A DNA stretch of 64,000 bases from Candidatus Kuenenia stuttgartensis (GTDB lineage: Bacteria > Planctomycetota > Planctomycetia > Pirellulales > UBA1268), in assembly GCA_945870505.1 (NCBI GenBank), contig CAMBSN010000003.1:824-64823 (forward strand), given 5' to 3'. Both the position numbers and the translations under genes were made by a program. The notes below the pieces were generated by a model. That model made no database searches. It was not told the origin of the DNA and saw only the letters and a list, made by a program, of their open reading frames with translations. Positions 1-64,000 of the stretch are shown piece after piece (position 1 is the first letter of the stretch; each line of letters opens with the position of its first letter).

Positions 1-1111
1 TGTTCCCCGATAGGGTCAGCGTGCCGGCACCTTGCTTCGTGAGAATGCCGGTGCCACTGATGACACCCGAATAGGTCGAGGCATCGGAGCGGTTGAAGAC
101 GAGCGTCCCATTATTAACGAGGCTGCCCGTGCCGCCGAGGAGTACTCCGCTTGTGGTTCCGACACCTATCTGGAGCGTGCCACCGGCGTTGACGTTGATG
201 GTGCCATACGTGCCCTTCGAGAGCGTGCCGCCGACCGTTACAAGGCCACCCGTCATCAAGAATGTGCCGGTGCCGCTGCTGCTGCCCACGGCGAGATTGC
301 CGCTGGTGGCCCACGTACCGCTCGACACCGTGGCCGTGCCGTTACTGCCGGCGTTGCTGCCGATATAGCCGGTTGTGTTGGTGACACTACCGCCGTTCAC
401 GTTGAGCGTGCCAGTGCCGCTGCTACCGACGAACAGATTGTTGTTACTCGCCCACGTACCGCTCGACACCGTGGCCGTGCCGTTACTGCCGGCGGTGGAG
501 CCGAGAACGCCGGACGCGCTACTGACACGTCCGCCCGTCACGTTGAGCGTGCCGGTGCCGCTTCTGCCGACGGTGAGGTTACCGCTGTTAGCCCACGTGC
601 CGCTGCTCGCCGTGGCTCTACCGTTGCTACCGGCGTAGAAGCCGAGATAGCCGTATGTGTTGGTGATGCTGCCGCCGTTCACGTTCAGCGTGCCGGTGCC
701 GCTGCCGCCGACCCAGAGGTCGCCAGTTCCCGAACGAATCCACAGCAGCCCCGACGACGCAGAGGTGGTCATGTCCAGCACAACGGTATTCGCAGCAGCC
801 GACGTGCCGGTCAGGTTCAGTGTGCCGGTGTTCGTCAGCGATAGCGTGCCAGTGCCCGAGATCGTGTTGCTAATGGTCAGGGTGTTGCCGCTTGACTGAT
901 TGAACTGCAGCGTGCCGTTGTCGGTGATGTTGCCCGTGACTGATGCGCCGTCGTTCAAGAGCACGGTGGCGCCGGAAGAGATCGTCCCTCCCGCATAGAC
1001 GCCGGTGTAGGTCGTGGTCGCAGCCGTCGAGGAGTCTGCGCAGAGCGAGAGTAGCGAAGCCACGAAGGCGACGAGAGCAGACCGACATAAACGTGCTCGA
1101 CCGTCAGCCAT
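1..1111 (-). CDS. Secreted repeat-rich adhesin/autotransporter-like protein, 3' part beyond window start
   Basis: Not in ORF track because it runs off the edge. Manual translation: ATG at 1111 with GGAG upstream, MADGRARLCRSALVAFVASLLSLCADSSTAATTTYTG (signal-peptide-like), Gly/Thr/Ser/Asn-rich repeats, and an in-frame ILTKQGAGTLTLSGN passenger-associated repeat at the window edge. Confidence 0.85.
   Translation of the reverse strand, partial: MADGRARLCRSALVAFVASLLSLCADSSTAATTTYTGVYAGGTISSGATVLLNDGASVTGNITDNGTLQFNQSSGNTLTISNTISGTGTLSLTNTGTLNLTGTSAAANTVVLDMTTSASSGLLWIRSGTGDLWVGGSGTGTLNVNGGSITNTYGYLGFYAGSNGRATASSGTWANSGNLTVGRSGTGTLNVTGGRVSSASGVLGSTAGSNGTATVSSGTWASNNNLFVGSSGTGTLNVNGGSVTNTTGYIGSNAGSNGTATVSSGTWATSGNLAVGSSSGTGTFLMTGGLVTVGGTLSKGTYGTINVNAGGTLQIGVGTTSGVLLGGTGSLVNNGTLVFNRSDASTYSGVISGTGILTKQGAGTLTLSGN
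310..635. repeat. Intragenic tandem repeat, 141-bp period (47 aa)
   Basis: cccacgtaccgctcgacaccgtggccgtgccgttactgccggcg at about 310 and 450, diverged third copy near 591; encodes G-S-N-G-T-A-T-V-S-S-G-T-W-A-type units resembling T5SS/PEP-CTERM-associated repeats. Confidence 0.8.
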
Positions 1112-1263
1112 TGCCACGCTCCGCCCAAATGGTGCCCGGGGAGTCTGTACGCCATCCCTTACATGCGGGGTGTGCACATTGTGGCTATCGCGGCCAAGGG
1201 GTCAACGTTTCGGCAGGAATAGACGGCATACGAGTGCAGAAGCCGACCAGAAACTGCGCAGCC

Positions 1264-1524
1264 TCACCCCCACCGCCATCTCGGAGGCTCGCCCTTCCAC
1301 CAGCAGATCACGATAAAGGTGGCGATGAGCGTGCCAAACCCAGCCCAGAACCAGTTGGGATGGCGATCAGCGGGGACAAGCACGCAGGGGCCGATGAGCA
1401 GGCCGACATAGCCCCCGAGCACGACCCATGCCTGCCATGTGCTCGGCAGGCCCCAACCCCAGCCGTAGGTCTTCGCCGGGAACCAGTGGCGGGGCTTCGG
1501 ATGGGGCGGATCCTCAGATGACAT
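1264..1524 (-). CDS. Small Trp-rich two-TM membrane protein
   Basis: WFPAKTYGWGWGLP...two hydrophobic segments...KGEPPRWRWG, a pattern typical of a conserved hypothetical family. Confidence 0.75.
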   Translation of the reverse strand: MSSEDPPHPKPRHWFPAKTYGWGWGLPSTWQAWVVLGGYVGLLIGPCVLVPADRHPNWFWAGFGTLIATFIVICWWKGEPPRWRWG

Positions 1525-1600
1525 TGGGTTGTTGGCAGTGGGCAGCGGCGGGAAATGCGAACGGCACCGGGCCGGCTAAGAACACTGACTTATGCGCACG

Positions 1601-1944
1601 CTGAATTGACAACAATATCGCCGCGGATGAAGCAGTGTGGTCGCCGGGTACTGCTTTACTCACCCCGTTTCTGAGTCAGGGCCCATGCTCGCGATGACCG
1701 CAGCCCATCCCGGCGGCTATCTGTGAGGCGAGCCGGACCTGACCAACCCTGATTCGCGCAGCCAAGCCCGCGCACGCCACCATGATCGGCCCCGAAGGCT
1801 TGTTGGGCAGAACGCGGCCGCAGTGCTTTTGATGCCCGTGCAGTCCGGCCAGCCCAAGCCCGAGCCAATTCACTGCACAGGCACTAGTATTAAGTTTTTT
1901 CCCGCACCCTGAGAAACCTACCGGCGTCTTTGTTGTCAATTCAA
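1601..1944. mobile_element. MITE-like non-autonomous element, 344 bp
   Basis: Perfect 14-bp inverted repeat TGAATTGACAACAA (1602-1615) / TTGTTGTCAATTCA (1930-1943), flanked by direct repeat CGCACG (1595-1600, 1945-1950); no transposase inside. Confidence 0.7.
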
Positions 1945-1991
1945 CGCACGCCCCATGTACACAGCCGGCGTTCGCTTGCGCTCGCCACCCC

Positions 1992-2504
1992 ATGCGCTAC
2001 GATGGCGGCATGAGTCACGGACGAGCCACGAGGGCCGGCTTGGGGGCGTCGTTGTGCTGCCGGCGGGTGAGCATGGGGTCGAGCCAAACAAGCCCTCTGG
2101 TAAGCGCTGGGAGCCCTTCTCGGTGGTGTTCGCGGGGAGGGCTGGGCTGGAGCGAACTGGGCGACGTCGTGGGGCATATGCGGCTCACGCTGCCGCCCGC
2201 CAAGCCCGTGGTCGTGAGGGCGGCTACACTGGATCCCGGGCTATTGGGAACGTGTGCGCGGCGGCCGGAGAGGTTCGTCATCAGGCTGAATAAGGCCCTG
2301 ACGGACGCCGAGGCCACCGAGACGCTGCTCCACGAATGGGCCCACGCATTGGCATGGAGTTTCACCTTCGACAGACTGGCTAGAACTCCTGACACCACCC
2401 GGGAAGCCTTTGAAGCCGCCGCCCATGACGAGGCTTGGGGGTGCGCTTATTCGCGGGTGTGGCGGGAATACGTGAGGATGCACGATGCCGAAGATGCCAA
2501 GTGA
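1992..2504 (+). CDS. HExxH zinc metallopeptidase (SprT/ImmA-IrrE-like); true start probably downstream
   Basis: FVIRLN...ETLLHEWAHAL with a distal third-ligand-like HDEAWG. Confidence 0.75.
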   Translation: MRYDGGMSHGRATRAGLGASLCCRRVSMGSSQTSPLVSAGSPSRWCSRGGLGWSELGDVVGHMRLTLPPAKPVVVRAATLDPGLLGTCARRPERFVIRLNKALTDAEATETLLHEWAHALAWSFTFDRLARTPDTTREAFEAAAHDEAWGCAYSRVWREYVRMHDAEDAK

Positions 2505-3246
2505 AGAGATTGACGTAAAGGCTGGGGAGTCGAATCTCCTGCCAATACTGGACCACCTCGCGTGGCTGGCCGAGCGCGTTGCCGACAAGGCCAACGCCGG
2601 CCGGGCCTATGATGCCGCGCTGCTGACCTACAACGCCGCGGTCATGCTGGAGTGGCGATTTAGGTTTCCGCTTGGCGATTGGGCTGTCCCACCGGATAGC
2701 CCTCGATGGGCCGAGGCCGCCAAACTCGTGGACGACCTCTCGATGTCGTCCCGGGCGATCGTCGAGAAGGTTGAGGCTGCGCCGAAGAAGAAAGCCGACG
2801 CCTACCGGCCCAAGTTGAGGATGCTCATCAAGAGAGTGCTCAAGAAACTACCGGCCGTACTCTCGGTGCGAACTCCGAAGCCGGCTTATATGCCCGCGCT
2901 GGACTGGTCGCCCAACGTCCGGCTGCTCATGGACGAGTTTCTGGACGCCCATCGGCACGAGTACGCCGACGCGATCAAGAAGGGCTTGGCTGCCGGCAAG
3001 GCAGACAGCGTCGGCCCGGAGGCGGCCCTGAGCGAAGCCATCGCGAGCCTCCTGTACGTGCACACCTCGCAAGGTATGGCAGCCCAGTCTGTAGACCACC
3101 GCCGCTCGCTCGGCCAAATGGCGTCGGGATTTCTCAAGACCGCCGTCGAGGACCTACCGGATGGCGTGCCTGCAGCCCAGAAGAAGCGATGGCGCCGGTT
3201 GGCCAAATGGTTCGCTGCCGATAGCGCCGACGCCAAGGTGAAGTAG
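2485..3246 (+). CDS. Hypothetical, predicted alpha-helical protein
   Basis: 253-aa ORF overlapping the upstream gene, 10 nt from the next gene; protein-like composition, no motif recognised. Confidence 0.7.
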   Translation: MPKMPSEEIDVKAGESNLLPILDHLAWLAERVADKANAGRAYDAALLTYNAAVMLEWRFRFPLGDWAVPPDSPRWAEAAKLVDDLSMSSRAIVEKVEAAPKKKADAYRPKLRMLIKRVLKKLPAVLSVRTPKPAYMPALDWSPNVRLLMDEFLDAHRHEYADAIKKGLAAGKADSVGPEAALSEAIASLLYVHTSQGMAAQSVDHRRSLGQMASGFLKTAVEDLPDGVPAAQKKRWRRLAKWFAADSADAKVK

Positions 3247-3256
3247 CCCTCGCGCC

Positions 3257-4273
3257 ATGGCCAAGAAAAAGAAAAAAGCCGCCAAGCGGGTGGCGAAGCG
3301 GGCCGGGAAACGATCCACCAAGCGTGGGCAAGTGGTTGCGAAGCGCGCGGCACGGAAGAAGTCCGAGGGGCCGGCTGTGGATCGGTCGCTTCCTGAGAGT
3401 CACGTGGCGCTTCCGCAGGCCGACGCGCTCAAGACGCTAGCCGATGCCGTGCTTGGCCTGACGGCCAGCAACGAACAAATCGTGCGGGAACAGCGCGAGC
3501 ATCGCCTTACCTTGGAGATGCTCTTGGAGTCCGTCGCCAAAGGCTCCGCTGCTATGGACCGCATCGAGGCGGCCCAGCAGGCTCCACCGCGAGACCCGAG
3601 CCTTGACGTGCCGGCGAGCGTGGCAGTGAAGCGATTCTTTTTTGCCGGGGCGTGCGCACATCTAAACCTCGTTCGGCCGACACCTGCGATCGTCGGCCGA
3701 GCGATGCACACCACCAACGCCACCTCTCGCACAACGGCGAGGAGTCCGTATGTATTGTTCAACGAGATCCACACATCGATGCTACTTGCGTTCGGCCTGA
3801 AGGCATCGACTCCCGCGGCCCCTGTGACGACGGCAAGAGACTTCATTCACCTCGACGCGGAAATGGTTGACGTGATAGAGGACCGATCCAAGCGACCAAA
3901 AAAGAAACATTGGAAGTTCTACGAAAGCCAGTTGGGGCCGCGCCTCCGGCTTCTTGTGAACATGAGGCTTGCCAACGTTGACCCGAACAATGTGGGAGAG
4001 CGGATCGATTACGACCGCTACCTAACGAAGTTGGGGCAAGAGTTGTTCGACGGCTGGCCGGACTGGAACGACACGACTGGCGGAATTGGCATCTTGGACG
4101 ACGTTCCGGCATCAATAATGGGTGTGTCCAAGGTGGTAGGGCCGGCTGGATCGAAGCCCACTCCTGCAACTATGACTACACCTGCGCCAGAGCCCGCGCC
4201 CGAATCTGCGCCCACACCTGCGCCCAAGCCCGACGCTGGCGCCGAGCCTGAGCCTACTTCGCCGGCTCCGTGA
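3257..4273 (+). CDS. Hypothetical protein: Lys/Arg-rich N-terminus, coiled coil, possible winged helix, Pro-rich tail
   Basis: MAKKKKKAAKRVAKRAGKR...; LGPRLRLLVNMRL...YLTKLGQELF resembles the end of a wHTH; PAPEPAP tail. Confidence 0.7.
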   Translation: MAKKKKKAAKRVAKRAGKRSTKRGQVVAKRAARKKSEGPAVDRSLPESHVALPQADALKTLADAVLGLTASNEQIVREQREHRLTLEMLLESVAKGSAAMDRIEAAQQAPPRDPSLDVPASVAVKRFFFAGACAHLNLVRPTPAIVGRAMHTTNATSRTTARSPYVLFNEIHTSMLLAFGLKASTPAAPVTTARDFIHLDAEMVDVIEDRSKRPKKKHWKFYESQLGPRLRLLVNMRLANVDPNNVGERIDYDRYLTKLGQELFDGWPDWNDTTGGIGILDDVPASIMGVSKVVGPAGSKPTPATMTTPAPEPAPESAPTPAPKPDAGAEPEPTSPAP

Positions 4274-6746
4274 CCGTGACCTTGTCGGCCTTGCTGAACG
4301 ACCGGCGGACCTCGGTCTCGACGCGGACGTTGGCGCCGGGCACGACCGTCTGCATGCCCGTGATCATGAGCCGCTCGATGTCGGCGATCTTGGCGGGGAG
4401 AGTCTCGTCCTCGGGCACCTCGATGATGACCTCGTCGTGGATGAAGTTCACGATCGTGTAGCCGGCGCGCATGAGGCCCCAGAGAGCGTAGATGGCACCG
4501 TCGGCCGCGAGCCCCTGCATGATGCCGTTTCTGCACGCGGCGTAACTGGCGTTGGCCCGGAGCCTACCCGTCGCTGTGATGACCGGCTCGCGGCTATAGA
4601 TCCTGCTGACGGCATCCCGGAGCCGCTTCGAGGGCTTTCGCTCTCGAAGGGCGTCGCAGAGTTTGTCGTCCAGTTCGTCGGTGGGGAGCCGTGCCGCCGC
4701 CTGCCAGAAGTACTCGATCTCGGCGGCTGAATATGGGCGGGGCTGGTTGCCGGATTCCGGGAGCGGGTTGGTCATCGGGGCGGGTGACTCAAGCACCTTC
4801 AGAAGCATGCCGCCGAGCCACCCCGCGGGCAGGTCGTCTTCGGGCTTGGGGAATAGCCGAGGTTTGCCTGTCGCCGCGTAATAGGCCGCCGGCGTGAGCC
4901 CCAACGCGCGGGCAATTTCGAGGCCCCCATTCACCCGCTCGCTCAAGTGCGCGGTCAACTCGGGGCACAGGGTCTCGTACGCCTGCATGCGTTCCCGGAC
5001 CTGCTCCTCGGTCAGGTCGACACCGTAGTCGTTCTTGGCCTGCTTCTGGATGGTCTTCCCACCCAGACCTCCGGGGCGGCCGAGCGACACCGGTTTGGCG
5101 GCGTTACGCTCATCATCGGTCACGTCCTCCGGGGCCTTGCCGAGCACGTACGCCGCGATCAACCGGTGCATGTCGCCGCCGCCCGCAATGATGTCATGCA
5201 GGCTGCCGCCGAAGCCGAGTTGGTGTTTCCAAGCCCAACCCAGCGTGACTAGTTCAATCGTCTTGTAGTCCAGCACCACAAACACGTTCCCCGGGGCCGG
5301 CACGAAGCAGCCCCGGATCGTCGTGGCGTGGTTTTCAGTGGCGGCCCGTTCCTTCGGTAAGTTCTGGAGATTGAACCCGCCGACGTCTTTCTTGCCGCCG
5401 TTGCAACTCGTCCGGCCGGTGTTCATGAGGTACTCGAAATTTCCGTGGACGCGTTTCCCGGACACCATCTTCTTGGCGTAGGTCGAGAGGAGTTTTGTGG
5501 CCTGCCGGTGCCTGAGCAGGACTTCGAGCACTGGGTCCAAGCCGGCGAGTTCCTTCAGTTGCTCCTCGCTCGTCGCAATCTGGCCGGTCTCTGTATAGAT
5601 CAGTGGTAGGGTTTCGCCCGCCTGCTTGTGCTCATTGGCTAGCCGTTCGATGCGTTTGACGAGGGCGGAGGTCTTGCCGGCGCCCTCAACAGGAAGTCCA
5701 GCCAGAGCGAGCGTTCGGCGGGTCTCGGCGACGATCTGTTCGAGGACGGCCAACTTTTCCTCGCGGCGGGCTTGGTCGATGAGGACCCCCGTGCGCGAGA
5801 TCTTGTCCGTGACGATGCTAGCCCTGAGTTGGATGTCGTGGGTGCCGGGGCCGTGTTTCTTCCGCTGTTCGGCGAGCCATTTTTCACCCGCATAGCCATA
5901 GGCCCCGACCGCGATGGTTTTGATGACGTCTAGTTCGGGCTTCAGTCGCTCGAACAGAAGCCACGTCGCTACCGGGTCTCCTGCGGCGTATTGGAGGTAT
6001 TGGGCCGGGTACGCTTCGAGGGGCTTGCCGTGGTACCTGCCGAATGTGAGCCGGACAGATTCGCCGTCCGGAGTCTTGTCGTCCTTGGGGAGCGACAGGG
6101 AGAGGTAATGGCTCGCGCAGTAGTCGAGCGAGCACTGGTTCCGCGCCGAGTGCCCAACCGTGCCGAGCGAAAGCAGCCGGGCGAGGATCAGCGTATCGGC
6201 TACTCTTCCGGCCTCGACGCGGGAATAAACGTCAATTGAAAGCCCTCTCCGATCGTGAGCCGCCTGCAGTACCGGCAGATCGAAGGCGGCGTTGTGGAAG
6301 ATGAGCGGGTTGGCGGGGTGGCTGGCCAAGAAGGCGGGCATGTCCGTGGCCAAGATGAACCAGCCCTGCCGCCCGTCGAAGGCTGCTCCCAAGACGAGCG
6401 TGGGCACGTGCGCTGGGCGCGTGTCGTCGATCTTGGTCGTTTCAGTGTCCAGTGCGAAGCGGCCGGTGATGACGCGGCCAAGGGTGGGTTCCCAGAGGCG
6501 GAACAGGTACTGGTCGGGCCCGAGGGTGAGGACGAAGCCCCCGGAGGGTGAAAGGGTGAAGCAGGGCGAAGTGAAGTTTCGGGGCACTTCACCCTCGTTT
6601 GGGCCTTGTTTTCCAGTGTTTTTCGCACTTGGGTGAAGAGGTGAAGTGAAATCAGCATCTCTTCGGCCTAGATGCACACACTCCTCCCCATGCCCATATC
6701 CAAGACTGAGAGATTTTTCCTTTACAGATTTTGGTTTTGACTTCAC
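4254..6746 (-). CDS. Phage-type family A DNA polymerase with 3'-5' exonuclease, no 5' nuclease
   Basis: ExoI FALDTET, ExoII FHNAAFD, ExoIII YAAGD; TGRTS, NLQNLP; motif A LDYKTIEL; motif B RNAAKPVSLGRPGG; MQGLAAD; motif C FIHDEVIIE. GTG 6746 has GGAGG 8 nt upstream. Confidence 0.92.
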   Translation of the reverse strand: MKSKPKSVKEKSLSLGYGHGEECVHLGRRDADFTSPLHPSAKNTGKQGPNEGEVPRNFTSPCFTLSPSGGFVLTLGPDQYLFRLWEPTLGRVITGRFALDTETTKIDDTRPAHVPTLVLGAAFDGRQGWFILATDMPAFLASHPANPLIFHNAAFDLPVLQAAHDRRGLSIDVYSRVEAGRVADTLILARLLSLGTVGHSARNQCSLDYCASHYLSLSLPKDDKTPDGESVRLTFGRYHGKPLEAYPAQYLQYAAGDPVATWLLFERLKPELDVIKTIAVGAYGYAGEKWLAEQRKKHGPGTHDIQLRASIVTDKISRTGVLIDQARREEKLAVLEQIVAETRRTLALAGLPVEGAGKTSALVKRIERLANEHKQAGETLPLIYTETGQIATSEEQLKELAGLDPVLEVLLRHRQATKLLSTYAKKMVSGKRVHGNFEYLMNTGRTSCNGGKKDVGGFNLQNLPKERAATENHATTIRGCFVPAPGNVFVVLDYKTIELVTLGWAWKHQLGFGGSLHDIIAGGGDMHRLIAAYVLGKAPEDVTDDERNAAKPVSLGRPGGLGGKTIQKQAKNDYGVDLTEEQVRERMQAYETLCPELTAHLSERVNGGLEIARALGLTPAAYYAATGKPRLFPKPEDDLPAGWLGGMLLKVLESPAPMTNPLPESGNQPRPYSAAEIEYFWQAAARLPTDELDDKLCDALRERKPSKRLRDAVSRIYSREPVITATGRLRANASYAACRNGIMQGLAADGAIYALWGLMRAGYTIVNFIHDEVIIEVPEDETLPAKIADIERLMITGMQTVVPGANVRVETEVRRSFSKADKVTVTEPAK

Positions 6747-6844
6747 CTCTTCACCCTCCGCATGAAAGTGCCTTGTTTTCTAGATCCAAACGAGGGTGAA
6801 GTGAACTTTTTGGGCACTTCACCCTGCTTCACCTCTTCACCCTC
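6544..6844. repeat. Symmetric iteron-like array of GGTGAAG repeats; putative replication origin
   Basis: 59-bp imperfect inverted arms 6544-6602 / 6786-6844; perfect 17-bp inner inverted repeat 6631-6647 / 6740-6756; T-rich tract about 6712-6739; lies between the helicase and the polymerase core. Confidence 0.75.
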
Positions 6845-8810
6845 GCCCCGGCCCCCAGAGGTCATCCTCCTGCCCCTCGCCGGCAGCCTCGGGCTCGCCT
6901 CGGCCACCGTCGCCGTCACGATCTCTATTACCCCCGCTGACCTCAGGCCCCGGCGGCAGGAGGGTGATGGCGTCGGAGTCGGCGCAGCCGGTCGGGGTCG
7001 CCTCCGCGCCAGCACCGCCGTCACCGCCCTCCGCGTCCGTGCCCTTCACCTCCGACAAGCCCTTCACGGCGAGAGCGTAGGCCACGCGGCGTCCCCCGAG
7101 CGGCCGGCTTACGATCATCGCCTGCACCGTCCGCTCGCCCACCTCGACCTCGACGGGCACCTTGAGCACCCCGTTGAGGTACTGCGAGGCGGCGGTCTTC
7201 TGCTTATCCGGCGTCGTGCATGCGGCCGTGATGACGCCGGCGCCGGCAAGGTAATGCACCCAGTCCTTCTGCTCCCTCGGGTTCGCCGGCCGGGGTCCAC
7301 GCTTAAACTCGTCGTCAGCGGCCTCGATGTCACCTTCGACCTCCAACACGAACGACTTATCCCTGCTGTCAATTAAGCGCTCCGCGATGGCGACCAACTG
7401 CTGGTGCGTCGTCGAGTGCTGGCGCACCTCCTCTCGGGCGTTTGACAGGAAGCCCGGCAGGCCGTTAGCGGCAAGGATGCTGCCGACGGTGTTGCTGAAC
7501 TTCTCGAACCGACCCGGCGTGTGGACTATTATGCGGCCGGCATCAAGCCACCGGCGCACCATCCCCGCCGCCTCGGCCAAGATCCCCGCCCGGTTCGTCT
7601 TCACGAACCCGACGACCTCGTCCTCGGTCACAGCGTATTGGTGTGCGCCCGGATCACCTTCGTAGTGCATCCGAATGTGGATGCACCGTGACAAAAGGTC
7701 GTCGCTCGGGGCCCCGTTGTTTGTTGTAAACAGCCAGAGGATGTCATTTGGCTTTCGAATCTTGTTTTGGGTGAAGAATCCGCGAGGACCGAGTTCGGAA
7801 TCCGTTATGTTTGCCTCAAGTGTCGGGTGGTTGATCTTCCCCTTCTGGTTGTCGAAAAACAGCGTCGTGCGGCCATCGTTCAGTTCACTAGCGATCTGGT
7901 TTTCGATCTCCCTCGCACCGCTCTCTAACGACGTAGGTGCCGCTTGCTTGCCGTCCTTGAGGATGGCGAGGCACTGCGCCGCCAAGGATTTGCCGATGCC
8001 GGGCTTGTTGCCCCAAAACATCATGGCGGGGTGTCCGGCTTCGATGAACAGGGGCATCAGTACGGTCATCAATGGCCCAGCGATGCAGTTGATGAGATCG
8101 ATCGGCGACTTCCAGTGAAACCCCCGCACCCACTCGCGCATCAATGGCGGTAGGCGATCCAGCACCTCCCTGACGGTCGCCGGCGCCGTGAGGCTCAATC
8201 CCAAGGGTGGCAAGTCAATTGGATCGAAGGACTCCCCGCACACGAGAATGCGCTGGCTCTCGTGGTAGCCCGCGTCGAGCCAGACGAAGTCGTTGTCGAA
8301 CACCGGGTGGCTCGTGAGGAGCCTCGCCTCAGGGATCGACGCCATGAAGTTGTCCATGACGACCACCTGCTGGAGCACCGATTGTGGCACTGGAAACTGC
8401 ACGGGATACACCGAAGGTTGATCCACCTTCGCGCCCTTGCCGGTCGAGTTCGCCTTCATCTCCCGGCAATAGACGACGTTGCTTACCAGCGCGGACGCAG
8501 TCTTGGTGGCGACGCCATCGACGGCAAGTGGCGTGACGTGGCAGGCGCCTTCGGGGAGATGGCCGTTGGTCAGGAAGACAACCGTGTTGCCTTGACGGAA
8601 CACTCGACCGCAGTCTTTGAGGCAGTTCCTGATCGTATCGAGCGTCTCGGTCGCCTCGCCGATGATCAAGCCGCTCGACGTGACGTTGGTGATCAGCCGG
8701 GGGCCGGTGACGCCGCGGGCCATGGCGACCGCGGCAGACCGAGCCTGCCGCAGATCACGCATGATCCAGTTGTGGGCGCCGCGGCGGTTGAAGTCTGCAA
8801 AACTAACCAC
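6837..8810 (-). CDS. Primase-associated P-loop helicase/ATPase (SF3/AAA+-like)
   Basis: Walker A GNKPGIGKS, Walker B LFFDN, TTNN sensor, DLLSR Arg finger; GTG at 8810 with GAGGA SD overlapping the primase stop. Confidence 0.8.
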   Translation of the reverse strand: MVSFADFNRRGAHNWIMRDLRQARSAAVAMARGVTGPRLITNVTSSGLIIGEATETLDTIRNCLKDCGRVFRQGNTVVFLTNGHLPEGACHVTPLAVDGVATKTASALVSNVVYCREMKANSTGKGAKVDQPSVYPVQFPVPQSVLQQVVVMDNFMASIPEARLLTSHPVFDNDFVWLDAGYHESQRILVCGESFDPIDLPPLGLSLTAPATVREVLDRLPPLMREWVRGFHWKSPIDLINCIAGPLMTVLMPLFIEAGHPAMMFWGNKPGIGKSLAAQCLAILKDGKQAAPTSLESGAREIENQIASELNDGRTTLFFDNQKGKINHPTLEANITDSELGPRGFFTQNKIRKPNDILWLFTTNNGAPSDDLLSRCIHIRMHYEGDPGAHQYAVTEDEVVGFVKTNRAGILAEAAGMVRRWLDAGRIIVHTPGRFEKFSNTVGSILAANGLPGFLSNAREEVRQHSTTHQQLVAIAERLIDSRDKSFVLEVEGDIEAADDEFKRGPRPANPREQKDWVHYLAGAGVITAACTTPDKQKTAASQYLNGVLKVPVEVEVGERTVQAMIVSRPLGGRRVAYALAVKGLSEVKGTDAEGGDGGAGAEATPTGCADSDAITLLPPGPEVSGGNRDRDGDGGRGEPEAAGEGQEDDLWGPGRG

Positions 8811-9639
8811 GGGAGTCCTCTCTCTTGTCGAGGAACGTGGGGGAATAGAAGAGGTACACCATCGCGGCGGCATCCACCCGCCCGCACTCGTAGCACTCGA
8901 CCTGCCAGTTACCGACGACCCCCAGCGTGTGGGTGGTCGCTCCGCACAGTGGGCAGGGCGACGCTCGCTCGCCGCCGAAGAACAGCCGCATCCACAGGCG
9001 GGCCGGAGCGTTTGCCAACCGCTGGTTAAGGTCGAGGATCTCAGCGCGAGTGATCGGCTCGCCCTTGCGCAGCACCCGAACCTTCCTAGGCGGGTCGACC
9101 TTCGTGTTGCGTGCCCCGACCGGCCGGGTCATAGCGACGATGCCGTTAAGGCTCGGATCACCCGGCAGCACGTTCCGCAGCCCTCGGGCGATCTTGTCCC
9201 AGTGGCGAGCGTCGTCGCCGGCACAGATGATCGGCTCGTCCAGCATCAGGAGCACGTGCAGGCCGTGGCCGCTGTCCCGGACCTGCGCTTTGGCGAGCAC
9301 CGGGTCGCGGTCGAGCCAGTGTCTGACGTGCTGCTTGTATAAGGCTGCCGGCGACCGAACGCATTCCTCGCCGACGATGGCGGGGTCGAGGATCTTGCAG
9401 TCGAGGTCCGACATGAAGGCATGGATCGAGGCGACCTCTTCGACCTTCGTTGCGATCTGATTGGCTGGGCCGCATTCGCGCCCGTTCACGAGCGACTCCC
9501 GCTCGTCGTTGGCACCGTGATCGTGAGCCCGCGAATGGGTGGCGGCGGAGTGTGGCGGCTGACCGGGTACGCCTCCATCTAATTGCTGCTCGTCACGGTG
9601 CTTGGTCGCCCGCTTCGAGCGACCCTTCTTCTCTCGCAT
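8803..9639 (-). CDS. AEP-superfamily (RepB'-like) primase with C-terminal Zn finger
   Basis: SDLD, DSGHGLHVLL, RPVGARNTK and CPLC-x14-CYEC; ATG at 9639 preceded by GGAGA. Confidence 0.75.
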   Translation of the reverse strand: MREKKGRSKRATKHRDEQQLDGGVPGQPPHSAATHSRAHDHGANDERESLVNGRECGPANQIATKVEEVASIHAFMSDLDCKILDPAIVGEECVRSPAALYKQHVRHWLDRDPVLAKAQVRDSGHGLHVLLMLDEPIICAGDDARHWDKIARGLRNVLPGDPSLNGIVAMTRPVGARNTKVDPPRKVRVLRKGEPITRAEILDLNQRLANAPARLWMRLFFGGERASPCPLCGATTHTLGVVGNWQVECYECGRVDAAAMVYLFYSPTFLDKREDSRG

Positions 9640-9738
9640 CTCGATGTCTCCGTTCTTCGTGTTCGACGGCGGCGTGCACGTCGTTCCCCCAACATGGCGA
9701 TATCGCCGGCGATCGCAAGAGACTTCGGACGTTCGATC

Positions 9739-9797
9739 GCGAGTCGACTCCCGTGTTGAAGGGAGTCGGACTCCCAAACACAAGGGAGTCGACTCGC
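9739..9797. promoter_or_regulatory. Tripartite palindromic operator between divergent genes
   Basis: GCGAGTCGACTCCC (9739-9752), GGGAGTCGGACTCCC (9761-9775), GGGAGTCGACTCGC (9784-9797); centres 22.5 bp apart. Confidence 0.65.
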
Positions 9798-9911
9798 TCG
9801 CGCAACCATTCCCAAGTCCAACTCCGCCGCTACCCTCGAAGTTGTCGTGGTCGAAGTGCACCACGACGAAACCTTCACGGCCGCGCAACGCGGCAGGAAA
9901 CGGAGCGAGTT

Positions 9912-10655
9912 ATGTCGGCGACGACGATCGAGATGAGCGATGCAGCAGTAGTTGATGCGCCGGTGGCGGCGACGTTGATCGTGGTGAACGACGGGACGAC
10001 GGCGGCCACGACGCCCGCGGCAGCCATGGAAGCGATGGTGGTTCGCGGCACTCCTTTAGTACCGGCCGCCGACGGTGAGCGTGGCGGCAACGGCGATGGT
10101 GGAGGCGGGGCGGAACCATATAAGGAGTCCGCGCCTCCGCCCTTGGAGGTCATCGGCGGCTATACAGTCCACCCGGTGGCCACGCTGTTCCCCTTGATGG
10201 CCGGCGACGAGTTCGAGGGCCTAGTCGAGTCGATCGGTAAGAACGGCCTCCGAGACCCGATCGTGCTGCAGGGGAACATGCTAATCGAGGGCCGCAACCG
10301 CATGCGGGCCGTCGAGTTGCTCAAGGCCCGGGGCGTGAACGTCACCTTGCTCACGGTCCCGTGGCAGCCGCGACCGGGTGAGACCGCCGCGCAGTACATC
10401 ACCGACAAGAACATCCATCGGCGGCACCTCACCGACGCCCAGCGAGCCCAGATCGTCGCCGAGATCGTCCCCGTGATCGAGGCGGAGTTGGCGGCGGAGA
10501 GGGTGAAGACCCAGATCAAGTCGGGGGAGGACTTCAATGCCCGCGTCGAGCGGGCGTGGGAGCACATCAAGGCGGCCCACTTCAGCGTCGAGGAGCACGA
10601 GCGGCTGCGGGAGGTGCTCGCGGCGAGGATCGAGGAGGGTGTGAGAAATGCGTGA
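9912..10655 (+). CDS. ParB/Srx N-terminal-domain protein
   Basis: HPVATLFPLM...LVESIGKNGLRDPIVL...LIEGRNRMRA...NIHRRHLTDAQRA; ATG 9912 with GGAG SD. Confidence 0.8.
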   Translation: MSATTIEMSDAAVVDAPVAATLIVVNDGTTAATTPAAAMEAMVVRGTPLVPAADGERGGNGDGGGGAEPYKESAPPPLEVIGGYTVHPVATLFPLMAGDEFEGLVESIGKNGLRDPIVLQGNMLIEGRNRMRAVELLKARGVNVTLLTVPWQPRPGETAAQYITDKNIHRRHLTDAQRAQIVAEIVPVIEAELAAERVKTQIKSGEDFNARVERAWEHIKAAHFSVEEHERLREVLAARIEEGVRNA

Positions 10656-10890
10656 GAATGGCAACGTGGACTCAGATCGTGAGACGCTATTGGATGAGCG
10701 GGCCGCCGCGAGGTTCCTCGGCATCTGTCCTCGGAAGTTGTGGGGTCTCGCGAACAAGGGTGTCGTCCCCTTCATCAGGATCGGCGTAAAGTCAAAGCGA
10801 TATTCCCAAAAGGATCTCGAAGACTTTATCGCGGCGAGCCGTCAAAGATCACCCGAACCAGCCGGTACCCAACAAGACGATGTCGTCTAA
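10648..10890 (+). CDS. Excisionase-like HTH DNA-binding protein
   Basis: LLDERAAARFLGI...GVVPFIRIG...RYSQKDLEDFI; directly upstream of the integrase. Confidence 0.85.
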   Translation: MRENGNVDSDRETLLDERAAARFLGICPRKLWGLANKGVVPFIRIGVKSKRYSQKDLEDFIAASRQRSPEPAGTQQDDVV

Positions 10891-10929
10891 CACGTCGATC
10901 GCTACAACGAATAAAAGGAGGAGTAAGCA

Positions 10930-12378
10930 ATGGCTTCGATTGGAAATGATCCCGGGGGCCGCCGCCGGATATTGTTTGTTGGTATGGACGGAAAACGGCA
11001 CACCGTCCGCTTGGGGAAAATGCCAAAGCGTGCCGCCGAAGAAGTGAAGCGTCGTGTCGAGGAACTGATTGCCGCGCAAATCAGCCGTAGTCCGATCGAC
11101 GCAGAGACCGCGCGCTGGGTGGCGGACCTGCCCGAGACCATGGTCACCCGCTTTGCCGCGGCTGGACTGGTAGCCGCACGGGAGCGGAAGGTCACGGTGC
11201 CGCTCAAGAAGTTTCTCGACGCCTTCGTGGAGCGCAAGCGGAGGGTGAAGCCCGCCACCAAGGAAATCTGGGGGCAGGTCATCCGGAATCTCATCGACTG
11301 CTTCGGCGCGGATCACGACGTCGCGGCGGTAACCGAGGAGGACGCTGAAAAATTCAAGGATTATCTGATCGATCAGAAACTGGCCCGAACCACCATCTCG
11401 AAGCGGCTGCAGTTCACCCGCGGATTCTTCAAGTTCGCCGTCAAGAAGAAGTTGATCGTGCAGAACCCGTTCGCAGAGGTGTCCGAAGTCGCCGTCGGCC
11501 TGCCGAACACGAAGAGGTTTATTTCACATGAGGAGACGACGGCCCTGATGGCGGCCAGTGACCTGATGTGGCAGACCATCATCGCCCTTGCCCGTTATGG
11601 CGGGCTTCGGTGCCCGAGCGAGGTTGCTTCGCTGCGGTGGGAAGACATCGACTGGAACAGTGGCCGCATGACCGTCACGTCGCCAAAAACCGAGCATCAC
11701 GAAGGGAAGGAGACTCGTGTGCTGCCAATCTTCCCGGAACTGGCCCCTGTGCTCGCCGCCGCTTTCGAGGCCGCAGAGGACGGCGCGGTTTACGTGATCG
11801 GCGGCAATGTACGGGCCAAAGCGTTGCAGCCACGCGGATGGCGATCGTGCAACCTGCGGACTCAGTTCGGCAGGATCATCAAGCGGGCCGGGCTGAAGGC
11901 GTGGCCGCGCCTGTTCCACAATCTCCGCGCGAGCCGGGAGACCGAGTTGCTCCGCGAGCACCCCATCCACGTCGTGACGGCGTGGCTGGGTAACTCGCCG
12001 CGGATCGCCCTCAAGCACTACTGCATGGTCACCGACCACGACTTTGACCGTGCCCGAGGTGTGGCTGCGGCCGCCGTCAACCAGGGAGTCGGTTCCGCGA
12101 CACCTCCCATCGAACCGGCCGCCTTAAACACCCAGTCCTCTATAGAGGTATCGGCACCGGAGGGGCGCGGCACAGAATCCGGCACAGTCGTGGCACAAAA
12201 TGCGGCACAGCAACCGCACGCAGCCACTAGTAAGGTTTCGCACGCTTCGGGCGCAAAGCCTTCGCCCACCGTCACTTCTGCGAGTTCCTGCGACTCGCTG
12301 CGAAACCCTGCGAAACCCAAAAACGGAGAGGGCGGGATTCGAACCCGCGGTCCAGCTTTTGACCGGACACGTCTTTAG
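10930..12378 (+). CDS. Tyrosine recombinase/integrase
   Basis: GGLRCPSE, SPKTE, FHNLRAS, WLGNS, KHY; AGGAGGAG SD; low-complexity tail reads into the tRNA antisense strand. Confidence 0.93.
   Translation: MASIGNDPGGRRRILFVGMDGKRHTVRLGKMPKRAAEEVKRRVEELIAAQISRSPIDAETARWVADLPETMVTRFAAAGLVAARERKVTVPLKKFLDAFVERKRRVKPATKEIWGQVIRNLIDCFGADHDVAAVTEEDAEKFKDYLIDQKLARTTISKRLQFTRGFFKFAVKKKLIVQNPFAEVSEVAVGLPNTKRFISHEETTALMAASDLMWQTIIALARYGGLRCPSEVASLRWEDIDWNSGRMTVTSPKTEHHEGKETRVLPIFPELAPVLAAAFEAAEDGAVYVIGGNVRAKALQPRGWRSCNLRTQFGRIIKRAGLKAWPRLFHNLRASRETELLREHPIHVVTAWLGNSPRIALKHYCMVTDHDFDRARGVAAAAVNQGVGSATPPIEPAALNTQSSIEVSAPEGRGTESGTVVAQNAAQQPHAATSKVSHASGAKPSPTVTSASSCDSLRNPAKPKNGEGGIRTRGPAFDRTRL
12169..12318. 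repeat. Phased direct repeats next to att (putative arm-type and Xis sites)
   Basis: GGCACA at 12169, 12181, 12192, 12204; CTGCGA at 12278, 12288, 12298, 12308. Confidence 0.6.
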
Positions 12379-12413
12379 CAAAGACGCGCATTCGACCACT
12401 CTGCCACCTCTCC
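12324..12413 (-). tRNA. tRNA-Ser(GCT)
   Basis: GGAGAGG/CCTCTCC acceptor stem, CGTCT-TTGCTAA-AGACG anticodon arm, long variable arm, GTTCGAATC T loop; no encoded CCA. Confidence 0.95.
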
Positions 12414-12573
12414 TGCACCGGATCGCCTCCCAGGCCGACGCGACTTTCCCAGACGGGAAGGTCGCCCCGGACTCGGCCGACGGAACCGGGAAGAAACCCC
12501 GTGGTCCGGGGAAATCCTTCGCCGACTATTCTGGACGCCACTCTGGCGTCCCGCAAGGAGGCAGCGCCGAACC

Positions 12574-13908
12574 GTGTCGCACACACCCTCTTCACCCGGC
12601 AACACACCCCGCCCAGGCCGCAGGCTCGCCTGCGCAGCGTTGGCGTTCGGGCTCGCCGCAGCCGCCACTTCCGCCGCCTCTACGGCCGCAGAGATGATGT
12701 CGGCTGCCCACGCCACGATCCGGGCATCGGATGCCGGCCGCCACGTGGGCGTATTGGCCGATGACTCGTTCGAGGGTCGGGAAGGGGGCAGCCGGGGCGG
12801 CCGTGCCGCAGCCACCTACATCGTCGAGCAACTTACCAAACTCGGGATTCCGCCGGCGGGCGACTCCGGCACGTATTACCAGCCATTCGGCGGCATGCGC
12901 AACATCCTCGCCCTCATCGACGGGAGCGATCCGGAACTGGCGAAGGAGGTGATCGTAGTGGGCGCCCACTACGACCACGTGGGCTACGGCAACGCCGACA
13001 ACAGCTACGGCCCCTTCGGCTACGTCCACAACGGAGCCGATGACAACGCGTCGGGAGTGGCCGGGCTCCTGGAAATGGTCGAGGCCATCGGCCACCTCCC
13101 GGAACGCCCTCGGCGGTCGATCCTGATCGCCTTCTGGGATGGCGAGGAGAAGGGACTGCTGGGGTCTTACCACTTCCTCCGCGTCGCGCCCCAGGGGATG
13201 GCGGGCCGGCGGGTGGTGCTGTCGGTCAACCTCGACATGATCGGACGCCTGCGGGGCAACCGCCTCGAAGTCTACGGCAGTCGCACGGCACACGGCTTGC
13301 GGGAGATAGTCGTTCAGGCCAACAACCGCCCGTCGCATGCCGCCGGGCTCGATCTGTCTTTCGTCTGGGACATCGAGGAAGACTCCGACCACTATCCGTT
13401 CATCGCCGCCCGAATCCCGACGGTGATGTTCCATACCGGCCTCCACGACCACTACCACCGGCCCAGCGACGACGTGCACCTCGTGAACCTGCCTGGCATC
13501 GAGCCGGTGGCGCGGCTCGCACTCGGCTTCGTGGCGGCCGTCGCCAATGACCCGGCATCGATCCCGCCATTTCGCGGCGAGTGCCGTACCGAATCGAACA
13601 CCACTCGCAACCGGCTCGAAGCGGCAATCCCGGACACCGACGGTAGTCCTCGAGGCCGCTGGGGGATCGGCACGCGAAACGACTCAGGGGAGCCCGATGC
13701 ACCCGTGATCATCCGCGTATGGCGTGATTCTCCGGCGAATCGTGCCGGCATGATGCCAGGCGACCGAATCATGGCCATCGACGACGCCAGGATCTCATCG
13801 CACGCCGACATGCTTGAGCGGCTGAAGGCCGCCGGCACGACCACCGTCATCGACGTGGAGCGGCGGGGGCATGTCACCCGCCTCGAACTCAGCGACACGG
13901 CCCCCTGA
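12574..13908 (+). CDS. M28 family peptidase with C-terminal PDZ domain
   Basis: GAHYDH, GADDNASG, GEEKGLLGS, NLDMIG, SDH, YHRPSDD; SPANRAGMMPGDRI. Confidence 0.9.
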   Translation: MSHTPSSPGNTPRPGRRLACAALAFGLAAAATSAASTAAEMMSAAHATIRASDAGRHVGVLADDSFEGREGGSRGGRAAATYIVEQLTKLGIPPAGDSGTYYQPFGGMRNILALIDGSDPELAKEVIVVGAHYDHVGYGNADNSYGPFGYVHNGADDNASGVAGLLEMVEAIGHLPERPRRSILIAFWDGEEKGLLGSYHFLRVAPQGMAGRRVVLSVNLDMIGRLRGNRLEVYGSRTAHGLREIVVQANNRPSHAAGLDLSFVWDIEEDSDHYPFIAARIPTVMFHTGLHDHYHRPSDDVHLVNLPGIEPVARLALGFVAAVANDPASIPPFRGECRTESNTTRNRLEAAIPDTDGSPRGRWGIGTRNDSGEPDAPVIIRVWRDSPANRAGMMPGDRIMAIDDARISSHADMLERLKAAGTTTVIDVERRGHVTRLELSDTAP

Positions 13909-13943
13909 CCAGTCGCGAGCCCCTGCCACACACATCAGCCGGG

Positions 13944-13971
13944 AAAAAAGACGGGCCCCTCATCGGGGCCC
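13944..13971 (-). terminator. Rho-independent terminator
   Basis: GGGCCCC-gatga-GGGGCCC hairpin followed by gtcTTTTTT on the minus strand, downstream of the acidic protein gene. Confidence 0.7.
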
Positions 13972-14031
13972 AGTTTGCGTGAGCAGGTCGACCGAGTTCG
14001 CCGACAAAAGAGCGGACTCGGGCGATGACGA

Positions 14032-14523
14032 TCAGTCGTCATCGTCGTCATCTTCCTCGTCCTCATCCTCGTCTTCCCAGTCCTCGTCGTCGTCTTCCCA
14101 GTCCTCGTCCTCTTCCTCTTCCTCGTCGTCCTCTTCCTCTTCTTCCTCGTCATCTTCCTCGTCGGAGTCGTCTTCGTCTTCGACCTCCTCCCACTCCTCC
14201 TCCTCCTCGTCCTCGTCGTCTTCCTCCTCTTCGTCTTCGTCCTCGTAATCGTCGTCTTCTTCATCCTCGTCGTCGTAATCGTCGTCTTCGCCACCATCCT
14301 TGTCGGCTTCGTCACCGGCAGCGACGAGCCTGTCGTCTCGAAGCGTCCACCTGCCGTCCAACGTTGCGTCATCAGCGCGGTTGCCCGTAGCGACCGGCTC
14401 GCACGACGTCCCACATGCGTCGAAAAGGTCTACTGCGGCGAGCAACTCAGGCAGTTCGTTCCACGAGAACACGTCTGCGTCCCGAACATCTCGATGCTCA
14501 CGGCCACTTGCAGCGATCGTCAC
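14032..14523 (-). CDS. Extremely acidic (Asp/Glu tract) protein
   Basis: GTG start with AGGAGG SD; C-terminal half almost only D/E with spaced W/Y; mixed GAN codons; downstream terminator. Confidence 0.7.
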   Translation of the reverse strand: MTIAASGREHRDVRDADVFSWNELPELLAAVDLFDACGTSCEPVATGNRADDATLDGRWTLRDDRLVAAGDEADKDGGEDDDYDDEDEEDDDYEDEDEEEEDDEDEEEEEWEEVEDEDDSDEEDDEEEEEEDDEEEEEDEDWEDDDEDWEDEDEDEEDDDDDD

Positions 14524-14703
14524 GGCAAAAACCTCCTAGAACTGATCAACAACGACACCACCGAACATTTCTCTACCTGATCGCTCCAGCATCGTCCAAT
14601 CGACAGGCGAAAAAACACCTGTCTTCGGAAAGCTGCGGGCGGCCCGGCGAGGCAGACAGTGTGTCCACCGCCCGCGGAGCGTGCAAGTCGCTCGCCCGAG
14701 GAT

Positions 14704-15438
14704 TCAGCCGCCGCCAGCCCCCGTCTCGCTGGCATCGCCCTCGGCATTCCCGGCAGCGGACTCCACGGCAGGCAGATCCTCGATCCTGGCGAGCCCAAAA
14801 GACCCCAAAAACCGCCGGGTCGTGACGTACACGTTGGGCCGGCCGAGGTCCTCGGCCCGCCCGCCAACCGCGACAAAATCGCGTTCCAGCAGATGCCGGA
14901 GCATCTCCTCGCTGCCGACCCCACGGATCGCCTCGATCTCGGCCCGGGTGACCGGCTGCCGATAGGCCACGATCGCCAGCGTTTCGAGGGCCGCCGCGGA
15001 CAGACGGCTCGCGGAAGGCTGGTCGAGGAGCCGGCGAACCCAGGGTCCGAATGGACCACGGGTGAGCAGTTGGTATCCGCCGGCAATGTGCTCGACGCGA
15101 AACGCCGCGCCGGAGGCGTCGTGAAGCCGACGCAGTTCCCGGAGCAGTGCCCGCGCCCGCGTGCCATCTGGCAGCCCTGCAAGCTTCGCCAGTCGGCGGG
15201 TCGTCAAAGGCTCGCGGGCCAGGAACATGGCTGCTTCGAGGCGGGCCAGTTCGTCAGTCCGCACGTGCTGGCCGAGCGCCGGGTGCTCCTTGACCGCCTG
15301 GTCGGTCCGGTCGCCCAGAAACCACCGCCGTCGGCCTGAGGACAGCCCCGTCACCAACGACCCCGCCCCTGGTGCCGCAAGGCACGAGGCGAGCGTCTGT
15401 GTCGTGCCGCGTCGACCATGCATCGCGAACGGGTTCAT
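14704..15438 (-). CDS. scpB: SMC-Scp complex subunit ScpB
   Basis: LEAAMF, AGGYQLLT, LSAAALETLAIVAYRQPVTRAEIEAIRGV, GRPNVYVTTRRFL. Confidence 0.93.
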   Translation of the reverse strand: MNPFAMHGRRGTTQTLASCLAAPGAGSLVTGLSSGRRRWFLGDRTDQAVKEHPALGQHVRTDELARLEAAMFLAREPLTTRRLAKLAGLPDGTRARALLRELRRLHDASGAAFRVEHIAGGYQLLTRGPFGPWVRRLLDQPSASRLSAAALETLAIVAYRQPVTRAEIEAIRGVGSEEMLRHLLERDFVAVGGRAEDLGRPNVYVTTRRFLGSFGLARIEDLPAVESAAGNAEGDASETGAGGG

Positions 15439-15462
15439 GGAATCATCGAATGGCGATCGGGA

Positions 15463-16026
15463 TCAGAACCGCAGCGGTTGCCCGCCGGCGCGAGCCGGCT
15501 CGGCCGCCGCCCGTTGCAGGCCAGCTCGATCCCTCCAGGCCACGACGTCGTCGAGCAAGCAGTTTGCCGCAGCGTGTGCGTCGCCACCGGTGACGTGAAA
15601 CACACGCAGCAGTTGCCCCGAGCCGTCGAGCGGCACACTACAACTCGCCATGTGCTCGCCACCGCCGCCGGCGATTGGCCGGCACTCGAAGCCGATCGCA
15701 CCGAGCCGGGCGAGCCGCCCCAACACGTCGTTGCCATCCGCCTCCACGGCGGCGACCAGCGGAGTAGCCGGGCCGGACGCCGGGCCAACGGCTGAGCCGA
15801 CGGCGACGGCCGTGGCGACCACAGGCCCTTCGGCGCTCGTTGATTCCTTCCCGTCTGCCATTCGACCGCCCCCCTCGGTGGAACGCGGCGGCCACAACGC
15901 AGCCGTGAGCCGGCCCACCTCGTCGCGGATCGAGCGGCGGACATCGGCGGGGATACGGTGCGAAAACATGGCCGCCGCGGGCACGGCAATCATGAACGCC
16001 ACCAGAAGTGCTGATCGGATCTTCAT
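15463..16026 (-). CDS. Hypothetical membrane-anchored protein
   Basis: Hydrophobic N-terminus MKIRSALLVAFMIAVPAAAMF; co-oriented with neighbours. Confidence 0.6.
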   Translation of the reverse strand: MKIRSALLVAFMIAVPAAAMFSHRIPADVRRSIRDEVGRLTAALWPPRSTEGGGRMADGKESTSAEGPVVATAVAVGSAVGPASGPATPLVAAVEADGNDVLGRLARLGAIGFECRPIAGGGGEHMASCSVPLDGSGQLLRVFHVTGGDAHAAANCLLDDVVAWRDRAGLQRAAAEPARAGGQPLRF

Positions 16027-16169
16027 GCAGGATGCAAGGCCTCAACGCGGGGCGGGGAGGCTAGCGGCCATCCGTCGCCACGGCAATCGTGAAACCCCGC
16101 CGGACGCGGAGACTGCGCAAGAAGGGGGCACGCCGTAGAGAGGGTTTTTCAATGCCCTGGCCTGCCTCG

Positions 16170-17207
16170 CTACTCGCCGCCCTCGACGATGATCCGCCTG
16201 GGATCGGGACCGTCGGCCGGCGTGGCGGGATCGAAGTGTGCGACGCCCGGTGTGTAGGTCACCGGGGTCGCGGCCCGGGCCTTTGCCAACAGATCACGGA
16301 TGAGCTGCGCGGCCATCATTTTCTCCAGACCGGGCCGGACGGCATCGAGTCCGATGCGTCCGGGCTCCACATCGATCACCTTCACGAGGTGGACACCGAA
16401 TGGTGTCATGATCGGCTTCGACACATTGCCTTTGGCGAGAGTGAACACCGGTTTGTTAAACGCCTCGACCATTGGGCCGGAGCGCGTGATCCAGCCGACG
16501 TCGCCCCCCTTGTGGCGGCTAGGCCCGGCCGAGAACCGTCGCGCCGCCTCGTCGAACGCGATCTTTCCTTGGAGGATGTCGCGGCGAATCACCTCCGCCT
16601 GGCGCACCTGACGATCGACCCCCTCGGTATCGACGATGTCGGGCCGCAGCACGATGTGGCTGACTCGCAGCCGCGTGCCGTCGAACTCGCGGCGGTTCTG
16701 CTCGAAGAATGCGTTCACCTGGTCGGCGGTCATCCGCGGCCTGATGTACTTGTCGATTGCAAGTTCGAGCCGGATCTGTTCGCGGAGCCCCCGCTCATCG
16801 CGGCCCGACTCCGCCATGAACGCCTCCAGCGTGACACCCCGCGATGCCAACTGTCCGCGGAGGCGCTCGACCCCCGCCTGAATCTCACCATCGGCAACCT
16901 CGACGAGTTGATTCGCGAGTTCGGCGCGGAGCAGCGCCTCATCGACGAGCTGCTCGAGCACCGACACCTCGATCTGCCGGCGCTGCTCGCCGGACGGCTT
17001 CGACACCGGATGCAGCCGACGGATCACGAGGCCGATCGCGGCACCGTCGATCGGCATATCGCCGACAAACGCGAGGGGCGGGCCCTTCTCTGGTGGCGCG
17101 TCATCGGCCCCGGAGGCCGCCCCCGAACCAGCCGCAGCCAGCATCAACAGCGATGCCACCGCACAAGGCCAGCGCCGCCGACTGGTTGGTGTTCGAAGTC
17201 CGATCAT
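16170..17207 (-). CDS. Parvulin-type peptidyl-prolyl isomerase (SurA/PrsA-like)
   Basis: RVSHIVL, FDEAARRFS, GGDVGWI, TPFGVHLVKV; signal-like N-terminus. Confidence 0.88.
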   Translation of the reverse strand: MIGLRTPTSRRRWPCAVASLLMLAAAGSGAASGADDAPPEKGPPLAFVGDMPIDGAAIGLVIRRLHPVSKPSGEQRRQIEVSVLEQLVDEALLRAELANQLVEVADGEIQAGVERLRGQLASRGVTLEAFMAESGRDERGLREQIRLELAIDKYIRPRMTADQVNAFFEQNRREFDGTRLRVSHIVLRPDIVDTEGVDRQVRQAEVIRRDILQGKIAFDEAARRFSAGPSRHKGGDVGWITRSGPMVEAFNKPVFTLAKGNVSKPIMTPFGVHLVKVIDVEPGRIGLDAVRPGLEKMMAAQLIRDLLAKARAATPVTYTPGVAHFDPATPADGPDPRRIIVEGGE

Positions 17208-17365
17208 GCCATCTCCTGCCGCACTCCCCCGCATGGTACGCGACCGATGGGCGGTCCAGAAGCACCGCCGCGGGGCCGCTGGCGAAACCGCGGTCCTCCG
17301 GCGACAATCCGATGCTGCGAGGGCCGCCACTTCGGCGCGACCCCAGCGTCCTCGGCCACCCTCCC

Positions 17366-18454
17366 GTGTCCCGAATCGCCATGAGTCTGTGCGGTGAGGG
17401 CCGTGGCCACGCGACCCGTGTGAGCACGCTCGTTGGCCGTCTGGAGGCCGACCACGATGTCCTCGTCTGGACTTCCGCCGACGCCCTCGCCTTCCTCCGA
17501 CAGCAGTTCGCGGTGGGCCACCCGCGGGTGAGGGTCGAGGAGATCCCGGGCGTCGTCTTTGAGTACAGCGGCGGGCGTCTCGACGTCATGAAGTCGATCG
17601 CCGCCGGGCTCGATTACCAGGCGCGGCTCCTGGGCCCGCTTGTTGACCGGATGCTGCTTGAACTCGAGATCTTCGATGCCGATCTGGCGATCACCGACTT
17701 CGAGCCGGCCCTGCCCCGGGCGGCGGGCCGCATGGGCATCCCGCTCCTCAGTGTCGATCACCAGCACTTCCTCCTCACCTACGATCTCGACTCGCTCCCC
17801 TGGTCGCTTCAGTGGAATGCATGGTTCATGAGCCACGCCGTCTGGATGTATGTGATGGAGGCTTCCGACACGGTGGTGTCGGCGTTCTTCAGGCCGCCGC
17901 TCCGCCGTGGCTGGGAGCATGTGGTGCAGGTCGGGCCTCTTCTCCGCCGTGAGATCGTCGAGGCCAAGCCTCGCGACGATGGCTTCATCCTCAGCTACCT
18001 CCGGCGCCACACGCCATTTTCGGCGATCGAGGCGTTGGCCGACTGCGGCATGCCTGTGCGGGTCTACGGCCTTGGCCAGCGCAACGCCGTGGGGCAGGTG
18101 TCTTTTCACGCGATCGACGAGCGGGCCTTCGTGGCCGATCTCGCAGCCTGTCGCGGGCTCGTGTCGGCCGCCGGCAACCAACTGATCGGCGAGGCCCTTC
18201 ATCTCGGCAAGCCGCTGCTCGTCCTGCCCGAGCGGGCGCACTCCGAGCAGATGATGAACAGCCATTTCCTCCGCTCGATGGGCTGCGGCGACTTCTGCCT
18301 GCTCGAGGATGTGACGCCTGGGGTCGTGCGGGCCTTCGTCGATGGCCTTGACCAGTTCGCCGCGCCGCTGGCGGCCGTCGCCGGACGGATGGACGGAACC
18401 GACGACGTGCTGCGAGTGATCCGCCACCGGCTGGAAAAAATATCGCCGGCCTGA
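17366..18454 (+). CDS. GT-B glycosyltransferase (MJ1255/VC2487-like)
   Basis: GEGRGHATR, ITDFEP, SVDHQH, AGNQLIGEALHLGKP, EQMMN. Confidence 0.85.
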   Translation: MSRIAMSLCGEGRGHATRVSTLVGRLEADHDVLVWTSADALAFLRQQFAVGHPRVRVEEIPGVVFEYSGGRLDVMKSIAAGLDYQARLLGPLVDRMLLELEIFDADLAITDFEPALPRAAGRMGIPLLSVDHQHFLLTYDLDSLPWSLQWNAWFMSHAVWMYVMEASDTVVSAFFRPPLRRGWEHVVQVGPLLRREIVEAKPRDDGFILSYLRRHTPFSAIEALADCGMPVRVYGLGQRNAVGQVSFHAIDERAFVADLAACRGLVSAAGNQLIGEALHLGKPLLVLPERAHSEQMMNSHFLRSMGCGDFCLLEDVTPGVVRAFVDGLDQFAAPLAAVAGRMDGTDDVLRVIRHRLEKISPA

Positions 18455-18459
18455 AGCCG

Positions 18460-19080
18460 TCAGGGGCCGCCGCCGAAGGCCTGCACGATCAGCGGAAGCA
18501 TCGCCCGCATCGCCCGTGCGCGGTGGCTGATCACGCTCTTGACCGCCAGGGGGAGCTCACCGAACGTGCGGTGGTACTCCGACACGATGAACAGCGGGTC
18601 GTAGCCAAAGCCTCCGGAGCCAGCCGGTGATTCCGCGATCCGTCCGTGGCATGTTCCCGAAGCGACCGCGACGACGCGTCCACCGGGATCGGCGAGCGCT
18701 GCATGGCAGGCGTAGTGGGCCGACCGCTCGCGACCGGTGCGGCCCGCGAGCCGCTCGAGCAACAGCGCGCTGTTCCGCCGGTCGACGGCCTCGCGATCAG
18801 CACCTTCCGCCGGTCCCGAGAACCGAGCCGAGAGCACGCCGGGGTCACCGCCGAGCGCAGACACCACGAGACCGCTGTCTTCGGCCAGCACCCAGCGACC
18901 GAGGGCCACCGCCTGAGCGGTGGCCTTCAGCCCGGCATTTTCCGCGAACGTCGATCCGGTCTCTTCGACATCGACCGCGGCTGCAAGGCCAGCGAGCGAT
19001 GTGCAGCCAATGCCGTGGGGCTCGAGCAACTCCAGAAGCTCGCGAAGCTTGCCGTGATTGGTGGTGCCGAGCACGAGCAT
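18460..19080 (-). CDS. rdgB: Non-canonical purine NTP pyrophosphatase (RdgB/HAM1)
   Basis: GTTNHGKLRE, EETGSTFAENA, AEDSGL, GGFGYDPLF, SHRARA. Confidence 0.93.
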   Translation of the reverse strand: MLVLGTTNHGKLRELLELLEPHGIGCTSLAGLAAAVDVEETGSTFAENAGLKATAQAVALGRWVLAEDSGLVVSALGGDPGVLSARFSGPAEGADREAVDRRNSALLLERLAGRTGRERSAHYACHAALADPGGRVVAVASGTCHGRIAESPAGSGGFGYDPLFIVSEYHRTFGELPLAVKSVISHRARAMRAMLPLIVQAFGGGP

Positions 19081-19084
19081 GGGA

Positions 19085-20260
19085 TCACCGCCGGCCGGCC
19101 GGCGATCGCGGCACGTCGATCGGCCGCGGCTGGACGTCAAGCATGATGCCGTCGAACGCCCTCGGCATGATCTGCCCACGGGCGAGCGCCGCGGGGTCAG
19201 GCCCGAGCGCCGCCACAATCCTCGCCACCTCGGGATGGGGCATCTTCCGCCCCCCGGGCCCAGGCAGCGCGAGCTGATCGATGTTCCCCACGCAGACGAT
19301 GCTCGAATCGCGGTCGTGAAACTCCCACGCCGGCCAGCCGTTGCGACGGAGCGCCTCCGTGAGGCGATGAGCCTTGTCGGCGGCGTCCACGAGCCGGCTC
19401 TCCTCCTCGACGCCCCGGAGCTGGGGATCCTTCCAACCGTTGCCCTTGAGCACCTCGAGGAACCGGTTGACGTCGACGAGGCTATCGTCCTCGGCCTCAG
19501 GCTCGACCTGGCTGGAGCCGGTGTTGAACGTGCCAGCACCAGTGAACGTGGCGACGCGGACGGTGTACCGCCCCGGACAGTCGAGAAGGCTGTGGGTCAC
19601 GTCCGCGTTCATCTCCATCACGAACTCGTCGATCTGCTGCCGTGAAAAGTAGTCGGCCGGAAGGAGCGGATTGGGGATCAAGAGCGCGGTGTGGAGCGGC
19701 GGCTTCGTGGCCCCGGCACCGCCCACATGGTCGCGGTTCGCCTGGATGAAGTCGCTCTCGAGCCGGTTCGCCTTCGTGCCCTCGAGTGAGTTAGGCCGGA
19801 GCTGTTTGACCTTCTGGAGCATCTTCTGCGCCCGCGGATCCTCCGCCGACGCGAAGTCGCCGACCAGCACGGCCACCTCCACCACATGCCCCTCGTTGGC
19901 ATACCGCATGCGCTTCGGCGTGCCGTCGGGATTGAGCCCCATGCCCCGCTGCTCGCCGGTGTAGTCGAATGCCTTCTCGTGCGTGAACGCCGTGAGCCGG
20001 TGGCTACCGCGGAGTTCCTGGACGAGCTTCCTGGCGTCCTCGCGGGCCCCCTCGCCGCGGAAGGTGGTGGCAAGCACAAGCCAGGGGCCATCCTTTTCGG
20101 CCAACGGATACATCGCCTTCGGGTCGACGTCGCCACCGGTAAACCAGGTGGTCGGCAGCCAACCGCTCTGGGCGAACGAAGGCTGGGGCGCAGGCAAGGC
20201 CAGCACCGCGGCCGCGATGAACACGCTCCGGATCGCAGGGTCGAAAAGGCAACGGCGCAC
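19085..20260 (-). CDS. Secreted hypothetical protein with SPOR-like segments
   Basis: Signal peptide; two segments of beta-strand/helix/VxVGxF pattern. Confidence 0.65.
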   Translation of the reverse strand: MRRCLFDPAIRSVFIAAAVLALPAPQPSFAQSGWLPTTWFTGGDVDPKAMYPLAEKDGPWLVLATTFRGEGAREDARKLVQELRGSHRLTAFTHEKAFDYTGEQRGMGLNPDGTPKRMRYANEGHVVEVAVLVGDFASAEDPRAQKMLQKVKQLRPNSLEGTKANRLESDFIQANRDHVGGAGATKPPLHTALLIPNPLLPADYFSRQQIDEFVMEMNADVTHSLLDCPGRYTVRVATFTGAGTFNTGSSQVEPEAEDDSLVDVNRFLEVLKGNGWKDPQLRGVEEESRLVDAADKAHRLTEALRRNGWPAWEFHDRDSSIVCVGNIDQLALPGPGGRKMPHPEVARIVAALGPDPAALARGQIMPRAFDGIMLDVQPRPIDVPRSPAGRR

Positions 20261-20436
20261 TGGTGGAACTCCTCGTCATCACCGTGGTGGCGGGGCCGGT
20301 CCGCCGCTGGCGGCGGACCACAATCGGGTCGGGACGGTAGCAGGGCGGGCGGGGCGATGCCAGACTAGAACACCCTGGGGAAACAGGGCACTGTGTGGCA
20401 ACGGCGAACTCTGGCGACACCTGGCAGGGAATCGGC

Positions 20437-20889
20437 ATGGCGGCAGGCAACAATCCCCGGCGAAGACGACATGCTGCGTGGGCGCGGGCGTTCGCTGTGC
20501 TGGTGATCACCTGCTGGCTCGCCGCGGTCGTCGCACCTCCGCTCGCGCTCGTTGCCTGGCGCGACCGCCGGCTGGCGGAGGTTGCCAGTCCCGAAGCTCA
20601 GGCGGAATGGGACGCCTTCCGCGCCGACATGCGAAGGCAATCGGGCCGCGAAGGCCCGGTGCAACGAAAGGTGCCGAGGAGTGCCGAGCCACCCGAGTTG
20701 GTCTGGCTCCGCGACTACCTCTCCCTCGCCATTACGGCCTGGGTCACTCTGGTAGGGGTGCTCGGCGGTTTTCTGGCGGCCATGGCGCTGGGCCTGGCGC
20801 GGGCAGCGTCAGCGGCCGAGGATGGCGCGGCCGGTGGCCGCCACGACCAGAAACAAAACGAGCGCGATACCCAGCACGCCGACGAATGA
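20437..20889 (+). CDS. Hypothetical two-TM membrane protein
   Basis: Two hydrophobic stretches flanking GPVQRKVPRSAEPP. Confidence 0.6.
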   Translation: MAAGNNPRRRRHAAWARAFAVLVITCWLAAVVAPPLALVAWRDRRLAEVASPEAQAEWDAFRADMRRQSGREGPVQRKVPRSAEPPELVWLRDYLSLAITAWVTLVGVLGGFLAAMALGLARAASAAEDGAAGGRHDQKQNERDTQHADE

Positions 20890-21006
20890 CGACACGGCTG
20901 ACTCCCGAACTCCGACCTCGCTGCGGCATGGGACAACCCCGTTCCGCGATGGCGGGATAGTAGACGGGAGTCCGCGGCCCCACAAGGCGACCCGGGACCG
21001 CCACCC

Positions 21007-21630
21007 TCAGCCCCCCGGCGCGGTCCGGAAGACCTCCTCTGACACCACCATCTGACCGGCCCGGCCGATGTCGTTGAGCGTCCGCCGCTGGCCCACGGTA
21101 TGCCACGGGGTGACGTCTGAGAGTTCCGGCATGATCTCGAGAATCTGCTCGATCAGCATCGTCACCATGCGGCCGACGGGCTCGCCTTCCGTCCGCTCGC
21201 GGATCGCCGCGGCGGTCTTCATGAGCTTCACCATCCTCGACCGCTCGAGCACTGGCCCTGAGAGTTGTCCGTCGCCTTCGACGAGCAGTTCGGCGACTGG
21301 CACCTCGAGCACCTCCTGCCAGCGGTGCAGGTCGGTGATCCGCAGATCGCAGTCGGGCTGCTCCTGTCGCCGTGCCAGCGGCAACGCGATGCCGAGCCGA
21401 CGGGCCACGTTGCGGAGGGTCACGCCCTGACGCTGCCGCACCTCCGCGATCCGATGAAGTTGCTTGGCCTCACGAGACGACGGCCGGGGCAGAGCATTGG
21501 AATACTCGAACTCGGCACGGGCCGCGTCGGAGTGTTCGGTGTCGGCGACCGCGAGGGGGTCGTCGCCGTAGCGGGAATCGGAATCGTCATAATCGTCGCG
21601 GCATTCCTGGTCGTAATGCACGGTGGCCAT
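21007..21630 (-). CDS. XRE-family HTH protein
   Basis: LHRIAEVRQRQGVTLRNVARRLGI...LEVPVAELL; GGAGA SD. Confidence 0.8.
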   Translation of the reverse strand: MATVHYDQECRDDYDDSDSRYGDDPLAVADTEHSDAARAEFEYSNALPRPSSREAKQLHRIAEVRQRQGVTLRNVARRLGIALPLARRQEQPDCDLRITDLHRWQEVLEVPVAELLVEGDGQLSGPVLERSRMVKLMKTAAAIRERTEGEPVGRMVTMLIEQILEIMPELSDVTPWHTVGQRRTLNDIGRAGQMVVSEEVFRTAPGG

Positions 21631-21817
21631 GATTCGTTCTCCAGACCTTCTGACCATGTGGCGGGGCCGCGACCCTCATGGCATCCTCATGGCATCCATG
21701 TCGTCGCGGTGAAATGAACTACGCAGGTCGCCGCGGGGTCGTTCGCGCCGGAATGAAAAAATCCGGCGGGTGCGGGGCTCCCCGGGGCGGGGCGGGGCGA
21801 CGTGGTAGGGTGGGGGC

Positions 21818-22795
21818 ATGCAGCCCGCCTCCGGCCCCCACGGTCGCCCACCCCTTTTCCCGGCCGCCTCGTGGACCGACCTCGCCTCGCGCGGCACCGT
21901 CCGGGCCACCGGGGGAGCCGCCGCCACGTTTGTCGACAAGTTCACGACGGCGGCGGTGGGAACGCTGGCACCGGGCGACGGAACAGAAGGGATGTTTGCC
22001 GACGTGCGGGGCTGGGTGATCGCGCTGGCTGCGATCCTCCGCACGGATGACGGCCTGCTAATCGACTGCGACGTCGCCGTCGCCGCCACCCTTCGCGACC
22101 ATCTCGAGCACTACCACATCCGCGAGGACGTCGTCCTCGTTGATGCGTCAGGCGACGAGCGGTGCGTCGCCATCGTCGGGCCTGGGGCGGCACGATGGCT
22201 GGCGGATCGTCTCGGGAGCGACGTGCCCACGGGGCCGCTTCGCCACCGCTCGATCCACTTCGGCAGGACCGGCGCAGTCGTCGTCGCCGTCGACTGGTTC
22301 GGAGCGGATGGGTTTCTCGTTCGCGTGCCGGCGAACGATCTCTCGGCACTCCACGACTGGTTTGCGGCCGAAGGGCTTCCTCGCGGCGATGCAGCCGCCC
22401 TCGACGCGCTGCGGATCGAGCAGCGCTTTCCCCTGGCGCGAGATATCCCCGAGAAGACGCTGCCGCAAGAACTCGACCGCACCGCCCGCGCGATCTCCTT
22501 CACGAAGGGCTGCTACCTCGGCCAGGAGACCGTGGCCAGGATCGATGCGCTCGGCCACGTAAACCGCACGCTCGTGCTCGTCGTCGTCGAGGGTGACGAC
22601 GTGCCGCCTGCGGGCGCCGTCGTGTCGTGCGGTGGCAACGACGTGGGCACTTTCACGTCGTCGTGCGTGTCGCCACGGCTGGGGGCGTGCGGCCTGGCGA
22701 TCGTCCATCGCCGTGGGCTCGAGCCCGAAGCCACGCTGACCGTCGCGGGCCGTGCGGCGCGGATCGTGAGTCGCGACACCTCCACGGAGGCTTGA
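21818..22795 (+). CDS. ygfZ: Folate-binding Fe-S repair protein YgfZ/GcvT family
   Basis: ISFTKGCYLGQETVARI signature. Confidence 0.9.
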   Translation: MQPASGPHGRPPLFPAASWTDLASRGTVRATGGAAATFVDKFTTAAVGTLAPGDGTEGMFADVRGWVIALAAILRTDDGLLIDCDVAVAATLRDHLEHYHIREDVVLVDASGDERCVAIVGPGAARWLADRLGSDVPTGPLRHRSIHFGRTGAVVVAVDWFGADGFLVRVPANDLSALHDWFAAEGLPRGDAAALDALRIEQRFPLARDIPEKTLPQELDRTARAISFTKGCYLGQETVARIDALGHVNRTLVLVVVEGDDVPPAGAVVSCGGNDVGTFTSSCVSPRLGACGLAIVHRRGLEPEATLTVAGRAARIVSRDTSTEA

Positions 22796-22797
22796 TC

Positions 22798-23439
22798 ATG
22801 GATGGCTTCGTCGACGGCGACGAAACCCTGCTCGAGGCGAGCCGCTTCACGGTGGTGCGCCGCCAGCAGCCGCTCGCCGGCGGCGCCACCAGGGTCCGAG
22901 AGGTCGTGCTCCATCCCGGAAGTGTCGTGGTCGTGCCGCTCCTTTTGGCCCACCAGGTGTGCCTGATCGATGTCGTCCGCACGGCGGTCGGCGCGACGCT
23001 CCTCGAACTCCCCGCCGGCACACTCGACCGCGAGGAGTCGCTCGCAGAAGCGGCGCGGCGCGAACTCCTTGAGGAGACGGGCTACCGGGCCGGCCGGCTC
23101 GAGCATGCCGGCTCCTTCTGGATGTCGCCTGGGATCCTCCGCGAGCGGATGCACCTGTTTGTCGCGAGCGACCTCGAGGCAGGCCCGCAGGCCCTCGAGC
23201 CGGGCGAACAGATCACCACTCGGGTCGTTCCCTGGAACGAGGCGGTAGCGATGTGCCTCGACGGCCGCATCGAAGATGCCAAGACGGTCGCCGGCATCCT
23301 GCTCGTTGATGCCCGGCGGACGCTCGCTTCGAAATCAGCAAGCCATCTCGAATCAGGAAGCCCGGTCGCGCAGCCAAGCCCACATCCCCTCGCTTCCGCT
23401 CGGGGCCTCCTGGCGGAGTCAGGAGACAGCGAGAGATAG
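22798..23439 (+). CDS. NUDIX hydrolase (ADP-ribose pyrophosphatase-like)
   Basis: LELPAGTLD...AARRELLEETG, IEDAKT. Confidence 0.9.
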   Translation: MDGFVDGDETLLEASRFTVVRRQQPLAGGATRVREVVLHPGSVVVVPLLLAHQVCLIDVVRTAVGATLLELPAGTLDREESLAEAARRELLEETGYRAGRLEHAGSFWMSPGILRERMHLFVASDLEAGPQALEPGEQITTRVVPWNEAVAMCLDGRIEDAKTVAGILLVDARRTLASKSASHLESGSPVAQPSPHPLASARGLLAESGDSER

Positions 23440-23534
23440 CGAGAGGCTGCCCGTACCCGGGAGCCGGCGTTGCTGACAAGCGCAGGCAGGATGGCGGAGC
23501 ACAGTCGGCATCGAGTGAGTGGAGGGCAGGATGC

Positions 23535-24250
23535 CAATCCTGTTCGGCACGGCAGTTGCAGGGCGGGTCGACCCACGTCTGGCCTGGCTCTGGGCTGCCC
23601 ACGTAGGTGCAGGTTGGCAACCTGCACAAGTATCCCGCGGCGGCTCGGGGCTACCCACGCCCTCTCGCTGGACGTTCGTCTCGGCCTTCCCGGCCTCGAA
23701 TCACTGCATGTCCGCTGCGCTTCGCCATCCTGGCTTCGCTTGCTCCCATAGCTCGCTCGAGGGCATGGGCAGCCCCTCGCTGAGTTCTCGTCTCAACTGC
23801 GCAGCAGCGAACCCCGCGTGCCGCTCAGGCCGTGGCTGCGCCGACGCGGGCTATCGTCGTGTTCGAATGAACGCCTGGAGTTCCTTGAGGCTGGCCAAGC
23901 CGATGAGCTCGTACTAGACCATCTGATACATCGCCCTATTCGGCTTCTCGCCCGTGTAGATCAGGATCAGCATGCAGACGATCATGGCAAAGGAGGCTTG
24001 GATCTCGACGCCGTTGTGCTTGTCGGAGAACAGGTGGCCACAACCGAGAAGTTGCTTGAATGTCCGGAAAAACATCTCGATCACCCACCGCGCGACTCCG
24101 ACAGAGACCCCAAGGATGCCCGGTTCACGCCGAGCCGCTTGCGGACCTTGTCGAGGGCACAGACCCGCTGCAGGTCACGCAGGCTCTCGATCGCCGGGCT
24201 GAACAGACTGCCGGGTCGCCAGAGCGCAAATCCCTTGCCGAACAGCATTG
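23535..24250 (-). mobile_element. Internally deleted IS4-family element with intact ends, 716 bp
   Basis: IRs CAATCCTGTTCGGCA (23535-23549) / TGCCGAACAGCATTG (24236-24250); 9-bp direct repeat GCAGGATGC (23526-23534, 24251-24259). Confidence 0.85.
23851..24215 (-). pseudogene. IS4 transposase remnants
   Basis: C-terminal RWVIEMFFRTFKQLLGCGHL...NGVEIQ with in-frame TAG at 23914-23916, joined out of frame to an N-terminal-like piece LFSPAIESLR...RASLGSLSES. Confidence 0.8.
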
Positions 24251-24327
24251 GCAGGATGCCCGCAGCGAACGTCCGGCGACGGGGTATGGGCAGCCCCGAG
24301 CGGCGCACAACGCAAGGTCCCCACGGC

Positions 24328-25338
24328 TTACGCCGTTGGGCTTTCCGACCGCGCCCCGCCGCGATCACGAGCCGACGTCGGCTCGCGATCGAGCAAGAAG
24401 AGCACGCCGCCGACGAGGCCGATGATGATCGTGCTCAGGCCCCACAAGAGGGCCACGCCGACGGCGCGGTCGCTCGGCACGCCCTGTTCGGAGAGGAGGA
24501 GCGTCATTGCGTTCTCGCGAACGCCGAAGCCGCCGATGCTGATCGGGAGCACCATCGCGAGAGCCACCAGCGGCACCACCGCGAACCACAGCGAGAGCGG
24601 CTGATCAACGCCCAGCGCCCGCGCCGACAGTCCCACTCCCAAGGCGCCCCCGGCCTGCACGACAAACGACCAGGCGACGGCCTTGGCGATCAGGCTCGGC
24701 CGCTGCTGGTAGGGGAGGAGTTGGGCGAGGAAACCCCGGACTGGGCTCCCTTCGGGCAATATCACCACGATCCGGTCAAGGAAGGAAACGGCGAGGAGGA
24801 ACACCGCGAGGGCGACGGCGAGCAGGACTGTCGCGACGGCGAGCGTGACCGGCAGGGAGAGGTCGTACTTCCGAGAGGCGAAGGCGGCGCCGCCCAGCAC
24901 GGCAAGGGCGGAAAGGCCGGTGAGCCGGTCGGCGAGCACCGAGCAACCGGCGAGCAGCCGCCGGGATGTCGTATCGCCAATGCGATACGCCTTGATCACG
25001 TCGCCGCCGATCGATGACGGCAGGCAGAGGCTGAAGAACATGCCTTCGAAAAACCGCCAGACGAAGAATCGTCGCGAGAACTCGAAGCCCAGCGGCCGGG
25101 CGAGCGCGGCCCAGCGGACACCCGCCACGGCCTGGACGAGCATGCCTGTCACCAAGCCGACCGCCCACCACCGCCAATCGGCCTGCAGCAGCAGCGCGGT
25201 GAACTTCGGCCAGTCGACGCCCTTGAGCGCGTAGGCGAGCAGGGCCGCGGTGATGCTCAGCCGCAGCACGAGGTTGAGCCAGGGCGGCATCGGACGACGG
25301 CGATTCGACGGCGGCGCGGTATCCGGCGTGTCGTGCAT
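24328..25338 (-). CDS. Lysylphosphatidylglycerol synthase TM-domain (flippase-like) protein
   Basis: RWAAL, LPSSIGGDVIK, DRLTGL, LPISIGGFGVRE; multiple TM helices. Confidence 0.85.
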   Translation of the reverse strand: MHDTPDTAPPSNRRRPMPPWLNLVLRLSITAALLAYALKGVDWPKFTALLLQADWRWWAVGLVTGMLVQAVAGVRWAALARPLGFEFSRRFFVWRFFEGMFFSLCLPSSIGGDVIKAYRIGDTTSRRLLAGCSVLADRLTGLSALAVLGGAAFASRKYDLSLPVTLAVATVLLAVALAVFLLAVSFLDRIVVILPEGSPVRGFLAQLLPYQQRPSLIAKAVAWSFVVQAGGALGVGLSARALGVDQPLSLWFAVVPLVALAMVLPISIGGFGVRENAMTLLLSEQGVPSDRAVGVALLWGLSTIIIGLVGGVLFLLDREPTSARDRGGARSESPTA

Positions 25339-25449
25339 GCGTGACTGTGAGCGTGTCCTGTGAACACGGCGGGTGGGTGCTTCCGACCGCCGGGACGGGT
25401 ACCCTACACGAAATCGTCACTCAGCCCCACGCGTGTTCGGCAGCCCCCG

Positions 25450-26385
25450 ATGGTCCACTGGTCGACCGGCTTTCCAGGAGCAGAACTGGTCCTGATCGCG
25501 ATGGCATTCGCGTGGGGGGCGATTCTCGGCAGTTTCGTCAATGTGGTGATTCACCGTGTGCCGCGGAGAGAGTCGGTCGTCACCCATGGGTCGCGGTGCC
25601 CGGCGTGCGGTGCCGCCATTCGCCCTCGCGACAACATTCCGATTCTCGGCTGGCTGCTCCTCGGGGGCCGCTGCCGCGACTGCGGAGCGACGATCTCTGC
25701 GGGCTACCCGGCAATCGAAGCCGGCTGCGGTGTGATCGCGGCGATCATCGCTACCGCCGAGCTTGCGGGCATGGGGTCGCCCCTGCTGGCTGCCACCCGA
25801 CCGGGGATCGACCGACTGCTTTCCGGCGAGTGGCGGATCGCGTTGGCATGGGCGCTGCACACGGTGATCCCGGTGGCGATGCTGGCGTGGAGCCTCACGG
25901 CCTGCATGGCCACGGCCGTCGGTGAACGCCCCGCGGCGGGCGGCCACGGCGCCGATGGCTGCCATGCGGCCGCACCGCTGGTGGCCGTCGTGATTGCAAC
26001 GGTGACGGCCGTCCCCTCGGTCGGTCCACCCGGCTTCTTCATCGACGGCGGTTCCCCGGGGAGCCTGCATGGTTGGCAGGCGGCCCTCGTGGCCTCCTGT
26101 CTGGGCGCGGTGGCGGGGAGACTCGCGGGAGCAATCACGGCTCTGCCGGGCGACCGCTGTGGCCTCGCGGCCTTCGGGGCGGCAGCCGGATGGCAGGCTG
26201 TAGTGGTTGCGATGGTGGTGACGACGGGCATGAGGCTGCTTCTCGCCCTGATGGGGCCTCAGGGACTGGTCGCGCGAGTGGCGGCCGCGGCTGCCCCCGC
26301 AGTCGCGTCCACGGGCTTCTTTGCGACCTGGACACTGCTCGCGCGAGCCTGGGCTGAGTGCTGGCAAAATCTGGTGCCGGGGTGA
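25450..26385 (+). CDS. Prepilin peptidase A24-like protein (N-terminal Cys-pair domain clear)
   Basis: GSFVNVVIHRVP, SRCPAC, DNIPILGW, GRCRDC, YPAIE. Confidence 0.8.
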   Translation: MVHWSTGFPGAELVLIAMAFAWGAILGSFVNVVIHRVPRRESVVTHGSRCPACGAAIRPRDNIPILGWLLLGGRCRDCGATISAGYPAIEAGCGVIAAIIATAELAGMGSPLLAATRPGIDRLLSGEWRIALAWALHTVIPVAMLAWSLTACMATAVGERPAAGGHGADGCHAAAPLVAVVIATVTAVPSVGPPGFFIDGGSPGSLHGWQAALVASCLGAVAGRLAGAITALPGDRCGLAAFGAAAGWQAVVVAMVVTTGMRLLLALMGPQGLVARVAAAAAPAVASTGFFATWTLLARAWAECWQNLVPG

Positions 26386-26473
26386 TTTTTGCACCCCCCT
26401 GTTCCGGCCACATGATTTCGTGTCAAACGGTGTGTATAGTTGGAGCATTCCGCCGGGGCGCGACTGAAACCGT

Positions 26474-27685
26474 ATGTCTTTTCCTTCACCCATTCTGCCG
26501 GCGAATCGGTCGCCTCGTCCGCAGTCGACACCAGATGTCGCCGCACAGCAGGCGGCTGTCAACACGGCGGTCGAAGACGAAGGCCTGCTTCAGGGGGCCA
26601 TGCGGCGGGCTCGTGAGTTTGTGGCCGACATGCGGCTGCCCGAGCAGCGGCTACCGTGGATCTTGGTCGGCGTCCTCTTGGCGCTGCTCTTCTACAGCTA
26701 CTGGCCAAGCCTCGTGCAGTTGCCATCGTTCTGGGACAACCCGCAGTACCAGCACGGCTGGATCGTGCCGGTGTTCACCTGCCTCCTGCTCTTCTGGTGG
26801 CGAAAACCGGTGGGGCCGGTCACGCCGACGGCGCGTGCCGCGGGCATCGGCCTGCTGGTGGCGAGCTTCGCGCTGCGGCTGTTCTGCGCGAGTTATCGCA
26901 TCGTGACGATCGACATGTACACGTTTGTGCCGGCGGTGATGGGCGTGTTTCTGCTGGCCGGTGGCTGGAGCATGTTCCGCTGGTCCTGGGCTCCGCTCGC
27001 CAGCCTGATTTTCATGTACCCGCTGCCCGACGAAGCAACCCGCTACCTCTTGGGGCCGTTGCAGACTGTGGCGACTATCGTCAGCACCTACACCTTGCAG
27101 ACGATCGGGCTTGATGCGTACCGCGACGGTAATCGGATCATCCTTGGCGATGGCCAAGTCCTTGGCGTGGTCGATGCCTGCAGCGGCCTGAAGATGCTCA
27201 CGATCTTCGTCTGGTTGGCGGCCATGCTCATGCTGGTTGGTGGTCTCGAGTGGTGGGAGAACGTGGCGATCGCGGCGAGCGCGATCCCGATCGCCCTGGT
27301 CTGCAATGCCTTCCGAATCACCACGGTGGGTGTGATGTACAACTACAAGATGTCGATCGCCGAGCACTTCCACGATAGCACTCCAGCGGCGATGCTGATG
27401 ATGCTCCTGGCCGTAGGTTTCCTCGTCTTGGAGATGAAGATCCTCTCGTACCTCGTGGTTACGGAGGATCTCACGCCGACGATGATGGCATCGGGTCAGC
27501 GACCGTCCCCGCCGCTGAGCAACCGAGCGGGCCCGGCCGTCCAGCCACTGGCGGCGGCACCGCGGCCGATGACGCCCGCCGCAGCGGCCCGGCAATCGGG
27601 TGCGTTTCCCTCGATTCCATCCGGAAATAGTGCGGAGTCGAGGCCGAACTTGCCGCCGCGTGATGGCGACAAAAATTTGGGGTAA
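26474..27685 (+). CDS. Exosortase/archaeosortase family protein
   Basis: YQHGWIVP, VVDACSGLKML (Cys), NAFRI (Arg), HFHD (His); multi-TM. Confidence 0.88.
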   Translation: MSFPSPILPANRSPRPQSTPDVAAQQAAVNTAVEDEGLLQGAMRRAREFVADMRLPEQRLPWILVGVLLALLFYSYWPSLVQLPSFWDNPQYQHGWIVPVFTCLLLFWWRKPVGPVTPTARAAGIGLLVASFALRLFCASYRIVTIDMYTFVPAVMGVFLLAGGWSMFRWSWAPLASLIFMYPLPDEATRYLLGPLQTVATIVSTYTLQTIGLDAYRDGNRIILGDGQVLGVVDACSGLKMLTIFVWLAAMLMLVGGLEWWENVAIAASAIPIALVCNAFRITTVGVMYNYKMSIAEHFHDSTPAAMLMMLLAVGFLVLEMKILSYLVVTEDLTPTMMASGQRPSPPLSNRAGPAVQPLAAAPRPMTPAAAARQSGAFPSIPSGNSAESRPNLPPRDGDKNLG

Positions 27686-27765
27686 ACTTAAGGTATCTTC
27701 AGTTGGGCCGAAGCGCTGCGAGTCTTCGGTCGATGGGCCGTGTAGTCCGTGAATAGTTAAAACAC

Positions 27766-30018
27766 ATGAGCGAGTCCGGTACACCCATGGACGGATCGTC
27801 TTCCGCGGCAACGGCTACCGCTGGTTCGGGTGCCGGTATGCTTGCGCCGATCCGCGACACGGTGCTGTCACCGCTGGGCGCGCCATCGTCCGCGGGGCCG
27901 TATGCCGGAATCGCCGACCCGCTCTCGGGCGGCATCGACTACCGGCGGGTGTGGCATGCATTCCGCCGCCGCTGGCTGCCGGCGACCGCACTGGCGCTCA
28001 CGCTCGGCACCCTCGCCGGCATCCTCACCTTTCTTTTCCTGCCCCGCGGCTACGAGGCCGTGGCGTGGCTTCGCGTCCGCGACAAGTCGGGCATGTTCGG
28101 CGTCGGCGGCGGCCGCGATAACGCGGAATACGAAGCCTACCGGAAGACGCAGGTGCAACTCATCAAGAGTCCTTTCGTGCTCACCTCTGCCATTCGCCGC
28201 CCGGGTATCTCCGGGCTTTCGATACTGACCGACGAGGATGATCCCGTCGGCTATTTGGTGCGCAACGTGCAGGTTTCGGCTCCGATGGAGTCGGAAGTCG
28301 TGCAGGTTCGCATGCGCAGCGAAAATGCCAAAGAGGTGACCCAAGTCGTCAACGCGGTTACGAACGCCTACCTCACAGACGTCGTCAACAAGGAGAAGTC
28401 GGAACGTCTCCAGCGACGCGATAACCTGGAGCGGAAGTACAAGGAAAACATGGCCGAGGTACGGGCCAGCCTCGAGACCTACAACAATCTCGCCAAGTCC
28501 CTCGGCACCGCCGACAGCGCCGAGGTCGCCACGCAGAGGAGCCTTCTGCTCGATCACTTGGGCACGCTCCGGGCTCAACTCAACCAGACGCAGCGCGATC
28601 TGACTCTCATCGACGCCGAACTGGCGATCATGGATGCCAAGGATCGCGGCGAGATTTCGCTCGAGCAGTCGGTTCCGGAGGAGACGGTCGACGCGTTGCT
28701 GCTCCGCGATCCCGAGTTTGCCGAACTCCGGGAGCGGCTGTCGGGCATCGAGGAGTCGATGGCCTATCAGGGCGAGCGAAGCGCCCGGGGTGGCAACGAT
28801 CCGGCGGTGAGGCGGCTCGAGGCGATGCGCGACGCGATGGTCAAGCGACTCGAAGATCGCAAGGAAGACCTCCGCCCGCAAGTTGTGGCCCAACTCTCCA
28901 TGGATTCGTCTGCCCGCCGCACCGGCGCCGCGGCCGAGAGCCCCGTGGTCCTGCGGATGCGACGGGAAATCCTCTCGCAACAACTCGAGCAGACGACGAA
29001 GGATTTCGACCGGGTCGCCACCGAGGTGAAGGCCCTCGGAGCTGCCAATGCGGACCTGATGGCCCGCAAGCAAGAGATCGAGCAGCTCATGAAGGTCACT
29101 GACCAGATGGGTGTGCAGCTCAACGCGACCGAGATTGACGTGAACATGCCAAACCGCGTGGAGCTCATCGAAGAGGCAAGCGTGCCCGAGGGTAGCGACG
29201 ATCTGTTTCGCACGATGCTTTCAAGCCTCGCGGCACTCGCCGGCCTTGTGCTAGGCGGCGGCACCGTTGTGCTCTTCGAGTATCTCCGAGACCGGCTCAG
29301 CGTCCCCGAGGAGGTCTCCCAGCGGGTCGGCCTGCGGGTGATCGGCACGCTGCCACGGATTTCGCGTTCGCGGCGTCGGCCGAACGACGGGCACGTGGCG
29401 GAGTGCGTCGATGGCATCCGTGCCGTCGTCAGCCAGACCGGCCGCGAGTCTCCGAAGGTGATTCTCGTCACCAGTGCTGTCGAGCACGAAGGCAAGACCA
29501 CTTTCGCGGCCCAACTCGCCGCGAGCCTCGCCCGGTCAGGCAAGCGCACCCTGCTGCTCGACGGCGACCTGCGTCATCCGAACGTCCATCTTGCCCTCGG
29601 CCTCGATCTTCGGGCGGGCCTGCCGGAACTGCTTCGCGGCGAGATTTCGGCTGATGAGGCGGTGCAGCCCACTTCCATCGACGGCCTGTTCGCGGTCACC
29701 GGCGGGGCGTGCGACTACGCAGCAATCACCGCACTCTCCCGCCCCGAGTCGGCGGCCATCATCAAGGGCTTTCGCGAGTCGTTCGACCACATCGTGATCG
29801 ATGCCGGTCCGGTGCTTGCGTTTGCCGACGTGCTTCTCCTCGGCCAGCTCAGCGATATCGCCATTGTGGCAACGATGCGGGATGTGAGCCGTGTGCCGCA
29901 GGTGAACAGTGCCGTCGATCGGCTCCGCTCGGTCGGCATTCGCGTTCTCGGCACGGTGGTCAATGGGGTGTCCGACTCCGCTCCTCGGCGACTCTACGCG
30001 TCGCCCGCTCCGGTCTGA
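27766..30018 (+). CDS. Polysaccharide chain-length/tyrosine autokinase (Wzc-like)
   Basis: Two TMs around a coiled coil; TSAVEHEGKTT, LLLDGDLRHP, IVIDAGPVL. Confidence 0.88.
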   Translation: MSESGTPMDGSSSAATATAGSGAGMLAPIRDTVLSPLGAPSSAGPYAGIADPLSGGIDYRRVWHAFRRRWLPATALALTLGTLAGILTFLFLPRGYEAVAWLRVRDKSGMFGVGGGRDNAEYEAYRKTQVQLIKSPFVLTSAIRRPGISGLSILTDEDDPVGYLVRNVQVSAPMESEVVQVRMRSENAKEVTQVVNAVTNAYLTDVVNKEKSERLQRRDNLERKYKENMAEVRASLETYNNLAKSLGTADSAEVATQRSLLLDHLGTLRAQLNQTQRDLTLIDAELAIMDAKDRGEISLEQSVPEETVDALLLRDPEFAELRERLSGIEESMAYQGERSARGGNDPAVRRLEAMRDAMVKRLEDRKEDLRPQVVAQLSMDSSARRTGAAAESPVVLRMRREILSQQLEQTTKDFDRVATEVKALGAANADLMARKQEIEQLMKVTDQMGVQLNATEIDVNMPNRVELIEEASVPEGSDDLFRTMLSSLAALAGLVLGGGTVVLFEYLRDRLSVPEEVSQRVGLRVIGTLPRISRSRRRPNDGHVAECVDGIRAVVSQTGRESPKVILVTSAVEHEGKTTFAAQLAASLARSGKRTLLLDGDLRHPNVHLALGLDLRAGLPELLRGEISADEAVQPTSIDGLFAVTGGACDYAAITALSRPESAAIIKGFRESFDHIVIDAGPVLAFADVLLLGQLSDIAIVATMRDVSRVPQVNSAVDRLRSVGIRVLGTVVNGVSDSAPRRLYASPAPV

Positions 30019-30071
30019 TCGTCGCCTTGCCGAGGGGTGCCGAATCCCCTGCCCCAGGAACCTGAATCGCC

Positions 30072-30923
30072 ATGAAGTCTTCGGCTTCGGGAATGCTCAC
30101 GCTGGCAGGCACGGTGGCGCTTGTGCTTGGCGTCACAGTCGCCCAGGGTTTTCTGACGGAGCGATGGAAAGACAAGAGCGTCTCCAAGGATCTCCAGGAG
30201 GCCGCCAAGCTCCTCGAGGAGCGATTCCCCAAGTCGTTCGGTGGCTGGGAACTCGAACGGGAACTCGAGGCAGATCCGAAGGAACTTGAGCGGGCCGGAG
30301 CGGTGGGCCACATCTCGCGGCTCTACCGCAACTCTCGTTCGAAGGCACGGGTCTCAGCCTTCGTCGTCTGTGCCCGTCCACACGACGCCTCCGGCCACAC
30401 TCCCGACCGCTGCTATCCCGGTGCCGGATTCGAGATTGGCGAGGCGGAGCACCGCCAGAAGATGCAGCTCTCGGACGGTCGCGAGGCGGAAACCTTTACC
30501 GGCACGTTCCGCAAAACCGGGCAGACGCTTCGCATCTTCTGGACGTACGGCATCCGCGACGAGGCCGAGATCGACAAGGAGAATGTGACGGCCCGCCGCA
30601 ACTGGATTGCGCCGCAGATCGCCCGCATCGCGCTCGTGCATGAGCCCGCCGTCTACAAGCTCTACGCCATCGTTGACGAGACGCGGCTCACCAGTTCGCA
30701 GGCGATGGTGGAGTGCGAGGATTTCATCTCCCAACTCCTGCCCCTGCTGGACACGGCGATTGCCGGCACTGAGGCCGAATCGCCGGCTGCCAGCCCAGCG
30801 GCCGAGGACGACCAGCCGGAGAAGCCCGCCGCCCGTGCACCAGAGTCTGCCGCGGGGGCTGAGACCGCTGCCCCGGGCGGGTTTATCCCGTTGACCCTTG
30901 GGGTCTGCCGCTGTCGCGGATAA
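30072..30923 (+). CDS. Exosortase-associated EpsI-family protein
   Basis: N-terminal [18 protein letters not shown]; position in exosortase locus. Confidence 0.8.
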
Positions 30924-30982
30924 CCTCTCTGGCTCGCGGCCCGCGCTGGATAGGGCGGACATCACCCGGGAGTGAGAATGAC

Positions 30983-32035
<1,053 letters not shown>

Positions 32036-32039
32036 CCTC

Positions 32040-33011
32040 ATGGCAACGGCAGGATCACGCCTCATGATGAATCTTGCGAGCCAGCGGATCGTCGTCACCG
32101 GCGGAGCAGGCTTCCTCGGAAAGGCCGTGACCCGCGTGCTCCGTGACCGGGGCGTGCCCGACGCAAGTATCGTCGTGCCCCGCCGCCGTGACTTCGACCT
32201 TACGGTCGAGGCTGACGTTGCCCGGCTCTATGAGGTAGCCCAGCCAGATGTGGTGATCCACCTCGCGGCGGAGGTGGGGGGCATCGGAGCCAACATGGCC
32301 CACCCCGGAAGGTTTTTCTACGCCAACATGGCGATGGGCCTCCACCTCGTGGAGCACGCCCGCCGCGTCGGCCTGAGGAAGTTCGTCCACACGGGTACCG
32401 TCTGCGCGTACCCCAAGCACTGCCCCGTCCCGTTCCAAGAGGACGATATCTGGAACGGCTACCCGGAGGAGACGAACGCCCCCTACGGTGTCGCCAAGAA
32501 GGCCATCTTCGTGATGCTCGACGGCTACCGCCGTGAGTACGGCCTCGCCAGCGCCGTGGCCTTGCCGGTGAACCTCTATGGCCCCGCTGACAACTTTGAT
32601 CCGGCGTCAAGCCACGTGATCCCGGCCTTAATCCGCAAGTGCGAGGAAGCCCGGTTGGCCGGAGCCCCGGAGGTGGTCTGCTGGGGCACGGGATCGGCGA
32701 CCCGGGAGTTCCTCTATGTCGATGACGCCGCGGAGGGAATCGTCCGTGCCGCGGAGGTGATGGACGAACCCGTGCCAATCAACCTCGGCGGCGGCATCGA
32801 GATCGCGATCCGCGACCTGATGACAAAGATCGCCGCGGCTTGCGATTATCGAGGCCGGGTCGTGTGGGACACCACGAAGCCCGACGGCCAGCCCCGCCGC
32901 GGCCTCGACATCTCTCGCGCCAAGTCGCTCCTGGGGTGGGCGCCGAAGCAGGAATTCGACGCCGGCCTGAAGGCCACCGTCGAGTGGTGGCGGGTCCACG
33001 GCCGGTCCTGA
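32040..33011 (+). CDS. fcl: GDP-L-fucose synthase
   Basis: VTGGAGFLG, HLAAEVGGIGAN, YGVAKK, SSHVIPALI, KPDGQPRR. Confidence 0.94.
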   Translation: MATAGSRLMMNLASQRIVVTGGAGFLGKAVTRVLRDRGVPDASIVVPRRRDFDLTVEADVARLYEVAQPDVVIHLAAEVGGIGANMAHPGRFFYANMAMGLHLVEHARRVGLRKFVHTGTVCAYPKHCPVPFQEDDIWNGYPEETNAPYGVAKKAIFVMLDGYRREYGLASAVALPVNLYGPADNFDPASSHVIPALIRKCEEARLAGAPEVVCWGTGSATREFLYVDDAAEGIVRAAEVMDEPVPINLGGGIEIAIRDLMTKIAAACDYRGRVVWDTTKPDGQPRRGLDISRAKSLLGWAPKQEFDAGLKATVEWWRVHGRS

Positions 33012-33079
33012 CTCGGAGCGGACGTGCTGCGTGCACGCCTCACACCGTCAGGCGTGAGGCGCATCGAAGCGGGACCGCA

Positions 33080-35500
33080 TCACTCCCCAACGGGTTCGAG
33101 GGCGCCATGGCCGAGGATGAACTTCCTCGTGCCGGCCGGGCCATCGAAGATCACCGTACCGATCGATCGTGGGCCGCTGCCGCTGATCCCGGCGATCACG
33201 CCCTCGCCGTATTCGGCGTGTCGCACCCGCTGCCCCTTCGCATACTCGCGCCGCGGCTTTCCTTCGCCGGCCATCCGCAGCGCCAGATCGGTGGCCCGCT
33301 CGATCGCCGCCTCGAAGCCCCGCCGCCGTCGTGGCGACGGTGGGGGCGGCAGCGACTCATCCTGCGAATCGTCGAGGTCGACCGTAAGACCGTCGCGACG
33401 CACCGCTGAGGTCCGCGGCCGCGGTTCGTTCTGCACGACATCTTCGAAGTCCTCAGCTTGCCGTGCCGCAGCGTCGCCGAAGGGATCGAAGTCGGCATCC
33501 CGCGGCGCCTCAGTGCCCACGACCACCGTTTCGGAACCCTGCATTTCGGCGAGAAACAGACTCGGTGCCGAGATTCGCCGCGTGCCACGGTAGTCCCGCA
33601 TTCGGGCACAGCTGGCGTGCACCTCCTCGCGGCCCCGCGTGATCCCTACGAACACGAGCCGCCGCTCCTCCTCGAGGTGCTCCGGACGGTCGAGGCTCCG
33701 TTCGTGCGGAAGGATGCCGTCCTCCATGGCAACGAGATACACGACCGGAAACTCCAGCCCCTTGGCGGCGTGGAGTGTCATCAGCGCCACGCGGTCGGCC
33801 GAGGCGTCCCAGGCATCGGCATCGGCGACGAGGGCCGTCGTCTCGAGGAATCCGCCAAGCGGATCGACGGCCTCCGGATCGGCCGCGGCCGCCGTGAAAC
33901 CATCGTCGAACTGACGGGCCGCGGTCACGAGTTCCTCCACGTTGGAGAGCCGGTCCTGCCCCTCTTCATCCTCGTCCTGCTCATCCGCGAGCATCGCGCG
34001 GTAGCCCGTGCGCTCGAGCACCGTCTCGAGGATCGCGGCAACCGACGATTCCTTACCGGCCGCGGCCGCCAGCTCAGCCACGAGCCGCGCAAACCCGGCA
34101 AACGCGGTCGCCGCCCGCTTCGGCATCCCGGGAATCGCCGCGGCGCTCGCCACTGCGTCGAGTCGCGTAGCCCCGTGGTCCTCAGCCCAGGCTGCGAGCC
34201 GGTCGAGCGACTGACGGCCGATCCCGCGAGGTGGCACGTTGACGACGCGCAGGAGAGCCTCGTCATCCCGCGGGTTGCGGAGTAATCGTAGCCACGCGAC
34301 CACGTCGCGGATCTCGCGTCGCTTGAAGAACTCGAGGCCGCGAACGAGCTGGTAGGAAACGCCCCGGGTCCGCAGGGCGATTTCGAACGAGCGGGAGAGC
34401 GCGTTGGCGCGGAAGAGAATCGCGAAATCCCGCGGCGCCCGGCGGCCTGCGAGCACGGCGGCGGTGATCTCTGAAGCAATTCGCTCAGCCTCCTCAAGGC
34501 CTGAGCCATCGAGCACAATTCGCACCGGCTCGCCGGGCCCCGCCGTGGTGACGAGTCGCTTGTGCTTCCGCTTGGAGTTGTGAGCGATCAGCCGATCGGC
34601 CGTCCCCAGGATGTTCGCCGTGCTGCGGTAATTGTCCTCCAGCTTGACGACCGTCGCAGTGGGATAGTCCCGCTCGAACTCGAGGATGTTGCGAATGCTC
34701 GCGCCCCGCCATCCGTAGATCGCCTGATCGGGATCGCCGGTCACGGCAAGGTGCGGGTGGTCGATCGACAGGCCACGGAGGATCGCGTACTGAACGGCGT
34801 TGGTGTCCTGATATTCGTCCACGAGGATGAAGCGGTGCCGGGCGTCGAGTTCACGGCGGAGGTCGGGATTCTCCGCGAGAACAGTGGCCACGTGCACGAG
34901 CAGATCATCGAAGTCGACCGCATTGGCCCGCACGAGCATCTGCTGATAGACCGGCCAGACCCGCAGCGCCAGATCATCGGCGGGCTTTCCCCAGCGGGGT
35001 TCGAACGTGGTCGGCGTGAGCAGGTCGTTCTTCGCCCGTGAGATGACCCCGGCGATGCGGTCGACCGGCGTGTGGGTGGCGGCGAGGCCGAGTGATTTCA
35101 CGGCTCGCTTGAGCGTGGCGGCCGCATCGTCGGGGTCGAGGATCGAGTAGTCACTCGTCAGCCCCACGAGCCGGGCGTGGCGGCGGATCAGTCGGGCAGC
35201 GAAGCGGTGGAACGTGCCCATCTCAACCGGCTGCGGCCCCACGAGGTCGGTCACCCGGTGCCGCATTTCGCTGGCCGCCTTGTTGGTGAAGGTCAGGGCC
35301 ACGATCCGCTCGGGTGGCACCCCCTCCGCAATCAGGTGGCCGATCCGTTGCGTGACCACGCGGGTCTTGCCGCTGCCAGGGCCTGCTAGCACAAGCAGCG
35401 GGCCCTCGACGTGGCTGGCAGCACGCCGCTGGGACTCGTTCAGGGAGGCAAAAGATGATGCTGGCACGGGTCTAGGACGGAAAAACCTGGCACTGGGCAA
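33080..35500 (-). CDS. pcrA: ATP-dependent DNA helicase UvrD/PcrA
   Basis: AGPGSGKT, VDEYQD, GDPDQAIY, NYRST, TLHAAKGLEF, EERRLVFVGITR, C-terminal GQRVRH..YGEG domain. Confidence 0.93.
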   Translation of the reverse strand: MPSARFFRPRPVPASSFASLNESQRRAASHVEGPLLVLAGPGSGKTRVVTQRIGHLIAEGVPPERIVALTFTNKAASEMRHRVTDLVGPQPVEMGTFHRFAARLIRRHARLVGLTSDYSILDPDDAAATLKRAVKSLGLAATHTPVDRIAGVISRAKNDLLTPTTFEPRWGKPADDLALRVWPVYQQMLVRANAVDFDDLLVHVATVLAENPDLRRELDARHRFILVDEYQDTNAVQYAILRGLSIDHPHLAVTGDPDQAIYGWRGASIRNILEFERDYPTATVVKLEDNYRSTANILGTADRLIAHNSKRKHKRLVTTAGPGEPVRIVLDGSGLEEAERIASEITAAVLAGRRAPRDFAILFRANALSRSFEIALRTRGVSYQLVRGLEFFKRREIRDVVAWLRLLRNPRDDEALLRVVNVPPRGIGRQSLDRLAAWAEDHGATRLDAVASAAAIPGMPKRAATAFAGFARLVAELAAAAGKESSVAAILETVLERTGYRAMLADEQDEDEEGQDRLSNVEELVTAARQFDDGFTAAAADPEAVDPLGGFLETTALVADADAWDASADRVALMTLHAAKGLEFPVVYLVAMEDGILPHERSLDRPEHLEEERRLVFVGITRGREEVHASCARMRDYRGTRRISAPSLFLAEMQGSETVVVGTEAPRDADFDPFGDAAARQAEDFEDVVQNEPRPRTSAVRRDGLTVDLDDSQDESLPPPPSPRRRRGFEAAIERATDLALRMAGEGKPRREYAKGQRVRHAEYGEGVIAGISGSGPRSIGTVIFDGPAGTRKFILGHGALEPVGE

Positions 35501-35630
35501 GGCGAGCGCGGGTGGTCTCGCCGAAGCGATGTAGTCGATTCAAAGCCGATTGGAGTATATTCATCGCTTGCTCGCTGGGCCTCACGCCCGGGCGGCCACA
35601 CATTACCTCGATTCGCACGGGAGGGACCCC

Positions 35631-35933
35631 ATGCCGCGAGTGCCATACAAAAACCTGATGCAGTCCGATGAAATGGCGGAGAAGCTCGAAATGAGCACGG
35701 CCGAGATCGGCCTCTCTGTTCGCACCACCAACTGCCTCGAGGAGAAGGGCATCTTCACGGTCCACGACCTGCTCAACTGCACACGGGCCGATCTGCTGTC
35801 GATCTCGAACTTCGGCGAGAAGACGCTCGAGGAGGTCTACAAGTCTCTCGAGAAGATCGGTTTTTTCCGTGTGCAGTCATCCTCGGGCGAGTTGGCCGTA
35901 CGGCAGCCGGAGGCGGCGGCCCGCTGCTCCTGA
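35631..35933 (+). CDS. Stand-alone RNA polymerase alpha-CTD domain protein
   Basis: LSVRTTNCL..KGIFTVHDLL...ISNFGEKTLEEV in a 100-aa ORF with no alpha-NTD. Confidence 0.85.
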   Translation: MPRVPYKNLMQSDEMAEKLEMSTAEIGLSVRTTNCLEEKGIFTVHDLLNCTRADLLSISNFGEKTLEEVYKSLEKIGFFRVQSSSGELAVRQPEAAARCS

Positions 35934-35966
35934 CCGGCTCCTGCCGAGGCGGCGAGGAGTTCACTG

Positions 35967-37307
35967 GTGAGATTCCCGCGGTTTTTCGGCAAGAAGCGCG
36001 GCCATCGCCGGACCGGCTCTCAGGCCTGGGCCTCGCTCGGTGACGCTGCGTTCCATGCAGCCCTGCTCATCGCGGGGATTGTTTTCGCAGGCCTGCTCCT
36101 CTCCGGCGTGGCGGTTCCGGAGTGGCGAATCAACCAGCACTTCCTGGCGACCGACTGCACGGTTCTGGGCAAGGGCCTTGTGCGACGGACTATCGTCGCT
36201 ACCGACCGAAGTAGTTCCTTTACATGGCAACCGTGCCTCCGCGTCCGCTACGAGGTGGCCGGCCGTTCGACGGAGTCGTGGAGCACTCCCTCCCGTAGCA
36301 CCACCGCGAGCGACCGGACGCGGGCGGTCGCCGCGCTGTCGGCCTGGAAGTTGGGCGACACCGTCCCGGGATGGTACGACCCCACGGCTCCCGCCACGGT
36401 CGTCCTGGAGCGGGGCTACAACTGGTGGATGTGGCTCCTCACGCTGCTGCTGCCCGGTGCGCTGGTCTCATTTGGCGGAATGGGCCTGGCCCGCGCGATC
36501 CGGCGATGGGGACGGTCGCAGGAGCGGTGCGCTGTGCCCTCCCGATTCTCCGATCTCCTCGATCCGCTCGCCGCCGGCCCGCGACAGGCGGCCGAGCATC
36601 CGGGGGTTCCGGCCTGCGATGACCTGGTCAACTCGCCGGGCACCGTTCTCGCCTACCGGCTCCCGATCGAGAGCGCAGACAACTGGACGCTCCTCGGCTT
36701 CGGACTATTCACCTTCCTCTGGAACTCGGTGCTGGCGGTCCTGGGCGTCGGGGCCGTCATCGACCTCCTCCGTGGAAAGATCGACTGGCTCCTTCTCACG
36801 CTGCTCGTTCCGTTCGCCGCCGTCGGCGTCGCCAGCCTGGTCCTGTTTATCAGGCGGGGGCTGCTCGCGACGGCCGTGGGACCGACACAGCTTGAGATCT
36901 CAGCCCAGCCGCTCCGCCCGGGTGGCAGGTACGAGGTGCTGCTTGCTCAGGGAGGGTCGGGAACGCTCGATTCGCTGCGGCTGGCGTTGACCCTCGAGGA
37001 GCAGGCCACCTTCACGCAAGGCACCGACACCCGCACCGAGCGGATGACCGTCTGGGCCCACGATATTCGGACCTGGGTCGACCTTCAGCTCACGCCCGGC
37101 GCACGGTTCGAGGCCCGAGAGGCATTCACGCTCCCGGCCGGTGCGATGCACTCGTTCGCGTCCGAGCACAACGCGGTCCGGTGGAGCATTGCCGTGCATG
37201 GCCAGCCCGCGGGCTGGCCGGGTTTTGTCCGCACGTTCCCGCTCGTTATCTTTCCGGCCGAGCCGGCGATCGACAACGCTGGCCTGCGGCGGGAGGCTTT
37301 CCCATGA
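35967..37307 (+). CDS. DUF3592-like membrane protein
   Basis: TM, VRYEV, GDTVPGWYDP..P..VVL, further TMs, beta-rich C-terminus. Confidence 0.7.
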   Translation: MRFPRFFGKKRGHRRTGSQAWASLGDAAFHAALLIAGIVFAGLLLSGVAVPEWRINQHFLATDCTVLGKGLVRRTIVATDRSSSFTWQPCLRVRYEVAGRSTESWSTPSRSTTASDRTRAVAALSAWKLGDTVPGWYDPTAPATVVLERGYNWWMWLLTLLLPGALVSFGGMGLARAIRRWGRSQERCAVPSRFSDLLDPLAAGPRQAAEHPGVPACDDLVNSPGTVLAYRLPIESADNWTLLGFGLFTFLWNSVLAVLGVGAVIDLLRGKIDWLLLTLLVPFAAVGVASLVLFIRRGLLATAVGPTQLEISAQPLRPGGRYEVLLAQGGSGTLDSLRLALTLEEQATFTQGTDTRTERMTVWAHDIRTWVDLQLTPGARFEAREAFTLPAGAMHSFASEHNAVRWSIAVHGQPAGWPGFVRTFPLVIFPAEPAIDNAGLRREAFP

Positions 37308-37732
37308 GCACTGCCACCGAGGGACTCCGCCCCACACCTCGCGTGATCGCACTGTTCTCACACGGCGACCGCCACTACCAGCCTCTGGATCCGGTCGAAA
37401 TACGCTACGAGGTCGAGGGCCTCGACGACGAGCCACCACGAGCCGTCGAGCATTCTGTGCTCTGGTTTACCGAGGGTAAGGGAGAGGAGGATCTCGGCGT
37501 GCACTTCTTCGAGCGGCTTGTCGCACCCGAACGCCTGCCGCCGACCGCCCCAATGGGCCAGTTCTCCTGCCGCCTGCCCCGCAGCCCGCTCTCCTACGAG
37601 GGAGTGGTCGTGAAGATCCGCTGGTGCGTTCGCGTTCGCTTCTTTTTCGAGAGCGGCCGAGACTATGTCTCGGAGCACGAGTTCACCGTCGGCCTGCTCC
37701 CGCCAGCCCGCCCACTGATGGCCATGCCATGA
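37304..37732 (+). CDS. Hypothetical beta-sandwich protein
   Basis: ATGA overlap with upstream gene; VLWFTEGKGEED, LPRSPLSYEG..VKIRW. Confidence 0.7.
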   Translation: MSTATEGLRPTPRVIALFSHGDRHYQPLDPVEIRYEVEGLDDEPPRAVEHSVLWFTEGKGEEDLGVHFFERLVAPERLPPTAPMGQFSCRLPRSPLSYEGVVVKIRWCVRVRFFFESGRDYVSEHEFTVGLLPPARPLMAMP

Positions 37733-38355
37733 CGCCCGCTTCAGTTGGTGACGACGCAGTGCGAACCGCGTCCAGACTGACCTCTGCGAATCCATTCTCG
37801 ACCCGCTACACGAGACCGGGGGCCGTGCCTCCTCTTGATGCGAGCGGCCGACCACTCGATATCGGCCCACTGCTCGACCGCGTCGTTTGCGGCTGCTGGG
37901 CGGTCGAGGGGCCACATGGCCGCGGCAAAACCACCCTGGTGCGAGCCCTGCTCGCCACGGCTGCGTCTGCCGGACGCACCACGTCGTTTTCGCAGGTGCG
38001 GTCATGGGCCGATGCCTGGCCCACGCTGAAGTCCGTTTCGAGGGCCGGACCGGGCCACATCGTTGCCGTGGACGGCTGGGAACAGCTCCCCTGGGGCGTC
38101 GGCCTGGTGATCGTCGCCGTGGCACGCTGGCGGCGGACGGCCGTGATCGCCACGTCGCACGGACCGATCGGCCTTCCGGTACTCGCCCGCCGCGAGTCGT
38201 CACCGGCGCTGGTCGCCGCGATCATCGAGCGCCTGCCCGATCACCACGGCACGATCTCGGCCGCCGATGTTGAGCAGGCTTTTCGATACCATCGGGGAAA
38301 CGTTCGCGATGCCCTGGCGAGCCTGTATGACCGCTTCGAGGAGCGGCGGCCCTGA
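37729..38355 (+). CDS. Small P-loop ATPase (AAA+-like)
   Basis: NPF, GPHGRGKTTL, VAVDGWEQL, GNVR; ATGA overlap. Confidence 0.75.
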   Translation: MTPASVGDDAVRTASRLTSANPFSTRYTRPGAVPPLDASGRPLDIGPLLDRVVCGCWAVEGPHGRGKTTLVRALLATAASAGRTTSFSQVRSWADAWPTLKSVSRAGPGHIVAVDGWEQLPWGVGLVIVAVARWRRTAVIATSHGPIGLPVLARRESSPALVAAIIERLPDHHGTISAADVEQAFRYHRGNVRDALASLYDRFEERRP

Positions 38356-38548
38356 CGCATGGCCGCCGCGAGCGGGCCGAATATGGGGATCATGACGGAA
38401 GCGACGGTTGTGCGACGCCACCGAGCGAAATTCACGATGCGTCCACTGGTTTTTCGTCATGTCGCGACAGCCGCGCAACCTACGCTTGCGTGTTGCCGTC
38501 GGTTCTGCGGGCATTTTCCCACAGCGGCGGCCAGCGGAGGAACGTGTG

Positions 38549-39724
38549 ATGACGATGCGTCGGATGTCCGTGGCCCTCGTGGCTGCAGTCGGCTTTCAGG
38601 TCATGGGCGGCCTTGATGCCCGGGCCCAATGCTGCTTCAACGACCTCTTTGCGGGCTGTGGTGCGTGCTTCAAGAAGCCGCCCGTCTACGCGGTAGCCCC
38701 CGTGGCCGCGCCGATGGTCGCGCCGGTGGTCGCACCCATCGCCGCCCCGATCGCGGCGCCACCGCCCCCCGTGATGGTTCCCGTCCAGCAGACGAGCTAC
38801 GTGCCCGAGACCACCTACCGCACGCAGTACCAAAACGTGGCGGTCACCACGTACAAACCGTCCTGCGAGGTCGATCCCTGCACCGGCTGCTCCCGGGAGT
38901 GCATGCAACCCGTCACGCAGTACGTCCAGCAGGCTGTGAATGTGCCCGTGACGCAGTATCGGGCCGTCACCACGACCAAATATGTGCAGATGCAGCCGGG
39001 CTACGCTGGCGGCTATCCGGCGGCCCAGCCTGGCATGGCTGCCCCTGGCATGGCTGCCCCTGGCATGGCTGCCCCTGGCATGGCTGCCCCAGCCCCAGCC
39101 GTCAGCCCGTTCACTGCTCCGGTCCAGACAACGCCGCAGGGCTGGGGCGCCGCCGGCGCCGATATCCCGCAGCAACTGGTCCCCGGCTCGGCGCCGCCGG
39201 CTTCTGTGCCGCAGACCTATCAGCAGCCGATCACGCCCCAGACCGGGTATGCGATTCCCGTGGCACCGCAGGCCGGGATCCAGCCGCAGCCGACGCAGCC
39301 GCAGCCCCTCTCGCCAACTCCGTCGATGGCGCCGGCACCGTCGCTGAAGCCCATTCCGGAACTGCCGAAAACAGCAGCGACCCCCGCGGCACCGGCGGTG
39401 GGCACTACCGCTCCAGCCGTCTCACCTTTTGCGACTCCGGCCCCCACCGGTACCACCACCGTTCCACCGCCGTCGGCGGGCATGAATGGTTTTAACTTCC
39501 CGGGTGCGGCCTCTCCGGCCGCCGGCGCGGCTCCCTCGACAGCACCGCTCGGGATGCCGGTCCTTCCCGGCCAGGGGCCGAAGGCTTCAACAAACGCCTT
39601 TCCGCGCCTCCTCGAGCCGACGAGCCACACCACATCGTGGCAGCCAGCCATGCTCGATCCGCTTCCCGGTGGGCGGCGTCCCGGCTATCCAACCGCCGCC
39701 CTACCGGCTCGACTCCAGCAGTGA
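38549..39724 (+). CDS. Secreted Cys-, Pro- and Ala-rich hypothetical protein
   Basis: GGAGG SD, signal peptide, QCC..C..C, VDPCTGC, long Pro/Ala tail. Confidence 0.75.
   Translation: MTMRRMSVALVAAVGFQVMGGLDARAQCCFNDLFAGCGACFKKPPVYAVAPVAAPMVAPVVAPIAAPIAAPPPPVMVPVQQTSYVPETTYRTQYQNVAVTTYKPSCEVDPCTGCSRECMQPVTQYVQQAVNVPVTQYRAVTTTKYVQMQPGYAGGYPAAQPGMAAPGMAAPGMAAPGMAAPAPAVSPFTAPVQTTPQGWGAAGADIPQQLVPGSAPPASVPQTYQQPITPQTGYAIPVAPQAGIQPQPTQPQPLSPTPSMAPAPSLKPIPELPKTAATPAAPAVGTTAPAVSPFATPAPTGTTTVPPPSAGMNGFNFPGAASPAAGAAPSTAPLGMPVLPGQGPKASTNAFPRLLEPTSHTTSWQPAMLDPLPGGRRPGYPTAALPARLQQ
39029..39090. repeat. 15-bp perfect tandem repeat x4 (PGMAA)
   Basis: (cctggcatggctgcc)4. Confidence 0.9.
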
Positions 39725-39825
39725 CCGTGAGCAGCGGCGGCTCCACCGCTTGTCGCCGCACGCCATTCCGCTGACACTTCCGGTGGTCGGGATCCATCCC
39801 TCGACCCCTGGAGCGACGCGGCACC

Positions 39826-41595
39826 GTGACGAACTCCGAAATCGCTTCCGTCTTCGACCACGTCGCAGACCTGCTCGACTATCAGGGCGGTAACGTGTTT
39901 CGGGTGCGGGCCTATCGCAATGCCGCCCACACCATCGGCGGGCTAGTCGAGCCGTTGGCGGCAGTTCGTGCCGACGCGAACCGGGCCCTGACCGACCTCG
40001 ACGGCATCGGCGACGACCTCGCCGGCAAAATCGAGGAACTGCTCGACACCGGCAGGCTGCCCCTGCTCGAGGAACTGAAGGCTCAGGTGCCCGCGGCCGC
40101 CTTTGAACTGATGCGGGTGCCGGGGCTCGGCCCGAAGAAGGTGAAGCAACTCGTCGATGCCCTGGGGATCGACTCGCTCGAAGCACTTGAGCAGGCCTGC
40201 CGCGAGAAGCGGGTCGAGTCGGTGAAGGGCTTCGGGGCCAAAACGCAGGCGGCGATTCTGGACAACATTGCCTTCGCGAAGGATCCGGCCCATGCCCGGA
40301 TGCTCTGGAACGACGCCGACTCCATCGTCCAGGACGTGCTCGGCTGGATGCGCCAGTGCCCGGAGGCTCGGCAGGTGGAGGGAGCGGGGAGTTGGCGGCG
40401 GGGGCGCGAAACCGTGGGCGACCTCGACGTGGTGGTCGACAGCTCGGCGACCGCCGCCGTGATGGACCACCTGGAGCGATGGCATGGCATGGCCGCGGTG
40501 CTGCAGCGCGGTGATACCAAGACGAGCATCCGCGGCCCGCAGGACATCCAGATCGACCTCCGCGTGGTGGCGGAGGAATCGTTCGGAGCGGCGCTGCAGT
40601 ACTTCACTGGCTCGAAGGAGCACAACGTGAAACTCCGATCGCGGGCCAGGGACCGCGGCCTGACGATCAACGAATACGGCGTGCACAGGCTCAACGCCTC
40701 CGCCGACGGGCACCACACTCGCGGCGACACGCTGGCCGGTCGTACGGAGGCCGAGGTCTATGAGGCGGTGGGCCTCCCCTGGATCCCGCCCGAACTCCGC
40801 GAAGGGGGCAACGAGCTTGAGCGTGCCGAACGCCGTGGGCTGCCGACGCTCATTGAACTGGCCGACATCCGTGGCGATCTCCACATGCACACAACTGCGA
40901 CCGACGGCGAGGATACGCTCGCCGACATGGTGCGGGCCGCGATTGATCGCGGCCTCGAATACGTGGCGATCACCGACCATGGCCAACGGGTGACCATGGC
41001 ACGCGGGCTCGACCGCACGCGACTGCTGAGGCAGTGGGATGAGATTGACCGGCTCAACGAGTCGCTCGCCGCCGACAGCATGCCCCCGATCACGGTGCTC
41101 AAGGGGATCGAGGTCGACATGCTCGAGAAGGGTGGCCTTGACCTCCCGGACGAGATTCTCGCTCGGGCCGACTGGGTCGTCGCCAGCCTGCATTACGGCC
41201 AGCAGCAGCCCCGCGATCGGATCACGGCGCGAATCATCGAGGCGATCGAGAATCCGTTCGTCCGCGTGATCGGCCATCCGACGGGGCGGCTGATCAACCG
41301 ACGCCCCGCCTACGACGTCGACATCAACGCCGTGATCGAGGCGGCCGCCCGGACCGGCACCTTCCTCGAGATCAACGCCAACCCGTGGAGGCTCGACCTC
41401 GATGACAGGCATGCCGCGGCGGCGCGGAAGGCCGGCGTACCGCTCGTCATCTCAACCGACGCCCACTCGATCCGCGGCCTCGACGTCATGCGGTGCGGCA
41501 TCCTTCAGGCCCGTCGTGCCGGCCTCGAAAAGGGTGACGTTGCCAACACGAGGTCGCTTGCCGACCTCCGCCGGCTGATGGCGCAGAAGGGGTGA
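39826..41595 (+). CDS. polX: DNA polymerase/3'-5' exonuclease PolX with PHP domain
   Basis: FRVRAYRNAA, GSWRRGRETVGDLD, YFTGSKEHN, GDLHMHT, ITDH, STDAH. Confidence 0.94.
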   Translation: MTNSEIASVFDHVADLLDYQGGNVFRVRAYRNAAHTIGGLVEPLAAVRADANRALTDLDGIGDDLAGKIEELLDTGRLPLLEELKAQVPAAAFELMRVPGLGPKKVKQLVDALGIDSLEALEQACREKRVESVKGFGAKTQAAILDNIAFAKDPAHARMLWNDADSIVQDVLGWMRQCPEARQVEGAGSWRRGRETVGDLDVVVDSSATAAVMDHLERWHGMAAVLQRGDTKTSIRGPQDIQIDLRVVAEESFGAALQYFTGSKEHNVKLRSRARDRGLTINEYGVHRLNASADGHHTRGDTLAGRTEAEVYEAVGLPWIPPELREGGNELERAERRGLPTLIELADIRGDLHMHTTATDGEDTLADMVRAAIDRGLEYVAITDHGQRVTMARGLDRTRLLRQWDEIDRLNESLAADSMPPITVLKGIEVDMLEKGGLDLPDEILARADWVVASLHYGQQQPRDRITARIIEAIENPFVRVIGHPTGRLINRRPAYDVDINAVIEAAARTGTFLEINANPWRLDLDDRHAAAARKAGVPLVISTDAHSIRGLDVMRCGILQARRAGLEKGDVANTRSLADLRRLMAQKG

Positions 41596-41774
41596 TACGG
41601 ATCACACGTGATCCTCGCGCTCGAGTTCGTGGCGAGTGAAAGCCGACCGGCCGTGAGGCCGCGGGCGAATAACGCTAGATCCGGCGTCTGTTGGTGGTTT
41701 ACCCTTAGGCCTCACGGCGTGGGGCTTGGACAAACGGACTCGCAAGGCTCATGCGTAACCCGGATGAGAACCGC

Positions 41775-42920
41775 TCACCGATCCGGCGGCTTCACGCAGC
41801 GGAAGCCGCAGTGGTTTGTCGCACTCGACACCTCCCCCTTGCCACGGGTGCCGACGATGTAGCGGGAACAGTACTGGTCACTGCACAGGAACGATCCACC
41901 CCGCTGGATCCGCTTCGCCTGCCCAGGCTCCGCCGGATCATGGCTGTCGGTCGGTCCGCGCGGGTTGAGCGCGACGCCCTCCGCGGCATCCCCGGCATAC
42001 GTATCCGGGCGATACCAGTCGCTGCACCATTCCCAGACGTTCCCCGACATGTCGTGGAGTCCGTAGGCGTTGGCGGGGTAGCGGCCCACCGGTGCGATGC
42101 CCGGGAAACCATCGTCTGCGGTGTTCTCTCCCGGAAATCGCCCCTGCCAGATGTTGGCCATCCAGCGGCCGCCGGGCTTGAACTCGTTGCCCCACGGATA
42201 GGTCGCACCGGCAAGCCCCCCACGCGATGCACACTCCCATTCCGCCTCCGTGGGAAGCCGCTTGCCGGCCCACGCCGCGTAGGCTTCCGCGTCCTCGAAG
42301 GCAACGTGAACCACCGGTTGGTCGCCCTTGCCCTCGAGGTCGCTGTCGGGGCCCTCCGGATGCTTCCAGCAGGCGCTGGGGACATAGGCCCACCAGCGGA
42401 GGTGCGCTGTTCCGGTGGCATCCCTCAGCGGCACATCCGCGGCCGGCGGCGTGAACACGATCGATCCGGCGACGAGATTCTCCGGCAGAGCGCCGGGGAA
42501 GTCCTCGGCCCGCGGTGGCCGCTCCGCCACGGTCACGTACCCGGTCGCCTTCACGAACTTTGCGAACTGATCGTTGGTGACCTCGTGCACGTCCATCCAG
42601 AAGCCATCCACCCCGACGCGATGCACCGGCCGGGCGTCGCGCATTGGATCAGTCCCACCGAACGGCACGCCACGGGGATCGGAGCAGCCCATCGAGAACT
42701 CGCCGCCGGGCACCCAGACCATCCCTGGTGGTGACTGAGCCGACGCTTGACTCCCAGCAACGGTCGGCTGGAAGGGGCCTTGGGCCGTGGCGGTGTCGCG
42801 TCGCGGCCGGCCGGCCAGCCATACGCCCATGGCGAGGAGCAACGGCAGCAGCCAGATCGACCGTCCCCACGCTCCGCGATGCTTCGTCGGCTGCCGTTGT
42901 TTCACTCGTGCAGCAGTCAT
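41775..42920 (-). CDS. Formylglycine-generating enzyme (SUMF1) family protein
   Basis: EVTNDQF, RLPTEAEWE, GLHDMSGNVWEWC, RGGSFLCSDQYC, GFRC. Confidence 0.92.
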   Translation of the reverse strand: MTAARVKQRQPTKHRGAWGRSIWLLPLLLAMGVWLAGRPRRDTATAQGPFQPTVAGSQASAQSPPGMVWVPGGEFSMGCSDPRGVPFGGTDPMRDARPVHRVGVDGFWMDVHEVTNDQFAKFVKATGYVTVAERPPRAEDFPGALPENLVAGSIVFTPPAADVPLRDATGTAHLRWWAYVPSACWKHPEGPDSDLEGKGDQPVVHVAFEDAEAYAAWAGKRLPTEAEWECASRGGLAGATYPWGNEFKPGGRWMANIWQGRFPGENTADDGFPGIAPVGRYPANAYGLHDMSGNVWEWCSDWYRPDTYAGDAAEGVALNPRGPTDSHDPAEPGQAKRIQRGGSFLCSDQYCSRYIVGTRGKGEVSSATNHCGFRCVKPPDR

Positions 42921-43837
42921 GCCACCTTCCCTCGGAGGATTCGCTTGAGTTGCTGAGCGAGCGTTTCACGACGCGAGGCAGTCCACCAGCGGATGCAGTC
43001 ACGACGGACCCGCTTCGCCGAGGCCGACTCCCGCCGGCTCGCGTCGAGGAGTGTCCGACGGGCGCGATCGTCCACTTGCCCCAGCGACCAGAGCCGGAGT
43101 CGCTCGGCAGCGGCCGCATGGTCGGTGACCTCGCCCAGCCGTGCCTGCAGTCGGCGGAGCGCACGAACGCAGGCAGTGACTTCCGCCGTCGGCGCCGCGG
43201 CGGTGAACAGTTCCAGCGAATACCGCAGCTTCTTCGTATGAACTCGCAGCCGGTGGATCCCGCGATCATCGTGGAGGGAATGGTCGAGGTGGGTGAGGAA
43301 TCGCCTGACAAGCCGTCGCGACCGACGGCGGGCGAAGGAGACAACTGTCTCGGTCGTCGCCGCCGACTCGACAGCAACGAGCAGCGCAGCGGCCTTGCCG
43401 TTCCAGTCGCGGGCTTGCAGGCTGGTGATCTCGTCCTCGAGGTCCCGTCGCGTCGGTGGCCGCTTCTTCGCCAGAATCTCAGCCAGGTGCTTTCGGGCTA
43501 CTCCACCGGCGGCGGATGACCGTGCCGCCGCTGCCGCCCGGCAACGCGTGGTGAGTACGTCGAGATCGCGGGCTTCTCCGGCCGCGCGGCGGATCCGGCG
43601 GAGCGACTTCTTAAACCAGCAACGCTGCCGCCGTGGCACGAACGACCGAAAGGCAGTGATGGCGGCAGCCGCACGACGGGCGGAAATCCGGAGCCGATGC
43701 ACGGCCTCCGCCCGCGGTTTTCCGGTGGCGACGGCAGCGATCGCTCGCGCAACGGCTCCAAGCCGCTGTCGAAGGAGCCGGCTGGCGACGTCCACGGCCG
43801 ATGCTGCATGCGCCGCTCGAACGGTTCGCGACGCCAT
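42917..43837 (-). CDS. CHAD domain protein
   Basis: VHRLRISARR, RDLDVL, IHRLRVHTKKLRYSLE, LQARLGEVTD. Confidence 0.88.
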   Translation of the reverse strand: MASRTVRAAHAASAVDVASRLLRQRLGAVARAIAAVATGKPRAEAVHRLRISARRAAAAITAFRSFVPRRQRCWFKKSLRRIRRAAGEARDLDVLTTRCRAAAAARSSAAGGVARKHLAEILAKKRPPTRRDLEDEITSLQARDWNGKAAALLVAVESAATTETVVSFARRRSRRLVRRFLTHLDHSLHDDRGIHRLRVHTKKLRYSLELFTAAAPTAEVTACVRALRRLQARLGEVTDHAAAAERLRLWSLGQVDDRARRTLLDASRRESASAKRVRRDCIRWWTASRRETLAQQLKRILRGKVA

Positions 43838-43945
43838 CAGAGAATTCACGAGCGGGTTGCACGGAACGGGGGCCGGCGTTCCGGCCCTCAGCGTCACTGT
43901 ACGGGCGGTGCAGCGTGCATTCCAGCATCCACCCGCTGGAGCGGC

Positions 43946-44827
43946 TCAGCGGGCACCGACGGTCTGCGGCCCCGGCTGGGTCGCAGCGGAATCTGCCGGT
44001 GGACGCTTCGATACGACCACGTCGGAAACGAAGATTGTGCCCGCGCCCATTGCTCCCTCGCCCGTCCAAAGACGGCCCTTGACCTTGATCTCATCGCCTG
44101 TCGAGACGAGGTCGAGGCGGGCCGCGTCGATCGTCGCGATGGCATCCGCGTCGAGTTGCAGCGTGATCCTCCGCAGCTTGCCAGCATCCACGCGGAGCCC
44201 GACGAGGTTCTTTTGGACGCTGACGACAGTCCCGACGATCGTCTCCATGCGCTTCGGGCGAACGGCATCAGGAATGAAGCCCGCGGGCGGCGTGACGATC
44301 TCGAAGCTGGAAACTGGCTCGACAGCATACCCCTTGCCATCGACTTCCGCGCGGAGCCTGACGACCATTCCTGTCGTCAGGATGGACGCCGGCGCCCGCC
44401 CGCCGATTTGAAACCGGGTCACTCCGGCCGGGTGGAACTGGGCGATGAGCGGTTCGGCATGGCCCCCCGTGGCATCCGATTCGTCAAAGGCGACCATGCC
44501 GCCGGCGGCCTGGCCCACCACCGCTCGGACAACCCCCTTGAACTCAGCCTCGGGCAGTCGATCGATGACGAGTTGGTTCTCGGCGACGGGCACGGTAATC
44601 GCCTTGTTCGAACCGCGACACGCCCCCAAGTTCCAAAGCCGCTCGTAGCTCTGCTGGAGCTTCGCCGACTTGTAGAACGTCCCCCAGTGGATCGTGCCGT
44701 CCGCTGCGAGTGGTGGCGGCGAATCCTGCGCGTCCGCGTACGGGTTGTACGGGGCGACTTGCCCGGGAGCAGCCGCCGCCCACACGGCAATGACCAACAG
44801 GGGAAGGCAGCAGAATCCGCGTGTCAT
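43946..44827 (-). CDS. Secreted hypothetical protein
   Basis: Signal peptide; beta-rich OB-like repeats. Confidence 0.65.
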   Translation of the reverse strand: MTRGFCCLPLLVIAVWAAAAPGQVAPYNPYADAQDSPPPLAADGTIHWGTFYKSAKLQQSYERLWNLGACRGSNKAITVPVAENQLVIDRLPEAEFKGVVRAVVGQAAGGMVAFDESDATGGHAEPLIAQFHPAGVTRFQIGGRAPASILTTGMVVRLRAEVDGKGYAVEPVSSFEIVTPPAGFIPDAVRPKRMETIVGTVVSVQKNLVGLRVDAGKLRRITLQLDADAIATIDAARLDLVSTGDEIKVKGRLWTGEGAMGAGTIFVSDVVVSKRPPADSAATQPGPQTVGAR

Positions 44828-45009
44828 GGAGTTGTCCTTGCGGGCAGCGACGTCCGCCCTGCTCTGACACTACTTCGGCACGGAAGCGACCGCAAAAAGC
44901 CTGGCGGCCCGGTCATGACGGCCGCACCAGATATGACGACGGGCGTAGCCCGGCTTCCGCCGCAGGCCACGCCCGTATGGTCAAAATCGGTCCGTCCCGT
45001 CAGCGTAGG

Positions 45010-49350
<4,341 letters not shown>

Positions 49351-49499
49351 GGGCGATTCTCCTGGGGCCTTTCGAGGCGACTGTTGATCAACCTTGTGCT
49401 GTCTTGCTGGAGGCTTGACTGTCGTGCGACTCCGGGAACCAAAGGCCCCAGAAGGCTTCTAAGCGGGCGAAGGCCACGATGGCTTCCGCCCGCGCGAAC

Positions 49500-52400
49500 C
49501 TAGATCCGTCGCTTCTCCAACTGCATATTCAACGCCAAACCGCGAATCTCATTGGTCAGCACGTCGAAGCTGGCGGGCGTGCCGGCCTCGAGCGTGTTCT
49601 CACCCTTCACCATGCTCTCGTAGATCTTCGTGCGGCCCTCCACGTCGTCGCTCTTCACCGTGAGGAGCTCCTGGAGGATGTAGGCCGCGCCGTAGGCCTC
49701 GAGCGCCCAGACTTCCATCTCGCCAAACCGCTGACCGCCAAACCGGGCCTTGCCCCCGAGCGGCTGCTGCGTGATGAGCGAGTAGGGCCCGGTCGACCGG
49801 GCGTGCACCTTGTCGTCGACGAGGTGGTGGAGCTTGAGCATGTAGATGTAGCCCACCGTCGTCTCCTGCTCGAGCGGTTCGCCAGTGCGTCCGTCGAATA
49901 GCTGCGCCTTGCCGTGCCGCGGCAGATTCGCGTCGTCGAGAACCTTGTTGATGTCCTCTTCGCTGGCTCCGTCGAACACCGGGGTGATCGCCTGGAAACC
50001 GAGAATCTTTCCGGCCCAGCCAAGGTGAGTCTCGAGGATCTGACCCACGTTCATGCGGCTCGGCACGCCCAGGGGATTGAGCAGGATCTGCAGCGGCGTG
50101 CCATCGGCCAGGAAGGGCATCTCCTCCTTGGGGAGAATCTTCGCGATCACACCCTTGTTGCCGTGGCGGCCGGCCATCTTGTCACCCACGGAAATGACCC
50201 GCTTGGCAGCCACATAGACCTTCACCATCTGGAGCACGCCCGGACGGAGTTCGTCGCCCCGCTTCATGCTGTTGAGGCGGCGCTCCTTGCCGTCGATCGC
50301 TTCCTCAACCGCTGGCCACATCGTCTTGATGATCTTGTCGACGTCGGCCTTGCGTTGAGGCGAGCGGACATCGAATTCGTCCGGCTTGAACGCTGCGGCC
50401 CGCTCCGCCACGACCTTGTGGTCCTGGTTCCGCACGAGCGGGCTGCCGTCGTCGGCAGTCAGGGGCTTCTGGAGCACCTTTTCCATCTCGGCAACCATCG
50501 CCCCGAAGGTCTCGGCGATCCGCAGATTGCCCTCGCTCTCGGCCTCCTTGAGCTGCTTCTGAAACTCCCGCCGCTCGTCCTCGGAAAGGCTCATCTGTCG
50601 CGAGAACTTTTCCGTGGCGGTGACGATGCCCTCAACGCCCGACGGCACCTCCAGCGAGTCGTTCTTCACGTCCTCGCCGGCACGGCCGAAGATGGCATGG
50701 AGCAACTTCTCTTCCGGCGTGAGTTCTGTCTTGCTCTTGGGGGAGACCTTCCCGACGAGGATGTCGCCGGGGCGGACGTAGGTGCCGATGCGGACGATCC
50801 CGGTCTCGTCGAGGTTGTGCAGGGCCCGCTCGCCGACATTGGGGATGTCTCGGGTGAACTCCTCGCGGCCCAACTTCGTGTCGCGGATCTCGATGTCGTA
50901 TTCCTCGATGTGGATCGAGGTGTAGACGTCATCCTCCACCAACTCTTCGCTGATGATGATCGCGTCTTCGAAGTTGAAGCCGTCCCACGCGATGAAGCCC
51001 ACGAGCACATTACGACCAAGGGCGAGCTCGCCCTTGTACGTTGCAGCGCCGTCGGCAAGCACCTCGCCCTTCTCGACCTTCTGGCCAAGTTGCACGATCG
51101 GCTTTTGGTTCTGGCAGGTCCGCTCGTTGAGGCCAACGTACTTCCGCAAATGATAAACGTCCGGGGCAGCGCCACTCGGGGGCGAGACCTCGATCGTCTC
51201 GGCGTCGACGTAGGTGACGGTGCCCTTCTTCGCGGCCCGCACCAGCAGGCCGGAGTTGGTGGCCACATCGCGCTCCATGCCCGTCGCCACCACCGGCGGC
51301 TCCGTGACGAGCAGCGGCACAGCCTGTCGCTGCATGTTGGAACCCATAAGGGCGCGGTTGGCGTCGTCGTGCTCGAGAAAGGGAATCAGACCGGCCGACA
51401 CGCCAACCATCTGGCTCGGAGCGACGTCGATGTACTCAATGTCCTCAGCGGGCACGAGCACAAAGTCGCCCTTGTAACGGGCGATGACCGTGTCGCCAAC
51501 GATCTTGCCGTCGACCACGGTCGCATCGGCCGGAGCAAGATGGGCGTCGTGCTCCTCGTCGGCCCGCAACCAGACGACGTCATCCGTCAGCTTCGACTTC
51601 GACACCTTCCGGTAGGGGGTAACAAGAAACCCGTAGGAGTCAACGCCGGAGTAAATCGCCAGGCTGGAAATGAGGCCGATATTCGTGCCTTCCGGCGTCT
51701 CGATCGGGCAGATCCGGCCATAGTGCGAGATGTGCACGTCGCGGACTTCGAACCCGGCCCGCTTGCGGTTGAGGCCGCCTGGTCCGAGCGCGGAGAGCCG
51801 CCGCTCGTGCGCGAGCATGGAGAGCGGGTTGGTTTGATCGACCACCTGCGAGAGCTCGCCGCGGCCGAAGAAATACTCGATCGCAGCCGAGATGCTCTTG
51901 GGATTAATGAGGGTTCGCGGCGACATCTCCGCGACGTCCTTGAGGCTCATCCGCTCCTGCACGGTGCGGCGGAGCTTGAGAAAGCCCTTGCGGAGTTCAT
52001 CGCTGGCGAGTTCATCGATCGTCCGCAGCCGGCGGTTTCCGAGGTGGTCGATATCGTCGACCTCAACCTCACCCTCGCCCTCACTGAGCTGCAGCATGTA
52101 GCGGATCGCGGCGATCATGTCCTCCGCCCGCAGCGTCATCTCCGTCTCGGGCACGTCGAGCCCGAGCTTGCGGTTGATGCGGAAGCGGCCGACACGGCCA
52201 AGGCGATAACGGTTGGTGTCCTTGAACTTCTCGTCGAACAGCGCCCTCGCCTTGTCGAACGCCGGCGGATTGCCCGGCCGCAGCCGCTGGTAGATGCGGA
52301 TCAACGCATCTTCATGGCTCGGCGCGACCCCGGTCCGCCGCTTCGACTCGTCGGCATCCTCGCGGAGGCTGTTGACGATCAGCGGGACCTTCTGCTCGAG

Positions 52401-53255
52401 CATCACCTCGACACCCTTCAGACCCGAGGTGCAGATCAACTCGGCCTGATCGTGAGTGACTTTGCAGCCGGCGTCGACGATGATTTCACCGGCCCGCTCG
52501 CTCCCCTTCGGATAGACGATGTCATCGACGGCGATCTTGCCCTCGATCTTGGCGACGTATCGGCTACCCTCCGTCTTCACCTTTTCGGTCGTGTAGAAGA
52601 GCTTCAGAATCTCGGCGTCGGAGGTGTACTTGGGGTCCATCGCCCGCAGGAGCGTGAGCGCCGAGAACTTGCCACTCTGGTCGATCCGCACTTGAAGCGT
52701 GTCCTTCTTCGACACGTTCAGCTCGATCCAGCTACCCCGCTCAGGAATGATGCGGCAGTTATGGGTTTTGCGATCGCTCGATTCGGTGTCGGCGACAAAG
52801 TCAATGCCGGGTGAGCGGTGCAGCTGACTGACCACCACGCGCTCAGCACCATTGATGATGAACTCGCCGCCCCCGAGCATGATCGGGACGTCACCAAGAT
52901 AGACCTCTTCCTCAATCGGCTGCTCGCGAGTGAGCCGCAGCCAGACGCGGAGCGGACGACCGTAGGTGAGCCGCAACTGGCGGCATTCATCGGGGCTATA
53001 CCGCGGCTTGCCGAGCTCGTATCGCAGGTACTCGAGTTTCACCGTGCGGTCATAACTCTCGATCGGGAAGATCTCCCGGAGCACGCCCTCGATGCCCTCG
53101 TCCTTGCGCTTGGAGGCAGGCACGCCATACTGCAGAAACTTGTCGTAGAAACGTGTCTGGATCTCGGTGAGGTCTGGAATGAGATGACTGACGCGACGGC
53201 TGCCGAAGTGGCGAACTTCACTGGGCTGGAGACGGCGGACGGCGCGGGTTGCCAT
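49500..53255 (-). CDS. rpoB: RNA polymerase beta subunit
   Basis: [30 protein letters not shown]; start placed at MATRAVRR with GAGGAG SD. Confidence 0.99.
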
Positions 53256-53570
53256 TGACAGAAAACTCCTCGGGATGGTCTCGTGCGGCCGCGAACGGGT
53301 CGCGTTCCGTTCAGGGCACTGTCGAGTCAGGGCACTGTCGTGAATCGAAGCCGCCGCACTGCGACGGACCATCGACTCACCGTCGAGTCGACGAATCCTC
53401 CGATGGCGCGCAGGCCTCGGCGGACACAGCGACCTTCAGAGCCGGCTAAATACTCAGGAACAAATGGGGAGCTAGGCAGGATCGGCAGGGACGGGCAAGC
53501 AAACGCAAATACTATACCATTTGGCGATAAGGAGCAAACCTCCCAACACCAAACGGGGTTTTTCACGCGT

Positions 53571-53996
53571 TTACTTGATCGCGACCTTGGCGCCGGCCTC
53601 TTCCAGTTCCTTCTTCAGCTTCTCGGCGTCGGCCTTCGAGATGCCTTCCTTCACCTTGGAAGGGGCGCCTTCGACCGTGTCTTTGGCCTCCTTGAGACCT
53701 AGGCCAGTCGCAGCACGCACCACCTTGATGACGCCGATCTTGTTGTCGCCGAACGCCTCGAGAATGACGTCGAACTCGGTCTTCTCGACGGCAGCTTCAG
53801 CCCCGGCACCGCCGGCAGCGCCACCGGCACCAGGAGCAGCCATCATGACCGCGCCGCCAGCCGCCGGCTTGATGCCGTGAACTTCGTCGAGGTAATCGGA
53901 CAACTCCTTCGCTGCCTTCAGGGTGAGGCCGACGATCTTGTCGCCGAGGTCCTTCGTGTCCTTCGAGAATTCACGCGTCGCTTCAGCCGTTGCCAT
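53571..53996 (-). CDS. rplL: 50S ribosomal protein L7/L12
   Basis: [24 protein letters not shown]. Confidence 0.97.
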
Positions 53997-54191
53997 CGCT
54001 CGAGGTCCTTTCAGTTCAAAAATCGCGGTATCGCCGGACGATCCGGTGACCGCTGGATGTGGTGAAAAATGCCGAATGTGGGGTGTCGTACCGTCGGTCC
54101 AAACTACCGTGGGCCCGGCAGCCGAGCCCTTTGTCATACCATGGGAAATCGTGGAGTGAAGCCCGTCCCAAAAATCTCGGGGCGAACCGGG

Positions 54192-54743
54192 TCAGGAAGC
54201 AGCCGCCTCCCCGCCACTAGCCTTTTCCAGGTCTTCGACCCGTGACTTGAGCTGGCCCGCCAGAGTGCCGCCAGCCGACAGAATCTGTCCGGAAAGCGTG
54301 CCGCCGAGCGAGCTAATCTGCCCAGAGAGGATCGAGAGCTGCTCCGACCGCGTGGGCCACTTGGCAACTCGCTTGACGTCTCCGGCATCGAGCTTTGCCC
54401 CATCGAGGGCTCCGCCACGGCACTCGAAGCCTTCGAAATCCTTCACTCCCTGGAGGCGGTCGAGTTCCTTCGCCAGATCGACGACATCCTCGCCACCCCA
54501 GGCGATCGCCAGCATTCCCTCAGCCCGGTCAAAGGCCGGCGCGAGCGGCGTCCCCTCCATCGCTCGACGGGCGAGGCTGTTCTTCACGAGTTGCAGGCTG
54601 ATTCGCTTCTTGCGAAGCGATTGCCGCAGTTGCGTGGTCTTTTGGGCATCGAGCTTCCCGAGGCTGACAACGATGACGTCGCCAACTCCCGTGAGGCGGC
54701 CCTTGAGATCGTCGACCAGCATGTCCTTGATGGCTTTGCTCAT
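54192..54743 (-). CDS. rplJ: 50S ribosomal protein L10
   Basis: LRQSLR, VKNSLARRA; position between rplA and rplL. Confidence 0.93.
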   Translation of the reverse strand: MSKAIKDMLVDDLKGRLTGVGDVIVVSLGKLDAQKTTQLRQSLRKKRISLQLVKNSLARRAMEGTPLAPAFDRAEGMLAIAWGGEDVVDLAKELDRLQGVKDFEGFECRGGALDGAKLDAGDVKRVAKWPTRSEQLSILSGQISSLGGTLSGQILSAGGTLAGQLKSRVEDLEKASGGEAAAS

Positions 54744-54790
54744 GGCAAACGGAATCCGGTGAAACGTGGAAGTGAAAGGTGAGGAGACTG

Positions 54791-55471
54791 TCAGACGGCG
54801 ACCATCACGCCGGGCGTCATCGTGCCCGAAATCGAGATGCTCTTGAGGTACTGGCCGCGAACGCTCGACGGCTGCATGCCGACGATGTGGTCGACGAAAG
54901 CACGAATGTTGTCGACGAGTTTGGTGGCGTCGAAGCTCGCCTTGCCGACGACGGCATGCACGATGCCCGTGGGATCGTTGCGGAACTCGACCTTACCAGC
55001 CTTGTACTCGCTCACCGTCTTCTTGATATCGGCGGTCACGGTCCCGGCGCGGGGGCTCGGCATCAGTCCTCGGGGGCCGAGCACCTTTCCGAGCGGGCCC
55101 ACCAGGCCCATCATGTCGGGGGCGGCGATGCAGACGTCGAAGTCCGTCCAGCCTTCCTTGATCTTCTTGGCGAGGTCGTCGGCGCCAACTTCCTCGGCAC
55201 CGGCGGCTTTCGCGTCATCGGCAAGGTTGCCCTTGGCGAAGACCACGACCCGCTTTGACTTCCCGATACCGTGGGGAAGCACGATCGAACCGCGGATGAT
55301 CTGGTCAGCCTGCTTCGGATCAATGCCGAGCCGCAGATGGATTTCAACGGTCTGGTCGAACTTGGTCGGAGGAAACTTCTTGAGCACGGCGACTGCCTCC
55401 GCCACCGGGATGGCGTCGTCGGTCTTCGGCTTCACGGCGAGCATTGCCCGCATGCGCTTGTTCGTGGCCAC
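54791..55471 (-). CDS. rplA: 50S ribosomal protein L1
   Basis: [26 protein letters not shown]; GTG start. Confidence 0.97.
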
Positions 55472-55532
55472 TATGATCCTCGAATCTCGATTGGGGTGAA
55501 CTGGTGTGAGTACGTGGATGGAAGCGAAGGCG

Positions 55533-55958
55533 TCAGCCCTCGACGACGATGCCCATGCTGCGGGCCGTGCCCTCGACCATGCGGCGGGCATGCTCGCCAT
55601 CGCGGGCGTTGAGGTCTGCCCCCTTTAGCCGGACGATATCATCGAGTTGGGCCTTCGTCACCTTGCCGACCTTGTCTTTGTTGGGCACGCCCGAACCCTT
55701 CGCCAGGCCAGCGGCCTTCTTGAGGAGCGCGGCGGCAGGAGGGCTCTTGGTGATGAACTCGAATGAGCGGTCGTTGTAGACCGTCACCACCACCGGGATC
55801 GGCATGCCGGCCGCCTCTCGGGTGCGGTCGTTGAACTGCTGCACGAACTGGCCGAGGTTAATTCCAAACCGACCGAGCGAGGTGCCCACTGGGGGCGCCG
55901 GGGTCGCCTGGCCACCAGGAACCTGAAACTTTGCCTGACCAACAACCTGCTTCGCCAT
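55533..55958 (-). CDS. rplK: 50S ribosomal protein L11
   Basis: [24 protein letters not shown]. Confidence 0.97.
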
Positions 55959-56064
55959 CTCGTCGACCTTTCTTCGTCAGCCGTCCGTTGATTCCGATCA
56001 CCCAGTTCCGATTCACTGGCCCGTCGCGGGCCCGACTCTACTCTCGAACCGCACCGCGTGCCGC

Positions 56065-56790
56065 TCACACCGACTCGATTTGCCAGTATTCAATATCGAC
56101 CGGCGTTGATCGGCCGAAGATGCTGAGCATCACCGTCACGCGGCCGTTCGCCTCGTCGATCTGCTCGACCTCGCCTTCGAAGTTCTCGAAGGTGCCCTCG
56201 TTGATCTTCACGCGGTCGCCCTTCTTGAAGGTGATCTTCAGGCGAGGCTGGTCGTCGGTCTTCTCCTCGCTCTTGTTGAGGAGTTTGGCGACATCCTGGG
56301 GAAGCATGGGGCTGGGACGACCGGCCGATCCGGTGAAGTCTCCGATGCCCCCGGTCTCCCGGACCAGGTACCACGTCTCGTCGTTCAAGATCATGTTCAC
56401 CAGGATGTATCCCGGATAGAGCTTGCGAGAAACGACGCGTTTTTTGCCCCCTTTGAACTCGGTGACCTGCTCCTTCGGCACGATCACTTCGCCGAACCAC
56501 TTGTCCATGCCTTGCATGGAGATGCGGCGGAGGAGGGTTTCGCGGATCGAGTCTTCCCGGTTGCTCTGCACCTTGAGGATGTACCAGTGTCGTTCGCCCA
56601 CCACGGGCGAGTCGTCGTCGGCCGCGAGCTCGATCGGCTTGGCGTTTTCGTCGCCGGCAAACGGGTCTGCGACCTCAGCGGGAGTGCCGTCATCCTCGAC
56701 GTCGTCAACGGCGGGCGCGTCAACCGACGCAACCACCTCGTCGGCGGGCAGCTTCTCGTGCTCGTTCGTCGCGTCGTCGGTCATGGCCAT
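56065..56790 (-). CDS. nusG: Transcription termination/antitermination factor NusG
   Basis: WYILKV, YPGYILV, KOW GDRVKINEGTF, IFGRSTPV. Confidence 0.96.
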   Translation of the reverse strand: MAMTDDATNEHEKLPADEVVASVDAPAVDDVEDDGTPAEVADPFAGDENAKPIELAADDDSPVVGERHWYILKVQSNREDSIRETLLRRISMQGMDKWFGEVIVPKEQVTEFKGGKKRVVSRKLYPGYILVNMILNDETWYLVRETGGIGDFTGSAGRPSPMLPQDVAKLLNKSEEKTDDQPRLKITFKKGDRVKINEGTFENFEGEVEQIDEANGRVTVMLSIFGRSTPVDIEYWQIESV

Positions 56791-56832
56791 CGGTCCGGCG
56801 TGTGGTGAAAAGATGAAGGAGTGGGGGAACGA

Positions 56833-57306
56833 TCAGCTCGTACGAAGCACAAGCCGGAGCACGAACCACCAAAACAGATCGTAACCAGCAAGAATCGCGG
56901 CGAGCGCGAAGATCAGGAAGATGATGACGGCCGAACTCCGAATAACCTCTTCGGCGGTGGGCCACGACACCTTCGCCACTTCCGACTCGACCGCAATCAG
57001 AAAGTCGGCAAACATCGGGATATTGACCAACCGGTAGCAGAGCCAGAGACCGAGCGCCGCCAGGCCGCCCGGCACCAGGAACCGCACCACGCCCAGATCG
57101 GCACCTCCAGCGAAACCCGCGAGCGAGTTGTCGCCACCGCCGTACTGGATCGCCAACAACTGCGAAAGCCGCCACACGCCAAGCGCGACGATCGTCGCGA
57201 GCGCTGCAAACGTGACCTGACGGGTGACCCGCCCCTGATTCCGTTTGTAGACGGAAAAACTGAGGATGTCCCCCCAGATACCTGCGGATTTGACGTTTTC
57301 CTGCAT
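56833..57306 (-). CDS. secE: Preprotein translocase SecE
   Basis: FLIAVESEVAKVSWPT followed by TM; synteny. Confidence 0.92.
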   Translation of the reverse strand: MQENVKSAGIWGDILSFSVYKRNQGRVTRQVTFAALATIVALGVWRLSQLLAIQYGGGDNSLAGFAGGADLGVVRFLVPGGLAALGLWLCYRLVNIPMFADFLIAVESEVAKVSWPTAEEVIRSSAVIIFLIFALAAILAGYDLFWWFVLRLVLRTS

Positions 57307-57419
57307 GGCGGACCTCACGCGTTCCGTCGCCCGAATCCCATCCTGTGAAACCAGAACCAACAAACCCGGACCAATCGACCTCTTCCCCATCCCACCGCGT
57401 GCCGCCGAGCGGCCGCGTG

Positions 57420-57492
57420 CAGGGGCGGCGGGGATCGAACTCGCAACCTCTGGTTTTGGAGACCAGCGCTCTGCCAGTTGAGCTACGCCCCT
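57420..57492 (-). tRNA. tRNA-Trp(CCA)
   Basis: AGGGGCG acceptor stem, CTGGT-CTCCAAA-ACCAG anticodon arm. Confidence 0.95.
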
Positions 57493-57501
57493 GTGGAGTA
57501 G

Positions 57502-57528
57502 GAGGGGGCCCGATTGCCGGGCCCCCTC
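57502..57528. other. GC-rich hairpin between tuf and tRNA-Trp
   Basis: GAGGGGGCCCG-attgc-CGGGCCCCCTC; no clear U-tract. Confidence 0.45.
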
Positions 57529-57537
57529 CTCTCGAAA

Positions 57538-58737
57538 TCAATCAAGGATCTTTGTGACCACGCCTGAGCCGACCGTCTTTCCACCCTCGCGGATGGCAAA
57601 GCGGACGCCGTCGTCCATGGCGATCGGCACCATCAGCTCGACCTCCATCTTGACGTTGTCGCCCGGCGAGCACATCTCGACGCCGCCGAGCAGCTTGGTC
57701 GAGCCGGTCACGTCGGTCGTGCGGAAGTAGAACTGCGGGCGGTAGCCGGCGAAGAACGGCGTGTGACGGCCACCCTCCTCCTTCGACAGCACGTAGACCT
57801 CGCACTCAAACTTCTTGTGGGGCTTGATCGAGCCCGGCTTGGCAAGTACCTGGCCGCGCTCAATGCCCTCGCGAGCGATGCCGCGGAGGAGGCAGCCGAC
57901 GTTATCGCCAGCCTGACCACGATCCAGCAGCTTCTTGAACATTTCGACGCCGGTCACGGTCGTCTTCTCGGCCTTGTCCTTGAGGCCGATGATTTCGACT
58001 TCATCACCGACCTTCACCTCACCGCGCTCGATACGGCCCGTCGCCACCGTGCCACGGCCTTCGATCGAGAACACGTCCTCGATGGCCATGAGGAACGGCT
58101 TGTCGAGCTCACGAATCGGCTCGGGGATATAGCTGTCGACCGCGTCGAGCAGGTCGGCGATGCACTTGTTCTTCGCCGGGTCGGCGGGGCTGTCGTAGGC
58201 CGGCTTGCCGGCACCACGAACGATCGGCACGTCGTCGCCCGGGAAGCCGTACTTCGTCAGCAGTTCGCGGATCTCCATCTCGACGAGGTCGAGGAGTTCC
58301 GGATCGTCGACGAGGTCCACCTTGTTGAGGAACACGACCAGGGCAGGCACACCGACCTGCTTGGCCAGCAGGATGTGCTCCCGGGTCTGGGGCATGGGGC
58401 CGTCGGCCGCACTCACCACCAGGATCGCGCCGTCCATCTGGGCGGCACCAGTGATCATGTTCTTGATGAAGTCGGCGTGACCCGGGCAGTCGATGTGGGC
58501 GTAGTGACGCTTCTCGGTCTCATACTCCACGTGACTGACCGCGATTGTCACCGTCTTCGTATCGTCGCGGACGGTGCCGCCCTTGGCGATGTCGGCGTAG
58601 CTCTTGGCGACGGCCAGATTCTTGGCCGCCTGCACCGCAACCAGAGCGCCCGTGAGGGTCGTCTTGCCGTGGTCAATATGCCCGATCGTGCCGACGTTGA
58701 CGTGCGGCTTGCTCCGCGTGAACGTGTCCTTTGCCAT
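57538..58737 (-). CDS. tuf: Elongation factor Tu
   Basis: [31 protein letters not shown]. Confidence 0.99.
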
Positions 58738-58799
58738 CGTTTCTCCCTGAGGGGTCCTCTTCTGGTGGTTATTGGGTTAGGGGGTACGAACGAACGAAA

Positions 58800-58872
58800 A
58801 GCTGCTGAAGGGACTTGAACCCTTGACCTCGTCCTTACCAAGGACGTGCTCTACCAACTGAGCTACAGCAGC
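58800..58872 (-). tRNA. tRNA-Thr(GGT)
   Basis: GCTGCTG acceptor stem, CGTCC-TTGGTAA-GGACG. Confidence 0.95.
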
Positions 58873-59030
58873 GTGGTGCATCGAAGCGCCGCGGCCGCCG
58901 CGGCCCTGGATCCTGGGGTTGTATTTGGTGGTTGTTGTGGGGTGTGGGTGATGCTGATTCGGTTCGGGGTGTATCGGTGAGGAACGTGCGGGCGGTTGAG
59001 GAAGGGCCGTTTACTCCGGGAAACCGCCAA

Positions 59031-59101
59031 AGCGGGTAGAGGGAATCGAACCCTCGTCTTTAGCTTGGAAGGCTATTGCTCTACCATTGAGCTACACCCG
59101 C
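59031..59101 (-). tRNA. tRNA-Gly(TCC)
   Basis: GCGGGTG acceptor stem, TAGC-CTTCCAA-GCTA. Confidence 0.95.
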
Positions 59102-59114
59102 GCGGGGATGAGAC

Positions 59115-59196
59115 TGGGGAGTGCAGGATTCGAACCTGCGAAGGCAATGCCATCAGATTTACAGTCTGACCCCTTTGACCGCTCGGGAAACTCCCC
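59115..59196 (-). tRNA. tRNA-Tyr(GTA)
   Basis: GGGGAGT acceptor stem, TCAGA-CTGTAAA-TCTGA, long variable arm. Confidence 0.95.
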
Positions 59197-59407
59197 TCTC
59201 TGGTGAACTCTGAACTCCTCCGGATCTTTCCGGTGCGTGTGCTGGTGGTGACGGTCGTGTCTTCCGTATCGGGTGGACGCTCGTGCTTCGCTCGCTGATC
59301 GATCAAGTAACGGGCCGCGAGGCCCCACCGCGGCTTGCGCACCGGCTGAGGCGAGTCGCCCGCACGATGCCCTCGACCGGCTGTGCCGCGCGACGGCCGT
59401 CATGGTG

Positions 59408-59480
59408 AGCTAGCGGCGGGAGTTGAACCCGCAACCTGCTGATTACAAATCAGCTGCTCTGCCAATTGAGCTACGCTAGC
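59408..59480 (-). tRNA. tRNA-Thr(TGT)
   Basis: GCTAGCG acceptor stem, GCTGA-TTTGTAA-TCAGC. Confidence 0.95.
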
Positions 59481-59506
59481 GGCCGGTCGGAACCGCGAAA
59501 CATTGA

Positions 59507-59534
59507 AGTGTACGGATTCGATCTTCGCCTGCAA
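59507..59534 (-). promoter_or_regulatory. Putative sigma70 promoter of the tRNA-tuf operon
   Basis: TTGCAG-16 nt-TACACT on the minus strand, 26 nt upstream of tRNA-Thr(TGT). Confidence 0.5.
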
Positions 59535-59615
59535 GATGGGCGTTTTCACCGGCCAAGACCTGCATTTCGGCCCCGGCAATCCTCCCGCAAGCCCCGGCCG
59601 CCATGGGAATGCTGT

Positions 59616-60800
59616 TCAGGGGAAAACCAGCTCCAGCATCGAGAAATCATCGTGAAAATCGTCCTGCTGGGCCACGGATCGCACCTTGGTGACCAGGGTG
59701 TCGATCGGGCTTTCTGACCCCATCGCTGGGGCAGTCAGCGTGGCCACAAACTCCTCAAACGGCCACATTGAGCCGTCGGGCCGGCTGATCTCGAAGGCCC
59801 CGTCGCTGTAGACAAAAACCCTTCCACCAGGGGGAACTTCGGCTTCGCTCGACTCAAACTCGAGTCCGTCCACCGCTCCGATCAACGGGCCGTCGGAATC
59901 GAGTCGCTGCGGGGCCGACGCCCCCGCGGCGATCAGGAGAGCAGGCGGGTGCCCGCCGCCTGCCCAGCGGAGCATCCGCGTACCGCGGTGAAACACTCCA
60001 TACCAGATCGTGAAGAACATGTCGTTCTGCCGTTCCATTGGAAAGGCCTTGTTGAGGGCCGCGAGCACCGCCCCGGGATCATGGAAGTCGGTGTGCGGGA
60101 GGGCCTCGCTGCGGATCGCATTGAGAGCCGATACCGATAGCAGCGCCGCACCCACCCCGTGGCCACAGACGTCGAGGAGGTAGACGGCAAAGTGGTCGGC
60201 ATCGAGGTCGTGGTAGCCGAAGGCGTCGCCCCCGAGGGCGGCCGATGGGATGAACCGCCAATCGGCCCGCACGCCGCCACGCTCCTGTGGCGGGGGCAGC
60301 AGTGATCGTACGTAGTCAGCGGCGGTCGCCAGGTCGTTTGCCAGCACCTGCCGGCTGGCCTCGAGCGCCGTAAAGGCCTCATTCCGCTCGACCAGCGCCA
60401 CATAGCCCCGTGAGTGGTAGCGGACGCGGGCAAGCAGTTCGAGCCGGTCGGGCAGTTTCACGACGTAGTCGTTGGCCCCGACCGCAAAGGCTTCGGCCTT
60501 CACTGCCGGCTCTTCCTTCGTCGAGAGCACGATGATTGGCACGTCGCGAAACCGCTCGTCAGCCCGGAACTGCCGCACGAGCGTGAGGCCGTCGATCTCG
60601 GGCATCACGAGATCCTGCAGGATGACGGTCGGATGGACCTCGGCCGCCTTGGTTAGAGCAGCGGGCGCATCCTTGCAGTAGTGGAACGAGATGCCCTCCT
60701 CGCCAGAGAGCATTCGCCTGACAGCCTCGCCGATGATCGGCTGGTCATCAACAAGAAGCACGGTGACGCCCCTTTGGGGCGGGGCTTTCGAGGGGGCCAC
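59616..60800 (-). CDS. Response regulator with PP2C/SpoIIE phosphatase domain
   Basis: VLLVDD, ILQDLVMPEIDG, LGGDAF, LLDVCGHG, YSDGAFE, DDFS; GTG start inferred from GAGGA SD. Confidence 0.9.
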   Translation of the reverse strand: MAPSKAPPQRGVTVLLVDDQPIIGEAVRRMLSGEEGISFHYCKDAPAALTKAAEVHPTVILQDLVMPEIDGLTLVRQFRADERFRDVPIIVLSTKEEPAVKAEAFAVGANDYVVKLPDRLELLARVRYHSRGYVALVERNEAFTALEASRQVLANDLATAADYVRSLLPPPQERGGVRADWRFIPSAALGGDAFGYHDLDADHFAVYLLDVCGHGVGAALLSVSALNAIRSEALPHTDFHDPGAVLAALNKAFPMERQNDMFFTIWYGVFHRGTRMLRWAGGGHPPALLIAAGASAPQRLDSDGPLIGAVDGLEFESSEAEVPPGGRVFVYSDGAFEISRPDGSMWPFEEFVATLTAPAMGSESPIDTLVTKVRSVAQQDDFHDDFSMLELVFP

Positions 60801-60930
60801 GGCGACGGTTTCCTCGCGTATTTCAGATCTGTGGAGAATGCTATCACAGCCGGCAGGTTGCAGGATTCTGTGGGCCGACGTTGAATCGTGGCATTCAGTC
60901 CCGGGCCCAAAGGACGTGGAGAACGAGCCA

Positions 60931-63423
60931 ATGGCAGGCGAAAAAAAGCAGTCGCGGTCGCGGACCAAGCCGCAGGATCCGGTGCCCGCTGCCATCGAGG
61001 GGCTCGGAGTCTTCTACCTTGGGAAGAAGGTCGATGCCGACCGGGGGACGCCCACGGGCGAGCCCGTGCTCGTGGATGCCAAGCGGTTCACGACCCACGC
61101 CGTCTGCGTCGGCATGACTGGCAGCGGCAAGACAGGCCTGCTCATCGGCCTCATTGAGGAGGCGGCGATCGACGGCATCCCCACGCTGGTCATCGATCCC
61201 AAGGGCGACCTCGCCAACGTCCTGCTCTCGTTTCCCGACCTCGCCCCGACCGACTTCCTGCCATGGCTCGAGCCCGAGGCGGCGAAGCGCGATGGTATTT
61301 CGCTGGAGGAACTCGCCGACCACACCGCGAAGAAGTGGGCCGACGGCCTCGCCGCGAGCGGCCAGTCGGGCGAGCGGATTCGGCGGCTCCACGAGGCGGC
61401 CGAGATGGCCGTGTACACGCCCGGCAGCCGCACCGGCCGTCCGCTGGCGATGCTCGGAAGCCTCGACGCGCCCCCCGCGGCGATCCTCGACGACCCCGAA
61501 GCTCGCCGCGAGCGGATCGAGTCGCTCGTCTCGGCGATCCTGGCGCTGGTCGGTATCGAGGGGGAGCCGGGCCGCAGCCGCGAACATGTGCTCCTCTCCA
61601 CGATCCTCGACAACCTCTGGAAGAGCGGCCAGAAGGTCGACTTCGGAACGCTCGTGCGGGCGGTTCCGGCGCCGCCGATCGAGCGGGTGGGCTTCCTCGA
61701 CCTGGAAAACTTCTTTCCCGCTGGCGACCGGTTCGCCCTCGCCAGCCGGCTCAACACGGTGGCCGCAGCCCCTGGATTCGACGCCTGGGTCGATGGCGAG
61801 CCCCTCGATCTCAACCGGCTCCTGTGGACGCCCGAGGGCAAACCCCGGGTGGCGGTGGTGTCGATCGCGCACCTCGCCGACGCCCAGCGGATGGCGTTCG
61901 TCACGCTGCTGGCCGGTGCCGCGGTCTCGTGGATGCGATCGCAGGGGGGCACCTCGTCGTTGCGGGCCCTGTTCCTCATGGACGAGGTGTTTGGGTATCT
62001 GCCGCCCACTGCCAACCCACCAAGTAAGACACCGCTCCTCACGCTCATGAAGCAGGCCCGCGCGTATGGCCTCGGTGTGGTGCTGGCCACACAAAATCCC
62101 GTCGACCTCGACTACAAGGGCCTCTCCAACGCAGGCCTCTGGTTCCTCGGCCGGCTGCAGACCGCCCGCGACAAGGCCCGCGTCCTCGACGGACTCGAGG
62201 GGGCCGCGCAGGCCTCCGGGGGTTCGTTCGACCGCGGCCGGCTCGACCGCATGCTGTCGGGGCTCGAACAGCGGCGGTTCCTGATGCACAGCGTGCACGG
62301 CGACGAGGAGACGCTGTTTCAGACCCGCTGGACGATGGCCTATCTCCGCGGCCCGCTGCTTCGGGACGAGATCAAGCGGCTCACGGCGGCCAGCCCGGCA
62401 GCGGCGTCAAACGCGGCGGCTGCCACGCCTGCCGCGATGCCGTCTCCCGCGGCAGCATCGTGGCCTGATGGCGGCCCGCGGCCGATTCTCCCCCCGGGCA
62501 TCCGCGAGGCGTTTCTCGCCCCGAGGGAGGCCGTGCCGCTCGAGGCGTCGATCCGCTACGAGCCCGCGATCATCGGCCGGGCCCGCGTCCGCTACGCGAA
62601 GGCGTCGGCCGGGATCGAGGTCGACCGCGAAGTCGTCTGCCTTGCCCCCGCCGGCGATTCCCTGGGTGAGTCGGCCTGGGAGTCGGCTGAGCAGTTCCCC
62701 GAGTCGCCGCAGATGGAGCCCGCGCCCCGCACCGGCTCGTTCGCGCCGCTCCCCTCCTCGCTCACGAATCCGCGGAGCTACGCCACGCTCGCCACGTCGC
62801 TCAAGAGCCACCTGGGCCGCACCTCGAAGCTCACCTGCTGGTCGGCCCCGGCGATCGGCGCCGTCTCGCGACCGGGCGAGAGCGAGGGAGACTTCCGCGT
62901 GCGGATCGCGCAGCGGGTGAAGGAGTGGCGCGACGGCCAGATCGACAAGGTCCGCGACAAGCACGCCGCCAAGCTTGCCGCGCTCGCCGATCGGATCGAT
63001 CGGGCCCGCCAAAAGGTCGAGAAGGAGAAAGCCGAGGCCCAAAACCAGTCGATGCAGACCTATGTCTCGATTGGTACCGCGGTGATCGGCGCCCTCTTCG
63101 GCCGCAAGAAGATCAGCGCCACCACGATTGGCCGGGCCGCCACGTCGATGCGGTCGGCCAGCCGAGCAACGCGTCAGCAGGCCGACGTGGCCCATGCCGA
63201 GGAGAGCCTCACCACGCTCGAGGAGCGGCGGCACCAGCTCGAAGAGGATGTCGAGCTGGAACTCGACCGCATCCGACTCGAAGCCAGCCCCGACTCGGTC
63301 GCGCTGGAGGAGATCGACGTACCCGCCCGGAAGACCGATATCGCCGTCGACGAGGTGGTGCTCGCTTGGGTGCCCGCCGCATCCTTCAGCCGCCCGCAGG
63401 CCGAACGCGGAGCCTGGGGATGA
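60931..63423 (+). CDS. HerA/DUF853-like P-loop ATPase with C-terminal coiled coil
   Basis: THAVCVGMTGSGKT, IDPKGD, MDEVFGY, LATQNPVDLDYK. Confidence 0.85.
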   Translation: MAGEKKQSRSRTKPQDPVPAAIEGLGVFYLGKKVDADRGTPTGEPVLVDAKRFTTHAVCVGMTGSGKTGLLIGLIEEAAIDGIPTLVIDPKGDLANVLLSFPDLAPTDFLPWLEPEAAKRDGISLEELADHTAKKWADGLAASGQSGERIRRLHEAAEMAVYTPGSRTGRPLAMLGSLDAPPAAILDDPEARRERIESLVSAILALVGIEGEPGRSREHVLLSTILDNLWKSGQKVDFGTLVRAVPAPPIERVGFLDLENFFPAGDRFALASRLNTVAAAPGFDAWVDGEPLDLNRLLWTPEGKPRVAVVSIAHLADAQRMAFVTLLAGAAVSWMRSQGGTSSLRALFLMDEVFGYLPPTANPPSKTPLLTLMKQARAYGLGVVLATQNPVDLDYKGLSNAGLWFLGRLQTARDKARVLDGLEGAAQASGGSFDRGRLDRMLSGLEQRRFLMHSVHGDEETLFQTRWTMAYLRGPLLRDEIKRLTAASPAAASNAAAATPAAMPSPAAASWPDGGPRPILPPGIREAFLAPREAVPLEASIRYEPAIIGRARVRYAKASAGIEVDREVVCLAPAGDSLGESAWESAEQFPESPQMEPAPRTGSFAPLPSSLTNPRSYATLATSLKSHLGRTSKLTCWSAPAIGAVSRPGESEGDFRVRIAQRVKEWRDGQIDKVRDKHAAKLAALADRIDRARQKVEKEKAEAQNQSMQTYVSIGTAVIGALFGRKKISATTIGRAATSMRSASRATRQQADVAHAEESLTTLEERRHQLEEDVELELDRIRLEASPDSVALEEIDVPARKTDIAVDEVVLAWVPAASFSRPQAERGAWG

Positions 63424-64000
63424 ACACATCCAACGCCCGCGAGATCGTGCTCGTCGACTGCCCCGACGACGTTGGCCTGATCCACCGGATCACCGGCGTG
63501 CTCCAGGCCAGGCGGCTCAACATCGAGAGCAACCACGAGTTTGTCGACACGTCGGCGCGGCACTTCTTCTTCCGGGCCGAGGTCGTCCCCGCGGCCGATC
63601 CGGTGCCGGCCGACGCCCTCGAGGCGGCGCTCGCGGCGGTGCTGCCGGCGGCGGCACGAATCCGCGTCACCCGCGAGGAACGGCGGCCGATCGTCGTCTG
63701 CGCCACTCGCGAGCCCCACTGCCTCGGCGAACTCCTCCTCCTCGACGCGGTGGGCGAACTGCCGGGCAAGATCGTCGGCGTCGTGGCCAACCACGACGAC
63801 CTCCGCAGCCTCGTCGAGCGGTTCGGCGTGCCCTTCCACCACGTGCCGCACGAGGGCCGATCTCGCGAGGATCACGAGCGGGCGATGCTCGAGGCCATCG
63901 ACGACCATGCACCCGACTACGTGGTGCTCGCCCGCTACATGCGGGTGCTCTCCGCGGCCGCGATCGCCCGCTATCCCGACCGGATCGTGAACATCCACCA
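63420..64000 (+). CDS. purU: Formyltetrahydrofolate deformylase, runs off window end
   Basis: Manual translation MNTSNAREIVLVDCPDDVGLIHRIT...HCLGELL...VVANH...VVLARYMRVLS...RIVNIH; ATGA overlap with upstream gene. Confidence 0.9.
   Translation, partial: MNTSNAREIVLVDCPDDVGLIHRITGVLQARRLNIESNHEFVDTSARHFFFRAEVVPAADPVPADALEAALAAVLPAAARIRVTREERRPIVVCATREPHCLGELLLLDAVGELPGKIVGVVANHDDLRSLVERFGVPFHHVPHEGRSREDHERAMLEAIDDHAPDYVVLARYMRVLSAAAIARYPDRIVNIH

What the first reader, a model, noticed from the sequence alone, without database searches (positions are those of the whole stretch)
1992..12413. tRNA-Ser-integrated element with its own primase-helicase-PolA replisome and no visible virion or transfer genes
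Seen: tRNA-Ser <- [ParB-like, xis, int] divergent from [primase, helicase, repeat array, PolA], which converges on a three-gene cargo operon. Established: P4-like satellites and PICIs have int-HTH-primase/helicase-ori but rely on host polymerase, pipolins use a primer-independent PolB, and PolA normally occurs in full phages. Inference: this is a compact self-synthesizing integrative element or satellite built on a family A polymerase, possibly an undescribed class in planctomycetes. Caveat: the left end lies outside the window, so structural genes could be there.
Basis: partly seen in the sequence, partly recalled or inferred. Interest (0 to 1): 0.88.

Follow-up and report, generated by a model that had tools for sequence, protein, structure and literature searches.

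The report
tRNA island carrying its own replisome
A mobile DNA island inserted beside a serine tRNA gene of a freshwater planctomycete encodes its own primase, helicase and proofreading DNA polymerase but no virus-coat or mating genes, an unusual make-up for such islands.

Summary
From tRNA-Ser(GCT) (12324-12413, -) leftwards lie a tyrosine integrase, an HTH_17 excisionase, a ParB-like gene, then divergently an AEP-like primase, a D5-like SF3 helicase, an iteron array and an exo-proficient family A polymerase, converging on a SprT-like gene plus two unknown genes.

This order recurs in about 19 other loci, at tRNA-Ser, -Met and -Pro, with dN/dS of 0.1-0.4. The element was found in 6 of 68 genomes of the genus and in 0 of 400 other genomes of the phylum. 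It is a real mobile family, not a chance mosaic.

The "cargo operon" is conserved core, not cargo. No capsid, portal or large-terminase family was found in this assembly. Four of the five other carrier genomes also lack capsid and terminase matches, so an ordinary prophage is unlikely.

"Compact" is not shown. Family conservation stops at the SprT-like gene. However, a 19-nt copy of the tRNA end lies on another contig beside a serine recombinase. In one relative the matching repeat lies 36 kb away, across defence-type cargo.

My best reading is a roughly 10.4-kb replicative backbone of variable-size tRNA islands, with an unknown transfer route. Polymerase-bearing integrative elements are already in print (SCC-type CcPol, tycheposons, some marine satellites), so I rate this a new variant of a known kind.

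The parts
12324..12413 (-). tRNA-Ser(GCT); the proximal attachment site is at its 3' end
   Evidence: ARAGORN; Rfam tRNA 59.6 bits. The integrase ORF overlaps its 3' end.
10930..12378 (+). tyrosine integrase
   Evidence: Pfam Phage_integrase E 1.4e-10 and SAM-like N-domains. phrog_1 E 2.1e-36. It is 39% identical to the integrase of the G033 copy and 46% to that of a different tRNA-Ser island.
10648..10890 (+). HTH_17 excisionase / AlpA-type regulator
   Evidence: Pfam HTH_17 E 1.4e-7, above the cut-off. phrog_66 'excisionase and transcriptional regulator' E 4.3e-5.
9912..10655 (+). ParB-like protein (ORF open from 9450; ATG at 9912)
   Evidence: PHROG ParB-like families, E 2.6e-11 to 3e-7. 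No Pfam hit. Homologues in L049, L054, L055 and L058 but not in the G033 copy.
9739..9797 (.). 29-nt-arm palindrome in the divergent promoter region; putative operator (inferred)
   Evidence: the repeat finder I3: 83% complementary, 1 nt between the arms; sequence read.
8803..9639 (-). AEP-like primase with a C-terminal zinc ribbon
   Evidence: Invariant D78, D80, H128, D161 and four Cys in 13 sequences. Model pLDDT 72.3. Best folds: S-2L PrimPol Z 7.4, RepB' 5.3, CAPP Prim-Pol 5.2, DnaG zinc domain 5.0. Foldseek top hit prob 0.93, E 0.086.
6837..8873 (-). D5-like SF3 helicase (start probably GTG at 8810, overlapping the primase stop)
   Evidence: Walker A GNKPGIGKS. Model pLDDT 72.8. Foldseek prob 1.00 to poxvirus D5/E5, ASFV PrimPol, NrS-1 C-terminal region, SCCmec Cch, the SaPI5 primase-helicase and PriRep1. 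phrog_10537 E 1.2e-26.
6540..6850 (.). iteron / inverted-repeat array around an A+T-richer spacer; putative origin of replication
   Evidence: the repeat finder I1, I6, I15, I16, D19. 10 of the window's 35 GGTGAAG/CTTCACC copies lie here. Same layout in 11 of 11 loci.
4254..6587 (-). family A DNA polymerase with a 3'-5' exonuclease domain (ORF open to 6746; start uncertain, and the 5' end overlaps the iterons)
   Evidence: Pfam DNA_pol_A E 6.1e-29 and DNA_pol_A_exo1 E 3.7e-8. phrog_17 E 1.5e-75. Klenow E 5.6e-15. Exo and pol acidic residues are invariant in 20 sequences down to 46% identity.
3257..4273 (+). conserved unknown protein (338 aa; Lys-rich N-terminus, Pro/Ala-rich C-terminus)
   Evidence: No Pfam, PHROG or PADLOC hit. 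24 homologous clusters, all unnamed. Present in L050 and L053/L062.
2485..3246 (+). conserved unknown protein (253 aa, helical)
   Evidence: No family hit. 37 representatives in 1.84 billion proteins. Profile against PDB found nothing below E 0.1.
1992..2504 (+). SprT-like HExxH metalloprotease (weak match); last gene conserved across the family
   Evidence: Pfam SprT-like E 1.2e-4, 22.4 bits, below the 25.6 cut-off. phrog_87 metallo-protease E 0.0033. Homologues in L044, L050, L053/L062 and L064. Family conservation ends here.
1..1991 (-). region of uncertain membership: a repeat-rich secreted protein that runs off the contig (2-1177), a small membrane protein (1264-1524) and a 470-nt spacer with a 30-nt inverted repeat
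   Evidence: Not conserved in other family members. However, one X1 contig spans 923-4114 at element-like depth. No att remnant in 1100-2200.

Best explanation
Window ~2000-12323 is the conserved backbone (about 10.4 kb) of a family of tRNA-integrating genomic islands in one freshwater planctomycete genus.

Shown by homology or fold:
- Int and Xis sit at the tRNA end.
- A divergently transcribed replication module consists of an AEP-like primase, a D5-like SF3 helicase, an iteron array and a proofreading family A polymerase.
- A conserved trio of a SprT-like protease and two unknown proteins completes the backbone.

Inferred:
- After Int/Xis excision, the circle is replicated from the iteron region by the element's own three enzymes. 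That gives a T7-style minimal replisome built from different parts.
- The palindrome between the divergent operons is the regulatory switch.
- Variable cargo hangs on the SprT-distal side. In this genome that would be a secreted repeat protein, a small membrane protein and possibly a serine recombinase. In G033 it would be restriction-modification and other nuclease or ATPase genes.

The element has no virion or conjugation genes of its own. Its route between cells is not known; a helper phage, vesicles or transformation are all possible.
For: Gene identities.

Conserved order:
- Primase next to helicase in 22 of 23 loci (L057 starts inside the helicase).
- Polymerase follows the helicase in 13 of 13 loci that reach far enough.
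- The SprT-like gene is present in 5 of 6 loci that extend more than 2.5 kb past the polymerase.

Mobility and distribution:
- Copies sit at tRNA-Ser (here), tRNA-Met and tRNA-Pro, with integrases that differ between copies.
- Patchy spread: 6 of 68 genomes of the genus and 0 of 400 other genomes of the phylum.

Function retained:
- Purifying selection on all seven genes tested. dN/dS was 0.11-0.40 in 20 of 21 comparisons, with one not computable and dS often near saturation.
- Iteron layout conserved in 11 of 11 loci.

Not a prophage:
- 0 matches to HK97 capsid, two TerL families and portal in this 87%-complete assembly.
- 0 of 5 other carriers have a capsid match, and only G064 has a TerL match, on another contig.
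- 0 relatives of the helicase among 2.9 million viral contigs.

Cargo reading:
- A 19-nt exact copy of the tRNA-Ser 3' end lies on C76:2038-2056, with host-type genes on one side and a large serine recombinase on the other.
- A 23/26-nt copy of the tRNA-Met 3' end lies 36 kb from the G033 copy. Type III R-M, GIY-YIG, PD-(D/E)XK and AAA genes lie between, with no virion family among them.
- An X1 contig crosses the SprT-distal point (923-4114) at depth 7.65, like the core (8.17) and unlike the host flank (12.6).
- No internal att remnant.
Against: - No copy with both ends on one contig and a convincing repeat was found. The two candidate distal repeats are short (E 0.002 and 0.015 in their searches), and one lies on another contig that cannot be joined to C3.
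- Family conservation stops exactly at the SprT-like gene. That equally fits a compact element next to unrelated islands.
- A gene block shared by G020 and G033 sits at different distances and orientations.
- Run X2 holds the core at about 99% identity, but the sequence diverges left of ~1267 and the right host flank is missing.
- No attP or empty-site joint was seen, and element depth is not raised (contigs only).
- Support for the primase fold is modest (Z 7.4, below the tool's own caution line of 8).
- Excision, replication and transfer are all untested.
- L050 and L064 lie on the 5' side of a tRNA-Arg, which is not the usual geometry.
Confidence: 0.55

Rival explanations
1. This is a compact element of about 10.4-10.8 kb. 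Its distal end lies in the 470-nt spacer between the small membrane gene and the SprT-like gene. The DNA further left (and the 25 kb beyond SprT in G033) belongs to older, unrelated islands stacked at the same tRNA.
For: - Conservation among all family members stops at the SprT-like gene.
- Regions beyond it share nothing in L044, L062, L064 and G000.
- The small membrane gene occurs in 10 or so genomes without the element.
- tRNA genes of this genus are hot spots with several different islands.
- Many family contigs in the protein database are 11-16 kb long.
Against: - No att remnant at the proposed end: local alignment score 21 against a shuffle mean of 19 and maximum of 27.
- No direct repeat of 11 nt or more in five loci.
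- The X1 contig 923-4114 crosses the proposed end without a branch, at core-like depth.
- L050 shows no terminal overlap that would suggest a circle.
Confidence: 0.25
2. This is a phage satellite. The element excises and replicates when a helper phage infects, and it is packaged in the helper's capsids. The SprT-like protein and the two unknown proteins would manipulate the helper.
For: The architecture (int, AlpA/Xis-type HTH, D5-like helicase with primase, iteron origin, no structural genes) is that of P4-like satellites and PICIs. The helicase model matches the SaPI5 primase-helicase (7ola) at prob 1.00. The general satellite description is quoted from the abstract of PMC13376191 (listing).
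Against: - No small terminase, capsid-size or packaging gene was recognised in Pfam, PHROGs or PADLOC.
- 0 helicase relatives in viral contigs.
- No candidate helper prophage in 4 of 5 carriers.
- If the islands are 15-36 kb with cargo, they are large for a satellite.
Confidence: 0.2
3. This is a decayed prophage. Only the integration and replication modules of a temperate PolA-type phage remain.
For: Family A polymerase with primase and helicase is typical of phages (phrog_17 E 1.5e-75; 1028 phage records match the polymerase). The G082 copy has two stop codons in the helicase.
Against: - The same truncated gene set with the same boundaries appears in about 19 loci at three tRNAs.
- All core genes are under purifying selection.
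- The best cultured-phage polymerase is only about 25% identical.
- No structural families in the carriers.
Confidence: 0.05
4. The polymerase, helicase and primase do not replicate the element. They serve the host or the island in repair or anti-phage defence.
For: The purpose of the analogous SCC-type polymerase-helicase operons is called unknown, and a defence role is raised as a possibility in PMC10061031 (section 4 read). Neighbouring cargo in G033 is defence-like.
Against: - The iteron array sits between the helicase and polymerase genes in 11 of 11 loci.
- There is tight linkage to Int and Xis.
- No PADLOC family matches any core protein apart from a weak DEDDh hit on the polymerase's exo domain.
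Confidence: 0.05

Closest known systems
P4-like satellites and PICIs (e.g. SaPI5 primase-helicase)
   Same: Integrase at the attachment site, a small HTH excisionase/regulator, a D5-like SF3 helicase associated with a primase, an iteron-type origin and no virion genes. The helicase model matches 7ola at prob 1.00.
   Different: The primase is a separate AEP-like gene. The element adds its own proofreading family A polymerase. No packaging or capsid-redirecting gene was recognised and no helper is known. The unit may exceed satellite size.
SCC / SCCmec-type islands with the CcPol-MP-Cch2 operon
   Same: A chromosomal island that couples an A-family polymerase with an SF3/MCM-like helicase; why such islands replicate is unknown (PMC10061031, sections 3.1 and 4 read). 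The helicase model also matches Cch (5dgk). A large serine recombinase lies at the candidate distal end here.
   Different: CcPol lacks most of the exo domain and acts as a primase with an SSB-like partner (passages in PMC10201439). Here the exo motifs are invariant and a separate primase exists. The backbone uses a tyrosine integrase and tRNA sites rather than rlmH, and the host is Planctomycetota rather than Bacillota.
Pipolins and casposons (self-synthesizing elements)
   Same: Integrative elements that bring their own DNA polymerase (abstracts of PMC7385651 and PMC4779613, search listing only).
   Different: Those use family B polymerases. Here it is family A, with a dedicated primase and helicase.
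Tycheposons (Prochlorococcus) and marine VEIME satellites
   Same: tRNA-integrating islands with a tyrosine recombinase, an excisionase, primase/helicase genes and distal cargo. Passages mention 'polymerases, primases, helicases' (10.1101/2020.12.28.424599) and 'DNA polymerase genes' in some module 6 VEIMEs (PMC9618062).
   Different: Different hosts. The passages I saw do not name the polymerase family. Homology to those elements was not tested here, and their supplements were not available.
Phage T7 replisome (gp4 primase-helicase plus gp5 polymerase)
   Same: A minimal three-activity replisome built around a family A polymerase with 3'-5' exonuclease (T7-like cluster described in PMC10201439 passages; the rest is recalled).
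   Different: T7 uses a Toprim primase fused to an SF4 helicase and belongs to a complete virus. Here there is an AEP-like primase and an SF3 helicase on a non-viral island. The polymerase is at most ~25% identical to any cultured-phage enzyme.

Membership tests
Family A DNA polymerase | DNA_pol_A polymerase domain above the curated cut-off | tested here: met
   PF00476 E 6.1e-29, 101.6 bits against a cut-off of 34.3. Klenow E 5.6e-15.
Family A DNA polymerase | Conserved acidic residues of the 3'-5' exo and polymerase motifs (motif names recalled) | tested here: met
   D38, E40, N90, F93, D94, Y191, D195, D431, E436, R485, K489, H708 and D709 are invariant in 20 sequences down to 46% identity. 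PF01612 E 3.7e-8.
D5-like superfamily 3 helicase | P-loop ATPase core with the D5/E5-type fold | tested here: met
   Foldseek prob 1.00, E 6e-7 to 2e-5 to MPXV E5, vaccinia D5, ASFV PrimPol, NrS-1, Cch, SaPI5 and PriRep1; 134 matches at E<=0.001. Walker A GNKPGIGKS. The sequence profile alone finds no PDB relative.
Archaeo-eukaryotic primase (AEP) superfamily | AEP catalytic fold with the acidic/His/acidic motifs | tested here: inconclusive
   The top four fold matches are all AEP primases, but Z is 7.4, 5.3, 5.3 and 5.2, below the tool's caution line of 8. Foldseek E 0.086, prob 0.93. D78, D80, H128 and D161 are invariant in 13 sequences. No Pfam or PHROG hit.
Temperate tailed prophage | Large terminase, portal and major capsid genes within the integrated unit | tested here: not met
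   PF05065, PF03354, PF03237 and PF04860 gave 0 matches in G000, which is 87% complete. PF05065 matched 0 of 5 other carriers, and TerL matched only G064:C157. Only four families were tested and the left end is unassembled.
Phage satellite (P4-like / PICI / PICMI) | Integrase, regulator/excisionase and primase-helicase replication module, without structural genes | tested here: met
   no structural family in the nine core proteins.
Phage satellite (P4-like / PICI / PICMI) | att-flanked unit of about 7-20 kb | tested here: inconclusive
   No flanking repeat at the end of the conserved core. The candidate repeats imply at least 15 kb here and 36 kb in G033.
Phage satellite (P4-like / PICI / PICMI) | Helper-phage dependence, packaging signal or capsid-redirecting genes, presence in virions | not testable with these tools
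   No terS-like or capsid-related family among the core proteins. 0 helicase relatives in viral contigs, which does not settle the point.
Self-synthesizing elements (casposons, pipolins) | Family B DNA polymerase | tested here: not met
   The only polymerase is family A.
SCC-type CcPol-MP-Cch islands | Exo-truncated A-family polymerase acting as a primase with an SSB-like partner; large serine recombinase; rlmH or ssrA site | tested here: not met
   The exo domain is present and conserved. The backbone has a tyrosine integrase at a tRNA. An SSB-like partner was not looked for by fold.
Integrative conjugative / mobilizable element | Relaxase, coupling protein, T4SS | tested here: not met
   No such Pfam or PHROG family in the nine core proteins or in the 20 flanking ORFs scanned. 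A genome-wide search for these families was not run.
Tycheposons | tRNA-targeting tyrosine recombinase island with a replication module and distal cargo | tested here: inconclusive
   The architecture agrees. Sequence relationship to tycheposon hallmark genes was not tested.

The most novel reading that the evidence does not exclude
This would be a third lineage of 'self-synthesizing' integrative elements, alongside the PolB-based casposons and pipolins. In this reading it is a non-viral, tRNA-integrating island family whose backbone encodes a complete minimal replisome: an AEP primase, an SF3 helicase and a proofreading family A polymerase acting on an iteron origin. It replicates autonomously after excision and ferries variable cargo.
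Probability: 0.35. Interest if true: 0.8.

Novelty: new variant of a known kind. Interest (0 to 1): 0.6.

Why it matters
Integrative islands and satellites normally borrow the host's or a helper's polymerase. The known exceptions use family B enzymes, or a truncated A-family enzyme turned primase.

A family with an intact, proofreading PolA plus a separate primase and helicase, under purifying selection and without virion genes, would show that a T7-style replisome can live outside viruses. It would provide a small, defined origin-plus-three-protein system to reconstitute. It would also add a replicon and possible genetic tool for Planctomycetota, a phylum with few known mobile elements.

The finding further suggests that some 'cellular auxiliary' PolA clades might sit on such islands. 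That idea was not tested here.

Tried and rejected
- Second att copy: none in the window. No repeat of 11 nt or more between the tRNA side and the SprT side in five loci. Local alignment of window 1100-2200 to the att region was no better than shuffles.
- Empty sites by synteny: the tRNA-Ser and tRNA-Met flanks are rearranged or end at contig breaks in the relatives examined. No empty site was obtained.
- Joining C76 to C3: no contig end overlaps either of them.
- Reads: only assembled contigs of four runs were available. No attP or empty-site joint appeared among the rows shown, and loose ends at 12317-12324 cannot be told apart from other species' tRNA-Ser flanks.
- Circularity: the whole contig L050 has no terminal overlap.
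- Function of the two unknown proteins: no Pfam, PHROG or PADLOC hit. The Atlas gave no usable hit. The profile against PDB gave nothing below E 0.1. Homologues are all unnamed.
- Helicase sequence profile against PDB: nothing (best E 0.12). The fold search was needed.
- Viral, phage and plasmid collections hold only distant relatives. The helicase has 0 relatives in viral contigs. It is 22-28% identical over 44% of its length to genes of 51 large Caulobacter/Brevundimonas-type phage records. It matches 6 plasmid records at 26% identity or less. The polymerase is at most ~25% identical to cultured-phage enzymes and 23-49% over best segments in 12 viral contigs.
- Promoter and terminator scans were at chance level.
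- Literature: four full-text searches found no description of this family or of PolA-bearing islands in Planctomycetota. Supplements of the tycheposon and VEIME papers, which might list polymerase families, were not available.

Full report
**What is there**

The window is G000:C3:824-64823, from a 180-contig, 87%-complete assembly. Only 823 nt of contig lie to its left. ARAGORN and Rfam place tRNA-Ser(GCT) at 12324-12413 on the minus strand, so its 3' end faces left.

Reading leftwards from the tRNA:
- A tyrosine integrase at 10930-12378 (+). Pfam E 1.4e-10; phrog_1 E 2.1e-36. Its last 55 nt overlap the tRNA.
- An HTH_17 excisionase-type gene at 10648-10890 (+), E 1.4e-7.
- A ParB-like gene in ORF 9450-10655, with an ATG at 9912. 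It is supported by PHROGs only, E 2.6e-11 to 3e-7.

A 29-nt-arm palindrome (9739-9797) sits in the divergent intergenic region.

On the minus strand follow:
- A 278-aa protein (8803-9639).
- A 678-aa P-loop protein (6837-8873). By comparison with homologues, its start is probably the GTG at 8810, which overlaps the upstream stop.
- A repeat-rich 310 nt (6540-6850).
- A family A polymerase with a 3'-5' exonuclease domain (4254 to about 6587; DNA_pol_A E 6.1e-29, exo E 3.7e-8).

Three plus-strand genes converge on the polymerase. They are a weak SprT-like HExxH protein (1992-2504; E 1.2e-4, below Pfam's cut-off) and two proteins with no family.

G+C is 0.62-0.655 across 1-12000 and 0.66-0.705 in the next 14 kb.

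**What the replication proteins are**

- *Helicase.* The 678-aa protein, modelled with 24 homologues (pLDDT 72.8), matches poxvirus D5/E5, ASFV PrimPol, the NrS-1 C-terminal region, SCCmec Cch, the SaPI5 primase-helicase and PriRep1. Foldseek probability is 1.00, E is 6e-7 to 2e-5, and 134 matches have E<=0.001. It carries the Walker A sequence GNKPGIGKS. I read it as a D5-like SF3 helicase. Sequence alone finds no solved relative.
- *Primase.* The 278-aa protein (13-sequence alignment, pLDDT 72.3) has invariant D78, D80, H128 and D161, and a four-Cys ribbon. In the Foldseek-independent search its four best folds are AEP primases: S-2L PrimPol Z 7.4, RepB' Z 5.3 (two entries) and CAPP Prim-Pol Z 5.2. 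The C-terminal part resembles the DnaG zinc-binding domain, Z 5.0. Foldseek's own top hit is the same PrimPol, prob 0.93, E 0.086. The scores are modest, so 'AEP-like primase' is likely rather than proven.
- *Polymerase.* The acidic residues of the three exo motifs and of motifs A and C, and the motif B lysine, are invariant in 20 sequences down to 46% identity (motif names are recalled). Motif B has Leu where Pol I has Phe. The PolA reclassification paper reports this trait for its SPO2-like, KPP25-like, APEX and CHEAP clusters (passages of PMC10201439). I did not test which cluster this enzyme belongs to.

**The repeat array**

GGTGAAG or its complement occurs 35 times in the 64-kb window, and 10 of those copies lie in 6540-6850. 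They are arranged as direct and inverted sets around an A+T-richer centre. The same layout, with 5 to 13 copies, is present between the helicase and polymerase genes in 11 of 11 family loci examined. This is what an iteron origin looks like. That it is the origin remains an inference.

**It is a family, and it moves**

- *Homologues.* The helicase has 91 homologous protein clusters at 44-88% identity, none with a Pfam domain. The polymerase has 394 clusters at E<=1e-10. These form a close tier at 57-89% identity and a second tier at 45-48% that includes records named from other phyla.
- *Distribution.* Within the genus, 6 of 68 genomes (this one included) have the helicase. One of them (G082) has two stop codons in it. 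None of 400 other genomes sampled from the phylum has it at E<=1e-40.
- *Gene order.* In 23 fetched loci (about 19 distinct after counting identical hit patterns once), the primase and helicase are adjacent in 22. The polymerase follows in all 13 loci that extend far enough. The SprT-like gene is present in 5 of 6 loci that reach more than 2.5 kb beyond the polymerase, but not in L063.
- *Sites.* The neighbouring tRNA is Ser here, Met in the G033-type copies and Pro in four loci. In L050 and L064 a tRNA-Arg lies alongside but in an orientation that puts the element on its 5' side.
- *Integrases.* They differ between copies: 39% identity to G033's, and undetectable at E 1e-4 in others. The ParB-like gene is present in only some copies.
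- *Selection.* dN/dS against four relatives is 0.11-0.40 for all seven genes tested, in 20 of 21 comparisons. One was not computable, and several dS values are near saturation.

The 'cargo operon' is part of the conserved core.

**Not an ordinary prophage**

- HK97-type capsid, two large-terminase families and the portal family give 0 matches in this assembly. The same searches ring in 3-5 of the 14 control genomes.
- In the five other carriers (93-99% complete) the capsid family gives 0 of 5. The terminase families match only G064, on a different contig.
- Only four families were tested. Divergent structural genes could be missed.
- The helicase has no relative among the viral contigs.
- Cultured phages and plasmids hold only distant relatives of the helicase and polymerase.
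- None of the nine core proteins, nor the 20 flanking ORFs scanned in relatives, matches a virion, relaxase or T4SS family.

**Where does it end?**

This is the weak point.

*Evidence that points to a compact element:*
- All-against-all tblastx shows that conservation between family members stops at the start of the SprT-like gene, at window ~2030. Beyond it the loci share nothing.
- No repeat of the tRNA end is found there.

*Three observations that point to a larger unit:*
1. An exact 19-nt copy of the tRNA-Ser 3' end (17 nt of tRNA plus 2 nt) lies at C76:2038-2056 in the orientation expected for a distal site. Host-type genes lie on one side. On the other is a large serine recombinase (Resolvase, Recombinase and Zn_ribbon_recom domains) that runs off the contig. 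BLAST E is 0.002 for the 160-nt query. C76 and C3 cannot be joined from the assembly.
2. In G033, whose copy lies on a 450-kb contig, the only same-strand copy of the tRNA-Met 3' end (23 of 26 nt, E 0.015) lies 36 kb away. Between it and the SprT-like gene are a GIY-YIG gene, a LuxR-type response regulator, a type III restriction-modification pair, a DUF1257/DUF6878/DUF6915/AAA block and a PD-(D/E)XK nuclease.
3. In the run that probably supplied this assembly, one contig spans 923-4114 without a branch. Its depth is 7.65, like the core contig 6132-12350 (8.17) and unlike the host-flank contig (12.6). These are per-contig figures and weak evidence. They do show no sign of raised copy number.

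An independent drinking-water run holds the core at about 99% identity. It diverges left of ~1267 and lacks the right-hand host flank. The element therefore sits in more than one context.

I conclude that the ~10.4-kb stretch is a conserved backbone. Whether the DNA beyond it is its cargo or a stack of older islands is open, and I give 0.55 and 0.25 to these readings.

**How it most likely works**

- *Shown:* the gene identities, the conserved cis-array, mobility between tRNA sites and purifying selection.
- *Inferred:* Int and Xis excise a circle. The SF3 helicase (perhaps through its N-terminal 230 residues) opens the iteron region. The AEP-like enzyme primes. The proofreading PolA copies the element. 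The palindrome between the divergent operons acts as the switch.
- *Speculative:* the SprT-like protease might act on a repressor or on DNA-protein adducts. This rests only on its HExxH motif.
- *Unknown:* the route of transfer.

**Comparison with what is known**

- *Satellites.* The architecture is that of P4-like satellites and PICIs, with a polymerase added.
- *SCC-type islands.* Integrative islands with an A-family polymerase next to an SF3/MCM-like helicase are described for SCC-type elements of Bacillota. There the polymerase is exo-truncated and primes with an SSB-like partner, and the islands use serine recombinases (PMC10061031, sections 3.1 and 4 read; passages of PMC10201439).
- *Tycheposons and VEIMEs.* Tycheposons are said to carry 'polymerases, primases, helicases', and some marine VEIME satellites to carry 'DNA polymerase genes' (passages only; supplements not seen).
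- *Pipolins and casposons.* These use family B enzymes (abstracts in the search listings).
- *Literature search.* Four full-text searches found no description of this family or of PolA-bearing islands in Planctomycetota.

I therefore call it a new variant of a known kind, not a new category.

**Verdict**

Interest is 0.6. The boldest reading still open is a PolA-based lineage of self-synthesizing integrative elements. I give it a probability of about 0.35, and it would deserve about 0.8 if true.

Noticed in passing
L025 (G033:C2:100000-119999), island about 6395-19490: A different ~13-kb island sits at the same tRNA-Ser(GCT) in a relative. It is flanked by a perfect 34-nt repeat of the tRNA 3' end and carries an integrase 46% identical to the one here. 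It has no primase, helicase or polymerase homologue. Two of its ORFs looked Cas7/Cas5-like to me, which was not tested.
   Followed up: partly
genus-wide, tRNA-Met(CAT) locus, e.g. G079:C6:158289-174413: Many genomes of the genus carry a ~46-nt partial copy of the tRNA-Met 3' end at 1.3 to 16 kb from the full gene. In G000, contigs C106 and C11 break right at tRNA-Met and next to tRNA-Pro(GGG), with an integrase at the C11 contig end. tRNA genes appear to be general island hot spots in this genus.
   Followed up: partly
window ~5294-5316 and ~10500-10526: Contigs of two public runs join these two places in reciprocal forms: X3 skips 5209 nt (shorter side only 23 nt), and X2 goes from 10500 back to 5294 with 39 other letters between. 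There is no homology between the two places. This could be a deletion derivative, a small circle of the replication module, or an assembly chimera.
   Followed up: partly
L063:16679-20072 and L013:2979-6525: A DUF1257 - DUF6878 - DUF6915 - AAA ATPase block is shared by the islands of G020 and G033, at different distance and orientation relative to the polymerase. The ATPase matches PADLOC IetA models, E 9.6e-22.
   Followed up: partly
window 1594-1623 and 1922-1951: A 30-nt inverted repeat (80% complementary, 298 nt apart) lies in the spacer between the small membrane gene and the SprT-like gene, just outside the conserved core.
   Followed up: no
L026:3484-3620 and more than 100 places in G000: A ~140-nt sequence next to tRNA-Ser in G026 matches over 100 places across G000 contigs at 70-89% identity. 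It is probably the conserved 5' end of a very large paralogous gene family.
   Followed up: no
G082:C18:23134-25128: The helicase of this copy contains one TGA and one TAG, and no integrase was detected beside it. It looks like a decaying copy of the element.
   Followed up: no
window 57419-59480: A cluster of five tRNA genes (Trp, Thr, Gly, Tyr, Thr) lies far from the finding.
   Followed up: no
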